Below are positions 1-64,000 of a stretch of 64,000 nt of DNA, in pieces (the stretch's first letter is position 1; every line of letters begins with the position of its first letter). The notes under the pieces are model-generated. The model worked only from the letters and a program-made list of their open reading frames with translations. It had not been told where the DNA came from and did no database searches. Location: NCBI GenBank assembly GCA_963676765.1, contig OY781159.1, positions 848,021 to 912,020 of the forward strand. Reading direction: 5' to 3'. The DNA is from Acholeplasmataceae bacterium. Lineage in GTDB: Bacteria > Bacillota_I > Bacilli_A > Acholeplasmatales > Acholeplasmataceae. Made by a program: the position numbers and the translations under genes.

Positions 1-1293
1 ACAAAACTTTATCAAAGTAATGAAATGTCTAGAAACATTCGTGTGATGGCACTTGGAAGAAGAGATATGGATACAAATGAATATCTCAACTATGTTGAGA
101 GTTCAATGCCAGATAAAATAAATAGAGAAATATTAGAGAAAGTTGTTATATATCATAAGATTCAAATTACTGAGCGCAACGGTTATGATGATCTAAGAGC
201 AGCAATTAACAAAGAAAAGGGTGAAGACACGAAAGAATTGTATTATTTAGCTATCGGTCCAGAAATGTTTTCGACGGTTGCTGATCATATTCACACATCG
301 CATATTGTTGAACGTGGTAATGAAAATCAATCCATTGTTTTTGAAAAACCATTTGGTCATGATTTAGAAAGTGCTAAAGCAGTGAATAAATTGTTATGGC
401 AGTATTTCGATGAAAAACAAATTTATCGTATTGATCACTATTTAGGCAAAGAAATGATTCAAAACATATTAATGACTCGATTTGCTAATCGTATTTACGA
501 GGAAGTATGGCATAACAGGACAATTAAATCGATTAAAATCATTGCTAAGGAATCAGATGGTATTTTGGCTAGAGCTGGTTATTATGACCAATCTGGTGCG
601 TTAAAAGACATGGTACAATCACATCTTTTACAAATGCTCAGTTTAACAGCAATGGATACGCCACTTAGCTATCACAGCCAAGATGTTACAGACGAAAAAG
701 TGAAAGTATTAGAACATCTTATCATTGATGAATCATCCATCATTTTTGGTCAATATGACGGGTATTTAAATGAAGATCGCATTGCTAAAGACTCAAAAAC
801 AGATACGTTTGTATTCTTACGTGCATATGTAAATACGCCACGTTTTAAAGGTGTTCCGTTCTACTTGATGACAGGTAAGAAACTAGATGTTAAAGAATCG
901 GTTATTATTGTGGAGTTTGAAGCAACCACGGAACAGAGAAAGTGGGACTTACCATTATCAACAAATAAACTGTACATTAAGATTGCTCCTGAAGATGGAT
1001 TTGCACTACGCTTAAATTCTAAAGTACCAGGATTAAGAACAGATGTACAAGATGTAGAGTTAGAATATTGTGTTGCATGTAATGCGTATGGTAATATGCC
1101 TGAAGCTTATGAGAAGTTATTATTGGATATAACAAATGCTCATAAGACATTATTTACGAGATGGGATGAAATTGAACACTCATGGGCGTTTATTGATCGT
1201 ATTAGAGCACTTGATAATGAACTTATCATTTACAAAGATTATAAAGATCTCGAAGTACTCATTAAAGAGAAAACTGGGGAGGTTATGGCGTGA
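1..1293 (+). CDS. zwf: Glucose-6-phosphate 1-dehydrogenase (5'-partial; frame open to window edge)
   Basis: Motifs YLAIGPEMF, VFEKPFGHD, YRIDHYLGKE, GALKDMVQSH; no stop in frame from base 1. Confidence 0.95.
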   Translation, partial: TKLYQSNEMSRNIRVMALGRRDMDTNEYLNYVESSMPDKINREILEKVVIYHKIQITERNGYDDLRAAINKEKGEDTKELYYLAIGPEMFSTVADHIHTSHIVERGNENQSIVFEKPFGHDLESAKAVNKLLWQYFDEKQIYRIDHYLGKEMIQNILMTRFANRIYEEVWHNRTIKSIKIIAKESDGILARAGYYDQSGALKDMVQSHLLQMLSLTAMDTPLSYHSQDVTDEKVKVLEHLIIDESSIIFGQYDGYLNEDRIAKDSKTDTFVFLRAYVNTPRFKGVPFYLMTGKKLDVKESVIIVEFEATTEQRKWDLPLSTNKLYIKIAPEDGFALRLNSKVPGLRTDVQDVELEYCVACNAYGNMPEAYEKLLLDITNAHKTLFTRWDEIEHSWAFIDRIRALDNELIIYKDYKDLEVLIKEKTGEVMA

Positions 1294-1910
1294 AACGATA
1301 TGATGTATCAATGACAATTGAAGAAAATATGCAGGTCTACAAAAATTACGAGCATAAAAAACCAGTTTTTGAGGTGGTAGCTGATTTTGATAAAGCTGAT
1401 TATCATGAGACAAATGTTACTTTTAATGTACACACAGGTACACACATGGATTTTCCACTACATATGATTAAAGATGGTGATGATTCCTCAACACTTGACT
1501 TAAATCGTATGATTGGTACTGTTAAAGTGTTTGACTTATCAAATGTGGCAGATGCTATTGATTATGAAGATGTCAAGGATTTACCAATTATACCAAAAGA
1601 CAATGTGTTTTTTAAAACTAAAAATAGTATGCGTGATTCATTTGATCCAAATTTTGTTTACTTAAAGTTTGATGCTGCTAAATATTTAGCAGATTTTCAG
1701 TTAAATATCATAGGTGTTGATGGTTTAGGTGTAGAGAGAAGTCAATTTGGACATCCGACGCATAAGTCATTAATGGCTTCTAATACATATATTATTGAAG
1801 GGTTACGTCTAAAAGATGTTGAACCAGGCATTTATTATATGTATGCTTTACCGCTTAAAATTGCTGGTATGGACGCATTACCAATGCGTGTGATTTTGGA
1901 AGAAGTATGA
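1290..1910 (+). CDS. Cyclase family (kynurenine formamidase-like) metal hydrolase
   Basis: HTGTHMDFPLH motif; C-terminal IIEGL and LPLKIAGMDALPMRV. Confidence 0.85.
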   Translation: MKRYDVSMTIEENMQVYKNYEHKKPVFEVVADFDKADYHETNVTFNVHTGTHMDFPLHMIKDGDDSSTLDLNRMIGTVKVFDLSNVADAIDYEDVKDLPIIPKDNVFFKTKNSMRDSFDPNFVYLKFDAAKYLADFQLNIIGVDGLGVERSQFGHPTHKSLMASNTYIIEGLRLKDVEPGIYYMYALPLKIAGMDALPMRVILEEV

Positions 1911-2422
1911 TCAGACAAGCACATATAAATGACATTGATCGTATTTGGGAACTGAGACTCAAGGCATCCTTATTATTAAAAGAAAAAGGTGTTGATCAAT
2001 GGCAATCGATATTTCCAACGAAAGAGCAGTTTTTAAAGGATATCGAACATCATGAATTTTATGTTATAGATGTTGATGATGAAATTGTTGCAATGATGGC
2101 TTTAAAAGGCGGGAACGAATTGACCTATGAAAAGATTTATGATGGTCAGTGGCATTTTGATGAACCATATATGACGATTCACCGGATTGCAGTAGATGAA
2201 CGGTATAAACAATATCGTTATAGCATTAAGTTGCTTGCATTTGCTAAAACAGTAGCAACAAAAGCTGGTATCAATTATTTAAGAATTGATACACATGAAG
2301 ATAATAAAGGTGCGATAAAAAGATTCACATCTTTTGGATTTATATATTGTGGTTATATATTATTATCAGAAAAGCATCCAACAGATCGAAAACGAATCGC
2401 ATTCGATTTGAGATGGGAGTAG
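1907..2422 (+). CDS. GNAT family N-acetyltransferase
   Basis: IHRIAV and LRIDTHEDN motifs; 171 aa. Confidence 0.85.
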   Translation: MIRQAHINDIDRIWELRLKASLLLKEKGVDQWQSIFPTKEQFLKDIEHHEFYVIDVDDEIVAMMALKGGNELTYEKIYDGQWHFDEPYMTIHRIAVDERYKQYRYSIKLLAFAKTVATKAGINYLRIDTHEDNKGAIKRFTSFGFIYCGYILLSEKHPTDRKRIAFDLRWE

Positions 2423-2426
2423 ATTT

Positions 2427-3344
2427 ATGCATATACTAATAAACCCTAAAAACTTTGATAAAAAACGCTTTGAGGGACTTGAGAAATTATTACCTGACGT
2501 TACGTTTACTAATGATTTAAACGATATCTCAATAGATGCGATTATTACTTGGTCAAATGCACTTATTCCTAAGGTGCTTGATCGCTATCCCAATTTAAAA
2601 CTTGCGATGCTACCATCTGCTGGTTATGATAAAGCAGATGTAGCATATTTAAGAAAAAGACAAATTATCTTAACTAACGCACGAGGTGTTTATGATATTC
2701 AAATTGCAGAAGATGTTATCGCTAAAATGCTCTATTTTAATCGTGACATGATGGGATATCAAAAATTAATGTATAATGCAAGTTGGGAGCCAAAAAATGT
2801 TTTTTTTGATATATTTGGTCAAACGATTGGTATCGTTGGTGCAGGTTCAATTGGTAGAAGAATTGCTAAGGTATTAGGCGGTTTTGATGCACATATTATT
2901 GGTTATAGAAGAAATGAATCACCGTTACCAGAATTTGATGAAATACTAACTGGAGATGACGGGTTAGCTGATCTATTAAAACGTAGTGATTATGTCATTT
3001 TGGCTGTTCCATTGAACAAACATACAACCCATATGATCAATGAAAATGCACTTAAAATGATGAAAAAAGAGGCACTGCTTATCAATATAGCAAGAGGTGA
3101 TGTTATTGAACAAAATGCCTTAATAAAGGCATTAAATGAAGAATGGATACGTGGTGCAGCTTTAGATGTTGTAACCCCAGAACCATTACCAAGTGACCAT
3201 CCTTTATGGTGTGCGAAAAATGTATTCATCTCACCACATGTTGCTGGCAATTCACCGAAAGCACATGCGCGTGTTGATAGTTTATTGGCTCGTGTGATTA
3301 GACAATATCTTGATGAAGAGCCAATTGATAATCGGATTTGCTAA
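2427..3344 (+). CDS. D-2-hydroxyacid dehydrogenase (NAD-binding)
   Basis: GIVGAGSIG, INIARG, GAALDV, SPHVAG. Confidence 0.9.
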   Translation: MHILINPKNFDKKRFEGLEKLLPDVTFTNDLNDISIDAIITWSNALIPKVLDRYPNLKLAMLPSAGYDKADVAYLRKRQIILTNARGVYDIQIAEDVIAKMLYFNRDMMGYQKLMYNASWEPKNVFFDIFGQTIGIVGAGSIGRRIAKVLGGFDAHIIGYRRNESPLPEFDEILTGDDGLADLLKRSDYVILAVPLNKHTTHMINENALKMMKKEALLINIARGDVIEQNALIKALNEEWIRGAALDVVTPEPLPSDHPLWCAKNVFISPHVAGNSPKAHARVDSLLARVIRQYLDEEPIDNRIC

Positions 3345-3352
3345 ACTTTAGT

Positions 3353-3377
3353 AAGTGAGTTTATGACTCACTTTTTT
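3353..3377 (+). terminator. Intrinsic terminator
   Basis: AAGTGAGT-ttatg-ACTCACTT plus T-run after the four-gene operon. Confidence 0.85.
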
Positions 3378-3390
3378 ATTTGGATTAATG

Positions 3391-3447
3391 TTGACAAAAA
3401 AAGATAGTGTGATAGAATAAGACATAGATATTTTGAAATTCAAAATA
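3391..3447 (+). promoter_or_regulatory. Sigma-A promoter of the acc/fab operon with downstream palindrome
   Basis: TTGACA (3391), 16 bp, TGn-TAGAAT (3413); inverted repeat TATTTTGAA-A-TTCAAAATA at 3429-3447. Confidence 0.65.
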
Positions 3448-3510
3448 ATATGGAATTACGATCTTATTTTTATGTTAAATGTGCATCAAGAGAGTACAAG
3501 TTGACAAACT

Positions 3511-3969
3511 ATGAAAAGGGTAAAACGTGAGCATATGACAATTAAAGAAATTCAAGCAATTATTAAAGATTTTGAGAAATCAAGCCTAAGGACACTAGAA
3601 ATTGAAAATGAAGGTGTCAAAATTAAACTGTCTAAAAATGAGCATGGTGATACAGTCGTGCCATTACCGATAAAACAATCTGAACTAGAACAAAACATAA
3701 CGAAAAGTCAAAGCCCAAAAGGTGAAACCATTAATGCACCACTTGTTGGTACTTTTTATGGTGCATCTACACCGGGTGGTGATCCATTTGTTACTGTTGG
3801 TCAATCAGTTAAAAAAGGTGATGTTGTATGTATTATTGAAGCTATGAAAATCATGAATGAAATAACAGCTCAAATGGATGGTAAAATTGGCGAAATATTA
3901 GTTCATGATAAGGATGTTGTGAGTTTTGATCAACCACTCATGACAGTTGTGAAAGACTATGAAGCATAA
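3511..3969 (+). CDS. accB: Acetyl-CoA carboxylase biotin carboxyl carrier protein (start may be 3535)
   Basis: EAMKIMN biotinylation motif; APLVGTFY. Confidence 0.95.
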   Translation: MKRVKREHMTIKEIQAIIKDFEKSSLRTLEIENEGVKIKLSKNEHGDTVVPLPIKQSELEQNITKSQSPKGETINAPLVGTFYGASTPGGDPFVTVGQSVKKGDVVCIIEAMKIMNEITAQMDGKIGEILVHDKDVVSFDQPLMTVVKDYEA

Positions 3970-5323
3970 AGTATTAATTGCAAATCGTGGAGAAATTGCT
4001 GTTAGAGTTATTCGTGCTTTAAAGGAGTTAAATATAGAAACAGTTGCTGTATACGCAAAAGCAGACAAGGATAGTTTGCATGTTAAATTAGCAGATGAAG
4101 CTATTTGCATTGGTGAAGCAGCAAGTAAAGATAGTTACTTAAATATGAATCGTGTTTTAAGTGCTGCTGTAGCAACCGGATCTAATGCAATCCATCCGGG
4201 TTACGGCTTTTTGTCTGAGAATCCTGAATTTGTTGAAATGGTCGAAAGCTGTGGTATTCATTTTATTGGACCATCAGCGGATGCGATTAAACTTGCAGGT
4301 GATAAGGCTGCTGCTAGAAAAGCAGCAAAGAAAGCAGGAATTCCAATTGTAGAAGGTAGTGAAGGTGTCGTCAAAGATGTCGAAGAAGGCTTGAGAATAG
4401 CAAGAGATATTGGTTATCCAGTTATGATTAAAGCAGCAAGTGGAGGTGGCGGTAGAGGTATTTCTATTGCGCGTTCTGCAAAAGCATTTAAGGATGCTTT
4501 TCAAAGAACATCATTAGAAGCTGAATCATCTTTTGGTAACCCGATGCTTTATGTTGAAAAATTTATTGAATCACCTAGACATGTGGAAATACAAGTTTTA
4601 GCGGACAAACATGGTAATGTTGTTCATTTATATGAAAGAGACTGCAGTATGCAAAGAAGAAATCAAAAAATGATTGAAGAAACACCCTCACCATTTATAT
4701 CTGATGCAGTCAGACATAAATTAGGGTTAGCTGCTGTTAGGCTAACTAAAGCTATTAAATACGTCAACGCAGGTACTGTTGAATTTCTTGTAGACCAAAA
4801 AGGTGATTTTTACTTTATTGAAATGAATACGAGAATTCAAGTTGAACATCCAATCACTGAAATGGTAACTGGTGTTGATTTAGTTAAAGAACAAATCCGT
4901 ATTGCTTATGGTAAACCACTGGATTTAAAACAACGTGATATAAAACCAAAAGGACATTCAATTGAGTGTCGAATAAATGCGGAAGATCCACTTCGAGGAT
5001 TTATGCCAACACCAGGTAAGATAACTAATGTATTGTTCCCTGGTGGTATTGGTATTCGATTAGATACACATATTTATCCTGGATATAGTGTGCCACCATT
5101 TTATGATTCAATGTTAGCAAAACTCATCGTTTATGCACCAACAAGATTAGAAGCAATTCGTAAAATGAGAGTCGCATTAGAACAATTTATGGTAGAAGGT
5201 ATCAAGACAAATGTTGAATATCAATATCTTATTATGCATAATCCTGATTTTATTAAAGGACAGTATGATACCGGCTTTATTGAGCGGTTTAATAACTTAG
5301 TGAAGGATGTTGAAGATGAATGA
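3959..5323 (+). CDS. accC: Acetyl-CoA carboxylase biotin carboxylase
   Basis: IANRGEIA, IHPGYGFLSEN, EMNTRIQVEHP, YDSMLAKL. Confidence 0.97.
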   Translation: MKHKVLIANRGEIAVRVIRALKELNIETVAVYAKADKDSLHVKLADEAICIGEAASKDSYLNMNRVLSAAVATGSNAIHPGYGFLSENPEFVEMVESCGIHFIGPSADAIKLAGDKAAARKAAKKAGIPIVEGSEGVVKDVEEGLRIARDIGYPVMIKAASGGGGRGISIARSAKAFKDAFQRTSLEAESSFGNPMLYVEKFIESPRHVEIQVLADKHGNVVHLYERDCSMQRRNQKMIEETPSPFISDAVRHKLGLAAVRLTKAIKYVNAGTVEFLVDQKGDFYFIEMNTRIQVEHPITEMVTGVDLVKEQIRIAYGKPLDLKQRDIKPKGHSIECRINAEDPLRGFMPTPGKITNVLFPGGIGIRLDTHIYPGYSVPPFYDSMLAKLIVYAPTRLEAIRKMRVALEQFMVEGIKTNVEYQYLIMHNPDFIKGQYDTGFIERFNNLVKDVEDE

Positions 5324-6188
5324 TTTTATCGAAGAACGCAAGAAGAAACTAGAGCGTTTTAAAAAAACTGTTCGTAAAAAACCGACGACATCTGAGCCAA
5401 TTGATATTCCATCAGGTTTATTTATTAAGTGCGAACGTTGTCAAGCTGCTATTTATGAAAAAAACTTAAAAGCAAATCAATTGATATGTCCTTATTGTGA
5501 CTTTCATTTTAGAATGCCTGCAAAGGACCGTTTATCAACAGTTGTCGATGATGGATCATTCACATCACTTTTTGATGACATAAAGTCGCTTAATCCGCTC
5601 GATATGGATGGATATCATGCAAAATTAGAAAAGGCAAAGGCGAATAGTTCGCTTGATGAGGCATTTTATTGTGGTACTGCTAAAATTGTTGGTTTAAGAG
5701 TCGCTATTGGAGTGCTAGATAGTTTCTTTATGATGGGAAGCATGGGAAGTGCTGTCGGTGAACGTGTCACAAGATTAATAGAATATGCATTGAAAGAACA
5801 ACTGCCACTTATTATTTTTTCTGCCAGTGGCGGTGCACGTATGCAAGAAGGTATTCTATCGTTAATGCAAATGGCTAAAACGTCTGCTGCACTTGCTAAA
5901 CTTGATGAAAAAGGGTTACTATATATAAGTGTTTTAACAAACCCAACGACAGGCGGGGTTGCTGCTAGTTTCGCATCACTAGGTGATATTATTATTGCAG
6001 AAAAATCAGCGTTAATTGGTTTCGCAGGTGCAAGAGTCATAAAACAGACCATTAATCAAGATTTACCAAAAGGTTTTCAAACAGATGAATTTCAATTAAA
6101 GCATGGTCAAGTTGATATGGTAGTAGGTAGAAAAGACATGCGTAAAACACTCTATCAATTGTTATTGTTACACGAGGTGAAAGCATGA
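5316..6188 (+). CDS. accD: Acetyl-CoA carboxylase carboxyltransferase beta subunit
   Basis: Zn ribbon CERC...CPYC; SGGARMQEG; PTTGGV. Confidence 0.96.
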   Translation: MNDFIEERKKKLERFKKTVRKKPTTSEPIDIPSGLFIKCERCQAAIYEKNLKANQLICPYCDFHFRMPAKDRLSTVVDDGSFTSLFDDIKSLNPLDMDGYHAKLEKAKANSSLDEAFYCGTAKIVGLRVAIGVLDSFFMMGSMGSAVGERVTRLIEYALKEQLPLIIFSASGGARMQEGILSLMQMAKTSAALAKLDEKGLLYISVLTNPTTGGVAASFASLGDIIIAEKSALIGFAGARVIKQTINQDLPKGFQTDEFQLKHGQVDMVVGRKDMRKTLYQLLLLHEVKA

Positions 6189-7015
6189 ATGCATGGAATC
6201 GTGTACAATTGGCAAGACATCCGAAAAGACCAACTGCTGAACAGGTAGTCGATGCGTTGTTTAGTGATTTTATTGAACTTCATGGTGATAGATGTTTTGG
6301 TGATGATAAGGCAATTATTGGCGGTTTAGCATTGTTTAATGGTATACCTGTAACGGTTATTTATGAAGAAAAGGGTCGCACTACAACTGAAAAGATTACA
6401 CACAATTTTGGGATGCCTCATCCGGAAGGTTATCAGAAGGCCTTACGTCTGATGAAACAAGCGGAAAAATTCCAACGTCCAATCATTACAATTATTGATA
6501 CACCAGGTGCTTATCCAGGTATTGAGGCAGAAGAAAGAGGTCAAGCTAGAGCTATCGCTGTAAACTTAATAGAAATGAGCCGCATCGAAACACCAATCAT
6601 TACGATTATTTTATCGGAAGGCGGATCAGGTGGTGCATTAGCAATAGGTGTCGCAGATGAATTATTTATGTTTGAAAATGCGATTTATTCTGTGTTGTCA
6701 CCAGAAGGATTCGCATCTATCTTATACAAAGATGCAAGTAAGGCGAAAGAAATTGCGCCAATGATGAAATTAACTGCAGAGGATTTGTTAGCATTTAACG
6801 TAATTGATCATATTATTGAAGAAGGTGTAGGATTACACGAAGATAGTGATATTGGGTTTAAACAATTAAAAAAAGCGTTAGATAAATCCATCAAGTCACA
6901 ACTTAAAATAAATGTAGAAGATCGATTAAATAAACGTTATGACAAATATAGACAAATAGGTTTATATCAAGAAGGAGAATGTCATGAAACCAATAAACAT
7001 TCAATTAAAGAGTAG
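6185..7015 (+). CDS. accA: Acetyl-CoA carboxylase carboxyltransferase alpha subunit
   Basis: ARHPKRP, NFGMPHPEGY, IDTPGAYPG, EGGSGGA. Confidence 0.96.
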   Translation: MNAWNRVQLARHPKRPTAEQVVDALFSDFIELHGDRCFGDDKAIIGGLALFNGIPVTVIYEEKGRTTTEKITHNFGMPHPEGYQKALRLMKQAEKFQRPIITIIDTPGAYPGIEAEERGQARAIAVNLIEMSRIETPIITIILSEGGSGGALAIGVADELFMFENAIYSVLSPEGFASILYKDASKAKEIAPMMKLTAEDLLAFNVIDHIIEEGVGLHEDSDIGFKQLKKALDKSIKSQLKINVEDRLNKRYDKYRQIGLYQEGECHETNKHSIKE

Positions 7016-7913
7016 CGGAAAATATGTTCCTAGTGGTATCATAACCAATGAGGACTTGGAAAAAATGGTTGAAACGTCTGATGAGTGGATTGTCACACGT
7101 ACAGGTATAAAAACGCGACATAAAGTAAGTGATGAAACAGTTACTGATCTTGCATATAAAGCAGCTCTAGATGCAATCAAAAAAGTGAATTATGATAAAG
7201 AAAAAATAGATCTCATTATCGTTGCGACAATTACAAATTCATTAAGAACACCGTCTGTAGCAAACGAAATTCAACGTTTATTAGGATTAACACATGACGT
7301 AATGAGTTTTGATGTAACCGCTGCATGTACTGGCTTTATATACGGTATGGATGTAGCAGCTTCATTGTTTTTGTCAAGTCGATTTAAATCTGCATTAATT
7401 ATTGGTGCTGAAACATTAACAAAAGTCGTGGATTATAAAGATAGAAATACATGTATCCTATTTGGTGATGGGGCTGGTGCTGTTATTGTTGAGCCAACGA
7501 ACATCGATAAACCAAGTTATTATTACTCAGCTGCTATTGGTGATCCAAATGGTTATTTAACAGTTGAAAAACATATTAAAATGGACGGTAAACGTGTTTA
7601 TTTGTTCGCTGTTGATGCGATGCAAAAAGGCATTGAAAAAATGCTTCATGATAGTGGATTATCAATCGATGAAATAGACGCAATCATTCCCCATCAAGCA
7701 AATTATCGAATTATTCAAGCGGTCGCTAAAAATATGGATATACCAATTGAAAAATTTGTCATGAATATTGCTGAATATGGGAATACATCAGCAGCAAGTA
7801 TTCCAATCACATTAAATGCTTACTTACAAGCGAATGATAAACCTGATCAAAAAATCATATTTGTTGGCTTTGGTGGCGGGTTTACATGGGGCAGTGCCCT
7901 AATTACACTATAG
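6984..7913 (+). CDS. fabH: Beta-ketoacyl-ACP synthase III
   Basis: AACTGF, HQANYRI, GNTSAAS catalytic motifs. Confidence 0.96.
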   Translation: MKPINIQLKSSGKYVPSGIITNEDLEKMVETSDEWIVTRTGIKTRHKVSDETVTDLAYKAALDAIKKVNYDKEKIDLIIVATITNSLRTPSVANEIQRLLGLTHDVMSFDVTAACTGFIYGMDVAASLFLSSRFKSALIIGAETLTKVVDYKDRNTCILFGDGAGAVIVEPTNIDKPSYYYSAAIGDPNGYLTVEKHIKMDGKRVYLFAVDAMQKGIEKMLHDSGLSIDEIDAIIPHQANYRIIQAVAKNMDIPIEKFVMNIAEYGNTSAASIPITLNAYLQANDKPDQKIIFVGFGGGFTWGSALITL

Positions 7914-7923
7914 GAGAATAACA

Positions 7924-8856
7924 ATGAAAAATTTTGCAGAAATGTTAGGAATTAAATATCCTGTTATCCAAGGTGGTATGGCAAATATCGCGACAGCAGA
8001 ACTAGCTTCAGCGGTTTCTAATGCCGGTGGTCTTGGTTTAATTGGAGCTGGTGGTTATGATGCCAGTTGGGTCAGAGAAGAAATCAGAAAATGCAGAGAA
8101 ATGACAGATAAACCTTTTGGTGTGAATATTATGCTCATGAGCCCACATGCATCAAATATTGCAAAAGTTATTGTTGAAGAAGGCGTTAAAATTGTGACAA
8201 CTGGCGCAGGTTCTCCAGGTATTTACATGGATGAATGGAAGAAAAATGGTATAACAGTCATACCTGTTGTTCCATCAGCTGCACTTGCAAGACGTGTCGA
8301 AAGAATGGGTGCAGATGCCGTAGTTTGTGAAGGTACTGAAGCAGGTGGACATATTGGTGAATTAACAACAATGGCAATGGTACCACAAGTGGTTGATGTA
8401 GTGAAAATTCCAGTAATAGCTGCAGGTGGTATTGCTGATCAACGTGGCGTATTAGCCGCTTTTGCCTTAGGTGCAAAAGGTGTCCAAATTGGTACCGTTC
8501 TATTAGCAACCAAAGAATGCCCAGTTCATGAGAACTATAAACAAATGGTTGTTAGAGCAAAGGATACGGATACTGTTGTTACAGGCAGACAAACAAAAGC
8601 ACCTGTACGTGTGATTAAAAATATGATGTCAACAGAGTATTTATCAATGAGTTTGAAAGGTGTTGACCTTATGGAATTAGAAAAATTAACATTAGGTTCA
8701 TTAAGACGTGCTGTATTTGATGGTGATATGGATCGTGGATCCTTTATGGCTGGACAATCAGCAGGTCTAGTTCATGAAATTAAAACAGTCAAAGATGTTT
8801 TATCAGATCTCTTTGATGGTGTGAATGCATATAAAGATCAATTGGAAGTGATGTAG
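7924..8856 (+). CDS. fabK: Enoyl-ACP reductase II (FMN-dependent)
   Basis: PVIQGGMA, EGTEAGGHIG, IAAGGIAD; position in fab operon. Confidence 0.92.
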   Translation: MKNFAEMLGIKYPVIQGGMANIATAELASAVSNAGGLGLIGAGGYDASWVREEIRKCREMTDKPFGVNIMLMSPHASNIAKVIVEEGVKIVTTGAGSPGIYMDEWKKNGITVIPVVPSAALARRVERMGADAVVCEGTEAGGHIGELTTMAMVPQVVDVVKIPVIAAGGIADQRGVLAAFALGAKGVQIGTVLLATKECPVHENYKQMVVRAKDTDTVVTGRQTKAPVRVIKNMMSTEYLSMSLKGVDLMELEKLTLGSLRRAVFDGDMDRGSFMAGQSAGLVHEIKTVKDVLSDLFDGVNAYKDQLEVM

Positions 8857-9770
8857 TGAGTAAGTTAGCATTATTATTTGCTGGTCAAGGTAGTCATTAT
8901 GTTGGAATGGGGTTAGATTATAAGTCACCCCTATTTAGAAAAGCACATGACTTACTTGGCTATTGCCCAAAAGACGTTTTAAATGAACAAGAAAAACTAG
9001 ACCAAACACTGTATGCGCAACCACTTATTATTTTAAAGTCACTTATTGGGTTTGAATGTCTAAAAGAAACAATCAAATATGATGGTGTACTGGGATTTAG
9101 CTTAGGCGAATATAGTGCATTATATGCCGCGGGTATTTTTGATTTTGAACAGTTATTAACATTAGTTTCTATAAGAGCTAACTTAATGCAAGAAGCAGCA
9201 TTATTAACACCTGGGCAGATGGCGGCAATCATTGGTTTAGATGAAGCATCTATTCAGTCTGTTTGTGAATCATTACATGATGAATGTTTAATTGCAAATT
9301 ATAATTCACCTAGTCAATATGTGATTTCTGGTTCAGTTAAAGCGGTTGATCAAGCAACTGTTCTATTAAAAGAAAAAGGTGCAAGACGTGTCGTGAAACT
9401 TAATGTTTCTGGTGCATTCCATTCACCATTAATGGCTCCAGTAAGCCTTAAGTTTGAAAATGAGCTTAAAAAATATGATGCTAGATTAGCTCAAGTTCCA
9501 GTTTATATGAACAGGACTGCAAAGCCACTTGAAAGTGATATATTAAAATCACTTATGGCGGCACAGATTAGTCATCCAGTTTTATTTATACAATCAATTG
9601 AACAAATGAAAAAAGATGGTTTTACACATTTTTTAGAAATTGGACCAGGAAAAACATTAAGTTCGTTTATAAAAAAAATAGATCGTAATTTAGAAGTTAT
9701 GAACTTTGATACATATGAACAATTAGAAGAAGTGAAAGGATGGTTGGAAAAGCATGGATTTAACAAATAG
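8856..9770 (+). CDS. fabD: Malonyl-CoA:ACP transacylase
   Basis: FAGQGS, GFSLGEY, VSGAFHSPLM, EIGPGK. Confidence 0.95.
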   Translation: MSKLALLFAGQGSHYVGMGLDYKSPLFRKAHDLLGYCPKDVLNEQEKLDQTLYAQPLIILKSLIGFECLKETIKYDGVLGFSLGEYSALYAAGIFDFEQLLTLVSIRANLMQEAALLTPGQMAAIIGLDEASIQSVCESLHDECLIANYNSPSQYVISGSVKAVDQATVLLKEKGARRVVKLNVSGAFHSPLMAPVSLKFENELKKYDARLAQVPVYMNRTAKPLESDILKSLMAAQISHPVLFIQSIEQMKKDGFTHFLEIGPGKTLSSFIKKIDRNLEVMNFDTYEQLEEVKGWLEKHGFNK

Positions 9771-10497
9771 GGTTGCTTTAGTAACTGGTGGTGCATCAGG
9801 TATTGGTGAGGCCATTACGCGTGTTTTAGCAAATCATCACGCTCATATTGTTATAAATTATAGAAGTAGTGCAAAAGAAGCAGAAGCACTTGTTGAAGAG
9901 ATTAAGGCTAGTGGTGGTCAAGCGATAGCTGTTAAAGCAGATATTCGTAATTTTGATGAAGCAAAAACTCTAGTTGATGAAGCAATGAAGGTTTTTGGAC
10001 AAATAGATATTGTTGTTAATAACGCTGGCATTACCGATGATAGTCTTATATTAAGAATGAGTGAAGACCAATTTGATCGTGTTGTGGATACCAATTTAAA
10101 GGGTGTATGGCACGTTTGCAAACATGCAGCAAGACCACTTTTAAAATCTAAAAGCGGACGCCTCATTAATATTACAAGTGTTGCTGGTATTACTGGCAAT
10201 GTTGGACAATCTAATTACAGTGCTGCGAAGGCAGGGGTCATAGGGTTAACGAAAACCCTGGCTAGAGAGTTTGCCAGTAGAAAAGTAACTGTAAATGCGA
10301 TTGCTCCTGGTTTTATTGAAACAAAAATGACTGCTGAATTAAGTCCTGAAATTGTTTCCTCATTTATGGATACAATCCCGTTAAAACGCTTTGGTAAACC
10401 AGAAGAGGTTGCTAATGCAGTATTGTTTTTAGCAAGCGAAGAAGCATCTTATATTACAGGTCAGATTTTATCTGTTAATGGAGGAATGGTGATTTAA
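9754..10497 (+). CDS. fabG: 3-oxoacyl-ACP reductase
   Basis: TGGASGIG, NNAGIT, YSAAK, NAIAPGFI. Confidence 0.95.
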   Translation: MDLTNRVALVTGGASGIGEAITRVLANHHAHIVINYRSSAKEAEALVEEIKASGGQAIAVKADIRNFDEAKTLVDEAMKVFGQIDIVVNNAGITDDSLILRMSEDQFDRVVDTNLKGVWHVCKHAARPLLKSKSGRLINITSVAGITGNVGQSNYSAAKAGVIGLTKTLAREFASRKVTVNAIAPGFIETKMTAELSPEIVSSFMDTIPLKRFGKPEEVANAVLFLASEEASYITGQILSVNGGMVI

Positions 10498-11742
10498 ATG
10501 GGAAAAGAAAGAGTTGTCATTACAGGCTATGGTTTAGTAAGTCCAGTTGGACTAACAGCCGATGAATCATTTCAAAATATGCTTAGAGGCATGAATGGTA
10601 TTGATTACATCACATTATATGATACAAAGAATTGGAAAGTTACTATTGCTGGAGAAGTCAAAGGGCTTGATTTTGAAACGTTTATTGACCGCAAGGAAGC
10701 AAAGCGCAATGATCGTGTAACGAATCTTGCATTAGTTGCTGCGCAAGAAGCATGGTCACAAGCCAAGCTTGAGGGTGTCACATTAGATCCATATCGTTTT
10801 GGGATGTTTGTTGGCTCTGGTATTGGTGGTTTAAATACTATTTTCGAAGAAACAAAAAAGAGTGTAACACGTGATCCTTCTCGTATTTCACCGTTTTTTA
10901 TTCCTAATGCTATTATTAACATGGTTGGTGCTAAACTAGGCATGATATATAAAGCCAAAGGACCAAATTTACCTCAAGTTACAGCATGCAGTGCTGCGAC
11001 TAATTCCCTTGGTGAAGCGTATCGTCATATTAAAGATGGTTACTTAGATATCGTCATGTCTGGTGGATCAGAATCACCAATTAATGAAATTGGTGTTGGT
11101 GGTTTTGCAAGTTTACGAGCATTGGAACCATCCAATGATCCATCACGTGCAAGTAGACCTTTTGATCAAACCAGAGGTGGATTTGTCATTGCAGAAGGTG
11201 CGGGTATCTTCATACTTGAATCTTATACACATGCAAAAGGTCGAGGGGCTAAAATATTAGCTGAAATCGTTGGTTATGGTACAACTGCTGATGCATATCA
11301 TATGACCGCACCAGATGAAGAAGCAAATGGTATTACACGTGCGTTACAAGATGCCTTAAAAGATGCTAATATCAAACCAGAAGAAGTTTCATATATTAAT
11401 GCGCATGGAACATCTACTATATTAAATGATAAACTTGAAACATTGGGTATTAAAAAAGTATTTGGCAAACATGCTTATGATTTACATATCAGTAGTACGA
11501 AATCAATGACTGGTCATGCACTGGGTGCATCAGGTGCGATTGAATCAGTTGCTGTAATTAAGGCATTAGAAACATCAATGATTCCGCCAACGATTAATTA
11601 TGAAACTAAGGATCCTGATTGTGATCTTAATTATACGGTTAATAAAGCAGTTAAACGTGACATGATGTACGCGATGAATGTTAATGTCGGATTTGGGGGA
11701 CAAAATGCCGCAATGATTTTTAAACGAGGAGAAGATGTATGA
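10498..11742 (+). CDS. fabF: Beta-ketoacyl-ACP synthase II
   Basis: TACSAA, INAHGTST, KSMTGHALGA, GFGGQN. Confidence 0.96.
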   Translation: MGKERVVITGYGLVSPVGLTADESFQNMLRGMNGIDYITLYDTKNWKVTIAGEVKGLDFETFIDRKEAKRNDRVTNLALVAAQEAWSQAKLEGVTLDPYRFGMFVGSGIGGLNTIFEETKKSVTRDPSRISPFFIPNAIINMVGAKLGMIYKAKGPNLPQVTACSAATNSLGEAYRHIKDGYLDIVMSGGSESPINEIGVGGFASLRALEPSNDPSRASRPFDQTRGGFVIAEGAGIFILESYTHAKGRGAKILAEIVGYGTTADAYHMTAPDEEANGITRALQDALKDANIKPEEVSYINAHGTSTILNDKLETLGIKKVFGKHAYDLHISSTKSMTGHALGASGAIESVAVIKALETSMIPPTINYETKDPDCDLNYTVNKAVKRDMMYAMNVNVGFGGQNAAMIFKRGEDV

Positions 11743-12158
11743 CATTAGATGAAATAAAAACAATCATTCCGCATAGAGATCCCTTTTTATTGTTGGATGA
11801 AATTGAAGATTTTGAAGTGATGAAACATGGCACAGGTATTAAATATGTCAGAGAAGATGAAGACTACTTTAGAGGACATTTTCCAGATAAACCCGTAATG
11901 CCTGGTGTTTTAATTGTTGAAGCTCTCGCACAAACAGGAGCTGCTGTGATTTTATCAAATCCTGATTTCAAAGGGAAAATAGCTTATTTTACTGGTTTAA
12001 AAAGTGTGAAATGGCGTAAAAGTGTATTACCAGGTGATACATTAAAGCTTCATGTTGAAATAACACGTGTAAGAGGTGCATTTGGTTTCGGTTCTGGACG
12101 TGCCTTTGTTGGTGATGATTTAGTGTGTGAAGCAGAATTGATGTTTGCGATTAACTAA
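11739..12158 (+). CDS. fabZ: 3-hydroxyacyl-ACP dehydratase
   Basis: IPHRDPFLL, FRGHFP, MPGVLIVEALAQ. Confidence 0.96.
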   Translation: MTLDEIKTIIPHRDPFLLLDEIEDFEVMKHGTGIKYVREDEDYFRGHFPDKPVMPGVLIVEALAQTGAAVILSNPDFKGKIAYFTGLKSVKWRKSVLPGDTLKLHVEITRVRGAFGFGSGRAFVGDDLVCEAELMFAIN

Positions 12159-12676
12159 TGTTTACATTACTTGAATTTGAATCCACTGATTCAACTTCTT
12201 CATTACTAAAAGAACATTATGCCTCATTTCCAAATTTCACAGTGATAAGAACCGATTTTCAAACAAATGGAAGAGGGCAATTCGATCGAAAGTGGGATGC
12301 AAAGCCAAGGCAAAATTTATTAATGTCCATTTTACTTAAAAACATTTCGATTCATCTCATTGATTTATTAAAAAAACAAACAATTGGTATTTTACAAGGT
12401 GTATTAGCAGAGTTTGGTATACAAACTAGATTTAAAGCACCGAATGATATCTATGTAAATGAAGATAAAATATGCGGTATTCTCATTGAGACTAAAACTG
12501 GTGAAAGTGAACTAGATTATGTAGTGATCGGTATTGGCTTAAATGTTAATCAAGAAACGTTTGGTGACTATCCAGCTACTTCGATGTCTAAAGTCCTTCA
12601 TAAAAAAATGGATGTAATGGTAGTCTTTTATAATGTCATCACGGCATTTGAGAAGTATTTATTAAAAGGAGTTTAA
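12158..12676 (+). CDS. birA: Biotin--acetyl-CoA-carboxylase ligase (catalytic domain only, no HTH)
   Basis: QTNGRGQFDRKW, KAPNDIY, KICGILIE, IGIGLNVN. Confidence 0.9.
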   Translation: MFTLLEFESTDSTSSLLKEHYASFPNFTVIRTDFQTNGRGQFDRKWDAKPRQNLLMSILLKNISIHLIDLLKKQTIGILQGVLAEFGIQTRFKAPNDIYVNEDKICGILIETKTGESELDYVVIGIGLNVNQETFGDYPATSMSKVLHKKMDVMVVFYNVITAFEKYLLKGV

Positions 12677-12677
12677 C

Positions 12678-13031
12678 ATGTCTGAAAGACAATTGCCATT
12701 TGATTAAATACCTTCTTTATGTATTGCTGATGTAGTCTATATCTTGGTCGTTATATGTGTATGCGATTTTATTAATTGTTAGTTTATTTGGTATTCAACT
12801 TATAACAATATGAATTTTTTTGAACAACTTTTGTTATCCAGTTTATTGCAGATAAGCAAATGGATGATTTTAAGTTAACTAACAAAGGTAGCAAGTGTTG
12901 CATCGTTCTGGTTCATTAATATGCCAATGATGAAAAAAAAGATCTTAAAAACGAGACCTGAGTACGCATTTTATCAAGCACATGTCTCGAAATTATCGTT
13001 CTGGCAAGCAAAGAAACACAAGAACTGTTGA
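12678..13031 (+). pseudogene. Degraded DUF1295 (steroid 5-alpha-reductase-like) membrane-protein gene
   Basis: RBS and ATG at 12678 then early stop; fragments in different frames read IQFIADKQMDDFK (from 12836) and FWFINMPMMKKKILKTRPEYAFYQ (frame from 12888), resembling DUF1295 middle and C-terminal motifs. Confidence 0.55.
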
Positions 13032-13040
13032 AAATATAGA

Positions 13041-13068
13041 TTGACAGTATTAAAAAATTTGCTATAAT
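13041..13068 (+). promoter_or_regulatory. Sigma-A promoter
   Basis: TTGACA, 16 bp, TGc-TATAAT, directly ahead of the riboswitch. Confidence 0.8.
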
Positions 13069-13074
13069 AGGCTA

Positions 13075-13158
13075 AGGGAATGACTGTCTCCCTAAGCGAG
13101 AGCTTAAACCGCATATTGCTGATGACATCTACAACATTTTTTGTTGTAGATTTTTTTT
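13075..13158 (+). ncRNA. Fluoride (crcB) riboswitch with overlapping terminator
   Basis: AGGGAATGACTGTCTCCCT ... TAAACCGC-atatt-GCTGATGACATCTAC fits the crcB consensus; terminator ATCTACAACA-tttt-TGTTGTAGAT-T7 overlaps the aptamer 3' end. Confidence 0.85.
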
Positions 13159-13168
13159 AGGAGGATAT

Positions 13169-14368
13169 ATGTTACTATCAATTGCATTAATTATTTTAAT
13201 TAGTTTAACGTTAGCAACACTTTTTGAAAGAGTAAAATTACCAGGCATTTTAGGAATGTTATTAACTGGAATTATACTTGGACCATTCGTTTTAAATCTT
13301 ATTGATTCGTCAATTTTAGATATTTCGGGCGACTTAAGAGAAATAGCGTTAATCGTTATATTGATTCGAGCAGGATTATCACTGGATGTAAAGGATTTAA
13401 AAGAAGTTGGAAGACCTGCAATATTATTGTCGTTTCTACCGGCAACAATTGAGATAATTGCTATCACATTAATTGCACCAATCTTTTTTGACATTAGCTA
13501 TTTAACAGCGTTAACAATGGGTGCGATTGTTGCAGCAGTTTCACCTGCTATCGTTGTGCCAAGAATGATAAAGCTGATTGAAAAACGTTATGGTAGAACA
13601 CATCGTGTACCACAGATGATATTAGCTGGTGCGTCAATTGATGATATTTATGCAATTATTATATTTACAGCTGCAGTTAATTTACAACAAGGACAAGATT
13701 TCAGTTTTATTACCATCATCAACGTGCCAATAGCAATTATACTTGGAGCGCTACTTGGTATTATTTCAAGTATTGGTATCATCTGGTTTTTCAAGAAATT
13801 CCATTTAAGAGATACAGTGAAAGTCATGTTAATATTTGCAGTAGGTTTCTTATTTATTACATTAGAAGATGTTATTCAACCTTGGATTGCTGTATCTGGT
13901 TTATTAGGTGTTATGGCACTCGCAATGACTCTCACAAAACTGCATCCAGTATTATCTAGTCGTTTAATTAAGAAGTTTGAAAAGATTTGGGTAACTGCTG
14001 AAATTATGTTATTTGTTTTAGTTGGTGCATTGGTCGATATTACAGTATTAGTAGATGCTGGTCTATTCTCAATTTTATTGATTATGATTGCATTAATCTT
14101 CCGAATGTTAGCTGCATATTTATCAACCCTTAAAACAAATCTTACGGGAAATGAAAGATTATTTACGGTATTATCTTATACACCAAAAGCAACTGTACAA
14201 GCTGCTATTGGCGCAATACCACTTGCCTTGGGCCTACCGCATGGTGATCTTATCTTGCTTGTTTCGGTGCTTGCTATTGTCATTACAGCACCATTTGGAG
14301 CGATAGCAATGGACAACACATATAAGCGACTCTTAACACAAGAAGTGGATGAGAATTTAACGGTTTAA
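13169..14368 (+). CDS. Cation:proton antiporter (CPA / Na_H_Exchanger family)
   Basis: About 12 hydrophobic segments; AVSPAIVVP, GASIDD, PKATVQAAIG; RBS GGAGG. Confidence 0.85.
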   Translation: MLLSIALIILISLTLATLFERVKLPGILGMLLTGIILGPFVLNLIDSSILDISGDLREIALIVILIRAGLSLDVKDLKEVGRPAILLSFLPATIEIIAITLIAPIFFDISYLTALTMGAIVAAVSPAIVVPRMIKLIEKRYGRTHRVPQMILAGASIDDIYAIIIFTAAVNLQQGQDFSFITIINVPIAIILGALLGIISSIGIIWFFKKFHLRDTVKVMLIFAVGFLFITLEDVIQPWIAVSGLLGVMALAMTLTKLHPVLSSRLIKKFEKIWVTAEIMLFVLVGALVDITVLVDAGLFSILLIMIALIFRMLAAYLSTLKTNLTGNERLFTVLSYTPKATVQAAIGAIPLALGLPHGDLILLVSVLAIVITAPFGAIAMDNTYKRLLTQEVDENLTV

Positions 14369-14408
14369 GGTAAAATATAAGATAGTAGCCTAAAGGCTAT
14401 TTGGGAAA

Positions 14409-14437
14409 ACATTAAAATAGTGTTAAAATAGTGTCAA
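14409..14437 (+). promoter_or_regulatory. Triple 11-bp-period direct repeat, candidate OmpR/PhoB-family site
   Basis: ACATTAA-AATA-GTGTTAA-AATA-GTGTCAA about 47 bp upstream of the trk start. Confidence 0.5.
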
Positions 14438-14483
14438 CATACTTTTAATAGATTGCTTAACTATAAGCGTACAAGGAGAAGTT

Positions 14484-14903
14484 ATGAAACGCAACAAGTT
14501 CGTCGTTATTGGATCAGGAAGACTTGGTTCAAATATTGCGACTAAAATGTCAGAACAAGGTGAAGACGTTATTATCATTGATGCAACAGATGATTCGTTT
14601 AGAAAACTACAAGAATCATTTTCAGGTTATCAAGTAGTTGGAGATGCAACTGATTTATCTGTGCTAGATAATGCATTTATTAAACAAGCAAAAGCCGTTG
14701 TTATTACAACAGATAATGATAATGTTAATATTTTTCTTGCACATGTTTGTTATTATGTGTTTAATGTACCAAAGATTATGGTTCGATTAGCAGATACTGA
14801 TAAAGGTAAATTGTTAGAAGGAACAAATATTAAAGCCATTTATCCGTTTAACTTATCACTTTCAGAGTTTGATGACTTAAATGAAAGCGAGGAAGAACTA
14901 TGA
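14484..14903 (+). CDS. TrkA-N (RCK_N-only) potassium uptake protein
   Basis: IGSGRLG and GDATD; 139 aa, no RCK_C. Confidence 0.85.
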   Translation: MKRNKFVVIGSGRLGSNIATKMSEQGEDVIIIDATDDSFRKLQESFSGYQVVGDATDLSVLDNAFIKQAKAVVITTDNDNVNIFLAHVCYYVFNVPKIMVRLADTDKGKLLEGTNIKAIYPFNLSLSEFDDLNESEEEL

Positions 14904-15559
14904 AAATCGTTTTAACAGGTGGTAAGCACGAATCTGATTATATTATTTCGATGCTTAAAAGAAAGCACAATTTAATTGTAATCAATCAAGACCCTTCATT
15001 TGCTGAATATATCTCATCACATAATAATATTGATGTATTCCCAGGAGATCCAACAAAAGCATATACATTATCAGATGCTGATGCGAAAAACGCTGATGTT
15101 TTTCTAGCTTTATCAGATAATGATACAGATAATTATATTGCATGTATTACTGCAAAACGTTTATTTAATATTAAACGGACTGTAGCAAAAGTTAAAAATC
15201 CGAAAAATGTTGAATTATTTAAGCGTTTAGGTGTTGATTCAGTTATCAGTTCAACGTATTTACTTGCACAAACAATTTTAAATGAATCATCAATTGAAAA
15301 TATTATTAAAACATTATCAATTGAAGATGAAAAGATTGTCATGTTAGAATTAGGTATTCAGGCAGATTATCAATTAGTTGGTAAACAAATTATGGATATT
15401 CAATTCCCAAAACGTGTCAATATTAGTTGTATTTTCCGTGACCCTCATGTCATCATTCCTGATGGGTCTACAGTGATTGAGCCAGATGATAAATTGATTA
15501 TTGTTACAACACCAGATCATCAAGATGAACTGGTCGACTTTGTCCAACGGAAACGATAA
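14900..15559 (+). CDS. trkA: TrkA/KtrA-family potassium uptake regulatory subunit
   Basis: RCK_N (GDPT, DNDTDN) plus RCK_C (IIPDGSTVIEPDDKL). Confidence 0.85.
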   Translation: MKIVLTGGKHESDYIISMLKRKHNLIVINQDPSFAEYISSHNNIDVFPGDPTKAYTLSDADAKNADVFLALSDNDTDNYIACITAKRLFNIKRTVAKVKNPKNVELFKRLGVDSVISSTYLLAQTILNESSIENIIKTLSIEDEKIVMLELGIQADYQLVGKQIMDIQFPKRVNISCIFRDPHVIIPDGSTVIEPDDKLIIVTTPDHQDELVDFVQRKR

Positions 15560-15561
15560 AC

Positions 15562-17046
15562 ATGAATAAAAAAATAACATCAGGATATCCATTAATTATC
15601 AATTATCTCGGGATATTTGCTATTTTAATCGGTATTATTAATGCCTTGCCACTGGCAGTTATTTTCTTTTACCCAGAAGAAGTAACCTACTTGTGGCATT
15701 TTTTGGCACCTTCACTTGTGACAATTGGTGTAGGGTTAATAATTATCATGTTCTTTAAAGGTCGTGAAAAAGGGAAATTAGAGCGCAGCCAAGATGCATT
15801 TCTTGTTGTTTCTATTTGGGTCATGGCGATTGTTACATCAGCCATTCCATTTATGCTAACTGGGACATATAATTTCACGCAAAGTATATTTGAGACAACT
15901 TCTGGGTATTCGACAACAGGACTAACTGTTGTTGATGTCACACAAACTGCACATATTTTCTTATTTTTTAGAAGTTTATTACAACTAGTTGGTGGTGTTG
16001 GATTAGTATTGGTACTTACATCCGCTATTTCTGATAAATTTGGTATGCGTTTATATAGTGCAGAAGGACACAGTGATAAATTGGTTCCTAACTTAATTAA
16101 ATCTGGACGGATCATTATGTCTATTTATTTAGGTTATATATTGGTTGGAATGATTTTCCTTGTTATCTTTGGGATGCCCGTATTTGATGCGTTAAATCAT
16201 TCAATTTGTGCGGTTGCTACTGGTGGATTTTCAACACAAGCTGGATCTATTGGTGCGTATAATAGTGTGGGTATTGAAATTACAATTATTGTGCTCATGA
16301 TTTTAGGTGGGACAAACTTTTTTGTTCACTTAATGTTGTTACGAGGTAAATTGAAAAATGTTATTGGTCATGTTGAAGTAAAACTACTCGGCTTACTATT
16401 AATCATCTTTATTCCATTAATGACTATTAATTTCATAACAACCAATGGTGCAGCCTTTGGTGAATCGCTTAGAATCTCGACATTTCAATTCATTTCAGCT
16501 GTAACTGGTACTGGTTATCAAACAGTTAGTGGCTTTGGACCAGGTGTTTCTGTTATTCCAGTGTTCTCATTAGGTGTACTAATTCTTGTCATGGTATTAG
16601 GTGCTGGACTTGGTTCTACAGCTGGTGGTATGAAACAATATCGTGTTGCTTTAGCATTTAAGAGTCTATGGTGGCACATTAAAGAACAAACAACACATCA
16701 TAAAACAATTAGAACAAGATTTATTAAGCGTTTAGGAACACCTACAATTATTCAAAAAGAAGATATAAATCAAAACTATGCATTCTTAATGGTCTATATA
16801 TTAGTCTTAGTTGCTGGTACGATGGTGTTTACGGCTTATGGTTACACATTTACAGAGTCGCTATTTGAGTTTTCTAGTGCGCTTGGTACCGTGGGATTAT
16901 CTGTTGGTATCACAGGTTTTGCAGCACCTGCAGGTATTCATTGGACGTCTATTATTGGTATGTTTATGGGACGTCTCGAGTTCTTTGTTATCTTTGTTGC
17001 AATTGCAAGAATTGCAACTGATGTAAAACGAACTGTTAATAAATAA
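15562..17046 (+). CDS. trkH: TrkH-family potassium uptake membrane subunit
   Basis: Pore loops SGYSTTG, ATGGFS, TGTGY, GTVGLS; MFMGRLE. Confidence 0.92.
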   Translation: MNKKITSGYPLIINYLGIFAILIGIINALPLAVIFFYPEEVTYLWHFLAPSLVTIGVGLIIIMFFKGREKGKLERSQDAFLVVSIWVMAIVTSAIPFMLTGTYNFTQSIFETTSGYSTTGLTVVDVTQTAHIFLFFRSLLQLVGGVGLVLVLTSAISDKFGMRLYSAEGHSDKLVPNLIKSGRIIMSIYLGYILVGMIFLVIFGMPVFDALNHSICAVATGGFSTQAGSIGAYNSVGIEITIIVLMILGGTNFFVHLMLLRGKLKNVIGHVEVKLLGLLLIIFIPLMTINFITTNGAAFGESLRISTFQFISAVTGTGYQTVSGFGPGVSVIPVFSLGVLILVMVLGAGLGSTAGGMKQYRVALAFKSLWWHIKEQTTHHKTIRTRFIKRLGTPTIIQKEDINQNYAFLMVYILVLVAGTMVFTAYGYTFTESLFEFSSALGTVGLSVGITGFAAPAGIHWTSIIGMFMGRLEFFVIFVAIARIATDVKRTVNK

Positions 17047-17050
17047 TATT

Positions 17051-17078
17051 TACCGTGAATTATTTCACGGTATTTTTT
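17051..17078 (+). terminator. Intrinsic terminator
   Basis: TACCGTGAA-ttat-TTCACGGTA-T6. Confidence 0.85.
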
Positions 17079-17181
17079 ATGATAAAATATGTTTGTAAGT
17101 TATGGTCCATAAATGCATCTTATCTTGTGGTTATTCACACAATATGCTTTCTATAGTATGCTTGAATTAGGAGGAATGGAC

Positions 17182-17691
17182 GTGTTCAAAATCATTTGGA
17201 ACAAGTCTGATTACGAGTTCTTGACAAAAAGAGTGATGGAATCAAGTCAATATACATTCATCGATGATCCAAATTTACTAAGTGAAGGTAAAATTGGTAT
17301 TGTTTGTGATGAAGAAAACATGGAAGATATTAAACCGATTCTTGAACAAATCGAATTTGATAAAGCGTTAATGCTATTTCCAACAACATCTGGTTGGGTT
17401 CAAATTCCTTTAAGCCATATTTTATTCATTGAGTCATTTGGTGAAGAAATTGATATGCATTTGTCAGGTGGGCGTATAGAGCAGATTAAACAACCGCTCT
17501 ATCAACTGGAGGAAATGTTAGCTAATTATAAATTCGCTAGAATAGCTAAGTCCTACATCGTTAATTTAAGAAAGATCAAATATATTAGTTTAGCTTTAAA
17601 TGCTAAATTAAATCTTGAATTAACAGATGGCTCTAAACTCGCTGTTTCACGTTCATACGCGAAGTCCTTCAAAAAAGTTTTGGGATTATAG
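17182..17691 (+). CDS. LytTR-family DNA-binding regulator without intact receiver domain
   Basis: ILFIESFG, FARIAKSYIVNL, AVSRSY; GTG start 7 nt after AGGAGG (track ORF starts 17113). Confidence 0.85.
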   Translation: MFKIIWNKSDYEFLTKRVMESSQYTFIDDPNLLSEGKIGIVCDEENMEDIKPILEQIEFDKALMLFPTTSGWVQIPLSHILFIESFGEEIDMHLSGGRIEQIKQPLYQLEEMLANYKFARIAKSYIVNLRKIKYISLALNAKLNLELTDGSKLAVSRSYAKSFKKVLGL

Positions 17692-17705
17692 TAGGAGGTA
17701 TAAAG

Positions 17706-19706
17706 ATGTCTTTTTGGGGTTATACAGTTATTGGTATATTTAGTTTATCCATTTTATTTATGTTAATAAAAATCTTGATTGAGTATATCTGGAACAGACG
17801 GTTAAATGTGTTTAAAATTAAAGCGCATATTGCACCTACAAAAATGCCTGTTAGAAGATATATGAAATATGGTTACAGTTTTGTGTTAAGTGCTGCAATT
17901 ATTGCCATTACAATCATTTCTGGATTGAATTTAACACCTTTTTCGCCTGAACCTCCTTTATTAATGGCAGATAAAACATTAGTCAATGCTACGCGTGTTG
18001 GATCTGCAATGAAATTAAATCAGCTCATTGAAACATATAATACATCTAATAATTATGATTTTTGGGAATCACCATCTTCTGCGGTGGATGAATCACTTGA
18101 TTCAACATCAAGAGATTATACAGATACAAATGTTCAAATTGAAGGTGTGAATGAGGGAGATGTGTTAAAAACAGATGGTTATCGCGTTTTTTATGCACCA
18201 AGATATTATAATGTGATTGAAGTATTAGATGTTGAAGATAATCATGAAATGACACATGTTGACTCGATGACACTAGATGGTTTTAGAGTTGATTCACTAT
18301 ATTTGACAGATGAGTATCTCATTGTGTTAGGTTACACATATGAAGAAGTTATTTATCCAATGGACACACTCAATGTATATTATGGTTTCTATTTTAGTAG
18401 GCAAACTGCATCAATTGTTGTTTTCGATAAAGATACATTAGAAGAAGCATATCGTTTAGAGACAGATTTAAGTTTTATTGATCACCGTGTGATTGATGAT
18501 ACATTGTATCTTGTTTCAAGAAAATGGTTTTATGATGATGCAAGTTTAAGACCGATGTTTGAAATATATATGGATGGCGAAAGTGAAAGAAGTTATTTAG
18601 ACTATGAGGATATGTACTACTTTGATGATATGCCATCGCAATCAATGACAGTCATTACCTCATTAAATTTAGATTCATTTACAACAACTTCACAAGGTTT
18701 CTTAGGTGAAACTGCTAATATCTATGTAACAGAAACTTCCATTTATACATTTAATTCTAGACATCAATATATTGAAACAGTAGAAGGCTATATAATTGAT
18801 AGGAGTACATCAATTGTTAAATATCATATCAATGATGCAACAAACACCATTGAGTATGTTGCTTCTATAAAAATAGATGGTATTGTTGAAGATCGTTATT
18901 GGCTAGATGAATCGGGGGATTATTTACGTGTTGTGACATCTCGTGGATGGTCAGGTGAGGAACCAAATCGCTTATACATATTAGAAGAAAATAATGAACA
19001 GGATACATTTGATCAAATCGCATTAATGGATGAACAAATTGGACACGAGAATGAACGGGTAGAATCCGTGAGATTTCATGGTGACTACGTCAACATCGTG
19101 ACCTATGAACAAATGGATCCGCTATATACGATTGATTTATCAGATCCAAATGAGCCAATCATAATGAATACACCAATTGAAGAAGCTGGTTATAGTGAAT
19201 ATATGCATATATGGGATCAAGATAATCATGTTTTAGGATTAGGTTATTTAGATGCGAATGCAGATAGTAGAATAGACGGTATGAAATTATCAGCATATGA
19301 TACTGATGATGGTACTATATTAGATAGTGATCCATATCCTTATGAAGATGCATCTACTTGGTCTTATAGTTATACAGAGGCAATGTATAATCCGAAAGCT
19401 TTAATGGTTGATGTTGAATTAGGTTTGTTCGGCTTCCCGATGGTTGCTTATCAATATAATACAGCGGATTGGGGATACCATTATCAAACGTCATTTGTTG
19501 TCTATCAAATTGATTTTAATCGAGAAAATGTATTAGGTGATCCGATTATTATTGAACATGAAACAACAAACTGGTATAATCAAATCGATCGTGGTATTTA
19601 CATCAATGGATTTATCTATACATTTTCAGCACATCAAATCGCAAGTTATAATCTTGGAACCCAAATGCCCTTCGAGACTATCTATATCGATTATGAAGAA
19701 GCTTAA
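17706..19706 (+). CDS. Membrane-anchored beta-propeller (Beta_propel-like) protein
   Basis: Two N-terminal hydrophobic segments; TNVQIEGVNEGDVLKTDG, ESVRFHGD...VTYEQMDPL, YSEYMH. Confidence 0.8.
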   Translation: MSFWGYTVIGIFSLSILFMLIKILIEYIWNRRLNVFKIKAHIAPTKMPVRRYMKYGYSFVLSAAIIAITIISGLNLTPFSPEPPLLMADKTLVNATRVGSAMKLNQLIETYNTSNNYDFWESPSSAVDESLDSTSRDYTDTNVQIEGVNEGDVLKTDGYRVFYAPRYYNVIEVLDVEDNHEMTHVDSMTLDGFRVDSLYLTDEYLIVLGYTYEEVIYPMDTLNVYYGFYFSRQTASIVVFDKDTLEEAYRLETDLSFIDHRVIDDTLYLVSRKWFYDDASLRPMFEIYMDGESERSYLDYEDMYYFDDMPSQSMTVITSLNLDSFTTTSQGFLGETANIYVTETSIYTFNSRHQYIETVEGYIIDRSTSIVKYHINDATNTIEYVASIKIDGIVEDRYWLDESGDYLRVVTSRGWSGEEPNRLYILEENNEQDTFDQIALMDEQIGHENERVESVRFHGDYVNIVTYEQMDPLYTIDLSDPNEPIIMNTPIEEAGYSEYMHIWDQDNHVLGLGYLDANADSRIDGMKLSAYDTDDGTILDSDPYPYEDASTWSYSYTEAMYNPKALMVDVELGLFGFPMVAYQYNTADWGYHYQTSFVVYQIDFNRENVLGDPIIIEHETTNWYNQIDRGIYINGFIYTFSAHQIASYNLGTQMPFETIYIDYEEA

Positions 19707-19725
19707 GAAAATGTAAAGATTATAT

Positions 19726-19756
19726 AAAGGAAGGTCTTTGAGACTTTCCTTTTTTT
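19726..19756 (+). terminator. Intrinsic terminator
   Basis: AAAGGAAGGTCT-ttg-AGACTTTCCTTT plus T-run. Confidence 0.8.
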
Positions 19757-19788
19757 ATGCATGTGATAAACTATTATTGAAATGAGGT

Positions 19789-20214
19789 ATGTTTATGGAT
19801 AAAGTGAAAATTGGATTTGTGTGTGTACACAATAGTTGTCGTAGTCAGATGGCGGAAGCATTAGCAAAAAAATACTATGGTGATTTCTTTGAAGCATACA
19901 GTGGTGGAACAGAAACAAAGCCACAAATTAACCAAGATGCGGTTAAAGTTATCTTAACATATCATGGTGTTGATATGAACAAGACACAACATTCAAAATT
20001 AGTCGATGATCTACCAAATGAGTTAGATGTATTGGTAACGATGGGTTGCGCTGTTGAATGTCCTTTCATCCCAACAAAACACCGTGAAGACTGGGGTCTA
20101 GATGATCCAAGTGGTGGTCCTGAAGAAGGATTTGTACATACGATGAAATTAATTGAAGATAAATTGAAAAATATGAAAGAACGTATTGAGAAAAGAGAAA
20201 TTAATTTAGACTAA
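19789..20214 (+). CDS. arsC: Arsenate reductase ArsC (LMW-PTP fold)
   Basis: CVHNSCRSQMAEA, MGCAVECP, WGLDDP. Confidence 0.85.
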   Translation: MFMDKVKIGFVCVHNSCRSQMAEALAKKYYGDFFEAYSGGTETKPQINQDAVKVILTYHGVDMNKTQHSKLVDDLPNELDVLVTMGCAVECPFIPTKHREDWGLDDPSGGPEEGFVHTMKLIEDKLKNMKERIEKREINLD

Positions 20215-20286
20215 AAAGGCGATTTGTTCGCCTTTTCTTTTGTGATATAATGGTTGCATACAAATAAAAACAAGAGGTGTTTATTT

Positions 20287-21246
20287 ATGAAAGATCTCAT
20301 CATTATAGGAGCTGGACCAGTTGGTTTATACGCAGGATTTTGTGCGGGATTAAGAAAACTAGATGCAAGTATTATAGAGTCATCATTCGAAACTGGGGGA
20401 CAGCTATCATTATATGAGGAAAAGGATATATTAGATGTGCCTGGTTTTGCCAGTATTAAGGCCAAAGACTTGGGTAAAGCTTTGTTAGAACAATACGAGA
20501 CATACAAAGATGTTGTTGATTTAAAAATAGGAGAAGATGTGCTTGAAATTCAAAAAATAGCAGATTATTTTGTTGTGTCAACAAATCAAGGTACATATGA
20601 AACAAGAAAGGTTTTGATTGCCAATGGTGGCGGGAAATTCTCCCCCCGTTTAGTTGAAGGATTAGAAGCGGATAACGTTTATTATCATATTTGTAATGTC
20701 GAACGCTTCAGAGGACAAGATATTGCAGTATTAGGTGGTGGTGATTCCGCAGTTGACTGGGCGATTGCATTGCTTCAAGAAGCGAATTCTGTAACTTTAA
20801 TCCATCGAAGAGATGCTTTTAGAGCGCATCAATCTTCATTGGATTTATTTAAGGAACGTGGTGGTAAAATTATAAGCAACCATGTTGTATGGGAATATGT
20901 CACTGAAAATCAAAATGTATCATCATTAAAATTAATGTGTAATAAAGATGAGTGCATTAGAACGATTAGAACTGATGCGGTATGTATATTTTTCGGTTTG
21001 AAGAAAACAAGAGTAGATTATGCCCCATGGCAAGTCGAGTTTGATCCCAAAGGTATATTAGTAAATCAAGAAATGGAATCATCTATAAAAGGCATTTATG
21101 CAGTTGGTAATGCTGCATCATATGAGGGTAAACAAGATATGTTGACGAGTGGTTTTGGAGAAGTAGTGACGGCGATAGGCGCGATTAATTTTGCTATTCA
21201 TCCTGAGCAAAAAGTACCTAAGTACTCATCAATGATAAAAAAATAG
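20287..21246 (+). CDS. Ferredoxin--NADP+ reductase / thioredoxin reductase-like flavoprotein
   Basis: IIGAGPVGL, GGGDSAVDWA, IHRRDAFRA; no CXXC. Confidence 0.85.
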   Translation: MKDLIIIGAGPVGLYAGFCAGLRKLDASIIESSFETGGQLSLYEEKDILDVPGFASIKAKDLGKALLEQYETYKDVVDLKIGEDVLEIQKIADYFVVSTNQGTYETRKVLIANGGGKFSPRLVEGLEADNVYYHICNVERFRGQDIAVLGGGDSAVDWAIALLQEANSVTLIHRRDAFRAHQSSLDLFKERGGKIISNHVVWEYVTENQNVSSLKLMCNKDECIRTIRTDAVCIFFGLKKTRVDYAPWQVEFDPKGILVNQEMESSIKGIYAVGNAASYEGKQDMLTSGFGEVVTAIGAINFAIHPEQKVPKYSSMIKK

Positions 21247-21255
21247 GAGGTAATT

Positions 21256-21819
21256 ATGTGGCAAGCAATTGGTGAATTTTTTACAGCAGCTCCTTGGTGG
21301 GAATTGTTATTAATTTGTTGTGCGAAGATTATTGAAGTTACCATTGGTACAATGCGTATTATTTTAATTTCAAAAGGATATCGTAAACCAGGAACAATTT
21401 TGGCTGTATTTGAAATTTTATTATGGGTGTTTGTAGCATCAACAGTTATTAGTAATATAGTAGAAGCGCCAATTAAAGGTATCGTGTATTCAATTGGTTT
21501 CGCAATTGGTGTCTATATTGGTTCGATGTTAGAATCTAGATTAGCGATTGGAAGGATGATTATTCATGTGATAACCTCCGTTGAGAATGCACCTTTGATC
21601 ACACAAGTCGTTAGAGAACAAGGACATGGTGTAACAGAGATTAATGCAAAAGGTAAACAATCAGAGCGTGTTGTCTTAATGTTATTTGTAAATCGCAAGA
21701 ATCGACCAACTGTAATGAAATTAATTGAAGAAGCTGATCCAAAAGCAGTTATAGCAGCAAATGAAGTATCGCTTATTCAAGGTGGTTTCGTTAGTCCTTG
21801 GCGACGTATTGCAAAATAA
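21256..21819 (+). CDS. DUF2179/DUF5698 (UPF0316) membrane protein
   Basis: VTIGTMRIIL, FEILLW, GFAIGVYIG, GHGVTEINAKG. Confidence 0.8.
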   Translation: MWQAIGEFFTAAPWWELLLICCAKIIEVTIGTMRIILISKGYRKPGTILAVFEILLWVFVASTVISNIVEAPIKGIVYSIGFAIGVYIGSMLESRLAIGRMIIHVITSVENAPLITQVVREQGHGVTEINAKGKQSERVVLMLFVNRKNRPTVMKLIEEADPKAVIAANEVSLIQGGFVSPWRRIAK

Positions 21820-21875
21820 AGCAAGGTTGCAATTGGTTGCATAAATCACTTATTTATGTATAATAGATAGTGCAT

Positions 21876-21950
21876 GGAGTTATAGCTCAGCGGGAGAGCA
21901 CCTGCTTGACGTGCAGGGGGTCGTGGGTTCAATTCCCTCTAACTCCACCA
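21876..21950 (+). tRNA. tRNA-Val (GAC)
   Basis: Acceptor GGAGTTA/TAACTCC, anticodon arm CCTGC-TTGACGT-GCAGG, T-loop TTCAATT, encoded CCA; promoter TTGCAT-16-TATAAT upstream, terminator at 21962-21986. Confidence 0.95.
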
Positions 21951-22043
21951 TGCACAAATTTAAAAACCTATGTGAATGGGTTTTTTCTTTCTATTATATC
22001 TAGTCATCATGATATAATAAGTTGATTGAGAAAAGGTGATTGT

Positions 22044-23432
22044 ATGAATAATAATCGTGAGCGTATGCTAGGCAATATGAATATCAAAAAGTTATTATTT
22101 AAACTAGCTGTCCCTGCAACACTTGGGATGATTTTTAATGCGTTATATAACCTAGTAGATACCATATTTGTTGCTAGAGGGGTTAATGAATTAGCTATTG
22201 GTGCACTAACATTTGCATTCCCTGTACAGATGATATTATTAGCGATTGGCTTAATGATAGGGATTGGTTCTGCATCGGTATATAGCCGCGCATTTGGTCG
22301 TAAGGACTATGAAAAAATGGATAAAGCGGTTAATACTGCGTTGGGTATTGATATACTTTTAGCATTAGCAATTACGGTATTAGGCTATGTCTTCTTAGAT
22401 GACCTATTAAGATTCTTTGGTGCGACAGATATTAATATTGATTATGGTCGTGAATATTTAAGTGTTATTTTGTTGGGACTATTACCAATGACATTATCAA
22501 TGGTTTTAAATAATTTAAGTCGCGCAGAGGGTAGACCAAATGTCGCGATGATCACGATGATTATAGGCGCGGGTTTAAATATTGTCCTAGATGCTATTTT
22601 TATTTTTGTTTTCCATATGGGTGTTCAAGGTGCTGCAGTAGCAACCGTTATCGCACAAACAGTAGCTTTCATCTTTATTTTCTTCAATACATATAGTAAA
22701 CGTTCATTATTAAAAATACATATCACGCATTTCTTTAGATTTGACTTTAAGTTAGTCAAAGAAACATTAAGTGTTGGATTCCCGACATTTTTAAGAAATG
22801 CGACAGCAGCAGTATTAGTTATTATTATTAACCGATTAATTAATCAATATGTTGCAGTTGATCCAGCATTAACGATTTCTATTTATGGAATTATCAATCG
22901 TGTGATTAACTTCACGTTTATGCCTGCTTTTGGCGTCATACAGGGGCTTACGCCTATTGTTAGTTATAATTATGGGGCGAAGAATTATAGACGTCTTAGA
23001 GAGGCAATTTCGTTTGCAACTAAAATTATTGTTGTTTATTTTTTCATTGGTCTAGCATTCATTATGACATTGGCACCTCAAATATTTGGTATATTCTCAG
23101 AATCAAATAATGAAGCATTTATTCAAAACGGTGCGAAAGCGATTAGAATTATGTCTATTGGGTTCTCACTTGTCGGTTTCCAAGTTATTGTCAGTTCGAT
23201 TATGCAAGCATTCGGTTATCCCATTAGAGCACTTATCGTTACCATTTCAAGACAAGTCATATTCTTTATTCCATTTATTTATATCCTAACATCTATTTAT
23301 GGTTCTGATGGTATTTGGTATGCATTTCCAGCTGCAGATATACTTGCAGGTATTGTAGGTATTGTGATTTTAATATTGGAAATGAAGACTATTAAATTGA
23401 AAGCATTAGAAGAACATATTGCATATGCATAA
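22044..23432 (+). CDS. MATE family efflux transporter
   Basis: LAVPA, YNLVDTIFV, RAEGRP, GVQGAAVATV, IVSYNYGA. Confidence 0.92.
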   Translation: MNNNRERMLGNMNIKKLLFKLAVPATLGMIFNALYNLVDTIFVARGVNELAIGALTFAFPVQMILLAIGLMIGIGSASVYSRAFGRKDYEKMDKAVNTALGIDILLALAITVLGYVFLDDLLRFFGATDINIDYGREYLSVILLGLLPMTLSMVLNNLSRAEGRPNVAMITMIIGAGLNIVLDAIFIFVFHMGVQGAAVATVIAQTVAFIFIFFNTYSKRSLLKIHITHFFRFDFKLVKETLSVGFPTFLRNATAAVLVIIINRLINQYVAVDPALTISIYGIINRVINFTFMPAFGVIQGLTPIVSYNYGAKNYRRLREAISFATKIIVVYFFIGLAFIMTLAPQIFGIFSESNNEAFIQNGAKAIRIMSIGFSLVGFQVIVSSIMQAFGYPIRALIVTISRQVIFFIPFIYILTSIYGSDGIWYAFPAADILAGIVGIVILILEMKTIKLKALEEHIAYA

Positions 23433-23440
23433 AAAAAGGC

Positions 23441-23752
23441 CTATGCCTCTTTAATCCAAGATTGACTCCATGTATCAATGGCATCCATCACTGGTTTTAG
23501 AGCATAGCCTTTTTTTGTTAGTGCATATTCAACACGAACAGGAACTTCAGCATAAACAGTTCTTGTGATTATATCTTCGTTTTCAAGTTCTTTTAATCTT
23601 TCCGATAACACCTTACCACTAACTTGAATTTCTGATTCAAGTGTACTGAATCGTTTTGAACCACCCATCAATTGGTTGATAATAAGACCGATCCAGCGCT
23701 TAGATAAGAGTTTACTAGCTTTTTCAAATTTAGCACAGATTACTGGTTTCAT
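23441..23752 (-). CDS. HxlR-family winged-helix regulator
   Basis: KVLSERLKELE, PVRVEYALT; divergent from the FMN reductase. Confidence 0.88.
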   Translation of the reverse strand: MKPVICAKFEKASKLLSKRWIGLIINQLMGGSKRFSTLESEIQVSGKVLSERLKELENEDIITRTVYAEVPVRVEYALTKKGYALKPVMDAIDTWSQSWIKEA

Positions 23753-23867
23753 GCCATCACCTCTTACATTTATCATAGCATAAAACTATTTGTAAGCAAA
23801 TGATTTTACTTTATAAACTAACTATCATACAATAGGTTACGTAAAGTAAGTTATAGGAGGTCATGAC

Positions 23868-24410
23868 ATGACAAACAATACATTAAACATAGGTATTATC
23901 GTAGGTTCAACAAGAGAAGGAAGAGTTTCACCTCAAGTTGCAGAATGGGTAAAAAAAGAGAGTGAATCAAGAAACGCTAATTATGAAATCGTGGACATCA
24001 AAGATTTCAATTTACCATTATTAGGCGAAAAAGGTGATTTTTCAGGTATCGCAAAATGGACAGCAAAACTAGGTGAATTAGATGGTTTCGTATTTATTGC
24101 ACAAGAATATAATCATGGATTAGCTGCATCGCTTAAGAACGCAATGGATTATGTTAGAGATGAATGGAACAATAAAGCGGCAGGTATCGTATCATATGGT
24201 TCAATCGGTGGTGCAAGAGCTGCAGAACACCTACGTGGTATTTTAGGTGAGTTACAAGTTGCTGATGTACGTACACAAGTATTATTATCATTATTTACTG
24301 ATTTTGAAAATGGTACAACATTCAAGCCACAAGACTTGCATTCAGCTAATTTATCGACATTATTTGATCAAGTAGAAGCATGGTCAACAGCATTAAAAAC
24401 ATTACGCTAG
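23868..24410 (+). CDS. NADPH-dependent FMN reductase
   Basis: GSTREGR, EYNHG, LKNAMD, VSYGSIGGARA. Confidence 0.9.
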   Translation: MTNNTLNIGIIVGSTREGRVSPQVAEWVKKESESRNANYEIVDIKDFNLPLLGEKGDFSGIAKWTAKLGELDGFVFIAQEYNHGLAASLKNAMDYVRDEWNNKAAGIVSYGSIGGARAAEHLRGILGELQVADVRTQVLLSLFTDFENGTTFKPQDLHSANLSTLFDQVEAWSTALKTLR

Positions 24411-24436
24411 TTATGAATGAGTTTCATAAAAATTTA

Positions 24437-24469
24437 CTCGTTGGTTCTTAACCAACGGGTTTTGTTTTT
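24437..24469 (+). terminator. Intrinsic terminator
   Basis: CTCGTTGGTT-ctt-AACCAACGGG-TTTTGTTTTT. Confidence 0.8.
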
Positions 24470-24503
24470 ATATTGACTAAATAAACATAAGTGCTATAAT
24501 GAT

Positions 24504-25922
24504 ATGGGTATGGAAAAAATATTAACAAGAGACGATAAAAAGCGTCATTTAATTCTATTTGATAAGAACATTTATAAGGGTCTTATCATTATGGCTTTAC
24601 CATTGATGCTCAACAATTTTATAAAAACCGTTCACGATATTATTGACATGTTTTTTGTCGGACGTATTCCAGTTTTTGGGTTAGAAGCGATTAATGCAAT
24701 CCAGTTAACTTTCCCAGTTTTTTTTACGTTTATATCGTTGGGTATAGGTTTATCTGCGGCAGGTACAGCGATTATCAGTCAGTTAGTCGGTGCAGGTAAA
24801 AAAGAAAAAGCAAGACAGTATGCTGGGAATTTGTTAATAGTTGCTGTTGTGCTAGGTGTATTACTTAATGTATTTGCTTTCTTCATGGGGCCAGTCATTA
24901 TGGAATTGATGGGAGCGAGAGGGTATGTTTTAGCTGAAAGTGCTACATATGTGAGAATTCGTTCGTTTGAACTAGTATTTGTCTTCTTGTTTTTCGCTTT
25001 CACTTCGATTAGACAATCTAGTGGGGATACGGTAACAGCTGTAATTTATGGTGTCATTACAGTCATTATAAATATAGTTTTATCGCCGACGTTGATTCAA
25101 GTGTTTGATATGGGTGTTTCTGGTGCTGCGTATGCGACACTTGCTGCTAACATCCTGATTGTACCGTTTTTTGCAAGACAACTATTTGTGAATAAAACAG
25201 GAATCACCATATCTTTTAATCATTTAAAAGTCAAATGGGAACAAACAAAAGAATTGATTAAAACCGCGATTCCAGCATCACTTGGCCAATCAATTACAGC
25301 CATCGGCTTTATTTTAATTAACACGATTATTTATACGTATGGTGATCAAGTATTGGGAGCATTTACGGTTGGTAATCGAATTAATAGTATGATTTTACAT
25401 CCTGTGATGGCTATCGGTGGTGTCGTTTCTGCATATATTGGGCAAAATATCGGTAATAACAACCCAAAGAGAGCACGAGAAACATTTAAAAAAGCATTGT
25501 TCTTATCTGTTGGTATATCGATTTTCTTTACAATTACATTCATGTTTTTAAGAAGACCACTTGTTTCAATTTTTTTACATGAGGATCCTGAAGCAGTAAA
25601 TTTAGCAGTTCAGTATATGATATTTGTCTTATCAAGTATTCCTTTAATGGCGATATTCCAAACATTTATTGGGACATTCAATGGTAATGGTAAAACAGGA
25701 TACACCTTCCTAATTTCAATTACGAGATTATGGGTTTTGCGTATTCCACTTGTCTTATTATTTACTTATGTATTTCAAATTGGTGCATCCGGTATTTGGA
25801 TAGCAATGACAATTTCAAATGTAGTTATTACAATTCCTGGTATAATTTTATATAGAAGATTGAAGTTTGCCCCAGTTGTGCAGATACTTAACAAAAGAGA
25901 ACCACTTGAAAAAGCAGTATAA
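24504..25922 (+). CDS. MATE family efflux transporter
   Basis: MALPL, IDMFFVG, GVSGAAYAT, IGQNIG, GIWIAM. Confidence 0.92.
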   Translation: MGMEKILTRDDKKRHLILFDKNIYKGLIIMALPLMLNNFIKTVHDIIDMFFVGRIPVFGLEAINAIQLTFPVFFTFISLGIGLSAAGTAIISQLVGAGKKEKARQYAGNLLIVAVVLGVLLNVFAFFMGPVIMELMGARGYVLAESATYVRIRSFELVFVFLFFAFTSIRQSSGDTVTAVIYGVITVIINIVLSPTLIQVFDMGVSGAAYATLAANILIVPFFARQLFVNKTGITISFNHLKVKWEQTKELIKTAIPASLGQSITAIGFILINTIIYTYGDQVLGAFTVGNRINSMILHPVMAIGGVVSAYIGQNIGNNNPKRARETFKKALFLSVGISIFFTITFMFLRRPLVSIFLHEDPEAVNLAVQYMIFVLSSIPLMAIFQTFIGTFNGNGKTGYTFLISITRLWVLRIPLVLLFTYVFQIGASGIWIAMTISNVVITIPGIILYRRLKFAPVVQILNKREPLEKAV

Positions 25923-25939
25923 TACAAATAGGTGATATT

Positions 25940-26398
25940 ATGATAGGTTATTTTAAAAGTCCATTTGGATATATAGCATATACATATCAAGACAATCTAA
26001 TAACTAAAATGTCATTCATGGATGATAGGCCAACTGAAATGGTATATGATGACTTAATTAATGATGCTTTGAAACGTTATTTTAATGGGACTTTGAAGCA
26101 CTTTGATTTTGTTTATGATATATCATCATTCACACCATTTCAACAAGAAGTATTTAAAGCTTTGATGCAAATACCTTATGGCGTAACGAAAAGTTATAAA
26201 GATATTGCAGAAGCGATTCATAGACCAAAAGCTTATCGTGCAGTCGGACAAGCATGCAAGAAAAATCCAATCGGTATTATGATTCCTTGTCATCGTGTCA
26301 TTGGTAGTGATCATGCTTTGACAGGTTATTCTGGTAAAGATTATATTCATTTAAAGGAAAAACTATTACAACACGAAAGTGAATTTAAAGATATTTAA
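25940..26398 (+). CDS. ogt: Methylated-DNA--protein-cysteine methyltransferase
   Basis: IPCHRVIG active site; RAVGQA. Confidence 0.92.
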   Translation: MIGYFKSPFGYIAYTYQDNLITKMSFMDDRPTEMVYDDLINDALKRYFNGTLKHFDFVYDISSFTPFQQEVFKALMQIPYGVTKSYKDIAEAIHRPKAYRAVGQACKKNPIGIMIPCHRVIGSDHALTGYSGKDYIHLKEKLLQHESEFKDI

Positions 26399-26530
26399 TA
26401 ATAATTTATTATTAACGGCCGTTTGGTCGTTTTTATTTACGTTAGGATAATGAAAATTGCTTATTTTCACATAGAAATGTGATATATTAGAGGTGTAATC
26501 GTTTCAATTAGGTCGAGAAGGATCGTATAC

Positions 26531-29116
26531 ATGAAGAAGTTTACTTGGAAACTTGCTATCACGGTCATTGTTGCATACCTACTTTTGACTTCAGTTGTAT
26601 TATTATCATATACACTGATTTCAAACGGGTTTATCTTAGGACAAGCCGAACAGGAATTAACAACAATGGGCGAAGGGATTTCAGCCTCCTTTTCGCGCCA
26701 AGTCATCTATGACTATAATCGCTATGTCGATGAATTAGAGACATTAGATGACCCATTAACAGAGTTTGTACCTGCAAACTTTTCTTTGCTTGACCAAAAT
26801 ATACTTGGTATTGGGCAAATAGTAGACCGTGATCATGTCCATATTGGCACAGAAGTTTACGCTTATGATGCTAGTTTCTATTTAAATGATTTTGAACAAA
26901 ACGTCGCCATCTATCGTTTTAGTGACGCTTTTTCTACATGGACAGAAAACACGAGCCTCATGGTATTCAACTATAATGGGTTTATTGCTTATTTTGAAGC
27001 GTCAAGTTATCTCCAATCTTTCTTTGTAGGTAATGGTTTAGTTGAAAACTATTATGTGATTGGATCAGACTCTAGATTATATTATGATAGTTCAAATGCC
27101 TATAGTTATCCAAGATTTACGACATTCTTTAGAGAAGCTGGTTATTCAGAAGATTATATTTATGATATGACAAGTATGTTAACTAATTTGGAATCTGGTG
27201 TCATTCAATCAAAATTATTTGATGATTCACAATTGATTTCGTTTACACCGATCACAATTAGTTTAAATCAAATGACGAAACCACTTTATTTTGCTACGAT
27301 GTATAATCGTGCAGATGTTGTCACGACTATTTCGACATTAAGTAATATTTTGTGGGCTGTGTTCGCGGTTATTTTTATTATTTTCTCAGTAACCATTGTT
27401 ATCATTTATCGTGTTTTGGCAGCACGTATTGAGGATATTGATAATGCAAGATTAGCATTATATTTCTCAAAACCATATATTATTAAGATTAATAAACGTG
27501 GGCGCATTAAAGGGTATAATCGCACGTTTAGAAACTTCTTAGGTGATTTCGATATTTACGATGATGTTAGAGATTTCAAAGTAAAAGGTGTCTTAAATAA
27601 AGAAAGTATTTTAGAAATGGCAAAACGTCAGATTGCTATGACGTTCTTATTTGAAATCGAAAATGATGAAAAATATATTTTATTTATTCCAACAAGAACA
27701 ACTGGTGGTATCTTATTAATTGGTAGTGATACGACTCACATTGAGGGACGTTTTGATCAATATCGTAAACTTGCTTTAATGAATAGTGTGACTAACTTAC
27801 CTAACCAAAACCAGTTAATGCAGGATTTAGAAGAATTATTAGAAGATCCAGAGCGATCAAAGTTAAATAATTCATTAATCACTTTTGACATCGTGAATTA
27901 TCCAAAAATTAAATTAATTTTGGGACAACGGTCATCTAATCGATTTTTAAAGCTTATATCAGAAATGGTTAATCGGTCATTAGATGGTTATCCATCGGTT
28001 TTATACAATATTGAAGCAGACCAGTTTGTCGTTTTACTTGAAGGCATAGAAGCATATAAATGGGTTGAACGTTGGTTAGAAAAATTGACAGCTGTTTTCG
28101 ATAAGCCTGTCACAATTGAAAGAAACTTCTTAACTGTTGATTTCAAGTTTGGTATTTTTAATATTGAGTATGATAGATACGAGATTTTAAACAACTATGT
28201 TTGTTACGACAATATGATGCTTGCACTAAAACATGCGAAAGAGTCATCAAGACATAAGAAGTTTACATATGATGTTTCTTTATCAATTATTGCATCTAGA
28301 GAACATAAGATGGAACTTGATTTAGCAAATGCTATTAAAAAGAATGAATTTAAAATGGTATTACAAGCACAATTAAATAACAATACAAATAAAATTGTTG
28401 GTTTTGAGGCACTCATTCGTTGGACAAATCCAAGTTATGCAAATGAATCACCACTTAAATTTATTAAAATGGCAGAACAAAATGGTATGATTATTGATAT
28501 TGGACGCATTGCACTTCATGAAACATTTCTGATTGCGAAAGAAATGGAACCATATCATATTACAATTTCAATTAATATTTCGCCAGTTCAAATATTACAA
28601 GCTGGTTTTGTTAATGATTTAATTGATATCTTTCAACAATATGATTTACAAAAAGGATCAATCGCCTTAGAAATCACTGAAACATTCTTGATTGATTCAT
28701 TTGAACTTGTCATCAATAAACTAAATTTATTGAAGAAACATGGTTTCCATATTCACTTGGATGATTTTGGTACTGGCTACTCTTCATTACAATATTTAAG
28801 AGATCTTCCTGTTAATGCCTTAAAAATAGATAAGGCGTTCATAGATGAAGTAGAATCAGATGCTCATGCTAGAGCAATTGTGAATATGATATCTGATCTA
28901 GCAAAAAATATTAATTTGGAAGTTATTTCTGAAGGTGTTGAATCACCAAGACAAAATTTTATTATTAAAAAAGCTGGTTGTCATATCGTTCAAGGATATC
29001 TTGTTTCTAAACCTGTTGATAAACAAGTTGCAATCGAACTCGTCAGGGCTTATAATATAGACCATACGGCAGATGTTAAATCGCTGTTGCCAAAGACGAA
29101 GGAGGGACGCAGATGA
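26531..29116 (+). CDS. Membrane sensor GGDEF(degenerate)-EAL protein; probable active c-di-GMP phosphodiesterase
   Basis: Two TM segments flanking an extracellular domain; GGDEF replaced by EADQF; EAL motifs EALIRW, EITE, DDFGTGYSS, KID, EGVE, QG intact. Confidence 0.88.
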   Translation: MKKFTWKLAITVIVAYLLLTSVVLLSYTLISNGFILGQAEQELTTMGEGISASFSRQVIYDYNRYVDELETLDDPLTEFVPANFSLLDQNILGIGQIVDRDHVHIGTEVYAYDASFYLNDFEQNVAIYRFSDAFSTWTENTSLMVFNYNGFIAYFEASSYLQSFFVGNGLVENYYVIGSDSRLYYDSSNAYSYPRFTTFFREAGYSEDYIYDMTSMLTNLESGVIQSKLFDDSQLISFTPITISLNQMTKPLYFATMYNRADVVTTISTLSNILWAVFAVIFIIFSVTIVIIYRVLAARIEDIDNARLALYFSKPYIIKINKRGRIKGYNRTFRNFLGDFDIYDDVRDFKVKGVLNKESILEMAKRQIAMTFLFEIENDEKYILFIPTRTTGGILLIGSDTTHIEGRFDQYRKLALMNSVTNLPNQNQLMQDLEELLEDPERSKLNNSLITFDIVNYPKIKLILGQRSSNRFLKLISEMVNRSLDGYPSVLYNIEADQFVVLLEGIEAYKWVERWLEKLTAVFDKPVTIERNFLTVDFKFGIFNIEYDRYEILNNYVCYDNMMLALKHAKESSRHKKFTYDVSLSIIASREHKMELDLANAIKKNEFKMVLQAQLNNNTNKIVGFEALIRWTNPSYANESPLKFIKMAEQNGMIIDIGRIALHETFLIAKEMEPYHITISINISPVQILQAGFVNDLIDIFQQYDLQKGSIALEITETFLIDSFELVINKLNLLKKHGFHIHLDDFGTGYSSLQYLRDLPVNALKIDKAFIDEVESDAHARAIVNMISDLAKNINLEVISEGVESPRQNFIIKKAGCHIVQGYLVSKPVDKQVAIELVRAYNIDHTADVKSLLPKTKEGRR

Positions 29117-30543
29117 TACCATATGTTTTGGAAATTAGTCCAGCTATTCAAATATTAATTTCTGTTGGAGTTGTTGCTATTTTAGGTGTGTTGATTTATT
29201 TTCTGGCTGTCTCATTCTTCAAAGAAAGAAGACGTTTGATTGATGAAAAGTCTTTAACAATTGAAGGCATCTTAACAAAAACAGAAATGCATTCTTTAAT
29301 TGCTAGTTATATAACAAGAGCTTCTAGAGATATGCAATTCTCACTAATATATATTGACCTAGATAAGTTTACAGATTATGAAAATGCTTTTGGTGCGATT
29401 GAATCAGAAAGAATTATTGAACGTATTGTCAGAAATATTGAATCTGTTATATCAAGAAACATCAAAATTGCACGTATGCAAAAAGATGAATTGATCTTAA
29501 CACTTCCTTATGAATATGATCGTACAGAAACGATGGAAATCGCAAGTAAGGTTAAACAGGCAATTCATAAGCAAATTAGGTTGTTCGGAGATACAACGAT
29601 TAACGCTACTGCATCAATTGCAGTTGCCTTTTATCCTGCACATGGTTCACAAGTCAAAGAATTGCTTAATTCATTGCAAATAGCTACTTACATCATAAAG
29701 AAGAATGGCGGAAATATGGTTCGCATCTACTCGGAAGAAATGAGCAGTGAAGAAGGCGAACACGTAGAGTATTATTATCAAATTAAACATGCGATTCAAC
29801 ATAAAGAGTTTCAATTGTTTTATCATCCAATAATCGATATTGAAAACAAAACGATATATGGTGCAGAAGCTTTAATTAGATGGAATCACCCAGAGCACGG
29901 TTTATTATCACCATTTAAGTTTTTAGGTATTATGGAACAATCTGGAGATATTCATTGGATTGGTTTATGGGGATTAGAAACTATAATCAAGACATATCAG
30001 GAAATTTCACAAATGTTTCCTTCCGTTGAATTCAGAATTACAATGAATTTATCACCAAAACAATTGATGAGTGAGACAATTTTCCAAGATTTCCAGAAGA
30101 TTTTAAAGAAGTATCGGATGAATGCAAAACATATCGTCTTAGAAATCGTTGAATTTACATTGTTTGATCGTCAAGATGTCATTCGTAAAAACTTAAGTCT
30201 ACTAAAACAATTAGGGTTCATGATAGCAATCGATGGATTTGGACTTGATTTCAAAACATTAGAAAAAGTTGCACAACTTAATGTTGATATTATTAAACTT
30301 GATTCAGGTTTCTTATCAGAAGAAGAGGATTTCATCAGAAACAAATTCGCTAACTTAATTGTTGATTTTGCTAAAAAACATAATTGTGATGTCGTATGTG
30401 AATTGATTGAAACAAAAGATTTAATGATTGCTGCTAGAAATTACGGTATTCATCTATTGCAAGGTTATTATTTTAGCCAACCAATCTCGGCAGAAGCATT
30501 GCGCGGTTATATTGGTGTTTCTTCATGGGATCAAAAATTATAA
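29113..30543 (+). CDS. Membrane-anchored GGDEF-EAL protein, both domains degenerate
   Basis: N-terminal TM; GGDEF to QKDEL; DDFGTGYSS to DGFGLDFKT; EGVE to ELIE. Confidence 0.85.
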   Translation: MIPYVLEISPAIQILISVGVVAILGVLIYFLAVSFFKERRRLIDEKSLTIEGILTKTEMHSLIASYITRASRDMQFSLIYIDLDKFTDYENAFGAIESERIIERIVRNIESVISRNIKIARMQKDELILTLPYEYDRTETMEIASKVKQAIHKQIRLFGDTTINATASIAVAFYPAHGSQVKELLNSLQIATYIIKKNGGNMVRIYSEEMSSEEGEHVEYYYQIKHAIQHKEFQLFYHPIIDIENKTIYGAEALIRWNHPEHGLLSPFKFLGIMEQSGDIHWIGLWGLETIIKTYQEISQMFPSVEFRITMNLSPKQLMSETIFQDFQKILKKYRMNAKHIVLEIVEFTLFDRQDVIRKNLSLLKQLGFMIAIDGFGLDFKTLEKVAQLNVDIIKLDSGFLSEEEDFIRNKFANLIVDFAKKHNCDVVCELIETKDLMIAARNYGIHLLQGYYFSQPISAEALRGYIGVSSWDQKL

Positions 30544-30689
30544 AAAGATAGTTTTTTAAGACTGCTTTTTCTTATTAAATATGCAATAATCATCAAAAAA
30601 GGACATCTCCTTACACCTGAAAATATTTTTTTAAAAAAGACATCTATTTATAGATGGGCATAAATATTAGGAAAATGTATGAAAAAGTA

Positions 30690-30718
30690 TTGACAAAATT
30701 TGAAAAGAAGTATAAAAT
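30690..30718 (+). promoter_or_regulatory. Sigma-A promoter of the fibre locus
   Basis: TTGACA-17-TAAAAT immediately before riboswitch 1. Confidence 0.75.
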
Positions 30719-30724
30719 CATGTT

Positions 30725-30830
30725 ACAAAGTGAAAAGGCATAGCCGAAGGAATTCGGTGACGCAAAACTAAAGGGCCTAGAACAGGTAGCCAGTTACCAT
30801 TTGATTAATCAAAGTGGTGCTGGTGTTTTT
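30725..30830 (+). ncRNA. c-di-GMP-I (GEMM) riboswitch 1 with terminator
   Basis: GGCATAG-CCGAA-GGAA-TTCGG-TGACGCAAAACTAAAGGGCCT...AGGTAGCCAGTTAC; terminator CCAGTTACCA...TGGTGCTGG-TGTTTTT. Confidence 0.9.
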
Positions 30831-30845
30831 ATTTACCAGAATTGA

Positions 30846-30946
30846 ACATGTATAAAGGCAAAACCGAAGGAATTCGGTGACGCAAAACTAAAGGGCCTAG
30901 AACAGGTAGCCAGTTGTCATGGGAAATCATGACTGCTGGCTTTTTG
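30846..30946 (+). ncRNA. c-di-GMP-I (GEMM) riboswitch 2 with terminator
   Basis: Bases 30864-30915 identical to 30744-30795; terminator GCCAGTTGTCATG-ggaaat-CATGACTGCTGGC-T5. Confidence 0.9.
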
Positions 30947-30981
30947 TATATATATTGTTTTAAAAGAAATTTGACATAAAA

Positions 30982-31085
30982 ACATGTGAAAAGCAAACCC
31001 GGAGAAATCCGGTGACGCAAAGCTATAGGGCCTAAAATAGGTAGCCAGTTGCCATCAAGCGTATTTGATGACGGCTGGCTTTATT
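30982..31085 (+). ncRNA. GEMM-I riboswitch 3 (A20 variant) with terminator
   Basis: AGCAAAC-CCGGA-GAAA-TCCGG-TGACGCAAAGCTATAGGGCCT...AGGTAGCCAGTTGC; terminator AGCCAGTTGCCATCAAG...TTTGATGACGGCTGGCT-TTATT. Confidence 0.88.
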
Positions 31086-31103
31086 GTTATAAGGAGAGAA
31101 TCC

Positions 31104-31826
31104 ATGAAAAGACTTTCAACCGTTACTGCAGCTAAAAAATTAACAAAAAGAAATCGCATATTTACAATCGGAATTTTAATTAGTGGTATTTTATCAGCTG
31201 TTCTTGGTGTGGTTACATTTTATGGTCAACAAGCCGGAAACTTCGTCATGAATGTCGATTATGAAGCTTACAACAGAGGAATTGTGATTGCTGATAATAG
31301 AACAATGGCTGATGCTGGTCCACAATTGATTAGTGGTTCCGTAGAAGATGCTAAAGATGTCACTTACCGTTGGTTAGACATTCAAAGTGCAGTTGAAACA
31401 GATGGAAATTTTTACGATCCTGATCTCACGTATATGGCGTACACATTCTATTTGCAAAATGCTGGTACAGAAGTAACTGATGTCATATACAGTATGAGAA
31501 TTACAGATGTTTATAAAAATTTAGATGAAGCAATAAGAGTTATTTTAATTGATGATGGCATTGAAACCATTTATCAAAAACAAGATGAAGCTGATGAATT
31601 TGGTGTTCTTCCAACTTATCCAGTTTCGATGCCAGATGCTGAAATGTTTCTAGATGATGATACAGTATTTAGAAACGTTGTTGAAAGTTTTGGACCAAAT
31701 GAAATTAGAAAGTTCACAGTAATTGTTTGGCTAGAAGGGGAGGACCCTGATACAAACGATGATATATTAGGTGGCTTAATTAAATTTAGAATGACATTTT
31801 CAATTGATGGAGATATCATTCAATGA
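31104..31826 (+). CDS. Exported pilin/TasA-like protein A (hypothetical)
   Basis: Basic N-terminus plus hydrophobic segment, acidic beta-rich body, C-terminal VWLEGEDPD; ATG after AAGGAG. Confidence 0.55.
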   Translation: MKRLSTVTAAKKLTKRNRIFTIGILISGILSAVLGVVTFYGQQAGNFVMNVDYEAYNRGIVIADNRTMADAGPQLISGSVEDAKDVTYRWLDIQSAVETDGNFYDPDLTYMAYTFYLQNAGTEVTDVIYSMRITDVYKNLDEAIRVILIDDGIETIYQKQDEADEFGVLPTYPVSMPDAEMFLDDDTVFRNVVESFGPNEIRKFTVIVWLEGEDPDTNDDILGGLIKFRMTFSIDGDIIQ

Positions 31827-32797
31827 GAAAAGTAAAATATTCGATTATCTTACTGCTCATCATGGCAATCTTATTAGGAACTGTGACTTATGCTTGGATC
31901 AGCTTATCGTTTATTAATAATATTGAAGGTATGCGTTTAACAGCAACCACTGGTGATGAATTGCAAATATCATTGGATGCTGAGCATTATAGTAGTGAAA
32001 TTTCAAATGAACAGTTAGAAGAAATCTTTGAAGATATTCGATTAACTGATGTTACAAGTATTGATGGTATTAACTTTCATACAGGCGGTTTAAGAGAAGT
32101 TGGTATTGCTGTTCCTAATCAAGATTACTTATCATTTGATCTTTATTTCCAAACAGTAGAACCGGTACATACAGTTTATTTGGCAAACAATGTATCAAAC
32201 GAAGTAAATTATGATACAGCTTCAACTGGCACATATGTTGTGTCACAAGGTGTTGAATGGACGACAAATATTGATTTTCAAAATGGTCCATCAATTGACG
32301 ATATCATTCGCGCTGGGACAAGTGACACGTATTATGGAAAACATGCAATTCGCATGAGTTTCCAAGAACTAAAAGATGAAGAAAATGTATTAGATGTTAG
32401 AGAGCAAAGTGAATTAAACACACTCATCTTCGATCCTTCAGAGGATCCTAGTAGAGGATATGGGCTCAGATATGGTGCGTATAGTTACTTCATACAAAGA
32501 ACTAGATATTATATTAGAACACCATTAGAGGAACCTAATACAATATATCACTTATCAGATGTTGATCCTACAAATCCTTATGTAACTTATGATGAAGAAT
32601 CGCTATTACTCACACTACAAGAAACAAACTTCCAAGATGGCGAAGGAAAGACATACTATCGTGGACAACTTAAAGTGAACATATGGGTTGAAGGTTGGGA
32701 TGTAGATGCGTTTGATGCCATTGATAAAGACTTAATTAGAGCGCAACTACAGTTTAAATTATTACAGTATTTAGAAGAATCACCAGTGTTGAATTAG
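31823..32797 (+). CDS. SipW-class signal peptide protein B
   Basis: Signal ends LGTVTYAW; C-terminal IWVEGWD. Confidence 0.65.
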   Translation: MRKVKYSIILLLIMAILLGTVTYAWISLSFINNIEGMRLTATTGDELQISLDAEHYSSEISNEQLEEIFEDIRLTDVTSIDGINFHTGGLREVGIAVPNQDYLSFDLYFQTVEPVHTVYLANNVSNEVNYDTASTGTYVVSQGVEWTTNIDFQNGPSIDDIIRAGTSDTYYGKHAIRMSFQELKDEENVLDVREQSELNTLIFDPSEDPSRGYGLRYGAYSYFIQRTRYYIRTPLEEPNTIYHLSDVDPTNPYVTYDEESLLLTLQETNFQDGEGKTYYRGQLKVNIWVEGWDVDAFDAIDKDLIRAQLQFKLLQYLEESPVLN

Positions 32798-32854
32798 CTT
32801 AACGAGAGTTAATTAAAATAAAAAAAGATTAAAAGATTAAAGGAGACTAGAAAA

Positions 32855-33760
32855 ATGTCAAAAATCACAAGAAAACTCGTATTATCAATTTTAACGGTTG
32901 TCTTAACAGTGGCAGCACTTGGAACGACAACATTTGCGTGGTTCACACTTACAAACACTGCAACAGTTCAATCATTTGATGCAGAAATCGTTGCCGATAC
33001 CGGTATCGAAATTGCTTTGGATAACACAGGAAATCCATTGCTATATGATTGGAAAACAACAATTACGACACAAGACGTCTATGATTATATGACGGCTGTG
33101 TATGGGGAAGATTCATTTAGATTTAATAATGTTACTACGACAAACGGTACATCATTTGCTGATCTAGAAGGTACAGTTACAACAGCTGGTTATTTAGAAT
33201 TACCAATTCATTTCCGTTCACCAGATGCTACTGAAATCTTCATGGATGCATTCACATTGACTTCAACACCATTCTCATGGACATCATCAAATGAAACATT
33301 TGTTAACGAACATGGTGATACAATTTCTGCTGGCGACTCATTTAACGTTAATGCTGCGGATGCATTCCGTATGTCAGTTACAGGTACAATTTCATCAGCT
33401 TCAGTAACAACAGCTTATGAAAATCCAACAAGTGGTACAAACTACAATTTACCACAAGATTCAAATACAACACCGCTTGATTTAATAGCTAGTGATGGAT
33501 CAGTTAGTTTCTATGAAGCAGTTACTGCTACGGAACCTAATGGTGTAACATCAGTTAGTGTTGTAAATACAATTACTGTTATTGATGGTGATGCAAATAT
33601 TCTTAAAGTTGCGGATTTAGCTGGTGGACAAAGTGGTACTGCTGGTGCAGAATACTTTGGTTCAATTACAATTAGAATTTGGTTTGAAGGTTGGGATCCT
33701 AATGCTTATAATGCTTTATTAGGTAGAATCGTATCATCAACACTTCACTTTACGGCTTAA
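32855..33760 (+). CDS. SipW-class signal peptide protein C, candidate major fibre subunit
   Basis: Signal ends LGTTTFAWF; Thr/Ser/Asp-rich; C-terminal IWFEGWD; followed by a stable RNA structure. Confidence 0.7.
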   Translation: MSKITRKLVLSILTVVLTVAALGTTTFAWFTLTNTATVQSFDAEIVADTGIEIALDNTGNPLLYDWKTTITTQDVYDYMTAVYGEDSFRFNNVTTTNGTSFADLEGTVTTAGYLELPIHFRSPDATEIFMDAFTLTSTPFSWTSSNETFVNEHGDTISAGDSFNVNAADAFRMSVTGTISSASVTTAYENPTSGTNYNLPQDSNTTPLDLIASDGSVSFYEAVTATEPNGVTSVSVVNTITVIDGDANILKVADLAGGQSGTAGAEYFGSITIRIWFEGWDPNAYNALLGRIVSSTLHFTA

Positions 33761-33781
33761 TATAATATATTAATTATGATT

Positions 33782-33843
33782 CTAGTCTGGTAAGTGTATC
33801 TGTTTATCAGATATGCTTACCAATCCTTATTGGATTAGACTAG
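33782..33843 (+). other. Intergenic three-way-junction RNA structure without U-tract
   Basis: CTAGTCT/AGACTAG encloses a 14-bp hairpin (33789-33821) and a 5-bp hairpin (33822-33836). Confidence 0.6.
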
Positions 33844-33868
33844 TTACGACTTAATAAAGGAGTTACGT

Positions 33869-34573
33869 ATGAAAGAAAACAATTGGAATGCTAAACGCAT
33901 TTTAAAATTAATTGCTAACGTTATATTTTATGCTGTTATTGTATTTCTCATGATTTTTTCAATAGCAAATATTAGAGTACAACGTGAAGATAACTTAGCT
34001 AATGTTTTCGGTGTAGGTATGCTTTCTGTACAATCTGACTCAATGAAAGGCACGTTTGAAACCGGAGATCTATTATTCGTTAGCATGTTAGGTGAAGATG
34101 ATTTTGCTAATTTGGAAATTGGTGATGTTGTCACATACTACGATACATCTTTAGAAGCTTTTAATACGCACAGAATTGTTGCGATTGACCGAGTGGAAAG
34201 AATGTTAACAACACAAGCTGATTATAACTATGAAAGTCCAGGAGATCCAACATTTGCGGATAAGTCTGTTAGCTTTGATAGTGTAATTGCAACTTATAAT
34301 GGTTCTATGATTGCTGGTTTAGGTAATTCACTTGACTACTTACAAACACCAGTCGGATTTGCTTTATTCATTATTTTGCCAGTACTTTTAGTGCTTATTT
34401 TTGAAGGTGTCTTATTAGCTAGACATGTCATGGCATTAAACCGTGAAAAACTAGAAGTAAAATATGCAGAAGAACGTGAATTGGCAGCACAAAGCATTGA
34501 ATCAGAACGTGAACGTATGCGTGCTGAAATTCTTGCTGAAATGAAGAAAGAAAAAGCTATACATGCAAATTAA
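33869..34573 (+). CDS. sipW: Signal peptidase I, SipW/archaeal (S26B) type
   Basis: SVQSDSM (Ser), GDLL, THRIV (His rather than Lys), second TM and charged tail. Confidence 0.85.
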   Translation: MKENNWNAKRILKLIANVIFYAVIVFLMIFSIANIRVQREDNLANVFGVGMLSVQSDSMKGTFETGDLLFVSMLGEDDFANLEIGDVVTYYDTSLEAFNTHRIVAIDRVERMLTTQADYNYESPGDPTFADKSVSFDSVIATYNGSMIAGLGNSLDYLQTPVGFALFIILPVLLVLIFEGVLLARHVMALNREKLEVKYAEERELAAQSIESERERMRAEILAEMKKEKAIHAN

Positions 34574-34592
34574 TTAATCAGGAGTATTTTTT

Positions 34593-36131
34593 ATGGTAGA
34601 GTTCGCTCGTTACTATATTGACCTGTTACGAAACTTTTTCATTAATGTCGGTGAATTCTTTAGTGCTGTATTTCAAGCATTCGCCGATTTCTTTGTTCGT
34701 AATGTGGGTGAATATTTTAATAGTTTTATTACTGCAACAGCACAATTTGGGCTACTTGATTGGGTCATGGCATTCGTCGTCATTGTCATCAATTTGGTCT
34801 TTTTCGTGTTTTTGATATTAAAACTCTATCAGTGGATTTCTAAATACGCGCGCTTCGTCGGGCGCGAGATAGAAAAAGACGAATTACTTGAAGAAATTGC
34901 GTTCTTAAATCAGAAAACAGTCGAACTTGTGGATGAACGTAATAAGATCTTAGCTTTAAAAGTTTCTAACTTAGGATTAAGTCCTGATGAAGAGTTAAAA
35001 GCTGAAGAAAAGATTTTGGAAGAAGAAATTAAGGAGAAAGAAGATTCTCGCTTCATCAAACTTATCGCAGTAGATGAAGAGTATAAGAACCGTGTTACAC
35101 AAATTCATATGCAAGAAGAAGACATGATTAATTTGAACGAACTTGTTACAAGGTTCATTAATTTTGCAGCAAACCGTTTAGGTTTGTTTTATAACAGACA
35201 GATCATCTCAGCATTCTTTGCTGGTATGGCTTCCTCTAAAACGATGATTTTAGAAGGGATATCTGGTACTGGTAAAACATCACTGCCTTATGCAATGGGT
35301 AAATTCTTCAACAATGACTCCCATATTATTGCCGTGCAGCCTTCATGGCGAGATCGTGCAGAAATGATGGGTTATTTAAACGAATTTACGAAACGCTTTA
35401 ATGAAACGGAGTTCCTAGAAGCGATTTATGAAACAACATATCATAACGATATAAATATCATCGTGTTAGATGAAATGAACTTGGCACGTGTTGAGTATTA
35501 TTTTGCAGAATTCTTATCACTCTTGGAAATGCCTGATAAAGATAAATGGTTAGTGGATGTTGTCCCTGATGAACTACCTTCTGATCCAGCACATCTTCAT
35601 CGTGGGAAATTATTGTTGCCGCAAAACGTCTGGTTTGTCGGTACAGCCAATAAAGATGATTCAACCTTTACCATTACCGATAAAGTATATGACCGTGCAA
35701 CTTCTATCGTTATTAATACAAAGGCAGATTACATTGATGCTCCTGAAACAAAAAGTATTACGATGAGTAATGACTACTTACAAGAATTATTTAGAGCTGC
35801 ATCAGATGAACATCAATTATCATTAAAGGCATTAAAAAATCTTGAACGCTTAGATAAATTCATTACTGAAAACTTTAAAGTCACATTTGGTAACCGTATC
35901 ATGAAACAAATTCGTGCATTCGTACCTGTATTTGTCGCATGTGGTGGTAGTGAAAATGAAGCGTTAGATTATATGGTAGCAAGAAAAATATTCAGAAAGT
36001 TTGAAGGATTGAACTTACCGTTCTTACAAAAAGAAATAAATGACTTATCAGCATTATTAGAACGATTATTTGGGAAGAACTCATTTGCTGAATGTCAAGA
36101 TTTCTTAACATCGATTAAGAAAACATTTTAA
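34593..36131 (+). CDS. Membrane-anchored McrB-like AAA+ NTPase
   Basis: Hydrophobic segment near aa 55-80; Walker A GISGTGKT, Walker B LDEMNLARVEYYF, GTANKDDST (NxxD), KVYDRA. Confidence 0.8.
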   Translation: MVEFARYYIDLLRNFFINVGEFFSAVFQAFADFFVRNVGEYFNSFITATAQFGLLDWVMAFVVIVINLVFFVFLILKLYQWISKYARFVGREIEKDELLEEIAFLNQKTVELVDERNKILALKVSNLGLSPDEELKAEEKILEEEIKEKEDSRFIKLIAVDEEYKNRVTQIHMQEEDMINLNELVTRFINFAANRLGLFYNRQIISAFFAGMASSKTMILEGISGTGKTSLPYAMGKFFNNDSHIIAVQPSWRDRAEMMGYLNEFTKRFNETEFLEAIYETTYHNDINIIVLDEMNLARVEYYFAEFLSLLEMPDKDKWLVDVVPDELPSDPAHLHRGKLLLPQNVWFVGTANKDDSTFTITDKVYDRATSIVINTKADYIDAPETKSITMSNDYLQELFRAASDEHQLSLKALKNLERLDKFITENFKVTFGNRIMKQIRAFVPVFVACGGSENEALDYMVARKIFRKFEGLNLPFLQKEINDLSALLERLFGKNSFAECQDFLTSIKKTF

Positions 36132-36145
36132 CCATTAAGGAGTAT

Positions 36146-38008
36146 GTGATGAAACATTTAAAAGAATTAAAAGAATTTCATCAAGCCATCACAAATGCTT
36201 ATTACGGCATTGAAATGGAACAATCATTTCCAAATCATTTCTATGACGCTCTTCTTTCTGGTGAAAACGAAATGTATCAAAAATCAATTACTGAAGTGAA
36301 ATCATTTCATGTTGATTGGATACCAACATTAGAATCATACTTACCATCGATTAATAAAATTATTATGGATCCGAAGTCTGGATTGCGTTATGAACAACCG
36401 GTTGTCGCTATCGAAAAAGCAAAAAAAGTGAATGCACAATCGATTCGTCATCTATCTATGCACTCTCATCTGGTTAAAGAAATCAGAGGTGATATGGTTA
36501 TTCCTAAAAAGATTATGACGACACAAGCAGAAATAGATTATGGTATTTATGAAAACCGATTTATGAAAACACTTATTCAGCGCTTGTTTGATTTTGTATT
36601 TCGCAGATACAATCTCATTAAAGCAAACATTGAATCGTTTAATAAAAGGCATTTTGATCTCAAAAGTAAATTTCAAATGCAAGATACGAATATTGATTTA
36701 GATATTCATGTTGCATTTACAGAACAGGCTGATAATGAAGCAGTCATCAAAAAAAACAATGAGATGCTACATCGGATTGAAGGACTGATGAAGCAAATCA
36801 ATGGCTTTATGTCGACAGTGTTTTGGGAAGAGATTAAAAATGTTAAACCAGTACAACCTCCAATTATGCAAACATCTATTCTCTTAAAGAATATTGACTA
36901 TAAGAACTGCTATACACTATGGTTATACCTAGATCGCTATGGCAACTTAGATTTTGATAATGACGTGAAAGAGAAGAATTTAACATTCGATCAATATTAT
37001 ACGAAAAATGTTTACCAGATTGCACTACAAACAGTCTCAATGATTTATGGTAATCAACTTGCTTTAGAAGATCATTATCAATATTTAAATGAAAAGGAAT
37101 ATCGTAGAAGAAGTCCTAAAATTATTAACAAGACATTAAATGAATTGTTAACACAAGATCAAGTTGAACAAATGGAAGACTTCACCTTAAATGAATATTT
37201 CTTAGAGCAAAGTAAAAAACAGTTTCAACAATTACTAGAAGATAAGCAAGAAGAATCATCAAGTTATGATGTTGCATTAAGAAGAGCACTTCGCGACACC
37301 ATACAAATTACAAACGCACTATTTGAATCGTATTTTGATTTAAATGATAAACCTGAAGGCGAAGACTTCATGTTTAGATCGCTTGTTAAAGAATCAACAT
37401 TTGATCAACTACAAACTGCCAGGCAAAGAGCACGTATTATGAAGATTGTTAGGGAAACAAAAGAAGTCGATTATAATAATATGATGCGTTTAGAAAAAAG
37501 AATTCTAAAAGAAATTGATTACTTAAACAAACAATATCTTGAAGAAGAGAAGGATAAAATTGAAAAAGAAGCTAAGCAAAAAGGTTTAGCAGAGAAGCTT
37601 AAACTTGAACGTCGTAATGCAGAAAAAGATCAAGCAAGAATTACACGTTATCTAAATTACGTTTCTAATCAACATAAAAAATTAGAGGCACAACATCGTA
37701 TAACAACTGAAAAAATTAGAAAAACTAGAGTTAAAGTTAAGGTCTCTGAAAAACAAATTATTGCAGCTGAAAAACGTAAGGCTAAGGCAGCGTATCATGA
37801 AGCATTAAAACGCATCCAAGAGCAGTATAAAACAGATAAAACAAAACTCCAAACACAACTTAAAAAACAACAAGAAAAGGATAAAAAGCGTTTAGAAACA
37901 CAATTGATTAATATTGAAAAAGCTTCTCGAAAACGTATTGATACAGAAAAGAAAAAGATAGAAAAACGTTATGCAAAAAAACTTAAAAAAGCGAGTAAAA
38001 ATGCGTAA
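36146..38008 (+). CDS. DUF2357-like protein with long C-terminal coiled coil; no visible nuclease
   Basis: DYGIYENRF motif; last ~170 aa Lys/Glu-rich helical; no PD-(D/E)xK or DAKY motif seen. Confidence 0.65.
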   Translation: MMKHLKELKEFHQAITNAYYGIEMEQSFPNHFYDALLSGENEMYQKSITEVKSFHVDWIPTLESYLPSINKIIMDPKSGLRYEQPVVAIEKAKKVNAQSIRHLSMHSHLVKEIRGDMVIPKKIMTTQAEIDYGIYENRFMKTLIQRLFDFVFRRYNLIKANIESFNKRHFDLKSKFQMQDTNIDLDIHVAFTEQADNEAVIKKNNEMLHRIEGLMKQINGFMSTVFWEEIKNVKPVQPPIMQTSILLKNIDYKNCYTLWLYLDRYGNLDFDNDVKEKNLTFDQYYTKNVYQIALQTVSMIYGNQLALEDHYQYLNEKEYRRRSPKIINKTLNELLTQDQVEQMEDFTLNEYFLEQSKKQFQQLLEDKQEESSSYDVALRRALRDTIQITNALFESYFDLNDKPEGEDFMFRSLVKESTFDQLQTARQRARIMKIVRETKEVDYNNMMRLEKRILKEIDYLNKQYLEEEKDKIEKEAKQKGLAEKLKLERRNAEKDQARITRYLNYVSNQHKKLEAQHRITTEKIRKTRVKVKVSEKQIIAAEKRKAKAAYHEALKRIQEQYKTDKTKLQTQLKKQQEKDKKRLETQLINIEKASRKRIDTEKKKIEKRYAKKLKKASKNA

Positions 38009-38028
38009 TTAAAAAGGAGGTTGAAACG

Positions 38029-38793
38029 ATGCATAAGTTAAAGATTAAAGAACATCGTAAATTAACGATCGTTTCACTTCTATATGTATTGTTTGCAGTA
38101 TTTATGTTAACGGTCGTAACTTATGCATGGTTTACGTTAACTGACCAGAATAGTGCTCATTTAATTGAAGCTGTTTCCGGTGTTGAAGCCGAGTATGAAT
38201 ATTATGTGTATAATGATGCATCTCACACAGGATCATTAGAACCAACACTTATTGATAATGTATCCACAACAGGCGAAAATTTAGCATATGAATATATTCC
38301 TAATCCAACCGTTGCTCATTTAATTGATGGTTATATTGCACCTGGAGAGATATTCTCGTTCGCGATTAAGATTATAAATGTTGGTACGGATATTGGTTAT
38401 TTAAATTTAAGTTTAACAAATGTATTCTCTGAAGGATTTGAACGAGAAGAAAATCGTATTCAAAATGCGTTGTATTATGAAATTACAAATATTGTTCAAA
38501 CAGATGGAGTAACGGAATCAAGTGACATTAAAGATGATGCACCTACTGTCTATTGGCAAGATTATTTAGATGATGTCGATCATAGGAGTTATCCAATGGT
38601 TAAAAATGTGCCATTAGGAGCTACACCTACAAATAGACAAACAATTATATTTTTTGATATCGTCTTTGATCCAACTGTATATGGGTTTGATATAGAAGGA
38701 GAACCTTATACTAACTCAAATATTTTCATGGGTCAAAAAGTTACCATTAATCAAATATATATGACTATTTCGCCTAATCCGGAGGTTATATGA
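38029..38793 (+). CDS. SipW-class signal peptide protein D
   Basis: Signal ends LTVVTYAWF; acidic beta-rich body. Confidence 0.65.
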   Translation: MHKLKIKEHRKLTIVSLLYVLFAVFMLTVVTYAWFTLTDQNSAHLIEAVSGVEAEYEYYVYNDASHTGSLEPTLIDNVSTTGENLAYEYIPNPTVAHLIDGYIAPGEIFSFAIKIINVGTDIGYLNLSLTNVFSEGFEREENRIQNALYYEITNIVQTDGVTESSDIKDDAPTVYWQDYLDDVDHRSYPMVKNVPLGATPTNRQTIIFFDIVFDPTVYGFDIEGEPYTNSNIFMGQKVTINQIYMTISPNPEVI

Positions 38794-39491
38794 AAAATGT
38801 TGCATCTAAAATCCTAACTGGATTTGCTATATTAATCTTCATATTAGCCATTGGGATTATGATTGCTGGAACAATCGCGATGCGTCGTAATGAACCAGTC
38901 TTCATCTTTGGTTATGCGTTAGCTGTCGTCCCAACTGAATCCATGGTGGGTGATCAAGATGATTCTCTTGATATTAATGATCTAGTTATCATTAAGCGAA
39001 TTGATATCAGTGAAGTGAATGTGGATCAACATCCAGTCATTGTTTATCAAGGGGTTGGTAATAACGGGTCCGATATTTTAATTATTCACCGTGTTGTTGA
39101 AGAGACTGAAGAGGGGTTAGTGACACAAGGCGATAATACGGAAACAAATCCGATATCTGACCAAGCAGCAGGAATACAGGATTATATAACAGCAGATAAT
39201 TTTCAAGGCATATATGCCTTTAAAATAACATTTTTAAAACCCATAGCAAATATAATGACAGATTCAAGAACAACTATATTTGCGATTATCGTTGTAATAT
39301 TAGTCATGATATTATTAACAGAACTTATTCATATTGTTAAAACAATGCATGAAAAAAAGAAAGATGACATGGCAAAACAGCATGAATCCTATATTGCATT
39401 AATGAAAGTGAAGCATCGTAGGGAAATAAAAGATGAACTTAAAAAAGAGTATATGGCAAACTTAGAGCAATCTAAGGACGCAAAGCTATAG
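38790..39491 (+). CDS. sipW: Second SipW-type signal peptidase I
   Basis: VVPTESM (Ser), IIHRVV (His), TQGDN, second TM and charged tail. Confidence 0.82.
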   Translation: MKNVASKILTGFAILIFILAIGIMIAGTIAMRRNEPVFIFGYALAVVPTESMVGDQDDSLDINDLVIIKRIDISEVNVDQHPVIVYQGVGNNGSDILIIHRVVEETEEGLVTQGDNTETNPISDQAAGIQDYITADNFQGIYAFKITFLKPIANIMTDSRTTIFAIIVVILVMILLTELIHIVKTMHEKKKDDMAKQHESYIALMKVKHRREIKDELKKEYMANLEQSKDAKL

Positions 39492-39542
39492 GGCCTTAAA
39501 GAGGTAGCCAGTTGCACCAATGATTTGGGCAGCTGGCTTTTA
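39445..39542 (+). ncRNA. c-di-GMP-I riboswitch 4 overlapping the 3' end of the second sipW CDS, with terminator
   Basis: GGCAAAC-TTAGA-GCAA-TCTAAG-GACGCAAAGCTATAGGGCCT...AGGTAGCCAGTTGC; terminator AGCCAGTTGC...GCAGCTGGCT-TTT. Confidence 0.88.
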
Positions 39543-39564
39543 TGCTTTAAAAGAAGAGGATAAT

Positions 39565-40224
39565 ATGAACAGAAAAGCAGTAGTTATCATGTTAATCTTA
39601 GCCATCTTTACACTTGTTAGTAGTGTAAGTTATGCATGGTTTACATACGTTGAGCAAAAGAGTTTAGCGTCTTTTGAAGCAGGTGTTTTATCTGTTTACA
39701 CAACAATGAATGATGAACCATTTTCAACAACTTACAATATCACAGATATTGCATATGTTGATTTTGAAAATGATGTCATCAATGATGTATCACAGACATT
39801 TGATTTAATGGCTTCTTCAAATGTCATTGACATTCAGTTAGACCCTCAATCACCACTTGCAGTGCATGAGATCACAATTAGTGAACCTACAAACCAAGAA
39901 GGATTACTCATATTGTTGATCAATGAAGGCATAAACTTAGAATCTGGAGCTCCAATCACATCTAATTACCACGATCTGATTGAGACGATTACAACCGGTT
40001 CAAGTACTGCTGAAGAGATGAGACTCGCGATTGATTTATATAATCAATCTGTACTAGATGATATTCATCAAACAGTTATGAGTACATCAGACACATTAAG
40101 CTTACAAGTGGTGGTATGGGGTGATTATAATGCATTAAGTGATCCAACTAATTATCTTGATTTAACTTTCACCTTAACAATTACAATTGATACAATTAAT
40201 GCAAAAGGAGCTGTTTCTCCATGA
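39565..40224 (+). CDS. SipW-class signal peptide protein E
   Basis: Signal ends SSVSYAWF; ATG at 39565 after GAGGA. Confidence 0.65.
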   Translation: MNRKAVVIMLILAIFTLVSSVSYAWFTYVEQKSLASFEAGVLSVYTTMNDEPFSTTYNITDIAYVDFENDVINDVSQTFDLMASSNVIDIQLDPQSPLAVHEITISEPTNQEGLLILLINEGINLESGAPITSNYHDLIETITTGSSTAEEMRLAIDLYNQSVLDDIHQTVMSTSDTLSLQVVVWGDYNALSDPTNYLDLTFTLTITIDTINAKGAVSP

Positions 40225-40901
40225 GATTAATTGATCGTATATTACTTATTGGTATGAGTATTTTACTTGTCTTAATGATTAGTGTGATTGTGACTTATGC
40301 TTACTTCCAAGTTTCAGAAACGCATGGCATTACCATTGATACTGGAGAATTTGAAGTTGAGTTAGTTGTTAAATTTAATGGAGTTACTGTTGATGTTGAT
40401 AGTAACTATTATGATAAAAATCGTGGGAAGATTATTGCTAATGCTTCTGATCCATTAAGCGATAATTATATTGAAAACATGACAATTGATCTAGTAGTTA
40501 CACCAGAAGTAGCCGCACGTATGCGGTTCAAAATTCAACAAGAATGGGAATTGCGTCGTTATTATTTAGACCAAGATACAGAAAATCCAATTGATCCGGT
40601 ATTTGAATCAATTTATCATCCTCAAAAGACGATAGCATATTACCCATATTCACTCATGATGTGGGCACCTGACTTTCCATATAGTTATGAACAAGATGGC
40701 ACTGTATATTACATGGATATTATACCCAATAGTGGTGTAGTTACGATTCCGTTAATTCATGGCGGATCACCATATACAGTACGAACAAATAGTGTGTTAT
40801 TTGAAGAGTGTTATGTGTATTTTGATATTTATATCGATCTTGTACAGGCAAACAGATTTGCTGAAGTATGGGGAATCGATCCCAATTATTTTAATGAGTA
40901 A
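40221..40901 (+). CDS. SipW-class signal peptide protein F
   Basis: Signal ends VIVTYAYF. Confidence 0.62.
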   Translation: MRLIDRILLIGMSILLVLMISVIVTYAYFQVSETHGITIDTGEFEVELVVKFNGVTVDVDSNYYDKNRGKIIANASDPLSDNYIENMTIDLVVTPEVAARMRFKIQQEWELRRYYLDQDTENPIDPVFESIYHPQKTIAYYPYSLMMWAPDFPYSYEQDGTVYYMDIIPNSGVVTIPLIHGGSPYTVRTNSVLFEECYVYFDIYIDLVQANRFAEVWGIDPNYFNE

Positions 40902-40916
40902 ATAAGGAAGGTATAT

Positions 40917-43900
40917 ATGAAACGTGTGATATCCAAAGTAACAATTATTATCTTAATCGTTACAACAACGCTTTTTATAAGCTCTTTTTTATCACGTGAT
41001 TTTGTATATGCAGATGATTATCAAGCATCATCATCTTGGACTGGTGCAGATATTGGTGTAACTCCTTTAAATGGTATAACATTTGATAGTGATTATAGAC
41101 AGTTTTCTACGGTTATTGATGATTATACGTTAGTTGATACAAATAAGACTTATGTGCTTGAAACGGCATATGATTTATACATGTTTTCAGAACTCGCAAG
41201 AGGAACTCAAAGTACGTTATATCTAAGTCTAGATTATGTGCTTGGTACAGACATAGATTACTTTGATGCATTACAAGAAAACATTGCATATTTGTTTACA
41301 CCAATTGGCTTTAATACACCATTTACTGGTACATTTGATGGCCAAGGATATGAAATAACGAATCTCATTTTTAGATCCGTTAATTCAACTGAAGATTATG
41401 ATACATATATGCCCGGTTTAATTTATTATTCAATGTTTTCAAGAATATCTGAGACAGCTATTATTGAAAATCTTGGTTTAATTAATCCACTCATTGTGCA
41501 AGCGATTGAACAAGGAGCTATGACGCATGTATCTGTATTAGTTGGTGAAAATAGAGGACTAGTTCAAAATGTTTATTATCTTGATAATAGAGGGGATTCT
41601 GCTGGTATTAATGCAGAAGGTAATTTCTTTATATCAGGTCTAGTGTCAAGAAATATAGGAACCATAACGAATGCATTTGTGTCAACGCCACATGTTAAAA
41701 GTTTAGCGGTTATTGATAATTTAGCATCTGCAGTATTAGTCTATTCAAATACTGGCACAATCTCACAAACATATTATGATGAAGATGTTTATGGGGATGA
41801 AGGAACAACCAGTATTTCAAATGGTGATGGTCTTTCAACAAGTGAATTCCAAAATGCGAGTAATTTTAATAGCGATTGGTATTTTAGTGATTCTTATAGT
41901 GGTCTAACAACTGACCCAGAACTTATAAGTCAAACAATCATTGATAGTACATATCCAACACTGCAAGGTGTTGCAGTAAATCAAAGGGTTATTGAAATTA
42001 ATGACGCTGTTGATTTTGTTTATATGAATGAATTATTAAATGTATCTGGTCTATTTAGAGCAAGTGATTATATAATTACAAGTGATATCGATATGAACCA
42101 AGTCTCACGCAAGGCTTATAAAGCTGCTAGTGTGGGTTTTTCTGGTTCTCTATCTAGTACGCTGATTAGTGCAGGGTCAACGCTTTACACGCATACGCCA
42201 GCGCAAGGTGGAACATATCAGTATCATACAATTATTGGACTAAAAATAAGTGATACGACATTGATTGGGAATTATGCTAGTTATGCACTATTTAGTTCTT
42301 TGTTTGGTAAGGTTACGCATCTTAATTTTTTGGATTATACAATTATTCCTGAAGATATTGAAATGACTGCAAATAGAGATCGCATTTTAATTGGTGGTAT
42401 TGCAGCTGCAAGTGCAAATGGTGCATTAATCGATGATGTGCATATTGATTTAACTATTGATATTCCAGAAACAACCACAGAACTTGGACAAGTTTTAGTT
42501 GGTGGTATGGTAGCTGAAGGATCTATTCAATTAGCAAATTCAAGTAGTACTGGTTTCATTGATGAATTAAGTTTGAATTATAATGCAAGATCAGATGAAT
42601 CTGTTGTTGCGGGTATGATTGGACACGCTTTTAATGTCACACTGGATCATGTATTAAATAATATGACCGTTGAAGGTCTAGGTTATCAAGATATACCTTC
42701 TGGGACAACTTATTATGGGGGTATGATTGGTTTTGGTAGTGCCATGGCAATGCATTATGTTGTAAATGTAGCTGATATCAATACACATACAAATGGTGCC
42801 ATAAATACTTCATATATTGGTGGTATTGTTGGCTATCAAACTGATTTGCTAGATCAGACGACATATATTTATAACAGCGGTAATGTTGCAACGACAATTA
42901 ATAGAGCACAGGATTATCACATGGCTGGTTATGGCACAATTGAAGATTTAGAAGATAATTTGAATATGGTATCTCTAACGAATAGTGGTGCTATTACTGT
43001 GCATCTTTCAGATACTATAACAACTAGTGATTTAATCAACATGGATGGTTATGTTTCTGGTGTTTTAATTAGTTATGCAAGTGGTACAATTACAGGTCTA
43101 TTCCAAACGAGAAATCAAGTGATTGATTTATCGGGTTTATCACATTTTGCAGGAACACTACTCGCACTTGATCAGACTGATTTAACAGTTGCTCAAGCTT
43201 ATCAAGAAGGTAATTTAACATTTGAAACGACAACTGATTTGACAAAATCAACAATGCATATCGCTTTGAATGTATTTGGAACAAATCTAAGTCAAACTCA
43301 TTTACGTCAAGAGGGTAACGCTAACTTTCATTTAACTGAAGATTCCAATGCTACTGTAACAGCTGGATCATTTTATATATATGGTGTGATTGAAGAAGTC
43401 AGTCAAGATTTTTATGCAACTGATCTATTCAATGGTGGAGACATTACAATTGATGTGGACAATGGTGTAGATCTTTTATATGATTTGTATATTGGTGGTA
43501 TTGGTTTTCACAATAGAAATACGAATTTATATGAAGAACATAATATAGATCCTGAATCTATTGATATTGAAACTGTTTCAGGATCCCTAGATACTGCACT
43601 TAATAGTGGATCAATTACAGTTCGTGGTGATTTAGATGGGCATGTGAAAGTAGCCGGAATTTTAGTGATGAATGCATCGATTGTCACAAATGCGATTAAT
43701 TTAGGTAATGTCGATGTAAGAAGTGATGCTCAAACAACAAATGATGCAATCGAGGCTGCAGGAATTGTCTACCTAATGCTTGGTGAATATGCGCAAATTA
43801 GAGATGCTGCTAACAATGGTGACATCATTGCAGTATCAGCAACATCAATTGGTTATGCACATGCTGCAGGGATTGCAGTAAGAAATGAATTAAATGAAGA

Positions 43901-46900
43901 TTTATCTGTTATTTCAACTGGCTTTAATCGACAGTTCGCGAAAATCATGTTTAGTGTAAATTATGGTGATATTTACGCATACAATGGCACAAATGAAAAT
44001 AGTTATACGATAACATCAGAAACGAGAAGTAAGGCTTCTGGAATCTTTGGTATTGGACTATTATCAGTGGTGAATAATTTCAATTATGGTAATGTCTTTA
44101 GTCGTTATTTAGGTGCTGGTATTTTTGGTTTTATTTACTATAACCGTTTTGGTTCAATTAATACGGATGAAGTCTATATTTCAAATAACATTAATTATGG
44201 TAAAGTTAGACAAGTTACTGGTTATAATACAAATAGTGGAGCATTTACATATAGTATGTATGCAACCCCAGACGAAGATGAACCATATGCTTTTGGTGCG
44301 ATGGTAGGTAAAGTTCACACTGGGACAACAGAATGGACATTCTTAGGTAATACGATGTATGCGATTGATCGCATCTATTTTGGTTATTTATTAAACTTCG
44401 ATTACAGAATTAATATGTTTGCTAGTGCACCAACACCAACATCATCATGGTATAACTTATTTGGTGGTGATTCTGATGATGCGAATCAAATCCTACTCTT
44501 AATGTTAGAGTATATGGCAACGACAAATCCAGATGATGAATCAGCTGCACCATTCACACGATTTACGACTGGTGGATGGATTAGTGGTGAATTTAGTAAA
44601 GTAATTACATATTTAAATGTTTCTGAAGCAGAAGAAGGTATGTTTTATGAGGGCTTTGGATTTAGGTCACAGCGTCCAGTTTATAGTGGTACTGACCAAT
44701 ACATTGCTGATTATATTGACTATATACCTAGAGAGAAAGTTAATCCAAATATATTGACTAGCATTGAAGCAAATACAAGTTATACATATCCTGGTATTTA
44801 TGCATTGGCTTCTTCATCAGGTATTGGAAATGGTATTTTTATTCCTGATAATTTTGATACAACAGGGTTAAATCCTTATACATTAGATAGTGCAACACCT
44901 GATGAATCATGGCTAGGAGAAACAACTGATCCAACATCCATTAGTCATGCTTTATATGATGAAATGAGACAAATTCAAGCATCGTTTGCAACGACAATTT
45001 ATAATTTGGAAATTATGCAAACGGATATTAATGGTAATCCAGTTCAAGATGGTCTAGTTTTATCAAATCCAGTTATTGATGATGAACGTGGTTTATTAAC
45101 GTATTACTTACCAAGTAATGCAGCTGTTTTAGGTGGCGTAAGTCCAACATTAACAGATATAACAACATATACTGAGGCAGGGCCTGGTGTCCCTGGTGTT
45201 AATGTCGTACCAGAAATTCCTGGTAGTGGTGAGATCGAGTATGCGTATATTGGAACACATCAAAAGAGCGGTACATCAATGATACCTATCGGACCTTATG
45301 CTTCTACAGGAATTTACAATCTATACTCCTATGATTCATATGGATATCCATATAATTCTGATTCAACGAGTACGTCCGTTTATGATTGGAAAATAGCAGA
45401 AGATGTCAGCGGAGATAGTGTTTTTTCAGGTGATATATTTAAGCATATACCACACACGAGAACTAGATTCATTTTTTGGTATATCTATGATGCTACTGGG
45501 TATAGAGTAACTACTTCAGGTGGTAGAAGACCTGCAGGTTATGGTGCATATAGAAGAATTAATTATACATATTCATGGGGGTCAACCGTTCAAATCTATG
45601 ATTATGTCGGTCCGAATCCAGTTTTAGAATCATATGTGTATTCAGGTATTATTGAAGATGTCGATATTTATCCAGAATCAAATGTTAGATTTAAAGCGAA
45701 TACGGATGAAGACTCATATATGATTTCCGAAAATGCAAGTTTAACTTATGGTGGTAGTGATGATCAAACATTAGTATCAGTTCCAAGAGCTTATGGCATT
45801 TATGAAAGTATGTATGACGGTGGTAGTTATATTGACTCTGTCAGTGACCATTATGGATCGATTCGCGTATTTTCAGCATCGTATAATGCTGCAGATCCAT
45901 CTACGTATAGAGATTATGAAATTAGGGTTATTAGAACAGCAGCAGAAACTATTTATGATATTGATTCACTTGATGTGAATGGTATGAATGGACTACCGGG
46001 ATTTTATAACCATGAGGATGTTACAAGTACAGTTGACCTATATTATGAGTATGATGGGACAAATGGCGCTATTCTTTGGACATATGATACGTATAATATG
46101 CCTGATTTGTACAATGTTATACCACTCATCGAATTATTTGATAATAACACACAAGTAAAAGTTGATTCCAGTTATTACAGGTTGACACAAGGTAATGTTA
46201 CAACCTCAGGTACGTTTAATAACCAGACTGGTAGTTGGGGTGTCGGACAAGTGACAACTAAGTTTGTTATTGAAGATGATTTTCCAAGTGGTAATTATAC
46301 ACTTCGTTTAACACTAGTTAGTGGTGGAACTTATGAAGTAACGTTTGATAAGATGGAAAGTGCGAATGCAACGATTTTATCATTCGTGTATCAAGAAGAA
46401 ACAATTACACCAACTGGTATGAGTTATACATCAAAGATTCCTTATGGCATCTATTATCAAGCAGGAAATACGGAAACTAACATTGTAAATTTCAGTAATT
46501 TGAGTGCAATTACTGATGTCTATTATACGGATATTGAAGCAAATCTTCCTTCCTATTTAGAAGGTTTAACGTTATCAACATTTACAACAATTGATGATAT
46601 TTCATTATCAATTAATGTGATTAATGGGTATCAACATCAATATACAGTTGCTTATCATTTATCAGCAGAAGATGGCTCAACTGCAATATTTACACATTAT
46701 TTAGTGGAAGAAGTAATGAGTCAAACACCAGTTAATATTTATAAAAATGGTGGTGCGTTGGCATCTATTGTTGATCCAATTGAAATTGGTTATGAGGAAG
46801 CACCAACTGTGCGTGTTGAATATCAGTTTGATCATGTATTCTTCCCGGGTGAAGAAGTGTTGAGCTTAACTTCAGGATTCACACCACTTGATGGTAGTGA

Positions 46901-48404
46901 AGTAGCAATACTCAATGAAGATTATTTTATGCAGACAATGGATGATGTAGGTTATGAAATTGACTTTGATAGAGATACACCAAAAGGCACATATCAATTT
47001 CAATTGACGTATAGTAATGAAGTGACGATTTGGGGAGAAACGATTAACTGGACATATGTTATGTCAACGGTTGAAGCAATTAAAGTTAGAAATGATAATT
47101 CACATCTTGTGAATGTATTATTCGCATCAGAATCTGTATTTGATGAAGTGTTAGACGCATTTAATACGATTATCGAAATTGATGAAGTAACACCAACTGA
47201 ATACTTACAGTATTATGATCCTGAAAATCCAACACAGCGTGAAATCGTTGCTCTTCCAACGTCAGGTATCGATTATGATGTTTATGAAGATTATCAAGCA
47301 TATTGGGTTGTTGGACAAGTACAACAAACAAATCTATCAGCATATTTACCAACATTTTATATCCCTGATGGAGCAAGCATTTATCGCGTAATTGATGAAA
47401 ATAATATTGACTATAGTTATCAATCAAATCAATTGCCTGCTGATTATGCGGATTATGGGACAGGTGAAAGCTTAAACTTTGTACACTATCGTATTTATGC
47501 AGAGGATTATGACGATAATCCAACGCATTATACGGATTATTACATTGCGGTACAAGATACAACAAACAACATTAAGTTTGATGTTACTGTCATTAATGAG
47601 ACAGATGCACGTATTGATGAAGTATTTGTGCATGTGAATGTTGCTCAAGTTTCAGTAGACTATGAAGATGAAATCACGAATGACATGATTTCGATTTCGA
47701 TGAATTTATTTAGTTATTATGATCCTGTATCATTAAGCTATACTAACAATCAATTCGTGACTTCTATGTATGGTAGGTATATGGTTCATGTGGATCTACC
47801 TGAGGGGTATACTGTTGATATTGAATTTCAACAAGCATTTATTGATGGCTCATCAATGTACTTAGAATCTTCACGCATTCCAAGACGTTATTATGTCACA
47901 ATCCATATCATAGAAGATACACCTGAAACTGCGGCATGGGGCTATCAAGATGTATTTGAGTTCCAATTAAACGAGGATGAACTTCAGCAAGATGTAACGT
48001 ATCAACCTGGTGATCGTTTTATGTATTTAGATAATACATATGAAGTACAACCTGGTTATACCTATACATATCATGGATCCAATGAGCCGAATACATTAAG
48101 TGCTATCGGTATTAGAAATGTGGATCTCTCATTTGATATTTACTCAACGTATATTACTGGTGATGTCGTTTATGACAATGGTGTATATTATCAATCACTT
48201 GGCGTCAATCAAAATGTCTTACCTAATGCAAGTAGTGTTGATACAGGTTTATGGTATGAATTATCAACCGATTGGTTAAGTTATAATCATTATGATGTTG
48301 GTGATCGTGTTTATTACAATAGTAATTATTACATCGCAATTACCAGCTCGCACAATGCAAATCCAGAAACAAGTCCACTTGCATGGACATTAGAAATTAT
48401 GTAA
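40917..48404 (+). CDS. Giant secreted adhesin-like protein (GLUG/M26-like N-terminal repeats; three C-terminal CBM5/12-like modules)
   Basis: Signal ending VYA-DD; FTGTFDGQGYEITNL and repeated GG(I/M)(V/I)G motifs; YQPGDRFMY, YITGDVVYDNGVYY, YDVGDRVYYNSNYY...W; no C-terminal anchor. Confidence 0.65.
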   Translation: MKRVISKVTIIILIVTTTLFISSFLSRDFVYADDYQASSSWTGADIGVTPLNGITFDSDYRQFSTVIDDYTLVDTNKTYVLETAYDLYMFSELARGTQSTLYLSLDYVLGTDIDYFDALQENIAYLFTPIGFNTPFTGTFDGQGYEITNLIFRSVNSTEDYDTYMPGLIYYSMFSRISETAIIENLGLINPLIVQAIEQGAMTHVSVLVGENRGLVQNVYYLDNRGDSAGINAEGNFFISGLVSRNIGTITNAFVSTPHVKSLAVIDNLASAVLVYSNTGTISQTYYDEDVYGDEGTTSISNGDGLSTSEFQNASNFNSDWYFSDSYSGLTTDPELISQTIIDSTYPTLQGVAVNQRVIEINDAVDFVYMNELLNVSGLFRASDYIITSDIDMNQVSRKAYKAASVGFSGSLSSTLISAGSTLYTHTPAQGGTYQYHTIIGLKISDTTLIGNYASYALFSSLFGKVTHLNFLDYTIIPEDIEMTANRDRILIGGIAAASANGALIDDVHIDLTIDIPETTTELGQVLVGGMVAEGSIQLANSSSTGFIDELSLNYNARSDESVVAGMIGHAFNVTLDHVLNNMTVEGLGYQDIPSGTTYYGGMIGFGSAMAMHYVVNVADINTHTNGAINTSYIGGIVGYQTDLLDQTTYIYNSGNVATTINRAQDYHMAGYGTIEDLEDNLNMVSLTNSGAITVHLSDTITTSDLINMDGYVSGVLISYASGTITGLFQTRNQVIDLSGLSHFAGTLLALDQTDLTVAQAYQEGNLTFETTTDLTKSTMHIALNVFGTNLSQTHLRQEGNANFHLTEDSNATVTAGSFYIYGVIEEVSQDFYATDLFNGGDITIDVDNGVDLLYDLYIGGIGFHNRNTNLYEEHNIDPESIDIETVSGSLDTALNSGSITVRGDLDGHVKVAGILVMNASIVTNAINLGNVDVRSDAQTTNDAIEAAGIVYLMLGEYAQIRDAANNGDIIAVSATSIGYAHAAGIAVRNELNEDLSVISTGFNRQFAKIMFSVNYGDIYAYNGTNENSYTITSETRSKASGIFGIGLLSVVNNFNYGNVFSRYLGAGIFGFIYYNRFGSINTDEVYISNNINYGKVRQVTGYNTNSGAFTYSMYATPDEDEPYAFGAMVGKVHTGTTEWTFLGNTMYAIDRIYFGYLLNFDYRINMFASAPTPTSSWYNLFGGDSDDANQILLLMLEYMATTNPDDESAAPFTRFTTGGWISGEFSKVITYLNVSEAEEGMFYEGFGFRSQRPVYSGTDQYIADYIDYIPREKVNPNILTSIEANTSYTYPGIYALASSSGIGNGIFIPDNFDTTGLNPYTLDSATPDESWLGETTDPTSISHALYDEMRQIQASFATTIYNLEIMQTDINGNPVQDGLVLSNPVIDDERGLLTYYLPSNAAVLGGVSPTLTDITTYTEAGPGVPGVNVVPEIPGSGEIEYAYIGTHQKSGTSMIPIGPYASTGIYNLYSYDSYGYPYNSDSTSTSVYDWKIAEDVSGDSVFSGDIFKHIPHTRTRFIFWYIYDATGYRVTTSGGRRPAGYGAYRRINYTYSWGSTVQIYDYVGPNPVLESYVYSGIIEDVDIYPESNVRFKANTDEDSYMISENASLTYGGSDDQTLVSVPRAYGIYESMYDGGSYIDSVSDHYGSIRVFSASYNAADPSTYRDYEIRVIRTAAETIYDIDSLDVNGMNGLPGFYNHEDVTSTVDLYYEYDGTNGAILWTYDTYNMPDLYNVIPLIELFDNNTQVKVDSSYYRLTQGNVTTSGTFNNQTGSWGVGQVTTKFVIEDDFPSGNYTLRLTLVSGGTYEVTFDKMESANATILSFVYQEETITPTGMSYTSKIPYGIYYQAGNTETNIVNFSNLSAITDVYYTDIEANLPSYLEGLTLSTFTTIDDISLSINVINGYQHQYTVAYHLSAEDGSTAIFTHYLVEEVMSQTPVNIYKNGGALASIVDPIEIGYEEAPTVRVEYQFDHVFFPGEEVLSLTSGFTPLDGSEVAILNEDYFMQTMDDVGYEIDFDRDTPKGTYQFQLTYSNEVTIWGETINWTYVMSTVEAIKVRNDNSHLVNVLFASESVFDEVLDAFNTIIEIDEVTPTEYLQYYDPENPTQREIVALPTSGIDYDVYEDYQAYWVVGQVQQTNLSAYLPTFYIPDGASIYRVIDENNIDYSYQSNQLPADYADYGTGESLNFVHYRIYAEDYDDNPTHYTDYYIAVQDTTNNIKFDVTVINETDARIDEVFVHVNVAQVSVDYEDEITNDMISISMNLFSYYDPVSLSYTNNQFVTSMYGRYMVHVDLPEGYTVDIEFQQAFIDGSSMYLESSRIPRRYYVTIHIIEDTPETAAWGYQDVFEFQLNEDELQQDVTYQPGDRFMYLDNTYEVQPGYTYTYHGSNEPNTLSAIGIRNVDLSFDIYSTYITGDVVYDNGVYYQSLGVNQNVLPNASSVDTGLWYELSTDWLSYNHYDVGDRVYYNSNYYIAITSSHNANPETSPLAWTLEIM

Positions 48405-48409
48405 AAGAA

Positions 48410-48441
48410 AAAAGGTTATTAGCAGATGCTAATAGCCTTTT
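48410..48441. terminator. Bidirectional intrinsic terminator
   Basis: AAAAGGTTATTAGCA-ga-TGCTAATAGCCTTTT between convergent genes. Confidence 0.85.
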
Positions 48442-49087
48442 ATGTTAGTTTTTTAGCGTATATAACAGCAGAACACACACAAGGTGGTTTACCACAAACA
48501 GAACAATGACAGCCTGATTCAAGGCTAGACTGATACCAGTAATTAGGTATTTCAATGAAGCGTTTAAAACTTGTTTTCATTAAGACGCCATGTAAGTTCG
48601 TTCCAAGTTTAGATTTCCAAGCAATTGTGAATACTGTCTTACGATCACGTATCTTAAATTCATGTAAGGCATCAACAATTAAACTTGTACCAATACCTAA
48701 TCCTTTAAAGTTTTTATTAATGGCAATCGTCTTTATCACTCCTAAATCACTTGCTCCTTGCAAAGGATAAGGGATAACATCTGATTCTATATTTAATAAA
48801 TCTGGTAAATCTTTTTCATCTAGTTTAATAGATATGCAAAATCCAAGTACTTGATTTGTTTTATGATCTATGGCGGTTCTGCCTATATAATTTGTATGGT
48901 CTTTGACACATTTATCTAGTAGTTCTTCAGTCACATAATCTTGACCAAGTTGTTTATCAGATATTTTAAAGATTTCTAAGAAATGTTTTTCATGCATATC
49001 AATAATTCGATAACTATCCGTTTTTGGACGTACAATATGCTCTTGTTTTTCTTGATTTATATCATGTGCTATTTTTGAATAAGACAA
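48440..49087 (-). CDS. GNAT family acetyltransferase with Cys-rich C-terminus
   Basis: TIAINKNFKGLGIGTSL; tail CHCSVCGKPPCVC. Confidence 0.75.
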   Translation of the reverse strand: MSYSKIAHDINQEKQEHIVRPKTDSYRIIDMHEKHFLEIFKISDKQLGQDYVTEELLDKCVKDHTNYIGRTAIDHKTNQVLGFCISIKLDEKDLPDLLNIESDVIPYPLQGASDLGVIKTIAINKNFKGLGIGTSLIVDALHEFKIRDRKTVFTIAWKSKLGTNLHGVLMKTSFKRFIEIPNYWYQSSLESGCHCSVCGKPPCVCSAVIYAKKLT

Positions 49088-49202
49088 TGATCATACCTCC
49101 TTTGAATGAAAAATCAGCCGTGTTCGCGGTTGATTTTAAATAGATAAAACTTATATCACTAACTTCATTATACCTTAATAAAGGTAAAAAGTCTAACTTG
49201 AG

Positions 49203-50171
49203 CTACGACTCAAAAGGATATTTGAGTGGCATTTCTTCCCTAATAGTGTCCATTAATTTCATCGTTTTCAGTGATTTTTTGTGTGTCATGACTGGATCCT
49301 CAAAAAAACCCATTTCAATATCATGAACAAATGATTGGATTTCATGAACAAATCCACCACCTAAGTGTTTACGTTTTTCCCATTTCCCATTAATGCTGAA
49401 TAATTCGTTTCCATGAAATTTTGGCATGACAATTCTAGCCTTTTCAAATGTTAAGATAGCATGATCTCCCAAAATAGAAGCAATACTATGCTTGATTTGA
49501 ATCTCGGCATTATCTTTAAGTGTTATATAGATGGTTCCTTTTTTATCAACACCTGATTTTGTAAATTTTGTCTTCGTTTTAATGTCTTTGATCTCTTGGT
49601 CTACGATCCAATGCATGAAACTTACAGGATAAATACCTAAATCTAATAAACTACCACCAGCTAAAAGAGGATTTAAAATACGACCTTCCTTTTTAGTAAA
49701 TGGGATGATTGGGAATCCAAACTTTAATTTAGCATGTAACAGTTTTCCAAATTTATGTGCTTTTATTTGATCTACGATATAAGTCGTTGCAGGCAAAAAA
49801 TGTGTCCACATCGCTTCCATAAGAAGGACTTTATGGGTCTTGGCAACTTCCATCATATCTGCAAATTCCTTCGCATTGACGGAGACAGGTTTTTCAACTA
49901 ATACATGCTTGTTATGATGCATAAATAAGATTGCATGTTCTTTATGAAAACGATGGGGTGTTGCAATATAGACAGCATCAATAACATCGCTTTTTGCCAT
50001 TTCTTCATAACTGCCAAATGCATACTCACATCCATAATATGTTTTATAGTTATCAGCTTTTTCATTAGAGCGTGCTGAAACTGCAGTCAATTTCGCATGT
50101 TCTACTAATTTTAAATCACTTGCAAATTTTTTCGCAATGCCACCTGCACCTACGATACCAAATCTAATCAT
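49203..50171 (-). CDS. Gfo/Idh/MocA family oxidoreductase
   Basis: GIVGAGGIA, VLVEKP, EAMWT, GGSLLDLGIY. Confidence 0.9.
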   Translation of the reverse strand: MIRFGIVGAGGIAKKFASDLKLVEHAKLTAVSARSNEKADNYKTYYGCEYAFGSYEEMAKSDVIDAVYIATPHRFHKEHAILFMHHNKHVLVEKPVSVNAKEFADMMEVAKTHKVLLMEAMWTHFLPATTYIVDQIKAHKFGKLLHAKLKFGFPIIPFTKKEGRILNPLLAGGSLLDLGIYPVSFMHWIVDQEIKDIKTKTKFTKSGVDKKGTIYITLKDNAEIQIKHSIASILGDHAILTFEKARIVMPKFHGNELFSINGKWEKRKHLGGGFVHEIQSFVHDIEMGFFEDPVMTHKKSLKTMKLMDTIREEMPLKYPFES

Positions 50172-50182
50172 ATATAACTCCT

Positions 50183-50914
50183 TTAATTAATGAAACTGAC
50201 AATCGCAGTAACAATCAAATCTTGTTGAGCTTTTGTTGTGATGGATGGTTCACCATCTCCACTTTGCTTCCCATACCATCCAAACTGTGCATGTGTACCA
50301 CCTTCGACAATAAAGAATGTCGCATCTTCGCCTAAATAATCAAGACTGTTTTGATAATTTTCTTGATCTAAAACTAAGTCGTTTTCTGCTGTAAGAGATA
50401 GTACATCTTTTTGACTAATATCCGTAGTTGCATAACTTGCGAGTAACACAACTGCAGATATTTTTTCCTCTTTAGCAGCAACCATTGCTCCTACAACACC
50501 ACCAAGCGAATGACCAATAATGATATTGTCAAGCGCTGGATTGATATATCTAGCAGGCTGATTAGGTGCAATAATGGCGAGGTTAAACATTGGTTTTATA
50601 ATGGTAACATTATATTGGTTTGAGGCTAAACTTATTGCTAGATAACGATAACTTGCTGGATCAACTAATCCACCAGGAACGATGATTATTTGTTTTAAAG
50701 GACTATCAACGGTATAAGTGATTGCTCCTATGGTCTCATCTGTAGTGATATCTGATGTATCTAATAAGGCAATTGTATCATACATATCTTCTGAAGCTTC
50801 ATATGAAAAACTTGCATAAATGGAAAGGCCAATCACCATGAATATAAACATAATAGTGAAAGCAATCATGACTTTAATCAATATGCGTAATGGTTTATTT
50901 TTTATCTTTGACAT
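50183..50914 (-). CDS. Alpha/beta hydrolase (Abhydrolase_5-like), N-terminal TM
   Basis: GHSLGG nucleophile elbow; EGGTHAQFG. Confidence 0.85.
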   Translation of the reverse strand: MSKIKNKPLRILIKVMIAFTIMFIFMVIGLSIYASFSYEASEDMYDTIALLDTSDITTDETIGAITYTVDSPLKQIIIVPGGLVDPASYRYLAISLASNQYNVTIIKPMFNLAIIAPNQPARYINPALDNIIIGHSLGGVVGAMVAAKEEKISAVVLLASYATTDISQKDVLSLTAENDLVLDQENYQNSLDYLGEDATFFIVEGGTHAQFGWYGKQSGDGEPSITTKAQQDLIVTAIVSFIN

Positions 50915-51414
50915 AGATGCCTCCTTCGTGTTAACTAAGTCTATTTTAACTGATAATCGATAAATTAGACAATCAAAAGGTAAATAATCATCATCATTTC
51001 GTAATGGTATACTACAGGTATTATTGCGTTATTTACATGGTTACGATTGCGTTATTTATGATTAAATTGATGAAACTATATATTTCCCTTTCTTTGATCT
51101 AGAATTTATGTTCTTACTAATTGCAGTTTTCTACGTATCTGCCTTTGTAGACATCAACATGAATATAACACCTGAAAAGTTAGAAGAACTGAATATAGAG
51201 TTATCGATTATATGACACAGTTGTATGAACCACTAATTTCTAGATATAAAGATGTATTAGTCTATACAAAAGACAACATGGAAGACAAACAACATGGGTT
51301 AACTGCATGTGTGATTAGTGGTAAATTATTAGAGAATCCGTTACTTAGGACAAATTATACGGATTTCAAATATTATGTATACAAAACAAAAAAAGACAAA
51401 CAAGTTGTCTTTTT

Positions 51415-53520
51415 TTAATCCATATGATCAAATGATGATTTTAACATGTCATAAGCAGGCTTTAAACGTTCGCGGTAGGATACTGTATGCCAAATGTCCC
51501 AATCATATGTAGCAGGTGTTAAACTGATATCATCATATATAAAACTAAATGTGAAGCCTGTAGCATCAATTGGCACAAATGTTTGATCATGATTGATACT
51601 AAAATCAGCGATGATTTGTTTTGTGCTTGGATCCATAACATTTAAAAGTAGCCAAGGAATTCTTATTTCAACAAAATTTGTTCCAAAGTAATAATCAGCC
51701 AATGAGTTATATGCACTAGCTTCTGGGTTGGAATTACCATAAGTTAATTGTCCTGCTTCATAAGATGAAAAAGGAATTGTTTCATTTGTCATTGGTAACG
51801 CTAGTTCGGCTGATAAAACATGGTTGATTGGATTAAATATACCTGAATTAATCGTCCTGGTTGGACTGTTTGATGTTATCATATTCAAGATATCACGATA
51901 TAAATAGTCATTGGCATCATAATAGTTGTCTACGACTATTCTTGAGTTGTTTTCACCATTGATTTTGATCACAAAATCAGCATAAAAAGGAAGCGATACA
52001 GATTCATGTTGCCAACTGTCATTTCCTTGATTAGGTATTGTATCCATCGGGATATAGATGGTGTCGTTTTGCCAATTAATTTGTTGATCCTCTATCAGTA
52101 TATGAAGATATCTTTCATCAGTGTCTATGTATATGGATGTAGTATTTGCACGAATTAAAGGTGTAATGGATGCCCATTCAGACATATCACCATCCGTCTG
52201 GTGGTCATTATCTGGATCCATTGCGAGTAGTCCAAAAGCTTGTTCATTCGTTTCATAGTTAGACCAAAAAGGTCTGCGCCATGAAAGGTCGAAATCCATG
52301 GTATTCCATGTACGCTTAAACCATTCATCCTGCCATGAAAAGATAAGTGCACCCATTGCGTCAGTTTCAGCAATTGTTTCAAATAAATCAACGAGTAGTT
52401 CACCTTGTCTAATTTCTGAATGACCACCTTGATTAAAACCTTGTGGATTCTCATGTGTCATCCCTCGCGAAGAAGGAATACCTACTTCAGCAACCAACAC
52501 AGGCATATCGTGGTGACTAATTAAATCGGTTAAATAGGCTTTATAAGGGTTTTTATCACCTGTATCAGGATCAACCCAGTTTTGATATTCAGGTTCGAAA
52601 TTCATGAACTCAGGGTAGTAAGGATAGATATGGTAACTAGCAAACATACCAGCAAATGCGTTATTGGTCGTTTTGATATGTTCTGTATTTACTGAGACCA
52701 TATCTTCACGTTCATCTGGTTCATTAGGATGTGTTAATAGATCAGTTGTTAACCAATTTGTATAGCTTATCGGTCTTGTCATTTGGTAAGTCTTTGCTTC
52801 ATAAGCTAATAATGCATCGCCTACTTCAGCTAAGCAAACTTCAAAAGGAGAAGCGTTTCTTGTATATAGATAGTCACCCTTATAGCTAGTTTTATCAGGG
52901 TTAGCATCATTGGTGCCAACAACAAAGTCAGGTGCCCATTCGATGCCTAGGATCCAACCCAAGATATAGGGACTTACATCATATGAATATGTTCCTGATG
53001 CATGACCAGGTCTCTCTGCTAATGTTTTATTGCCGTGGAAGATATCGACAAGATCTTTCGCATCTGTAATAAAATTAGTAATGATTAAATTGTCTGATGC
53101 ATAAGCATCATTTAGATTAGCAATATCTTCTTCATTAACCCAGACACCTTGCAAGATATATAATGGAACATCCTTTTCTTGGTTAAATTCATATAATGCC
53201 TCATAAAATACAGGTCGCATGGTTGTATATATTCTGATCGTATTAGCATTCATATCATAGATTTGCTCAAACCATTTCAAATATGCTTCTTTATCTATTG
53301 CTAATGCACCTGGAAAAGAACCGGGGATGGTCGCTCCCATATTAACACCTTTTAAAAATGTTTCTTGCGCAGTGCCATTAACTTCAGTATAAAAGGAACC
53401 GTTGTGACTTAAAGCAATTGTCGTTATATCATCTTTCTTAAAAACAAGTTGATTTTGACAACCAACAAGGGTTGTTAGAAACATGATTAATATGAGTGCG
53501 ATTGTGACATGTTTTTTCAT
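51415..53520 (-). CDS. Lipoprotein with GH-A clan (GH2-like) TIM barrel
   Basis: Lipobox LVGC; ANTIRIYT, LGIEW, YHIYPYYP, VLVAEVG, FSWQDEWFK. Confidence 0.7.
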   Translation of the reverse strand: MKKHVTIALILIMFLTTLVGCQNQLVFKKDDITTIALSHNGSFYTEVNGTAQETFLKGVNMGATIPGSFPGALAIDKEAYLKWFEQIYDMNANTIRIYTTMRPVFYEALYEFNQEKDVPLYILQGVWVNEEDIANLNDAYASDNLIITNFITDAKDLVDIFHGNKTLAERPGHASGTYSYDVSPYILGWILGIEWAPDFVVGTNDANPDKTSYKGDYLYTRNASPFEVCLAEVGDALLAYEAKTYQMTRPISYTNWLTTDLLTHPNEPDEREDMVSVNTEHIKTTNNAFAGMFASYHIYPYYPEFMNFEPEYQNWVDPDTGDKNPYKAYLTDLISHHDMPVLVAEVGIPSSRGMTHENPQGFNQGGHSEIRQGELLVDLFETIAETDAMGALIFSWQDEWFKRTWNTMDFDLSWRRPFWSNYETNEQAFGLLAMDPDNDHQTDGDMSEWASITPLIRANTTSIYIDTDERYLHILIEDQQINWQNDTIYIPMDTIPNQGNDSWQHESVSLPFYADFVIKINGENNSRIVVDNYYDANDYLYRDILNMITSNSPTRTINSGIFNPINHVLSAELALPMTNETIPFSSYEAGQLTYGNSNPEASAYNSLADYYFGTNFVEIRIPWLLLNVMDPSTKQIIADFSINHDQTFVPIDATGFTFSFIYDDISLTPATYDWDIWHTVSYRERLKPAYDMLKSSFDHMD

Positions 53521-53588
53521 AAATACTCCTAAACATTAAAGTCTATCTTTATTGTATCAAATATAGAGGAAGCTTATAGCCAAAACGT

Positions 53589-53611
53589 AAAAAAAACATC
53601 CCACAGGGATG
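53589..53611 (-). terminator. Intrinsic terminator (minus strand)
   Basis: A8-CATCCC-aca-GGGATG on the + strand. Confidence 0.7.
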
Positions 53612-54073
53612 CTATTTCTTAATTGACATGATATAGACTTGACATGGATTCCATTTGTCCCATAATTCAGGAAACACTTCAAATGGCTTGTAACCAAGTG
53701 ATTCATAAAAAGCATTTGTTTTGTCATATGAGTCATAGTTACCTTGTTCAACTGTTTTGACTTGTAAGAAGTGATAACCTTTAGATATAGCATATGTAAT
53801 GAAGAAATCATGAAGTTTTCGACCATACCCTTGATGATGATACGCTTTTAAAATACCCATGCAATATATTTCTGCTGTATAAGGACTTGTTTCTTTAACA
53901 GAAATAAAGCCAATTGGGTCTTCATTTTTATATATAGCAATAAATGGTAAATGCATACTTTCTTGAATATAATTATTCGTATATTCAGGTATGCCAAACC
54001 ATGTTGGTAAATCATGTAAGACCTTTGTAGCAATCTCTTTTTTTAGGTTAGGATCTGCAATTAAATTTATCAT
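53612..54073 (-). CDS. GNAT family acetyltransferase
   Basis: MGILKAYHHQGYGRKL, FYESLGY. Confidence 0.85.
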   Translation of the reverse strand: MINLIADPNLKKEIATKVLHDLPTWFGIPEYTNNYIQESMHLPFIAIYKNEDPIGFISVKETSPYTAEIYCMGILKAYHHQGYGRKLHDFFITYAISKGYHFLQVKTVEQGNYDSYDKTNAFYESLGYKPFEVFPELWDKWNPCQVYIMSIKK

Positions 54074-54171
54074 ATAACCTCACAATACTAATTGTAGTTT
54101 TTGCATATCATTTATCTTACTTTATAGCTTTGTATCAAAAGTTTTCAAAGGTGAAATAATTTGGGTGTTAA

Positions 54172-54723
54172 TTATAAATTGAATGTTTTGATGATTAGTC
54201 TTGCTGCATCTTCAGCACTTAAATCACTGTTATTAATTCTTAAGAAATTTTTATGTTTGATTTCTCCGGGTTTAGAAATGCAACGATAACGATCAAAATC
54301 ATTTAGTAAACGCAATTCAGATAATTCAGTATCACGTTTTGATGCTTTGTGTTTTAAACGATTATCCGTTTTATTTCTTTCTAATCGAATATCAAGTGTC
54401 GAATCAAGTTCAACGATATAAGTTTCAATATGATGAGATTCAAAATAAGAAATCAGGTTATCTAGATAATCTAAATCAGTCTGTAAGTTAAATGCCAACT
54501 GCAAGGTGAAAATCAACCCAGGAAGATCTGTTTCTATAAACGTATCAAAAATGGCTTGTCTTAGCGCTTCAATAGCAGGCACATGAAAAGTCTTAAACAC
54601 GTCTAAAACGAGTTCAATCGTCATATGATTATGAAATAACGAATAGCCTCTAAGTTTTTCTAATGCTTGACCAACTGTCATTTTACCAACAGCACTATCC
54701 CCAAGTATACAAATAAATTTCAT
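54172..54723 (-). CDS. P-loop kinase (shikimate-kinase-like)
   Basis: ILGDSAVGKMTVG, LFHNH, RLERNKTDNRL. Confidence 0.75.
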   Translation of the reverse strand: MKFICILGDSAVGKMTVGQALEKLRGYSLFHNHMTIELVLDVFKTFHVPAIEALRQAIFDTFIETDLPGLIFTLQLAFNLQTDLDYLDNLISYFESHHIETYIVELDSTLDIRLERNKTDNRLKHKASKRDTELSELRLLNDFDRYRCISKPGEIKHKNFLRINNSDLSAEDAARLIIKTFNL

Positions 54724-54973
54724 TTCAATGTCACCTACTTATTATTCATAGTATAACACAATCACATGAGTGAAAATTATTCTATTGATGGATTGCATTT
54801 TCAAAAATACACTTTATTGTCACTTATGTTGTTTATAACTGTAGGTATTCAGCTCGTTTATGGATGATATTACTTACTACCTATGGTTTAAGAAACAAGA
54901 AGAAGGATGACGCAATAAAAAGTAGAAATGACCTTTCAAAGATGATATCATACTTCTCTCCCCCATAACACAT

Positions 54974-55339
54974 TTAGTTATCAACATATTTAATCTTTCT
55001 CATAACGAGTATTACATTAAATAGTGTTGTAAATATATATATTAGTAAATATATCAATGGAATTATAATTTCATCGACATTCTCAAATCCTTGGAAAGTC
55101 AACCATAATGTTGATAGCGAAGTAAACAATTCAATGACTCCAAATAAAACGAATAGTTTACCAAATTCAACATTTGCAATTTTCCATATCTTTTCACTCG
55201 ACAATGATTTTTCAGTTCTAAACCCAAATATTCCATTTCTTTTTGGTGTGAATTTAAAAAATATAATACCCAAAACAATCTTTACAACCAACATAGTTTC
55301 TAAAAAAATCCAAATACCGATTATTGTCCAATATAACAT
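54974..55339 (-). CDS. SdpI-family membrane immunity protein
   Basis: FGFRTEKSLSSEKIWKIAN motif; three TM segments; RBS GGAGGGG. Confidence 0.75.
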   Translation of the reverse strand: MLYWTIIGIWIFLETMLVVKIVLGIIFFKFTPKRNGIFGFRTEKSLSSEKIWKIANVEFGKLFVLFGVIELFTSLSTLWLTFQGFENVDEIIIPLIYLLIYIFTTLFNVILVMRKIKYVDN

Positions 55340-55753
55340 CAAACCCCTCCATTAGTACTGCAATCTCCACGTTTACCATACTAAACTCTTAACTATCTAT
55401 TTGTACCCCATTGTTGCTCTAATTATCTTAAGTATAGCACGAGATAATACGTTTTAAAATGCAAAAGGGAATATTCAGCTCAATTGCTTGATATTTTTTT
55501 AGTAACATGTGATATCTTCATGGAATTTAACACCCATCAACTACATAGTGTTTGACAATTCATGAAAAGCTAGATCTTTCAAGTACTATTTCAACAAAAT
55601 ATCGATAAACTGATTGAACTGTTCTTACTTCTAATTAATTTCCATTTTTCGCGGATTATTAATACAAGTAAATAAAAAAGTTTATTTCAATAAATCCCTA
55701 AATAAAGGCGTTAAACCGATATTTTTTGGTATGAAATAAACTCTAATTGTTGA

Positions 55754-56401
55754 AATGGTGGAGATGAGGGGGCATGCGCTTAATTAAGCACAAAGTTGTC
55801 TTATATGTTTTTATCAAAAAAGGATAATTTTTCAAGTAATATTATTGCATCATTTTGTGCGCCTTTAAAAGTAACTATTGACTTACCCATTTTAGTATCT
55901 AAATAGAAGTAGAAGTTACATTTGAAATTACTTACAAATAGAGACAGTTCCTTACTTTGCTTAATAGAAAGCTTCATCAATTGTTTAATGATAATAATTT
56001 CTTCATCATGGTTAGACAATCCATTTAAGTAATCAAATATTTCATTTATTTTAACATGATTCTGGCTTTGTTGAATGGTTTTATTACTAAAGTATTTTTG
56101 TAGATCATCTTCAGAAAATCTCCATGTACCACCTATTTTTTCTCCATTCAGCAAACCTAATTTATATGACGCCTAATTGTTCTTTCTGGAATATTTATCA
56201 TTTCCATAATATCTTTTAATTTGTACATTTTTTCATCACCTCAAGTAAATTATATATTGATTAATATTTTTTAACAATGACATAATTGCATGAAATGGCA
56301 TGTTTAAGTGTAATAAAAAATATCCATTTATTTGGATATTTTATTCTATCGTTACTTCCTGAGAAATAATGAAAGTTGTTCTTAATGGTGGAGATGAGGG
56401 G
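55754..56401. mobile_element. 630-bp remnant integrated at the tmRNA 3' end, bounded by 18-bp direct repeats
   Basis: AATGGTGGAGATGAGGGG at 55754-55771 and 56384-56401 (the latter is the tmRNA 3' end); no integrase inside. Confidence 0.7.
55801..56228 (-). pseudogene. Frameshifted excisionase/MerR-like HTH gene
   Basis: RBS GAGGTG, then MYKLKDIMEMINIPERTIRRHI; one extra A near 56161-56163 would join it to LGLLNGEKIGGTWRFSEDDL. Confidence 0.7.
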
Positions 56402-56729
56402 ATTTGAACCCCTGTGCAAGACATTGCCTCAAATACTTTCTACATGTTTAGTCCGCTTCTATATTCACCTAGCAACTTAAACGAACAAAGCTTTACTAGA
56501 CTAGCCTATAAAATTCTTCAATATGCCTAGGCTTCATACTGATATAGTTTGCTAAGAGTTAGGCTAACATAGTATCACAAACAAATACTAAATCAGCTCG
56601 CTAGTCCTTTTCTTAGGCAGCGTAAGATAATCTTTGGTTTCCGGTTATTAAAAACCTCGGCTTTTTTACATGAGCAACCATGACATGCTTATATTTAATT
56701 TTATGCCGTGACGAATCCAGAACATCCCC
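56386..56729 (-). ncRNA. ssrA: tmRNA; tag (A)GNQRLSYAA encoded at 56642-56613
   Basis: 5' GGGGATG...GGATTCG; 3' AGGGGTTCAAATCCCCT-CATCTCC-ACCA; resume context ATAACC-GGA; promoter TTTACA-17-TATGAT at 56767-56739. Confidence 0.92.
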
Positions 56730-56860
56730 AGCGAACATATCATACACCAAAATAATTGAAATGTAAAGGTATGTTGTTTATTATGTTAGACATTATTTTA
56801 TAGAATTAATAAATTACAGTAAAAATTAACATTTTATTGTTAAGATGTTAAAATATCGGT

Positions 56861-56989
56861 CATATATGCCCTACTAAAATGAATGAAAAAAGACTAATAT
56901 TTAAGCATGGGGGGATGTCGGGGGGCATTATGTATCCGCTCATCCCCGAATAAGTGGATACTAGAGACGTTGGAAACAGCGTCTCTTTT
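56861..56989 (+). ncRNA. Candidate small structured RNA (pseudoknot plus terminator), unassigned
   Basis: TGn-TAAAAT at 56846-56854; GGGGATG/CATCCCC and GTATCCGCT/AGTGGATAC stems; 10-bp GAAA-loop hairpin plus Ts. Confidence 0.4.
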
Positions 56990-57052
56990 GTTAGAACATT
57001 ACTTTCATTATACATTCAAAATGGTATAATAAACACTAGAATAGGAGTGAGT

Positions 57053-57709
57053 ATGATGCTTAAAACAATTATTTTTGACATGGATGGAACAATACTCAAT
57101 ACAATTGATGATATTACAACGAGTGTTAATTATGCACTTAATAAATATAATTTAGAAAGTAAAACAATAAAAGACGTTAAATTAGCTGTAGGTAACGGTG
57201 CGAAAGCACTGATAGCTAGAGTCATTGATAATGGCTATGATCATCCATTGTTTGATGAGATATATCAAACTTATCAGGAATATTATGATGCACATCGTAT
57301 GGTGAAAACTGCACCTTATCCCGATATATTGGCTGTTCTTCGCCAATTAAAGTATGATGGATATAAGTTAGCTGTTGTTTCTAATAAACATGATTACTTA
57401 GTAAAATCACTGAATAAACAATTATTTGAAGGGTTATTTGAGGTTGCTGTTGGTGAGACAAAAGAAAGACCGTTAAAACCAGCCCCAGATGTTATTTTTG
57501 ATGTAATTAAGATGCTGAACACAACGCTTGATGAGGCAATTTTTATTGGTGACTCAAATGTGGATATCATTACCGCGAAAAACGCTAAAATGAGATCAAT
57601 TGGAGTGACATGGGGGTTTAGAGGCTATAAAGAACTTAAGCAAGAGGGTGCAGACTACATTATTGAACAACCAAGAGCGTTGTTTGATGTCATAAAGGAG
57701 ATTCAATAA
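57053..57709 (+). CDS. HAD-family hydrolase (phosphoglycolate phosphatase-like)
   Basis: FDMDGT, VVSNK, KPAPD, IGDSNVD; RBS AGGAG. Confidence 0.9.
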   Translation: MMLKTIIFDMDGTILNTIDDITTSVNYALNKYNLESKTIKDVKLAVGNGAKALIARVIDNGYDHPLFDEIYQTYQEYYDAHRMVKTAPYPDILAVLRQLKYDGYKLAVVSNKHDYLVKSLNKQLFEGLFEVAVGETKERPLKPAPDVIFDVIKMLNTTLDEAIFIGDSNVDIITAKNAKMRSIGVTWGFRGYKELKQEGADYIIEQPRALFDVIKEIQ

Positions 57710-57710
57710 T

Positions 57711-59999
57711 ATGTCATTAATAAGATTAGAAGACGTATCAAAGTACTATAAATCTGCTGATACTGTTTCGGTAGGGATGAAACAGGTGAATCTAAGCTTT
57801 GATATTGGAGAATTTGTGGCGATTACTGGTGAATCGGGTGCTGGGAAATCGACACTTTTAAATGTGTTATCGGGACTTGATAAATATGAGGAAGGCGAGT
57901 ATTACCTATTAGGTGAAGAGACCTCCCATTATACAATTCGCGACTGGGAGCGATTTAGAGGGGCGTATATTGGTTTTGTTTTCCAAGATTATAACATTAT
58001 TGATAGTTATACTGTGTTACAAAACGTATTATTAGCTTTAGAAGTCCAAGGATACGATCCTAAAAAGCGTAAAGCTAGAGCTTTAGCATTAATTGATCGA
58101 GTTGGTTTAACATCACATAAAAACCATAAAGCATCAAAACTTTCTGGAGGTCAAAAGCAACGTTGTGTTATCGCAAGAGCACTTGCCAAAGACTGTCCAA
58201 TTATTGTTGCTGATGAACCGACGGGTAACTTGGATTCTGAATCAGGTAAACAAGTAATCGACTTATTAAATGAAGTAGCAAAAGAAAAATTAGTAATCAT
58301 CGTTACTCATGATTATGAACATGTGGAAGAACATGTGACTAGAAAAATCGTGATGCACGATGGTGAAGTCATTGAAGATAAGAAATTTAAGAAAACAGCA
58401 TCACTAGAAACAACCGAAATTCCACAAATCAAAAACATGAGTTTTGGTTTATTAATGCGATTCGCATTTAGAAATTTATTTTCTACTCCTCGAAAGTTAA
58501 TTTTTATGCTTTTGATGCAAATTATTGTCGTTGCAGTCTTTACACTTGTCTATACTAACCAAATAAGTCAAATCAGAGAAACAGGTCTAAATGCTGATTA
58601 TACGGAAGTATTTCCATCTGTACCAGAATCAAGAGTATTAGTTGAAAAACGGGACGGTAGTGCATTTACAGATCAAGAATTAACTAACTTTAAAAACAAT
58701 AGATATACGAATGATGTATATGAAAATGGCTTGAACTTTATCAATGATCAAAGCATATATTATATGAACAACGATTATGGTTATGTTGATTATCGTTCTC
58801 TAGGAGATTCTGACACATCGAAAACATTGATTAATAGTGATGTCGATGGACGGATACCTTCAGCGATCAATGAAATTGTAATTACAAATTATAGCTACAT
58901 GAACCTGCAAATTGGTGATACAATTGAAATTTATAGGGGACCAAGAGAGTACTCTTATGCATTTGATATGGATTTTCCTGTGGGTGTTGGTTTCAATGCT
59001 GCATATAAATCTATAGGTGAATTTGAAATTACAGGATTTGACACATTAGATAGAAATCGTATTTTCTTTTCAGATGCTTTCTTACAACAAGACTATCCAA
59101 CAGTCGTAGATCCTTATTTAGATGATGCTGCATATAATGAGTTGTATGGTATTATCCAAGGTAATTTAAGAACAAGCATTGATGGTACAGAAATTGAGTA
59201 TATTCAGGGTGATAATCTTACATCTTATGATGTGATTATTGAGAATTTTTTGGATGGAGATCAACAAGTAACTTCGACAAGTGACATGACATTCACCGTT
59301 ACATTACAGGGATATGGTACCGGAAGTGTCACATTAGAAGATTTGTCAATCATTAGTTATAGAGATGTGGATGCGAATTCATATCTTCTCATTGATTATG
59401 ATATTATGATTGATATTATAAATGAAATGATGACTCAGTTTGAGGATGTTTATCGAACGGATACACCAAGATCAATTGTCTCCATTAGTGTTGATGGTTA
59501 TCATAATGGCACAAGATTTATTGAAACTATCGATCAAGGGACTTATAAGGTCTATTATCCGTCAAATCTTGCAGATCCACTACGCGATTTCTATGTATTC
59601 TTATATAGTGTGATTGCCATAATATTCTTAACGATATTTGGTATGTTCCTATATACAATTGTTCATGCAGTTACTAAAAATGTAATGGCTGCACGTAAGC
59701 GTGATTTTGCTATCTTTAGATCTGTGGGGACAAGTCAAACGACGCTGGCAAGGTTAGTAGTCATTGAACAAGTTATCATGAATGTTAGTGCGTTTATTAT
59801 CACTGTCATTGGTATTCAAATATTGAGCATGAATGTCTCGATGATCCGTGCAGAATTAACATATATGGAAATTACAGATTATCTGATTTTATTAATTGCT
59901 TTTGCACTCTTTGGCGCATGGTTAGGATTACGCTTCAATCGTAGAGTCTTCAAACAAACAGTCATTGAATCATTGACATCAAGTAAGGGTGGTGAGTAA
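57711..59999 (+). CDS. Fused ABC ATPase / FtsX-like permease (MacB type)
   Basis: GESGAGKST, LSGGQ, VADEPTGNLD; C-terminal TM block. Confidence 0.9.
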   Translation: MSLIRLEDVSKYYKSADTVSVGMKQVNLSFDIGEFVAITGESGAGKSTLLNVLSGLDKYEEGEYYLLGEETSHYTIRDWERFRGAYIGFVFQDYNIIDSYTVLQNVLLALEVQGYDPKKRKARALALIDRVGLTSHKNHKASKLSGGQKQRCVIARALAKDCPIIVADEPTGNLDSESGKQVIDLLNEVAKEKLVIIVTHDYEHVEEHVTRKIVMHDGEVIEDKKFKKTASLETTEIPQIKNMSFGLLMRFAFRNLFSTPRKLIFMLLMQIIVVAVFTLVYTNQISQIRETGLNADYTEVFPSVPESRVLVEKRDGSAFTDQELTNFKNNRYTNDVYENGLNFINDQSIYYMNNDYGYVDYRSLGDSDTSKTLINSDVDGRIPSAINEIVITNYSYMNLQIGDTIEIYRGPREYSYAFDMDFPVGVGFNAAYKSIGEFEITGFDTLDRNRIFFSDAFLQQDYPTVVDPYLDDAAYNELYGIIQGNLRTSIDGTEIEYIQGDNLTSYDVIIENFLDGDQQVTSTSDMTFTVTLQGYGTGSVTLEDLSIISYRDVDANSYLLIDYDIMIDIINEMMTQFEDVYRTDTPRSIVSISVDGYHNGTRFIETIDQGTYKVYYPSNLADPLRDFYVFLYSVIAIIFLTIFGMFLYTIVHAVTKNVMAARKRDFAIFRSVGTSQTTLARLVVIEQVIMNVSAFIITVIGIQILSMNVSMIRAELTYMEITDYLILLIAFALFGAWLGLRFNRRVFKQTVIESLTSSKGGE

Positions 60000-60000
60000 C

Positions 60001-62424
60001 ATGATTAAACTCGAACATTTAAACAAATATTTTAATCGTAGACAACGAAATGAAATACATGTTATTAATGACGTATCACTTTCCTTACCTGAAAAAGGAT
60101 TAGTTGTTTTATTAGGACCATCTGGTTCAGGTAAAACAACCTTACTAAATGTATTAGGCGGACTTGATAGTGTTCAAAACGGTAAAATTACATTTGGTGA
60201 TGATGTTATGGAAGGTTATAATGCTCAAGCATGGGATCGCATCCGTAATGAGCACGTTGGTTATATTTTTCAAAATTATAATTTATTACCAGATATGAGC
60301 GTGTTTGAAAACATTGCATTCGTTTTAAAAATGATGGGTATTGTCGATGAAGAAATTATTAAAGATCGCGTTGAATACATTTTAAAAGCGGTTAATATGT
60401 ACCCGTTTAGAAAGAAGAAAGCAACACAACTGTCTGGTGGTCAACAACAAAGGGTTGCGATTGCTAGAGCTATTGTTAAAAATCCTAATGTCGTGATAGC
60501 AGATGAGCCAACGGGTAACCTTGATTCAAAAAATACGCTTGATGTGATGAATATTATTAAGCAAATTTCTGAACAAACTCTTGTTGTATTGGTTACACAT
60601 GAAAAACACATTGCTGATTTATACGCAGATAGAATCATTGAGATTAAAGATGGTAGACTCATTAAAGATAATGAGAATGAGTCTAGCTTTGCACATGATT
60701 TTGGTCCTGATGAAACAATATACTTGCAGGATTTAACAAAAGTTGATGGTCAAGTTGATGAACATCTAAAAGTTAATTTTTACAGTGACCAAAAACATGC
60801 TGATCCAATTGAAGTAAAACTTATTGTTAAAAATAAAACATTATATTTAGATGTGGATTCAACATATCAAAAGATTAAGTTAATTGATAAAAATAATGGT
60901 ATTAAAATTAAAGATGAAAAGTATGTGAAAAAGACAAAAGCACAGTTAATGGAAACAACTTTTAATCGTGAGAAAATTGATAACAAAGACGTTCCTAGAC
61001 AAAGACATGCGATTGTAAGTATCAAACAATCATTATGGTTAGCTGTTAAAAAAATATTACAAACAACGAAACGCGGAAAACTGATGTTATTCGCATTTGC
61101 AATTGCAGGTATGGTTATTGCCTTATCTATATCGATGTTTGCCACAGCTGTCATTATTGATCCAGAGCCAGGTATGCCGATTGATAGAGGTTATGTTAGA
61201 GTGATTAATGATACGAACTACACATCTTCACAAGTTGAGTACCTAATGGGTTTGACAGATGTTGATGAGGCATATTTCCTAAACGTATATGGAACTTTAG
61301 AAGGATCGTTTATAACACCACAAGGCACAAATGCTTCACTTGATTTCAGTGGTCAAATAAACCTCTTTAAAGCGCTACATACGAATGACATAGTAGTGGG
61401 TTCCTTACCTGAAGAAGGTACAAATGGCATCTTAGTAACGAGAGCTTATGCTGACAATATTATTCAGTCTTATAGTGGTCAAGATTTTGGAATTTGGAAT
61501 GATGAAGGATTATTGAGTGAAAAAGTTAGAATAGGTAATGAAATCTTCCAAATATCAGGTATTGTTGATTCAGGTATTAGCATGATTTATATGAGTGAGT
61601 CAGCAGCTATTGATTATCTATTATATAATACAAATTTATATGGCCAATTTGAGATTATTATTAATGATGATTTGACGGATGCTGATCTTGATTATGGTCA
61701 AATGCCTGCATCAGTTTATGAACGTGTTATTTCATCTTCATTATTTGCAGTCTTAGCACCGTTTGTCGATGTAAGTACAGCAACGTTTCCTTATGAAACT
61801 AGTTTGTTTGATGTAAGTGGTGTTATCGATGATACTGATTTTAATGTATTTATGACAACAGATCAATTAATTGGGACTGCTATTTCATCATCACGACTTT
61901 TATATATTCATTCAAATGATGCTCCTGAACTTGTTGATAGGTTGACAGAAGACAATGTCATTGGTGCACGTATTACAGATGTTTATCAAAATGCTTATGA
62001 TTCTTTAAGACAACAACAACAATTAATACTCGCTTCATCGATTACGACTTTCGCTATCTTAATTGGTGCATCACTTGTCGGATTCTATTTTGTGATTAGA
62101 TCATCATTGATTGCAAGAATCTACGAAGTAAGTGTCTTTAGAGCATTAGGTGTTCATAAAAAAGACATCTTTAGTAGTTTCTTAATTGAAATATCAATTT
62201 TAACAACATTCTCAACACTTATTGGTTATTTATTCGCAACCATGTTGCTTTCTAGATTAAGTGCTGGTTTGCTTGGTGATTTATCGTTTATTATTGTCAC
62301 GCCATTAACCATTGGTGCAGGATTAATATTAGTTTATGGTTTAAATATTTTAGCGGGTATAATGCCGGTCTATTTCCTCTTGAGAAAGACACCAGCACAA
62401 ATCTTATCGCAATACGATATTTAA
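60001..62424 (+). CDS. Second fused ABC ATPase / FtsX-like permease
   Basis: GPSGSGKTT, LSGGQ, IADEPTGNLD; FRALG permease motif. Confidence 0.9.
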   Translation: MIKLEHLNKYFNRRQRNEIHVINDVSLSLPEKGLVVLLGPSGSGKTTLLNVLGGLDSVQNGKITFGDDVMEGYNAQAWDRIRNEHVGYIFQNYNLLPDMSVFENIAFVLKMMGIVDEEIIKDRVEYILKAVNMYPFRKKKATQLSGGQQQRVAIARAIVKNPNVVIADEPTGNLDSKNTLDVMNIIKQISEQTLVVLVTHEKHIADLYADRIIEIKDGRLIKDNENESSFAHDFGPDETIYLQDLTKVDGQVDEHLKVNFYSDQKHADPIEVKLIVKNKTLYLDVDSTYQKIKLIDKNNGIKIKDEKYVKKTKAQLMETTFNREKIDNKDVPRQRHAIVSIKQSLWLAVKKILQTTKRGKLMLFAFAIAGMVIALSISMFATAVIIDPEPGMPIDRGYVRVINDTNYTSSQVEYLMGLTDVDEAYFLNVYGTLEGSFITPQGTNASLDFSGQINLFKALHTNDIVVGSLPEEGTNGILVTRAYADNIIQSYSGQDFGIWNDEGLLSEKVRIGNEIFQISGIVDSGISMIYMSESAAIDYLLYNTNLYGQFEIIINDDLTDADLDYGQMPASVYERVISSSLFAVLAPFVDVSTATFPYETSLFDVSGVIDDTDFNVFMTTDQLIGTAISSSRLLYIHSNDAPELVDRLTEDNVIGARITDVYQNAYDSLRQQQQLILASSITTFAILIGASLVGFYFVIRSSLIARIYEVSVFRALGVHKKDIFSSFLIEISILTTFSTLIGYLFATMLLSRLSAGLLGDLSFIIVTPLTIGAGLILVYGLNILAGIMPVYFLLRKTPAQILSQYDI

Positions 62425-62427
62425 TAA

Positions 62428-62451
62428 AAAAAGGCTCAATAGAGCCTTTTT
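62428..62451. terminator. Bidirectional terminator
   Basis: AAAAAGGCTC-aata-GAGCCTTTTT between convergent genes. Confidence 0.85.
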
Positions 62452-62458
62452 CATTTGT

Positions 62459-63067
62459 TTATAACCAAGAGGTTACATCATCAACATCAAGTCTAACGGA
62501 TGGATATCCATCTTCCGCTTTTTTACCAATTGATAAGATTAATAGTGGTCGATAACGTTTTGAATCAATGCCCAGTGCTTCCGCTAATAAATCATGTCTA
62601 AATCCGCCTATTGGACATGTATCATACCCATAAGATCTCGCGACTTGCATGAGTTGCATCGCGATGATACCACCATCTAATAAACCAGTTTTCTCAATGG
62701 CTAAAGGTGTTAAATCATCTTCGAAGTTTGCAATATTTCTTAATTGTCTGTCACGTACTTCTGGTGGCATTAAATTTGCATCAACTGCTTTATTATATAT
62801 CTTCTCAGCAAATTCAAATTTATCTAAATCTGTAAACATACAGATCATCGCCGATGAAGTTTCTAATTGAGATTTATTACCGTGGAGTACGGGAGCTAAC
62901 TTTGCTTTCGCATCATCTGACTCAACAATGATGAACCTCGTTGGTTGCATATTCATCGATGAAGGTGCGCTTAAAGTATCTTTTATGATGGCAGTCATTT
63001 CTGCCTTTGTAATTTTAATATTTGAATCATAAGTACGAATTGAACGTCTTTGCGTTAAGCTATTCAT
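62459..63067 (-). CDS. Nitroreductase family protein
   Basis: RRSIRTY, APSSMNMQP, GYDTCPIGGF. Confidence 0.9.
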   Translation of the reverse strand: MNSLTQRRSIRTYDSNIKITKAEMTAIIKDTLSAPSSMNMQPTRFIIVESDDAKAKLAPVLHGNKSQLETSSAMICMFTDLDKFEFAEKIYNKAVDANLMPPEVRDRQLRNIANFEDDLTPLAIEKTGLLDGGIIAMQLMQVARSYGYDTCPIGGFRHDLLAEALGIDSKRYRPLLILSIGKKAEDGYPSVRLDVDDVTSWL

Positions 63068-63165
63068 ATGGATTCCTCCTATCGAATGGATTATATCATT
63101 TATCGAGCTTAATTGCGAAGTAATGCGCTTATATGTATGCTATAATGAGGAAAAGGATGATAATA

Positions 63166-63711
63166 ATGAGTACAACTTTTATATTAATTAGACATGGTGA
63201 ACCCCGTTATGATGAAATACAAAAAACTGAAACAACAGGGCTTGCATGGGATTTTGGTAGATTGACTGATGACGGAGTCAAACAAGCTTTAGCACGTGCA
63301 AAAGATGAACGTCTTCAAGATGCTGATATTATTATCTCATCTCCATATACAAGAGCACTGGAAACTGCAGGTATTATTGCTAGTTATACAAAGATCCCGT
63401 TACGTGTAGAAACAAATCTCCATGAGTGGTCACCTGATGTAACATTTAATTACCGTTTTGGTCCGGAAAAAGAAGCGGAAATGCGACAAGTAATGGATGA
63501 GTTTTTTGGTGGTAATGGTGAAAGGCCAAGGGATTCGAAATTAAAATATGAATCATTATCAGAAGTAAAGGGTAGAGTTCATGAAGTATTGCAAAAATAC
63601 ACATCATATAAAAAAGTAATTGTCGTATGTCATGGTATTGTCATGAACGCAATGACAACTTTCAAAGATAAAGTTGCTTTTTGCGGTGTGAGAGAAATAG
63701 AACTTTCATGA
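63166..63711 (+). CDS. Histidine phosphatase (phosphoglycerate mutase-like) family
   Basis: LIRHGE, SSPYTRALETA, VVCHG. Confidence 0.9.
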   Translation: MSTTFILIRHGEPRYDEIQKTETTGLAWDFGRLTDDGVKQALARAKDERLQDADIIISSPYTRALETAGIIASYTKIPLRVETNLHEWSPDVTFNYRFGPEKEAEMRQVMDEFFGGNGERPRDSKLKYESLSEVKGRVHEVLQKYTSYKKVIVVCHGIVMNAMTTFKDKVAFCGVREIELS

Positions 63712-64000
63712 ATATTAAAAAATTAGAAAAATGGTATATCGATAATCATATAAGATTTCCCTTTCGAGAAACAACTGAACCATATAACGTTTGGGTTTCT
63801 GAAATCATGTTACAACAAACAAAACTTGAAACCGTTTTGCCATATTATGAACGGTTTTTATTGTTATATCCAGACGTCTATGCGCTAGCTAAGGCGACCG
63901 ATGATGAATTAAAGAAATGTGTAGAAGGTATTGGTTATTATAGACGTTTTAAATATATGAAAAAAGCTGCTGAGGTTATTGTTGATGAATATCATGGTAA
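63708..64000 (+). CDS. mutY: A/G-specific adenine glycosylase (3'-partial; missing from the ORF track)
   Basis: Translates MNIKKLEKWY...EPYNVWVSEIMLQQT...YYERFL...GIGYYRR to the window edge. Confidence 0.9.
   Translation, partial: MNIKKLEKWYIDNHIRFPFRETTEPYNVWVSEIMLQQTKLETVLPYYERFLLLYPDVYALAKATDDELKKCVEGIGYYRRFKYMKKAAEVIVDEYHG

Follow-up and report, generated by a model that had tools for sequence, protein, structure and literature searches.

Organization of the locus

The DNA analyzed here, a 64-kb window from the genome (about 1.5 Mb) of a wall-less member of the Acholeplasmataceae, contains a leader in which a promoter-like site at 30690-30718 and a start codon at 31104 enclose three units, each an aptamer with its terminator. 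The features at and near this leader are given below in window coordinates.

26531-30543, + strand: two genes that immediately precede the leader, for GGDEF-EAL proteins of 861 aa and 476 aa
30690-30718, + strand: putative sigma-70-like promoter, TTGACA-17-TAAAAT (consensus scan, 11/12 matches)
30727-30801, + strand: aptamer 1 (Rfam 55.3 bits; R1 84.8 bits); G20 = 30737, A47 = 30764, C92 = 30797; canonical G/C signature
30789-30834, + strand: terminator 1 (hairpin 30789-30824, then GUUUUUAUUU; MFE folds)
30847-30921, + strand: aptamer 2 (Rfam 57.6 bits; R1 88.7 bits); G20 = 30857, A47 = 30884, U92 = 30917 (T30917); G/U signature
30908-30945, + strand: terminator 2 (hairpin 30908-30941, then UUUU; MFE folds)
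30982-31056, + strand: aptamer 3 (Rfam 60.6 bits; R1 90.0 bits); A20 = 30992, A47 = 31019, C92 = 31052; GEMM-Ib-type signature
31043-31090, + strand: terminator 3 (hairpin 31043-31080, then the U-rich tail UUAUUGUUAU; MFE folds)
31091-31098, + strand: RBS AAGGAGAG
31104-34573, + strand: putatively regulated operon of three exported-protein genes and a SipW-like signal peptidase gene
31104-31826, 31823-32797 and 32855-33760, + strand: the exported-protein genes, with an N-terminal TM/SipW-type signal
33869-34573, + strand: SipW-like signal peptidase (NCBIfam NF046067, 1.3e-20; TIGR02228, 2.6e-17)
39445-39519, + strand: fourth, separate c-di-GMP-I riboswitch, G20/C92 (Rfam 59.8 bits), ahead of 39565-48404
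39506-39538, + strand: terminator of the fourth riboswitch, followed by UUUU (fold; whole unit 39445-39542)

The promoter-like site sits a few bases 5' of aptamer 1, and a further weak match (9/12) lies between copies 2 and 3 at 30929-30956; such matches are no more numerous in the leader region than in shuffled sequence. The two upstream proteins have Pfam EAL matches of 2.6e-61 and 2.1e-56 and weak GGDEF matches. Since they combine an intact EAL domain (EALIR is present) with a degenerate GGDEF domain (the GG[DE]EF motif is absent), both are probably c-di-GMP phosphodiesterases, and this gene pair is also found ahead of the leader in those relatives whose contigs reach far enough upstream. 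Pfam, NCBIfam and PDB sequence searches with the operon proteins yielded nothing apart from SipW. An AlphaFold model of an exported protein of the operon (pLDDT 84) has a TM helix and a beta-sandwich; we assign these proteins to no specific family because the structural matches of the model are weak and of a generic beta-sandwich/CBM kind (TM < 0.3).

Three aptamers with three ligand-contact signatures

An Rfam cmscan search of the 64-kb window at the gathering threshold (a score of 35 for RF01051) identified the three leader aptamers as full-length + strand matches to RF01051 (c-di-GMP-I, GEMM-I), with the model covered completely (1-87) in each. The aptamers were placed in Vc2 numbering with the help of the known Vc2 pairings G21-C46, C22-G45, G14-C93, C13-G94, G88-C51 and U90-A (PMC11705072) and the bulge contact C44-G83 (PMC3764141); C92 is the Vc2 base that pairs to the ligand (PMC11705072). 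Position 20 corresponds to RF01051 model position 11, which is unpaired and directly precedes the G-C/C-G pairs closing onto GACGC, and position 92 to model position 83, which the cmscan alignment places at C30797, T30917 and C31052. In all three copies base 20 immediately precedes the G21/C22 equivalents, and base 92 lies between nucleotide 91 and the C that tops P1 (an AUG/CAU-type pairing). The junction that corresponds to Vc2 C15-G19 is of equal length or one nucleotide longer in copies 2 and 3 and in most relatives, and one nucleotide shorter in copy 1.

A second, independent covariance model, trained on 25 Rfam-confirmed relatives, reproduced the same register. Covariation supports the fold, with 98% of cells paired and 177 showing double changes, a level reached by 0 of 500 shuffles. 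Each copy has the GC...GACGC-AAA core, the GGAA/GAAA loops and the GGUAG bulge, and with them the features that define the RF01051 core, namely G21-C46/C22-G45, an intercalating A47, a GNRA tetraloop that caps the first hairpin and a bulged G that pairs with C44. In copy 2, J1/2 is longer by one base, and the 3' motif is the one typical of the clade, GUUGUCAU. An alternative register with C93 as the ligand-reading base in place of U92 was ruled out, since G14-C93 forms the uppermost pair of P1 and both strands are spaced as in Vc2.

Only copy 1 thus carries both canonical reading bases, G20 and C92; copies 2 and 3 depart from them, and A20 with C92 in a GEMM-I fold, the GEMM-Ib signature, is found in copy 3 only. 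The sequence-only reading of this DNA had proposed exactly these three signatures (G20/C92, G20/U92 and A20/C92) from a manual alignment, and the Rfam alignment confirms them at the same nucleotides. It had named a shift of alignment that would turn all copies into G20/C92 as one outcome that would count against it, and the two covariance-model alignments agree that there is no such shift. The background on which it drew is also correct: G20 and C92 contact the two guanines of c-di-GMP, A20 marks GEMM-Ib, and C92U alters specificity.

Terminators that overlap the aptamers

The 5' arm of terminator 1 is the 3' strand of aptamer 1 (GCCAGUUACCAUUU), and C92 is paired with G in the hairpin. The hairpin of terminator 2 is AGCCAGUUGUCAUG-GGAAAU-CAUGACUGCUGGCU, with U92 paired with A, and in terminator 3 C92 is unpaired and faces A31071. 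This last-copy C.A mismatch is common to L002, L082, L083, L086, L088 and L091, and the unpaired A opposite C92 is likely a relic of an ancestral U92-A pair. An overlapping hairpin of this kind, with its U run, accompanies 99 of the 101 aptamers of the leader family (below), and U92 is paired with A in the terminator of 71 of the 74 G/U aptamers. Since each window aptamer has its own terminator overlapping its 3' strand, we read the leader as three ON switches in series; a tandem array is defined by at least two complete riboswitches with their own expression platforms in one 5' UTR, and this leader contains three.

Related leaders

At most Acholeplasmatales-type loci one to four aptamers precede a homolog of the first operon gene; no match was obtained at 34 of the 80 genome loci. 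Among 101 non-redundant aptamers from these homologous leaders, 74 have the G20/U92 signature, 16 G/C, 10 A/C and none A/U. U92 is spread over Acholeplasmatales and Anaeroplasmatales-type genomes, among them the cultured relative Peloplasma aerotolerans (L026), which carries G/U doublets, and canonical G/C aptamers coexist with it in the same genomes (for example copy 4 of the window, and L060 at 752). We take U92 to be the ancestral and dominant state of the family, so that in the window it is the two C92 copies that are unusual. The absence of A20/U92 was dropped as a statistical argument: with just one or two origins of A20 in the sampled tree, the independent events are too few to give it much weight. 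No description of a natural U92 class was found in the literature searched, and the only item found there on Acholeplasma and c-di-GMP was a note by Galperin on the GGDEF/EAL genes of A. laidlawii.

Among the eight close relatives, the first copy is G/C and the last A/C in every leader, and the middle copy varies among G/U, A/C and G/C. These copy-specific signatures are kept in eight leaders though the downstream protein is just 76-82% identical. The full window pattern, G/C - G/U - A/C, recurs in two further assemblies, which come from different samples (L082, L086/L087), so the contact differences are not sequencing noise; by comparison of these sequences they are inherited, copy-specific features. 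The surrounding core (GCAAA, GACGCAAA, GGGCCU and GGUAGCCAGUU) is kept in nearly all copies, with GCAUA in copy 1 as the exception in the window, and compensatory changes are seen in P2. A stretch of 52 nt is identical between window copies 1 and 2, the P2 helix of copy 3 is a mosaic, and the middle copy of some relatives resembles a duplicate of the last; copies within an array clearly recombine, apparently by gene conversion.

Second-messenger enzymes

Acholeplasma laidlawii encodes 14 GGDEF/EAL proteins, and Galperin's commentary treats EAL phosphodiesterases as a c-di-GMP-specific class (PMC2408644). A six-frame scan found no GG[DE]EF motif in the 64-kb window. That scan and Pfam searches of 36 of the 49 window ORFs of at least 150 aa revealed no cGAMP or c-di-GMP synthase, and the Pfam searches of the same 36 ORFs no nucleotidyltransferase-type cyclase; the Hypr-GGDEF or CD-NTase synthase for which the sequence-only reading suggested a search is thus absent from what was covered in the window. 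Inspection of GG[DE]EF motifs in about 1 Mb of fetched loci, which detects Hypr-type GGDEF proteins and not DncV/CD-NTase enzymes, found no cGAMP synthase. These loci contain three intact GGDEF-motif proteins, all with the canonical Asp and none with the Hypr Ser. Two of the three, both Pfam-confirmed GGDEF cyclases, adjoin G/U leaders; at these loci (L053 and L069) the order is an intact GGDEF cyclase (canonical GHxxGD), two phosphodiesterase genes, the G/U array and the operon.

A probable c-di-GMP-driven triple ON switch

Arrays of c-di-GMP-I riboswitches occur often, and the usual explanation for them is simply a sharper response. In a simple product model, however, the L90/L10 ratio is 32 for three equal gates versus 53-70 for graded gates. 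Matched aptamers are best for steepness in this model, and the conserved differences between copies therefore need another reason. That U92 is kept clade-wide beside canonical G/C aptamers in the same genomes hints at a functional distinction beyond drift.

The folds, register, terminator overlap and conservation pattern described above are, we think, rather probably those of a triple ON switch that is pseudo-cooperative, driven by c-di-GMP and tuned in its contacts; in this reading we infer the ligand's identity, the affinities and the read-through behavior. The single 5' UTR would hold three complete transcriptional ON riboswitches of the GEMM-I fold in series. When ligand is lacking, an intrinsic terminator would form whose 5' arm is the 3' strand of the aptamer's P3 plus nucleotides 91-96; bound ligand would hold that strand in the aptamer, block the terminator and let RNA polymerase proceed to the next gate, so that the genes for the exported proteins with a beta-sandwich and for the SipW-like peptidase would be transcribed only after passage of all three. 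The most likely ligand at every gate is c-di-GMP, whose level the EAL phosphodiesterases of the two preceding genes may help to set. The three signatures would then be natural variants of a single sensor that differ in affinity and kinetics. G20/U92 would be the ancestral form, in which G-beta is read through a G.U wobble; G20/C92 in copy 1 may be a tight gatekeeper that is strictly c-di-GMP-specific; and A20/C92 in the last copy may read G-alpha through a protonated adenine, with the Watson-Crick contact at position 92 restored. The two weakening changes, A20 and U92, occur together in no copy. Such an array should give low leak and a somewhat steeper, threshold-type induction of a surface/matrix operon at high c-di-GMP. 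If the cell made 3',3'-cGAMP, copies 2 and 3 would accept it, and copy 1 would still need c-di-GMP.

Published binding data bear on each of these signatures. PMC6140456 gives, for Vc2 G20A, 53 nM for c-di-GMP and 120 nM for cGAMP, and for the natural A20 aptamer Cbe 1-2 of Clostridium beijerinckii 30 nM for c-di-GMP, tighter than for cGAMP. A Desulfobacca A variant binds cGAMP too, with c-di-GMP binding just slightly weakened (PMC9481103). By the literature (PMC6140456, PMC9481103), A20 is necessary and not sufficient for GEMM-Ib selectivity. C92U weakens c-di-GMP binding by Vc2 and is reported to permit 3',3'-cGAMP binding (PMC12032345 citing Shanahan 2011), and the C92U mutant retains an in vivo response to raised c-di-GMP (bioRxiv 617340). 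For the G20A/C92U double mutant PMC9049102 lists 4.9 uM versus 11 pM for wild type.

The sequence-only reading had offered either an RNA AND gate that integrates c-di-GMP and cGAMP or a graded-affinity series. As a two-input gate, copy 1 would answer to c-di-GMP only, the last copy selectively to cGAMP and copy 2 to either, so that both messengers are needed. A20 is indeed the defining contact of cGAMP riboswitches (PMC6140456; PMC9481103), the first G/C and last A/C are kept in all eight relatives despite many substitutions and apparent gene conversion, and the loss of much of the steepness benefit with graded gates makes some other reason for heterogeneity attractive; moreover, a c-di-GMP-I/c-AMP-GMP AND pair is absent from the known tandem logic gates (PMC9481103 Table 2) and would fill a plausible slot. 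Yet A20 alone is not selective, as the strong c-di-GMP binding of Vc2 G20A, Cbe 1-2 and the Desulfobacca A variant attests, and A20 aptamers outside Geobacter bind both ligands. The window lacks the GG[DE]EF motif and, among the ORFs covered, a nucleotidyltransferase-type cyclase; intact cyclases beside related leaders carry the canonical Asp, the enzymes next to the leader are EAL phosphodiesterases rather than HD-GYP cGAMP phosphodiesterases, and the free switching of the middle copy among G/U, A/C and G/C is easier if all forms read the same ligand. The AND gate found no positive support here and we regard it as unlikely. The graded series fits the evidence better.

Exchanging C for U at a position that reads by Watson-Crick pairing is the classic way to switch specificity from G to A. 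G20/U92 might be a distinct specificity class for a flipped 3',3'-cGAMP (G at alpha read by G20, A at beta by a Watson-Crick pair with U92) or another G/A dinucleotide, the window then mixing three ligand classes. It is in keeping with this that 74 of the 101 aptamers carry U92 while canonical C92 coexists in the same genomes, that C92 is otherwise a highly conserved position (PMC3764141; uppercase in the Rfam consensus of RF01051), and that C92U is reported, as above, to let Vc2 bind cGAMP. But a G.U wobble keeps c-di-GMP binding and C92U Vc2 responds in vivo, pure G/U arrays share synteny with genes for canonical diguanylate cyclases and EAL proteins (L053, L069), the Hypr-type search of about 1 Mb of loci found no cGAMP synthase, and the conservation of U92 is explained in part by its A partner in the terminator; we think a separate class very unlikely. 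A related scheme, in which G20/U92 and A20/C92 read cGAMP in opposite orientations and the array demands c-di-GMP at copy 1 and cGAMP at copies 2 and 3, strikes us as distinctly unlikely. Were it true, this would be the first c-di-GMP/cGAMP AND gate and a natural heterotypic array, it would bring cGAMP gene regulation to Acholeplasma-like bacteria, and the U92 clade would be a new specificity class. Neutral drift or partial decay would make the weak or dead copies constitutive terminators or leaky spacers, maintained by duplication and gene conversion. The signs of recombination among copies (the 52-nt identity, the mosaic P2 and the duplicate-like middle copies) and the copy number of one to four among relatives agree with this, but the other core nucleotides are kept in nearly all copies with compensatory changes in P2, each copy retains its own matched terminator, the signatures persist in eight leaders despite the divergence of the downstream protein, and a dead aptamer in an ON series would shut the operon off permanently. 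Drift is thus highly improbable, and a ghost-aptamer reading was rejected because core and terminators are conserved.

Relationship to known riboswitches

As a c-di-GMP triple ON switch the leader most resembles a validated triple-tandem c-di-GMP-I ON switch of Bacillus thuringiensis, Bc3-5 (Zhou et al. 2016, PMC4759541), in a class for which a tandem survey counted 347 doublets and 12 triplets (Sherlock et al. 2022, PMC9481103). Both have three complete class-I aptamers in one 5' UTR, with their own terminators that use the P3/P1 3' strand and the ligand-contact C (ON logic), and both lie upstream of cell-surface protein genes, where a more stringent, more digital response is expected. The Bc3-5 copies are described with shared Vc2-like sites, whereas the window copies differ at both base-reading positions, in a copy-specific and conserved way, and relatives have one to four copies; here, too, the host is a wall-less member of the Acholeplasmataceae and the cargo a SipW-dependent exported-protein operon.

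GEMM-Ib or c-AMP-GMP riboswitches (Geobacter Gs1761 and Gm0970; Kellenberger 2015 and Nelson 2015, through PMC6140456 and PMC8835794) share the fold and, in copy 3, the A20/C92 pair, and ON switches with terminators are common in the group, as here. The window context, unlike theirs, is c-di-GMP turnover genes and not exoelectrogenesis; no Hypr GGDEF was found in the loci inspected, and the Firmicute A20 example, Cbe 1-2, binds both ligands. The clusters of Desulfobacca acetoxidans (PMC9481103 Fig. 3) are a parallel: very similar GEMM-I aptamers of one genomic region differ there at the G/A contact alone, the A variant having gained cGAMP affinity and largely kept that for c-di-GMP; however, the G and A variants lie in separate clusters and are paired with AdoCbl switches, whereas here they stand in series in one leader.

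The window aptamers are also natural counterparts of the Vc2 mutants G20A and C92U (Smith 2010 and Shanahan 2011, by way of PMC6140456, PMC9049102 and PMC12032345), for which, with G20A/C92U, the PDB entries are 3MUM, 3MUR, 3MUT and 3UD3. The double mutant has no counterpart in the window, as the biochemistry predicts for a c-di-GMP sensor. Those mutants are laboratory changes of a Vibrio aptamer, whereas U92 is here the wild type of a clade and co-varies with an A in the expression platform.

Implications

This leader family offers something further: from copy to copy the ligand-reading bases vary in a pattern that is conserved and tied to position, in a core that otherwise hardly changes. 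A whole clade of wall-less Bacilli, moreover, uses U in place of the family-normal C92. The natural series G/C, G/U and A/C, with A/U unseen, matches the classic Vc2 specificity mutants and is embedded in real expression platforms, so that the tuning of threshold, leak and possibly ligand logic by an array can be tested; experiments are feasible, since Peloplasma aerotolerans is cultured and carries G/U doublets. The family as a whole is predicted to document riboswitch-based c-di-GMP control of a SipW-dependent surface/matrix operon in a Mollicutes-like lineage.

The leader and its genomic setting

Three tandem c-di-GMP-I aptamers lie between a predicted promoter and the first ORF of an operon.

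Features of the leader
30690-30718: sigma-70-like promoter (TTGACA-17-TAAAAT), just 5' of copy 1
30727-30801, + strand: aptamer copy 1, c-di-GMP-I (RF01051), full-length Rfam match at the gathering threshold
30847-30921, + strand: aptamer copy 2, c-di-GMP-I (RF01051), full-length Rfam match at the gathering threshold
30982-31056, + strand: aptamer copy 3, c-di-GMP-I (RF01051), full-length Rfam match at the gathering threshold
31104: start of the first operon ORF, preceded by the ribosome-binding site AAGGAGAG

Ligand-free folding predicts three strong hairpins in the leader; a U-rich tract follows every one of them, and the 5' arm of each hairpin is the 3' strand of the aptamer before it (AGCCAGUU plus nucleotides 91-96). 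An aptamer and its terminator thus exclude each other, an arrangement that in this folding model makes the leader a series of three transcriptional ON switches. Two GGDEF-EAL proteins with an intact EAL motif (EALIR) and a degenerate GGDEF are encoded directly upstream, and by their motifs are likely c-di-GMP phosphodiesterases. Downstream are three genes with an N-terminal transmembrane/SipW-type signal and without a Pfam family, followed by a SipW-like signal peptidase. Modelled with AlphaFold (pLDDT 84), the first protein of the operon has a transmembrane helix and then a beta-sandwich, and a PDB neighbour search with this model gave no informative match. From the signals, the peptidase and the modelled beta-sandwich, the cargo would thus be a module of exported surface or matrix proteins, the usual kind of target for c-di-GMP ON switches. 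The window belongs to an Acholeplasmataceae genome, and homologs of the first protein are nearly all found in Acholeplasmataceae, Mariniplasma or Peloplasma MAGs. EukProt lists a 72%-identical one (P0010) for the eukaryote Anaeramoba ignava; its most likely source is a bacterial symbiont or contaminant.

A fourth c-di-GMP-I riboswitch (39445-39542; aptamer 39445-39519, + strand) is G20/C92, has its own terminator and overlaps the 3' end of a second SipW-like peptidase ORF (38790-39491); after it come two small genes for exported proteins and an ORF of 2495 aa without a Pfam family (40917-48404). A McrBC-like pair (AAA_5 and DUF2357 proteins, 34593-38008) is encoded on the same strand and separates the two exported-protein modules that the riboswitches would control. 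At 13067-14368 a fluoride riboswitch (RF01734, 36.6 bits) directly precedes a Na+/H+ exchanger-family gene, not crcB or eriC. The window also holds a tmRNA gene (56386-56729, - strand), a tRNA gene (21876-21947, + strand) and housekeeping genes (G6PD, biotin carboxylase, ketoacyl synthase, MatE, TrkH, ABC transporters), a content consistent with a free-living Acholeplasma-type genome. Acholeplasma laidlawii encodes 14 GGDEF/EAL proteins (PMC2408644).

Register of the ligand-contact bases

The sequence-only reading had given the three copies different bases at the ligand-reading positions 20 and 92 (Vibrio Vc2 numbering), and it proves right to the base. In the cmscan alignment, model position 11 is G30737, G30857 and A30992, and model position 83 is C30797, T30917 and C31052, in copies 1, 2 and 3, respectively. 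Model positions were tied to Vc2 through its published pairings G21-C46, C22-G45, G14-C93, C13-G94, G88-C51 and U90-A (PMC11705072, PMC6140456) and its C44-G83 bulge contact (PMC3764141); in Vc2, C92 pairs with one ligand guanine and G20 touches the other (PMC11705072, PMC6140456). In all three copies base 20 is immediately 5' of the G-C/C-G pairs that close onto GACGC, and base 92 lies between nucleotide 91 and the C topping P1 (AUG/CAU-type); the P1-to-position-20 junction is 4, 6 and 5 nt long in copies 1, 2 and 3, the last being the Vc2 length. The covariance-model check that the same reading had called for, run with a model built on 25 Rfam-confirmed relatives, reproduced this register, and covariation backs the helices (98% of cells paired, 177 double-change cells, 0 of 500 shuffles as high).

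Signatures across homologous leaders

We scanned 80 genome loci encoding first-gene homologs, plus nine metagenomic loci from close relatives, with the covariance model of the relatives. Of the 80 genome loci, 46 have an array of 1-4 aptamers directly upstream of the homolog, and nearly all of these are of Acholeplasmatales or Anaeroplasmatales type. Four tandem aptamers precede the homologous gene in Acholeplasmataceae MAG SMBSF03 (locus L016, 5501-5952); the largest catalogued c-di-GMP-I array that we found in the literature has three.

Signatures among 101 non-redundant aptamers
G20/U92: 74
G20/C92: 16
A20/C92: 10
C20/C92: 1
A20/U92: 0

Because the typical unit of these leaders is G20/U92 (5'-AAAUGU-AAAA-G-GC...GUUG-U-CAUU-3'), window copy 2 is the ordinary form and both C92 copies would be derived. 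In these leaders C92 belongs mostly to the sublineage of the window itself, in which the downstream protein is at least 76% identical, and leaders whose downstream protein is at most 57% identical are nearly all U92, the exceptions being four single-aptamer loci of distant Bacillota (L059, L067, L076, L081). Canonical G/C aptamers also occur at other genes of the same genomes (the window's fourth aptamer; locus L060 at 752).

Eight leaders, the window's and those of seven independent close relatives, all have G20/C92 in copy 1 and A20/C92 in the last copy. In the middle position the window, L082 and L086/87 carry G/U, L002 and L084/85 carry A/C, and L083 and L088/89 carry G/C; L091 has no middle copy. 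The exact order G/C, G/U, A/C thus recurs in the window's two closest relatives. A stretch of 52 nt (30744-30795 vs 30864-30915) is the same in window copies 1 and 2, which suggests recent gene conversion, although the two copies still differ at nucleotides 91-92, in P1 and in the terminator. The P2 helix of window copy 3 is a mosaic that differs from copy 3 in every relative and resembles copy 2 of L082 and L088. In the terminator hairpins A is the partner of U92 in 71 of the 74 G/U aptamers, copy-1 C92 pairs with G, and last-copy C92 faces an unpaired A in 7 of 8 leaders, which looks like a relic of an ancestral U92-A pair. The ancestral array probably had G/U in every copy, with copy 1 later turning to G/C and the last copy to A/C.

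Which ligand, and why the copies differ

Later papers that cite the original measurements put the affinity of wild-type Vc2 at ~11 pM for c-di-GMP and only ~10 uM for cGAMP, and that of its G20A mutant at 53 nM for c-di-GMP and 120 nM for cGAMP, with binding through a protonated adenine (PMC6140456); Cbe 1-2, a natural A20 aptamer from Clostridium beijerinckii, binds c-di-GMP more tightly (30 nM) than cGAMP (PMC6140456). An A variant from Desulfobacca shows higher affinity for cGAMP and only slightly lower affinity for c-di-GMP (PMC9481103), C92U reduces but does not abolish the in vivo c-di-GMP response (bioRxiv 617340) and is reported to permit cGAMP binding (PMC12032345), and the G20A/C92U double mutant binds c-di-GMP at 4.9 uM (PMC9049102). 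By analogy with these Vc2 mutants and natural A20 aptamers, single A20 or U92 variants should still be competent c-di-GMP sensors and the double variant, never seen among the 101 aptamers, should not.

The sequence-only reading had offered an AND gate or a graded-affinity series. A true AND gate, with c-di-GMP and cGAMP both required, we regard as unlikely, and a U92 clade forming a separate class that reads cGAMP in flipped orientation as quite improbable. Two other points speak for c-di-GMP: the neighbouring genes encode EAL enzymes, and the intact GGDEF proteins are canonical. In the 64-kb window, a six-frame GG[DE]EF scan together with Pfam on 36 of the 49 ORFs of at least 150 aa found no c-di-GMP or cGAMP synthase of any kind; motif inspection of the fetched loci found just three proteins with an intact GGDEF motif, all with canonical GHxxGD rather than the Hypr Ser. 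Pfam confirms two of these three as GGDEF cyclases, in loci L053 and L069, where the order is DGC-PDE-PDE-(G/U array)-operon. Both (L053, 155-5351; L069, 83-5706, with a PAS-GGDEF cyclase) are compact synthase-PDE-sensor-output clusters. Neutral drift or decay of the contacts we hold highly improbable, for core and terminators are conserved, and a dead aptamer within an ON series would silence the operon; the remaining core varies among close relatives by only a few single-sequence changes, and their P2 helix carries compensatory changes.

We consider it reasonably probable that the leader is a c-di-GMP-driven, pseudo-cooperative triple ON switch whose gates carry natural affinity and kinetic variants, and we liken it to the triple switch Bc3-5 of Bacillus thuringiensis (PMC4759541). 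Copy 1 would act as a strict c-di-GMP gatekeeper, and copies 2 and 3 could accept cGAMP as well, if present. In a simple product model the 10-90% range shrinks from 81-fold to 32-fold with three equal gates and to 53-70-fold with graded ones; since graded gates compress it less, sharpening alone would not explain the conserved differences. Leak reduction, threshold setting or the matching of each aptamer to its own terminator are likely reasons that we infer.

Neither tandem or triple c-di-GMP-I arrays, of which one catalogue lists 347 doublets and 12 triplets (PMC9481103), nor A20 variants are new. In the literature searched we found no description of a clade that naturally carries U92, of arrays uniting G/C, G/U and A/C units in conserved order, or of the present pairing of riboswitches and operon in Acholeplasmataceae. 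Should the mixed signatures prove to be two-ligand logic, the finding would be of high interest.

Follow-up and report, generated by a model that had tools for sequence, protein, structure and literature searches.

Among the described systems that resemble the locus analyzed here is the tapA-sipW-tasA operon of Bacillus subtilis (PDB 8aur; PMC9674648, PMC10151520), which includes the gene of a dedicated SipW-type peptidase alongside those of its substrates; TapA is the minor anchor or nucleator partner there, and control is exerted by SinR. In mature TasA, the N-terminal 11 residues form the donor strand, the second of them being F29 (PMC9674648), and the aromatic P2′ residue of TasA is handled by SipW, with poor cutting by LepB (PMC10269814). 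The sipW-bsaA-bsaB-bsaC system of Clostridium perfringens comprises SipW, several TasA-like paralogs, and a large accessory exported protein, and its polymer is reported to be anchored in the membrane, not in peptidoglycan (PMC7395162; bioRxiv 10.1101/2024.11.04.621531). A further cluster type, CoCoPALM, was named in two sentences, with its analysis deferred, by Bell et al. (2024; PMC11090510), whose main text contains no description of exported proteins, their two classes, a giant protein, or c-di-GMP control. Compact Acholeplasmataceae loci consist of two or three SipW genes and three genes encoding TasA-like proteins ("alternate signal-mediated exported protein, CPF_0494 family").

We analyzed a 64,000-nucleotide stretch (the window) of the genome of an Acholeplasmataceae bacterium (GCA_963676765.1, contig OY781159.1), in which six genes, here designated G1 to G6 in their order, encode exported proteins that probably build a TasA-like surface fibre (Table 1). 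The first-pass annotation regarded these proteins as six paralogs; profile-profile comparison joins only G1, G2, and G3 (93-99.9%), and by this measure the six genes are three paralogs of a new family and three unrelated TasA-like proteins, which agrees with the two subunit classes (G1-G3 and G4-G6) that had been suggested.

Table 1. Features of the locus, numbered from the first letter of the window (↓, end of signal).
Feature	Coordinates	Strand	Remarks
Promoter-like site TTGACA-17-TAAAAT	30690..30718	+	Upstream of riboswitch array; consensus match only
Three tandem c-di-GMP-I aptamers	30727-30801, 30847-30921, 30982-31056	+	Rfam RF01051: 55.3, 57.6, 60.6 bits (gathering score 35)
G1	31104..31826	+	240 aa; VVTFYG↓QQ; C-terminal WLEGEDPDT
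G2	31823..32797	+	324 aa; TYA↓WI; WVEGWD
G3	32855..33760	+	301 aa; TFA↓WF; WFEGWD
Hairpin, 15 bp, directly 3′ of G3	33788..33822	+	Candidate attenuator or mRNA stabilizer
SP1, SipW-type (archaeal-type) signal peptidase I	33869..34573	+	NF046067 1.3e-20; TIGR02228 63.2 bits
McrB-like GTPase, membrane-anchored	34593..36131	+	TM segment, coiled coil, AAA_5
McrC-like protein	36146..38008	+	DUF2357 N-domain (PF09823, 3.7e-13), Lys-rich coiled-coil tail
G4	38029..38793	+	254 aa; TYA↓WF; TasA-like fold
SP2, second SipW-type signal peptidase	38790..39491	+	TIGR02228 1.9e-8, 34.3 bits, under cut-off
Fourth c-di-GMP-I aptamer	39445..39519	+	59.8 bits; overlaps SP2 3′ end, precedes G5
G5	39565..40224	+	219 aa; SYA↓WF; true ATG at 39565
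G6	40221..40901	+	226 aa; TYA↓YF
Giant protein	40917..48404	+	2495 aa; begins 15 nt past G6
Terminator-like hairpin, operon end	48410..48441	+	

The gene order G1-G2-G3-SP1-GTPase-(McrC)-G4-(SP2)-G5-G6-giant is kept in 80 related loci, which fall into two variants; the McrC-like gene and SP2 are restricted to the longer one, which accordingly has two SipW genes, against a single one in the shorter variant. Overlaps of 4 nt join G1 to G2, G4 to SP2, and G5 to G6. A stem-forming region also follows G3 in relatives (69 foldable G3-SipW gaps, with medians of 104 nt for length and -29.7 kcal/mol for MFE), where the stem sequence varies and the pairing is retained. Four c-di-GMP-I aptamers are present at the locus, the last of them, in this variant, placed as a separate riboswitch ahead of G5, G6, and the giant gene.

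Like tapA-sipW-tasA, the locus encodes dedicated SipW-type peptidases among their presumed substrates, whose signals combine a small residue at -1 with an aromatic residue at P2′ and whose mature N-terminus is a conserved strand-forming segment; the TasA fibre is the best structural match of G4, and for the part played by TapA we propose G1. In contrast to that system, none of the six proteins reaches the PF12389, TasA, or TIGR04088 cut-offs, and no link to TasA could be detected for the family to which three of them (G1-G3) belong; the host lacks a cell wall, the operon has a membrane McrB-like GTPase and a 2495-aa protein as constant members, and control is by c-di-GMP riboswitches. The locus fits the CoCoPALM cluster type, in that an NxD-type McrB GTPase is fused to an N-terminal TM segment and coiled coil (GISGTGKT, LDEMN, and the NxD motif NKDD are invariant, and the protein is present in all related loci), an McrC homolog carries DUF2357 and a coiled coil, and signal peptidase genes are adjacent; it differs in that the shorter variant, which has neither the McrC homolog nor the second peptidase, is common in this lineage. 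With the Bsa system it shares the combination of SipW, several TasA-like proteins, and a large exported partner, a disordered N-terminal loop predicted to enter the neighbouring subunit, and a weak N-terminal match of G6 to the BsaA family TIGR04090 (E 0.025), whereas type IV pilus machinery is absent here, the large partner lacks a vWA domain, and the G1-G3 family has no counterpart there. The compact SipW/TasA-like loci, one of which lies in this genome and is likewise located downstream of a c-di-GMP-I riboswitch, show the same signal style (IFAWV, VLAWL, VFAWF) and include members matched by the G5 and G6 profiles, but their members pass PF12389 and TIGR04088, and they contain neither the G1-G3 family nor the GTPase and the giant protein.

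In all six proteins a basic N-region precedes a hydrophobic span of roughly 20 residues, after which G2-G6 carry (T/S)-(Y/F)-A↓(W/Y)-(F/I); these signal ends, and TFYG in G1, had been quoted correctly. A scan of the complete genome (1.56 Mb; 1786 ORFs of 80 aa or more) for [ST][YFLW]A[WYF][FIL] following a hydrophobic stretch in residues 1-90 recovered just these five genes and no other ORF, hence the motif exceeds chance expectation. Among 44-75 orthologs per gene, position -1 is Ala in 86-100%, -3 is T/S/V/A/I, -2 is Y/F, +1 is W (Y in G6), and +2 is F/I/L/Y. Judged by these positions, the five signals obey the signal-peptidase -3/-1 rule, and the aromatics past the cut are in the style of SipW substrates, as the first-pass annotation had recognized; the operon itself has genes for two SipW-type peptidases. 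SP1 and SP2 are related to each other (hhalign 99.8%), with TIGR02228 scores above and below the 51.85-bit cut-off, respectively, and a LepB-type housekeeping peptidase is encoded by a separate gene elsewhere in the genome. G1 orthologs keep F-Y-G, with Gly in 69 of 69, and G1, whose long basic N-region has a charge of +7 and whose hydrophobic span comprises 23 residues, is predicted to be an uncleaved signal anchor and is a candidate for the membrane base of the fibre. Conservation over the first 22 mature residues exceeds that of the remaining sequence in five of the six families. G1-G6 are acidic (pI 4.1-4.4) and contain a single cysteine, located in G6.

Similarity over the mature parts identifies G1, G2, and G3 as true paralogs of one new family (hhalign: G1-G2, 93.6%; G1-G3, 93.0%; G2-G3, ~99.8-99.9%, E 1.5e-35, over the full length). 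The family was found solely in Acholeplasmatales, matches no Pfam or NCBIfam model, and has no significant PDB match. The W-x-E-G-x-D motif near the C-terminus is present in all three, as had been noted, and is invariant or nearly so in their orthologs. The matches to TIGR04088 (14.5 bits vs. a 19-bit cut-off) and PF12389 (14.4 vs. 22.5), the two models named as a check in the first-pass annotation, fall short and cover only the G3 signal. In the AF2 model of G3 (pLDDT 86.2) the body is beta-rich, while residues 25-46 score below 50; T26-T31, F41, D48, G50, and I51, within or near this segment, are invariant. Of the six, G4 alone resembles TasA in fold searches, which had been suggested against TasA and archaeal bundling pilins; for G3 the search returned nothing significant (bundling pilin 7ueg at E 0.64; the weak top matches are donor-strand pilins with TM of only 0.1-0.25). 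In some members of the G3 family, the C-terminus bears Flg_new or Big_2 surface domains; G3 is a candidate major subunit.

The mature parts of G4, G5, and G6 show no profile-profile similarity to each other or to G1-G3, and what they share with these and with one another is the signal and the first strand only. The sole PDB match of G4 at E ≤ 1e-3 is the TasA fibre 8aur_A (E 4.4e-4, probability 1.00), with a TM-score of only 0.36/0.38. G6 aligns with a TasA-like family of Acholeplasma (A5) over 165 columns (hhalign 95.2%, E 2.4e-8; 52% with the signal removed) and probably belongs, as a divergent member, to the TasA/CPF_0494-like family. For G5, a weak kinship with TasA-like proteins is suggested by the first mature strand, SFEAGVLSV, which is similar to that of TasA-like families, and by a match to A5 (hhalign 81.6%) confined to the N-terminal 50 residues. 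The distal three genes had been described as devoid of W-x-E-G-x-D; the motif itself is indeed confined to G1-G3, but at the equivalent position G5 has a conserved W-G-D-Y-(D/N)-A-L-S-D-P, in which W186, D188, and Y189 are each conserved in at least 90%. The giant protein, a candidate adhesin cargo, has an ordinary Sec-type signal (VYA↓DD), and neither an anchor nor a Pfam domain was found in it.

Several observations speak for retention of the signals. The hydrophobic spans (23-27 residues) have the length of TM segments, the AF2 helix of G4 runs unbroken across the proposed cut site (TYAWFTLTDQ), the motif in G1 is clearly of a non-cleavable form, and the membrane is the sole hold for surface proteins on a wall-less cell. 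The hydrophobic region of the G3 signal is also unusually conserved (mean majority frequency 0.74 vs. 0.56 in the mature body), which counts against cleavage and could mean that the signal is kept. All six proteins would then be bitopic (N-in, C-out), coating the cell or forming a membrane platform for the giant protein, at the membrane interface Y-A-W-F would form an aromatic belt, and SipW would have other substrates or a non-catalytic role. We consider this explanation unlikely, given that a near-invariant Ala at -1 with a small or beta-branched residue at -3 reflects the needs of type I signal peptidase and not those of a membrane interface, that the operon harbours dedicated SipW genes of its own, that the xAW(F/L/V) style also occurs on Acholeplasma proteins passing TIGR04088 and PF12389, and that the sole deviating paralog, G1, is altered precisely at -1.

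It is less probable still that the proteins are cleaved and exported without polymerizing, serving instead, in soluble or loosely attached form, as matrix, chaperone, or adaptor proteins for the folding, escort, or docking of the giant adhesin, with G1-G3 and G4-G6 as two sets of accessory factors. G4, G5, and G6 occur once each, do not resemble one another, and are closely coupled to the giant gene, G3 matches no known polymerizing fold, and the TasA relative BsaB of C. perfringens only dimerizes (bioRxiv 10.1101/2024.11.04.621531); yet a mature N-terminus that is conserved but unstructured is a hallmark of strand donors, the hairpin after G3 suggests excess production of one component, and the extra adhesin-type domains of G3-family members are in the style of fibre subunits. 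The GTPase poses a separate question, since, to our knowledge, TasA-type fibres require no NTPase, and its universal linkage stands against the fibre reading. Its match to the PADLOC defence candidate PDC-M26A (1e-42) and, weakly, to McrB structures, together with DUF2357 in its partner, would fit an inserted anti-phage module unrelated to the six proteins, the region then being two or three independent neighbouring gene sets. This we regard as very improbable: the GTPase, which has a TM segment, lies between SP1 and G4 in all related loci of sufficient length, the intergenic gaps being 11-24 nt, its clade is regularly linked to signal peptidases (Bell et al., 2024; PMC11090510), and in the McrC-like protein DUF2357 was the single match, with no nuclease domain detected.

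With moderate confidence, we therefore favour SipW-cleaved subunits of a membrane-anchored donor-strand fibre, with G3 as the major subunit, G1 as the uncleaved anchor, and G4-G6 forming a TasA-like module linked to the giant adhesin. The first-pass annotation had put forward shaft, adaptor, and tip subunits as putative roles. Precursors would be inserted by Sec and cut after Ala by SP1 and SP2, giving a mature start of W-F-T-x-(T/V), and the mature N-terminus of approximately 20 residues would enter the beta-sandwich of the next subunit as a donor strand in the fashion of TasA; in G3, this segment is conserved in sequence yet not packed on its own body in the models. G3 would be the abundant subunit, because it is the most conserved, its gene is followed by a conserved hairpin, and relatives carry extra Ig-like or Listeria-Bacteroides-repeat C-terminal domains, while G2 would be a minor paralog. 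Lacking a cleavable Ala, G1 would remain in the membrane and tether or nucleate the polymer, the role of TapA or the cell wall elsewhere. The three mutually dissimilar TasA-like proteins, G4-G6, translationally coupled to the anchorless giant protein, may form a second module that links or presents it, and the membrane NxD GTPase would work from the cytoplasmic side. For this wall-less Acholeplasmataceae bacterium, the locus would thus rather likely be a c-di-GMP-induced surface-fibre or matrix apparatus.

The six exported proteins of the operon, encoded by the proximal genes G1-G3 and the distal genes G4-G6, had been described in the first-pass annotation as paralogs, a view that the alignment of ortholog profiles limits to G1-G3. 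The alignment of the G2 and G3 profiles is full-length (99.9%, E 1.5e-35), and that of G1 with either covers most of the mature part (93%). For G4, G5, and G6, similarity to G1-G3 and to one another is limited to the first 30-50 residues, comprising the signal and the first strand, and a comparison of the six mature domains using hhalign likewise confined the link to G1-G3. What the six have in common is therefore the signal for export and processing together with the extreme N-terminus of the mature protein, not the protein body, and by profile comparison G1-G3 form a family separate from the distal trio. The division of the two trios by a C-terminal W-x-E-G-x-D motif stands insofar as the motif is conserved in G1-G3, but it is not quite clean, because G5 carries a related conserved motif, W-G-D-Y-(D/N)-A-L-S-D-P, at the same relative position. 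None of the six proteins reached the Pfam or NCBIfam cut-offs.

Features of the operon encoding the six exported proteins (positions in the window)
Feature	Position	Strand	Remark
Six genes G1-G6	31104-40901	+	interleaved with SP1, SP2, the McrB-like NTPase, and its DUF2357 partner
SP1 signal peptidase	33869-34573		
SP2 signal peptidase	38790-39491		
Membrane McrB-like NTPase (GTPase)	34593-36131		
DUF2357 partner (McrC-like) of the GTPase	36146-38008		
Giant 2495-aa ORF	40917-48404		3' of G6
c-di-GMP-I aptamers			three in tandem 5' of G1
Fourth c-di-GMP-I aptamer			overlapping the SP2 end, just 5' of G5
Promoter-like site	30690		5' boundary of the operon
Terminator-like hairpin	48410		3' boundary of the operon
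Strong hairpin	33788-33822		follows the G3 gene

The gene order G1-G2-G3-SP1-GTPase-(McrC-like)-G4-(SP2)-G5-G6-giant is fixed in 80 related loci, which occur in two variants, the long one and a short one in which the McrC-like gene and SP2 are lacking and the giant protein measures ~1830 aa. The two frequently occur as a tandem pair within a genome, ~14-15 kb apart on the same contig (loci L009/L010, L013/L022, L016/L045, L017/L035, L030/L066, and others), and since this holds for many relatives, the lineage keeps two complete paralogous systems. The present genome, a single contig of 1.56 Mb, has the long variant only; the names of homologs assign the organism to the Acholeplasmataceae, which lack a cell wall. 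The genes G1/G2, G4/SP2, and G5/G6 overlap by 4 nt, and intergenic gaps are short except those between G2 and G3 (~58 nt), SP2 and G5 (containing the fourth aptamer), and G3 and SP1 (median 104 nt). Two GGDEF-EAL proteins are encoded upstream of the operon. Other RNA elements in the window are an ordinary fluoride riboswitch (13067-13138; 36.6 bits compared to a gathering score of 34) and an ordinary tmRNA gene (56386-56729; tag GNQRLSYAA).

The G3-SP1 gap folds into a strong hairpin in all 69 relatives with a foldable gap (median MFE -29.7 kcal/mol). Its stem sequences vary among relatives, yet pairing is kept: the stem is GGTAAGTG...CACTTACC in the long variant, and other GC-rich stems are found in the short variant. 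A second small hairpin, AATCC...GGATT, often lies 3' of the first, which matched no Rfam family at the gathering score. A hairpin behind one structural gene is the usual means of over-producing a major subunit.

All signal and C-terminal motifs quoted in the first-pass annotation are present in the sequence. When the whole genome (1786 ORFs of at least 80 aa) was scanned for [ST][YFLW]A[WYF][FIL] within the first 90 residues and after a hydrophobic stretch, G2-G6 were the sole matches. In their orthologs (44-75 per gene), position -1 is Ala in 86-100%, -3 is T, S, V, A, or I, -2 is Y or F, +1 is W (Y in G6), and +2 is F, I, L, or Y; as judged from these residues, the motif obeys the -3/-1 rule of type I signal peptidases and continues with aromatic residues. 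G2-G6 thus show the SipW-style combination of small residues at -3/-1, aromatic residues after them, and genes adjoining a SipW-type peptidase. An aromatic P2' residue is poorly handled by LepB-type enzymes and is handled by SipW in TasA (PMC10269814). LepB is encoded elsewhere in the genome, which marks SP1 and SP2 as dedicated peptidases. G1 departs from this style, having F-Y-G with Gly in 69/69 orthologs, an N-region charge of +7, and a hydrophobic span of 23 residues, and we read it as a predicted uncleaved signal anchor. The proposed family models did not capture these signals: in a six-frame search of the whole genome, the best TIGR04088 score was 14.5 bits, on the G3 signal, compared to a curated cut-off of 19, and hmmscan gave no TIGR04088 match at E <= 1 for any of the six proteins; for PF12389, the G3 signal region alone scored in the whole genome, at 13.9-14.4 bits compared to a cut-off of 22.5.

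The G1-G3 family, for which there is no Pfam or NCBIfam model, comprises 1629 cluster representatives at E <= 1e-3 in an exhaustive HMM search. Of 301 genomes sampled across the phylum, those with the family include 21 of the 24 others in the same taxonomic family and 11 of 17 from the same order; the rest of the class added two weak matches, and no match came from the other sampled genomes. At the C-terminus, some members have Listeria-Bacteroides repeats or Big_2 domains, and such added domains are typical of surface-exposed subunits. Compared with A5, an Acholeplasma TasA-like family, the mature-part profiles of G1-G3 gave 0.2-3%. The AF2 model of G3 (pLDDT 86.2) consists of an N-terminal helix corresponding to the signal, low-confidence residues 25-46, and a beta-rich body. 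The expected resemblance of G3 to TasA and to archaeal bundling pilins did not emerge from Foldseek, which gave no PDB match at E <= 1e-3, placed TasA outside the best 50 matches, and returned a non-significant E of 0.64 for AbpA (7ueg); the search of a viral structure library also yielded nothing at E <= 1e-3. Similarity to FimG, PapE, and CfaB was not significant either (E 0.045-0.85; TM 0.12-0.23, including 7ueg). These weak top matches, together with the Sulfolobus thread, hint at donor-strand pilins, and being non-significant they were discounted.

For the distal trio, the proposed TasA relationship fared differently with each protein. The G4 model (pLDDT 86.4) has the cryo-EM TasA fibre (8aur_A; E 4.4e-4, probability 1.00) as its top and sole significant PDB match, but with a TM of just 0.36/0.38; similarity to FimG (E 0.022) and to the cannula subunit 9h8b (E 0.024) was not significant. 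The G6 profile aligns with the Acholeplasma TasA-like family with 95% probability over 165 columns, and with 52% when the signal is left out. The family aligned with G6 passes both PF12389 and TIGR04088 and is named in one source 'alternate signal-mediated exported protein, CPF_0494 family'. G5 aligns with the same family over the signal and first strand only (81.6%), and its HMM matches a 218-aa protein of a compact TasA-like locus (4e-21), which scores slightly below the PF12389 cut-off. Given the fold match of G4 and the profile matches of G6 and G5, the three are best described as divergent TasA-superfamily proteins, with moderate support for G4, modest for G6, and weak for G5. The alignments of G3, G4, G5, and G6, used as profiles against PDB sequences, gave nothing meaningful. 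In a word-indexed search with the G4 profile, the family ended sharply at the Acholeplasmatales and had no Pfam-annotated members. One G4 homolog (P0196, 67% identity) is listed in the transcriptome of Anaeramoeba ignava, an anaerobic protist (EukProt spelling 'Anaeramoba'), and its source is most likely an Acholeplasma-like associate or contaminant of the A. ignava culture.

The GTPase of the operon contains GTANKDDSTF, Walker A GISGTGKT, and Walker B LDEMN, invariant in 67 orthologs. The GTPase signature of CoCoPALM is NxD, not NxxD (Bell et al., 2024; PMC11090510), and NKDD agrees with it. After a hydrophobic segment at approximately residues 55-80 comes a charged, heptad-like stretch, and the two may correspond to the FtsB-like transmembrane segment and coiled coil of CoCoPALM GTPases. 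The McrC-like partner has DUF2357 (3.7e-13) followed by a Lys/Glu-rich tail, a putative coiled coil. The signal-peptidase association of CoCoPALM is likewise found, as SP1 is the gene immediately 5' of the GTPase in 69 related loci, joined by SP2 in the longer variant. On the signatures of the GTPase and the composition of its partner, the locus is a member of CoCoPALM, whose presumptive substrates, as yet undescribed, are the six exported proteins. The reading of the GTPase pair as a defence island was rejected on grounds of synteny. The GTPase matches the PADLOC 'phage defence candidate' PDC-M26A at 1e-42, and PDC-M26A may therefore include, or be confused with, non-defence CoCoPALM GTPases.

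We consider it reasonably probable that the locus encodes a SipW-cleaved, donor-strand fibre. Precursors would be inserted by Sec and cut by SipW after the predicted Ala. The new N-terminus, W-F-T-x-T..., is better conserved than the body in five of the six families, and in the G3 and G4 models it is of low confidence and not packed on its own domain. It may act as the donor strand that completes a neighbouring subunit, as do residues 28-38 of TasA, where position 2, F29, makes an important contact (PMC9674648). In this scheme the bulk of the fibre would consist of G3, with G2 as a minor paralog and G1 rooting the fibre in the membrane or nucleating it, and G4-G6, coupled to the anchorless giant, would form the module carrying that giant. 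A more ambitious version, which we regard as a speculative proposal, is that G1-G3 are an unrecognised pilin class that, together with the TasA-like trio, SipW, and a restriction-derived GTPase, builds a membrane-rooted, NTPase-assisted donor-strand pilus presenting the giant adhesin on the wall-less cell when c-di-GMP rises. Here G1 would be the uncleaved root, G3 the shaft, and G4-G6 the tip adaptor, and the GTPase would control or drive the release of subunits from the membrane, a step for which we know of no precedent in TasA-type, chaperone-usher, or sortase pili.

Among other explanations, the hydrophobic N-termini may all be retained as membrane anchors, as predicted for G1, which we consider unlikely next to the conserved cut-site residues of G2-G6. 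It seems quite improbable that the proteins are cleaved and remain accessory and non-polymerising, a reading compatible with the non-significant pilin matches of G3 and to be set beside the conserved, unpacked mature N-termini. Type IV pilins have a class III signal cut before the hydrophobic helix (after the Gly of G-(F/M)-T-L-x-E), and the helix is retained as the filament core. That reading was rejected because the conserved motif stands after the hydrophobic span, not before it; in all six proteins the basic N-region runs straight into the span, and G-F-T-L-x-E is lacking. A metalloprotease, as suggested by the name 'camelysin' of PF12389, was also rejected, since no HExxH or HxxEH occurs in any of the six proteins and His is absent altogether from G1.

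A second SipW locus lies outside the window (genome C1:490741-495443; L099 2241-6944), 3' of a c-di-GMP-I aptamer (58.4 bits). It encodes exported proteins of 196, 177, and 435 aa with AIAYW, TFAYW, and TFGYF signals, with three SipW-like ORFs behind them. CBM_5_12 repeats (PF02839, 1.5e-10) occur four times in the 435-aa protein, which also shows weak similarity to the giant of the window (phmmer 8.4e-7). Among the papers searched, none connected SipW or TasA with either Acholeplasma or c-di-GMP riboswitches, and the published description of Peloplasma reports no appendages.

Walled Bacillota and archaea are known to form TasA-type donor-strand fibres, and we know of no account of the way in which a bacterium lacking a wall assembles and retains a surface fibre. 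The locus offers a parts list for this, comprising a paralog that is a candidate for an uncleaved anchor, a new subunit family with over 1600 clusters, three divergent TasA-like proteins, and a giant cargo, tied to c-di-GMP riboswitches and an unstudied CoCoPALM GTPase. It supplies likely substrates for forthcoming work on CoCoPALM and can be tested in hosts amenable to culture (Acholeplasma, Peloplasma). Should the GTPase indeed participate in assembly, a restriction-enzyme motor would have been recruited to surface-fibre biogenesis.

Follow-up and report, generated by a model that had tools for sequence, protein, structure and literature searches.

The window analysed here, a 64,000-nucleotide stretch of an Acholeplasmataceae genome, contains a 17 kb operon in which three subunit-like genes, a stem-loop, sipW1, an McrB-like gene (B), an McrC-like gene (C), a subunit gene, sipW2, two more subunit genes, and the gene for a giant protein follow one another on the + strand, with two GGDEF-EAL genes upstream. 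The first GGDEF-EAL gene (26531..29116, +) encodes a membrane protein of 861 aa (Pfam EAL 2.6e-61, GGDEF 6.8e-13), a homolog of which is found at the equivalent position in 28 related loci, and the second (29113..30543, +) encodes a protein of 476 aa (EAL 2.1e-56, GGDEF 2.8e-17). EAL genes adjoin the operon also in the distant loci L082-L084. The best sigma-70-like promoter candidate 5' of the operon (30690..30718, +) is a weak one, picked out by consensus match alone at 11 of 12 positions.

Predicted secreted subunits and RNA elements

The operon opens with pil253 (31065..31826, +), whose subunit-like product is predicted to be secreted or anchored and has one N-terminal TM segment (aa 30-55) and an atypical cleavage region; it has syntenic homologs in 51 loci and belongs to no Pfam family. 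Next come pil324 (31823..32797, +), also subunit-like, with a signal anchor and a TYA/WIS motif, and pil301 (32855..33760, +), probably the major subunit, which combines a signal anchor, a TTFA/WFTLTN motif, and a C-terminal RIWxEGWD motif. The Peptidase_M73 match of pil301 is weak (E 0.049) and confined to the signal region, and a PDB search returned no match. It has 267 homologs, of which every one of the 120 listed goes by the label "hypothetical" and comes from Mollicutes wherever the source names the organism. Beyond C lies the subunit-like pil254 (38029..38793, +; TYA/WFTLTD motif) and, beyond sipW2, the similar pil234 (39520..40224, +; SYA/WFTYVE motif) and pil226 (40221..40901, +; TYA/YFQVSE motif), the signal region of which weakly matches TIGR04090 (E 0.025), the BsaA family of SipW-dependent matrix proteins. 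The last gene (40917..48404, +) encodes a secreted protein of 2495 aa with an N-terminal signal anchor (TM aa 3-28) and no Pfam family; homologs of 1950-2430 aa occur in 16 related loci, and it is probably a tip, adhesin, or surface component. The mature parts of the subunit-like proteins match no solved structure, Pfam family, or known pilin or TasA family, so that the fibre itself is putative. An earlier, sequence-only reading of this DNA had spoken of a neighbouring pilin; the SipW-type signal region held in common with TasA/BsaA-type proteins stands, and the pilin identity finds no structure or Pfam match.

Between pil301 and sipW1 lies a stem-loop with a 15-bp stem (33788..33822, +), in an intergenic region that folds at -33.4 kcal/mol (z = -5.2); the equivalent gap shows unusual structure in 45 of 51 related loci, with a median z of -4.9. 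It is a predicted attenuator or mRNA stabilizer and, because it is conserved and stands 3' of the probable major subunit gene, it points to a fibre-like operon logic. Type IV pilus operons likewise have a hairpin 3' of the major subunit gene, with minor subunit genes beside it. A terminator-like stem-loop (48410..48441, +; 14-bp stem) marks the end of the operon.

A membrane-anchored McrB-like NTPase

B, of 512 aa, occupies 34593..36131 and C occupies 36146..38008, both on the + strand, exactly the open reading frames delimited by the sequence-only reading, which had proposed a McrBC-like pair stripped of DNA functions. B is, by its sequence, a single-pass membrane protein in which a conserved, aromatic, amphipathic N-terminus (two helices within aa 1-50) precedes a TM segment (~aa 55-80), a cytoplasmic helix running on to aa 123, and an McrB-type NTPase (AAA+ core, ~aa 195-470). 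The TM segment is the one strong hydrophobic segment of the protein (Kyte-Doolittle peak 3.24), and an AlphaFold2 model of mediocre confidence (pLDDT 66) draws aa 54-123 as a single continuous helix. Pfam detected no DNA-binding family in aa 1-123. The earlier description of an amphipathic and TM N-terminus in the place of the DNA-recognition domain of McrB thus holds, including the TM helix that it had named as a point of possible refutation. The positive-inside rule suggests an N-out/C-in topology, which would place the coiled-coil segment in the cytoplasm, unlike that of FtsB; similarity to E. coli FtsB was negligible (hhalign probability 1.5%; no DivIC/FtsB Pfam match).

All of the McrB-type core motifs reported by the sequence-only reading are present, namely GISGTGKT (aa 222-229; Walker A, 35256-35279, +), DEMNLARVEYYF (aa 293-304; Walker B DE at 35469-35474, +), and GTANKDD (aa 350-356; NKDD at 35649-35660, +), and they are invariant among 22 homologs of 62-91% identity; the catalytic motifs of the NTPase are intact. 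McrB is the sole solved-structure match of B, and a weak one (E 0.011 with the single sequence, 0.0033 with the profile); the alignment covers both Walker motifs, the Asn of the signature, and an Arg downstream of it, each invariant in the homologs. The Pfam AAA_5 score falls below threshold (19.8 vs 22 bits), and a Foldseek search with the B model gave no significant match, with Thermococcus gammatolerans McrB at a non-significant score in the top three. Within GTANKDD, N353-K-D355-D356 lines up with the GTANHDE of two CnuB-like proteins, and NKDD can also be read as NxxD in a gap-free alignment to the NTAD of E. coli McrB; the motif alone does not discriminate between the two. The whole AAA+ core, the TM segment, and the N-terminal segments are very highly conserved.

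An McrC-like partner with a long basic helix

C has 620 aa if started at GTG and 619 aa from an ATG one codon later. Of McrC it keeps, by its sequence, only the N-terminal DUF2357 module (about aa 44-263; 36275-36934, +); a region specific to the family (aa 264-442; 36935-37471, +) and a long basic helix (aa 443-619, 177 residues; 37472-38005, +) stand where the nuclease would be. The DUF2357 match is well above the Pfam threshold (3.7e-13; 49.7 vs 23.3 bits) and contains the YENRF motif (aa 135-139) from which the sequence-only reading had recognized the family. No TM segment was found in C. Similarity to E. coli McrC, which we take to belong to a different Pfam family (McrBC), was not detectable.

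A nuclease fold, which the sequence-only reading had named as a refutation, appears to be missing from C. Profiles revealed no nuclease family in C or in 61 diverse relatives, for which Pfam gives only DUF2357; a PDB profile search with C returned coiled-coil noise only, leaving the globular part without a PDB sequence match; and Foldseek found no significant match to the AlphaFold2 model. Since that model is mediocre (pLDDT 68), the absence is read mainly from sequence profiles. A local D273-V-K275 is not conserved in the family, nowhere beyond ~aa 260 does conservation reach 90% in the wide family, and the likeness to CnuC-like proteins ends at aa 263, ahead of their C-terminal domains. No nuclease domain was found in the other proteins of the operon either; none of them is cytoplasmic, and all carry signal anchors.

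Long helices are predicted on both partners (B aa 83-123 and C aa 443-619). The model shows the C tail as one helix, free of proline, in which K makes up 23%, E 12%, and R 8% of the residues and the charges sum to +29. Nearly all of 150 C-family representatives have a charged tail. Among 130 relatives, the net charge of the tail is positive in 76% and neutral or negative in the remaining 24%; tail length varies from 0 to 934 aa, and one relative bears a Rho_N domain. The 3.5-residue periodicity in the tail of C fell short of significance (p = 0.54). Either a lone helix or a coil without heptads would fit, and the coiled coil that the sequence-only reading had put in place of the nuclease is a prediction. 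With its positive charge, the tail could bind nucleic acid or anionic lipid. "Stripped of DNA functions" was accordingly too strong a phrase, in spite of the TM anchor and the missing nuclease.

Two SipW peptidases tied to B and C

SipW1 (33869..34573, +) is an ER/archaeal-type signal peptidase (TIGR02228, 63.2 bits vs a cutoff of 51.85) with two TM segments, the second followed by a charged cytoplasmic tail of ~45 aa. SipW2 (38790..39491, +) has the same layout of two TM segments and a tail and scores below the cutoff (34.3 bits). Across 70 SipW1 and 61 SipW2 sequences, Ser58-Met, His101, and Asp118 of SipW1 are at least 94% conserved and its tail residues K194, E211, R218, and E224 at least 90%, while in SipW2 Ser51-Met and His100 are 100% and Asp124 98% conserved.

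The gaps around the pair are as short as first reported, at 19 nt from sipW1 to B, 14 nt from B to C, and 20 nt from C to the next gene, with sipW2 one gene downstream of C. Among related loci, a SipW gene lies immediately 5' of B in 76 of 83 and C immediately 3' of B in 63 of 75. C and SipW2 occur together in 53 cases and are both absent from 10, with C alone in 2 and SipW2 alone in 0; they form one module, gained and lost together. Because the sipW gene so regularly precedes B, the order is kept in distant loci, C and sipW2 are inherited together, and the catalytic and SipW1 tail residues are conserved, we regard B and the SipW peptidases as linked. The same gene order persists even where C relatives share only 22-25% identity. 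There are also 10 to 12 paralogous operons with B and without C; C is therefore not always required in cis.

Conservation across related genomes

The arrangement recurs in 80 species-level genomes and 3 more distant contigs and so is not due to chance; the hosts appear to be mainly Acholeplasmatales, A. laidlawii among them. B, at 49-75% identity across the 83 loci, surpasses every other protein of the operon in conservation (median identity 60-64%, vs 31-47% for the others), and the flanks consist of ordinary metabolic and transport genes with no defence or mobile genes among them, for which reasons we regard B as a core rather than an accessory gene. This setting agrees with the expectation of the sequence-only reading that the pair would keep company with sipW genes rather than lie in defence islands.

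Discussion

The B-C locus very probably belongs, by its sequence features, to the CoCoPALM class, here in an Acholeplasmataceae genome. The class is not new: it was described and named by Bell et al. (eLife 2024; PMC11090510, section 7), in a single paragraph that postpones its treatment to a later publication. Our literature search found no such publication. As defined by Bell et al. (PMC11090510), CoCoPALM comprises an McrB GTPase whose signature is shortened to NxD, most often with D or E after it, and whose N-terminus is fused to an FtsB-like TM segment and coiled coil. Signal peptidases are linked to it, and the McrB and McrC homologs each have coiled coils. The window locus likewise has an NxD-type McrB-like GTPase with an N-terminal TM segment and predicted coiled coil, a DUF2357 partner with a predicted coiled coil, and adjoining signal-peptidase-family genes, and no feature contradicts membership. 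We make the assignment because the DUF2357 match of C exceeds the Pfam threshold, because McrB is the only solved structure matched by B, with the motifs aligned, because the C profile aligns to DUF2357 proteins of two plasmid CoCoNuT-like loci whose B partners share GISGTGKT and have GTANHDE where B has GTANKDD, and because Bell et al. (PMC11090510) define the class by these same features.

CoCoNuT systems (CnuB/CnuC; PMC11090510), exemplified by plasmid loci of Rhodoferax antarcticus (NZ_CP019242) and Deinococcus sp. AJ005 (NZ_CP044987), resemble the window locus in an AAA+ core 35-40% identical to that of B, which shares the GISGTGKT and GTAN-x-D-(D/E) motifs, and in DUF2357 proteins to which aa 51-263 of the C family profile align at 98-99% probability. 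They differ in that the N-terminal coiled coil of CnuB is soluble and has no TM segment, whereas B has one, in that their loci encode nucleases and a large helicase-like AAA protein, neither of which occurs here, and in that their setting is a plasmid or a defence context, whereas this locus is chromosomal and its context conserved. McrBC of E. coli and Thermococcus (PDB 6HZ4, 6UT6, 7VSR, 6UT3-7) shares the aligned GTPase core motifs of B and a partner immediately 3', in contrast to which B has no N-terminal DNA-binding domain and C no PD-(D/E)xK domain.

The peptidases recall the TapA-SipW-TasA operon of B. subtilis and SipW-BsaA/B/C of C. perfringens (PMC11580942), in which an ER/archaeal-type peptidase is likewise encoded with its secreted substrates. 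In the substrates here, a hydrophobic signal leads into a junction of the (T/S)-(F/Y)-A / (W/Y)-F type, and their signal regions match Peptidase_M73 and TIGR04090, if weakly. In contrast, sequence comparison revealed no likeness of the mature subunits to TasA, camelysin, or BsaA, and the operon differs in its two tailed SipW paralogs, its embedded AAA+ pair, and its wall-less host; for C. perfringens, type IV pilus-associated proteins have been proposed to help the SipW-dependent matrix polymer across the peptidoglycan layer (preprint, PMC11580942). PilB/GspE with the platform protein PilC, of type IV pili and type II secretion, offer a comparison in manner of working and not in homology: in concept, each system would join a cytoplasmic hexameric NTPase, a membrane partner, a dedicated peptidase, and anchored subunits that become a fibre. 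The NTPase belongs to another branch of the superfamily and the peptidase to another class, the window operon has no platform protein, and SipW cleaves after the hydrophobic helix, whereas prepilin peptidase cleaves before it.

Gene context makes it likely that the job of the locus is the biogenesis of a secreted structure and not defence, and on balance we favour a machine derived from McrBC that has moved from DNA restriction to the membrane, where, together with two SipW peptidases, it makes a secreted multi-subunit surface structure. Only tentatively do we go further and propose that the B-C ring both powers an unrecognized surface-fibre assembly machine and anchors it in the membrane. In such a machine, the TM segments and SipW tails would serve base-fed, processive polymerization of a new subunit family on the bare membrane of wall-less cells, under c-di-GMP control. 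B would form a membrane-tethered hexamer with a single C inserted, the cytoplasmic tail of SipW1 would dock on B, and that of SipW2 on the C helix. In McrBC, the N-terminal module of McrC acts as a plug in the McrB hexamer and raises its rate of GTP hydrolysis. Here, hydrolysis in the B ring may be passed on through the TM and coiled-coil helices as a force that couples SipW cleavage of the signal anchors to ordered polymerization or anchoring of subunits at the membrane, which in a cell with no wall to hold a fibre would be the site of anchoring. Turnover of c-di-GMP by the adjoining GGDEF-EAL proteins would set the timing. This particular force-transmitting mechanism is possible, and we hold it with reserve.

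It is unlikely that B and C act as a switch and not as a motor, that is, as a GTP-dependent checkpoint or regulator that gates SipW, or signals the fibre or c-di-GMP state across the membrane, and performs no mechanical work. The linkage of GGDEF-EAL genes in near and distant loci and the existence of operons with B alone would suit such a role. Moreover, McrC fills the central pore of McrBC, which makes threading of a substrate unlikely, and known SipW/TasA fibres assemble outside the cell with no NTPase and no energy input, which, like the operons with B alone, also weighs against the assembly machine. However, Pfam revealed no domain in B or C that would bind c-di-GMP, the high conservation of the AAA+ core, TM segment, and N-terminus of B is compatible with switch and motor alike, and the proposal overlaps with the assembly machine, differing only in what hydrolysis does.

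Defence is quite improbable in our assessment, whether as a non-nucleolytic or a cryptically nucleolytic anti-phage system derived from Type IV restriction, perhaps sensing phage at a surface structure. Against biogenesis counts the match of B to the PADLOC defence candidate PDC-M26A (1e-42), which covers aa 152-317 only (profile positions 270-435 of 724); in addition, the nearest non-Mollicutes relatives of the B core sit in CoCoNuT-like plasmid loci, and one homolog of the core lies on a contig labelled "Bacteriophage sp.". C, however, matches no PADLOC model even at E values up to 1, and neither C nor the operon supplies a nuclease, whereas CoCoNuTs that lack the McrC nuclease are reported always to encode a different one (PMC11090510). 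The 80 species keep the sipW and subunit genes in fixed synteny with the pair, the flanks hold no defence or mobile genes, and B evolves slowest in the operon, opposite to what is typical of defence genes, a pattern that disfavours the non-nucleolytic defence which the sequence-only reading had kept as its alternative.

We give very little credence to the handling of nucleic acid at the membrane, in which the basic C helix would bind DNA or RNA and the complex would move it in uptake or export with a surface structure. The net charge of the tail, the prevalence of positive tails, the Rho_N domain of one relative, and an ancestry among DNA translocases speak for it, but neutral or acidic tails make up nearly a quarter and tail length goes down to zero, no DNA-binding domain was recognized in B or C, the operon has no competence or conjugation genes, and binding of anionic membrane lipids would suit the charge equally. 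Hardly credible, too, is a cell-shape or division scaffold, in which an FtsB-like TM segment and coiled coil, an AAA+ ring, and a long helix would form a cytoskeletal element of the wall-less cell, only indirectly linked to sipW: most of the hosts do seem to belong to wall-less lineages, the conservation of B is very strong, and Bell et al. (PMC11090510) report FtsB homology of the N-terminal fusion, but that similarity was not reproduced here, the inferred topology of B is opposite to that of FtsB, division genes are absent nearby, and the translational-coupling distances of B to sipW1 and C suggest a single complex with the peptidases.

Relative to the description by Bell et al. (PMC11090510), our analysis adds the range of hosts of this class, its link to GGDEF-EAL genes, the module of C with sipW2, the paralogous operon without C, the subunit genes, and the basic charge of the C tail, as well as a conserved RNA stem-loop 3' of the probable major subunit gene. 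If the B-C ring does power fibre assembly, the locus would add one more class to the filament biogenesis systems of prokaryotes, and an McrBC motor would for the first time be seen to do mechanical work on something other than nucleic acid.

Results

The reading frames of B, a membrane-anchored McrB-like NTPase (34593-36131; 512 aa), and C, its McrC-like DUF2357 partner (36146-38008; 620 aa), lie on the + strand exactly where the sequence-only reading had placed them, within an operon of co-directional genes that overlap or are separated by short gaps. The operon begins with three proteins bearing an N-terminal signal anchor (31065-31826, 31823-32797 and 32855-33760), followed by the signal peptidase gene sipW1 (33869-34573), B and C, a further signal-anchor protein (38029-38793), a second signal peptidase gene, sipW2 (38790-39491), two more signal-anchor proteins (39520-40224 and 40221-40901) and a giant secreted protein of 2495 aa (40917-48404). 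The best promoter-like site is located at 30690-30718, a terminator-like hairpin at 48410-48441, and two membrane GGDEF-EAL proteins are encoded 5' of the operon (26531-30543). Pfam assigns the giant protein to no family. Within the ~130 residues at its C-terminus the pattern GD(R/V)xxYxxxxY...W occurs three times; we take these repeats to resemble small carbohydrate-binding modules, a likeness for which Pfam gave no confirmation. The flanks carry ordinary genes (thioredoxin-reductase-like, MatE transporters, FMN reductase, Ogt, an oxidoreductase and a hydrolase), with no restriction, transposase or integrase genes near the operon. The nearest homologs all come from Acholeplasmataceae or 'Tenericutes', and a gene product identical to C is on record from a 1.56-Mb contig. 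The host is therefore of the Acholeplasma type, a group that lacks a cell wall.

The motifs that had identified B as McrB-like are present: the Walker A (GISGTGKT), Walker B (VLDEMN) and GTANKDD motifs, as well as the Arg in VYDRAT, are invariant across 22 B homologs (62-91% identity). McrB is the sole family of solved structure that matches B, weakly (E 0.011 by sequence and 0.0033 by profile), in an alignment that pairs both Walker motifs as well as the signature motif; Pfam reported AAA_5 alone, below threshold, and the PADLOC candidate model PDC-M26A covers aa 152-317 (1e-42). At the N-terminus, aa 1-50 form conserved amphipathic helices rich in aromatics, with E3, F4, R6, Y8, I9, G20, F22 and F23 invariant. 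The strongly hydrophobic stretch at aa ~55-80 (Kyte-Doolittle 3.24) and the single unbroken helix at aa 54-123 of the AlphaFold2 model bear out the transmembrane (TM) anchor claimed for B. Because the charges flanking this segment are acidic before it and basic after it (KYARFVGRE), the positive-inside rule would place the NTPase in the cytoplasm and the conserved N-terminus outward, the reverse of the FtsB topology. Comparison of the B N-terminus with E. coli FtsB by hhalign was not significant, and no Pfam DivIC/FtsB match was obtained. Model quality is low in the AAA+ region (pLDDT <50 in places), and the Foldseek matches of the B model, namely MCM, Lon, T. gammatolerans McrB and RavA, all fall short of significance.

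In C, DUF2357 occupies aa 44-153 (49.7 bits, against a Pfam threshold of 23.3). The C-family profile showed no similarity to E. coli McrC in hhalign (probability 0.1%), a protein that presumably sits in the Pfam family McrBC and not in DUF2357; DUF2357 proteins from a pair of CoCoNuT-like loci on plasmids were substituted for it in the comparison. A profile of 150 family representatives aligns C aa 51-263 to these DUF2357 proteins with probabilities of 99.1% (Rhodoferax) and 98.4% (Deinococcus), and the likeness stops at aa 263, before their C-terminal domains. Residues Y135, E136, N137 and P239 are invariant in the wide C family, no position past about aa 260 reaches 90% conservation there, and aa 264-442 are conserved among the close family. 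The remaining tail (aa 443-619) is modelled as one helix; it lacks proline, has a single glycine, is 23% Lys and carries 29 net positive charges (+29). Its hydrophobic periodicity peaks at about 3.67-3.8 residues and is not significant at 3.5 (p = 0.54), so the coiled coil remains a prediction and we do not assert a classical one. An exhaustive search with C aa 1-435 recovered 1450 cluster representatives (E <= 1e-3), whose tails span 0-934 aa, consist of 40-60% K/E/R/Q, contain no TM segment and, in 76% of cases, carry a net positive charge.

Searches for a nuclease in the partner were negative throughout, in agreement with the sequence-only reading. Pfam found no nuclease family in C and 61 diverse relatives (DUF2357 in 28 of the 62, plus one Rho_N and one low-complexity match), and PDB sequence and profile searches with the globular part of C gave no match. 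Comparing the two models with PDB structures by Foldseek likewise returned nothing at E <= 1e-3; this result is weak on its own because the models, derived from shallow alignments of close relatives, have a pLDDT of 66-68, and even McrC and McrB were not significantly recovered. A candidate PD-(D/E)xK remnant in C, D273-V-K275/E276, was rejected, as D273 and K275 vary among close homologs. Since every operon protein other than B and C carries a signal anchor, there is no cytoplasmic nuclease among the neighbours.

Both SipW families retain the Ser-Met, His and Asp of ER/archaeal-type peptidases, and SipW1 and SipW2 each contain a second TM helix and extend into the cytoplasm by a charged tail of ~45 aa. 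In the SipW1-family tail K194, E211, R218 and E224 are at least 90% conserved; in the SipW2 family the catalytic residues alone reach that level.

In five of the six small signal-anchor proteins, the N-terminus is hydrophobic and leads into (T/S)-(F/Y)-A and then (W/Y)-(F/I)-(T/S/Q), a junction that we take to resemble the site cleaved by SipW in TasA. Their signal regions alone match SipW-substrate families, weakly (Peptidase_M73, E 0.049; TIGR04090, the BsaA family, E 0.025). For the 301-aa protein (32855-33760), the probable major subunit, a profile search with the mature part found nothing in the PDB, no TasA link was obtained by sequence, and a search of 5.8 billion proteins yielded 267 homologs; the 120 of these that were listed are all unnamed and, where an organism is given, come from Mollicutes. 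The earlier label "pilin" for a neighbour of the pair is thus reasonable but putative. The gap after the 301-aa gene (33761-33868; stem at 33788-33822) folds at -33.4 kcal/mol (z = -5.2), and among 51 related loci the corresponding intergenic stretch shows unusually strong folding in 45 (median z -4.9). No clear U-tract follows the stem-loop. It probably acts as an attenuator or stabilises the mRNA, so that the major subunit is expressed more strongly than the machinery genes. A hairpin behind major pilin genes is a common arrangement, and its presence here supports a fibre that has a major subunit.

A scan of one genome per species with the B alignment identified at least 574 stretches encoding relatives. 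In the best 80 of these, with ORFs labelled by the operon proteins of the window, one gene order is conserved; hosts include A. laidlawii, A. granularum, A. oculi, Paracholeplasma vituli, Peloplasma aerotolerans and an Anaeroplasmataceae MAG. A sipW gene lies directly upstream of B for 76 of 83 B genes (median gap 31 nt), and C directly downstream in 63 of the 75 with enough downstream sequence (median gap 13 nt). Three contigs whose C relatives share just 22-25% identity keep the order sipW, B, C, sipW2, followed by EAL genes. C and sipW2 are found together in 53 cases and jointly missing in 10, with C alone in 2 and sipW2 alone in none. Two operon types emerge, one with C and sipW2 and another in which B leads directly to subunit genes and the giant protein; where both occur they stand in tandem on one contig, for example in the locus pairs L023/L004, L037/L015 and L024/L078, and the window contains a single merged operon. 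The C-less type, with sipW1 and B and ending in the giant protein, was seen at L023-L025, L029, L031-L033, L035, L037, L041, L046 and L051; it coexists with a C-containing operon in at least eight assemblies and lies directly upstream of it in tandem on four contigs. Among 21 loci with all core genes, B is the most conserved operon protein (median 60% identity to the window protein), with lower medians for C (40%), SipW1 (41%), SipW2 (32%) and the subunit-like proteins (31-43%).

The two GGDEF-EAL proteins adjoin the operon in close relatives; in L082-L084, the most distant loci found, they lie on its downstream side. Their EAL motifs look intact and their GGDEF motifs degenerate by eye; neither B nor C showed a receptor domain for c-di-GMP.

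Homologs of both B (88% identity) and C (80%) are encoded on one transcript, a90141_120 (proteins P0006 and P0124), attributed to the protist 'Anaeramoba ignava' in EukProt. This transcript looks like a polycistronic bacterial one, which suggests a close relative of the window's bacterium in that culture, either resident or contaminant. B-core relatives are also encoded by two unannotated contigs from human faeces labelled 'Bacteriophage sp.', MT835511.1 (H26; 36.5% identity over B aa 172-469) and MT837127.1 (H27; 30.5% over aa 205-375), which tblastn found in a phage collection.

Discussion

The architecture proposed in the sequence-only reading, with a membrane anchor on B and a long helix in place of a nuclease on C, is confirmed, and the nuclease searches, the TM helix and the genomic context, the three points on which it might have failed, all favour it. 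The pair is not a new kind, as the McrBC survey of Bell et al. (eLife 2024, PMC11090510) names the class CoCoPALM in one paragraph, deferred to a forthcoming paper, as systems whose McrB GTPase belongs to the NxD branch and is fused to a TM and coiled coil resembling FtsB. We found no later literature mentioning the term, and CoCoPALM, FtsB and SipW are absent from the text supplements of that survey. Judged by sequence, the window locus shows the features that define the class: an NxD-D motif on B that aligns to GTANHDE of CnuB-like proteins (NKDD can also be read as NxxD), a TM segment and helix on B, adjacent signal peptidases and long helices on both partners; the FtsB homology of the N-terminus was not reproduced. 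A canonical McrBC would have a DNA-binding domain and a nuclease; both were sought here and neither was found, which sets the locus apart from that type. Nor is it a CoCoNuT, because it has no nuclease, and CoCoNuTs without an McrC nuclease are reported always to possess another (PMC11090510). On plasmids, tblastn with B gave partial matches only, to the AAA+ core at 25-40% identity, in CoCoNuT-like loci. The closest non-Mollicute relatives of the B core, L085 (Rhodoferax plasmid NZ_CP019242, 1088-10065) and L086 (Deinococcus plasmid NZ_CP044987, 715-10125), have four genes, encoding an AAA protein of ~1100 aa, a hypothetical protein of ~490 aa, an AAA ATPase of 790-800 aa and a DUF2357 protein, a layout that agrees with the CoCoNuT of Bell et al. 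(PMC11090510); PDC-M26A probably represents proteins of this type. Literature searches linking SipW with Acholeplasma, SipW with McrB, or A. laidlawii with TasA found nothing relevant; an McrB match in the SipW literature proved to be the genotype of an E. coli strain. In Clostridium perfringens, T4P-associated proteins are proposed to help the SipW-dependent BsaA polymer past the wall (preprint PMC11580942), which provides a loose precedent for an NTPase assisting a SipW pathway.

Our model starts from the observed domain architecture, the intact NTPase motifs, the lack of a detectable nuclease, the fixed neighbourhood with its two modules, and the conservation pattern. By analogy with McrBC structures, B would form a hexamer into which one C plugs through its DUF2357 module and stimulates GTP hydrolysis. 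Considering the context, the ring may be suspended below the membrane by six TM and coiled-coil helices, with the SipW1 cytoplasmic tail docking on B and the SipW2 tail on the C helix, so that nucleotide-driven movement could reach either the peptidases or the subunits' signal anchors. Cleavage would then be coupled to the orderly building or anchoring of a surface structure with the giant protein as its end or as a part that it carries, and the adjacent GGDEF-EAL proteins could link the process to c-di-GMP.

The main rival, a GTP switch that gates the peptidases instead of a motor, differs from this model only in degree. A role with nucleic acids has only the basic C tail (+29) in its favour, and this tail is also a caveat to the earlier description of the pair as stripped of DNA functions. 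A defence function is unlikely in view of the conservation and the gene context, as the link to SipW holds in nearly all loci and the flanking genes are not those of a defence island. A cytoskeletal or division role finds no support.

McrBC is a textbook GTP-driven restriction enzyme. A branch of it without DNA recognition or nuclease, provided with a membrane anchor and now a conserved core gene, represents a defence motor given a cellular job. Our analysis adds to the class a host range that includes culturable species, a C-less paralogous operon, the basic charge of the C tail, and a parts list comprising two modules (sipW1 with B, and C with sipW2), a probable major subunit that a conserved hairpin singles out, and a link to c-di-GMP. 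A. laidlawii is culturable and its phages are known, so the function of CoCoPALM is directly testable in this species. The finding raises the question of how a surface fibre or adhesin is built and held by a bacterium without a wall; answering it could bring to light a new route, dependent on an NTPase, for proteins processed by SipW.
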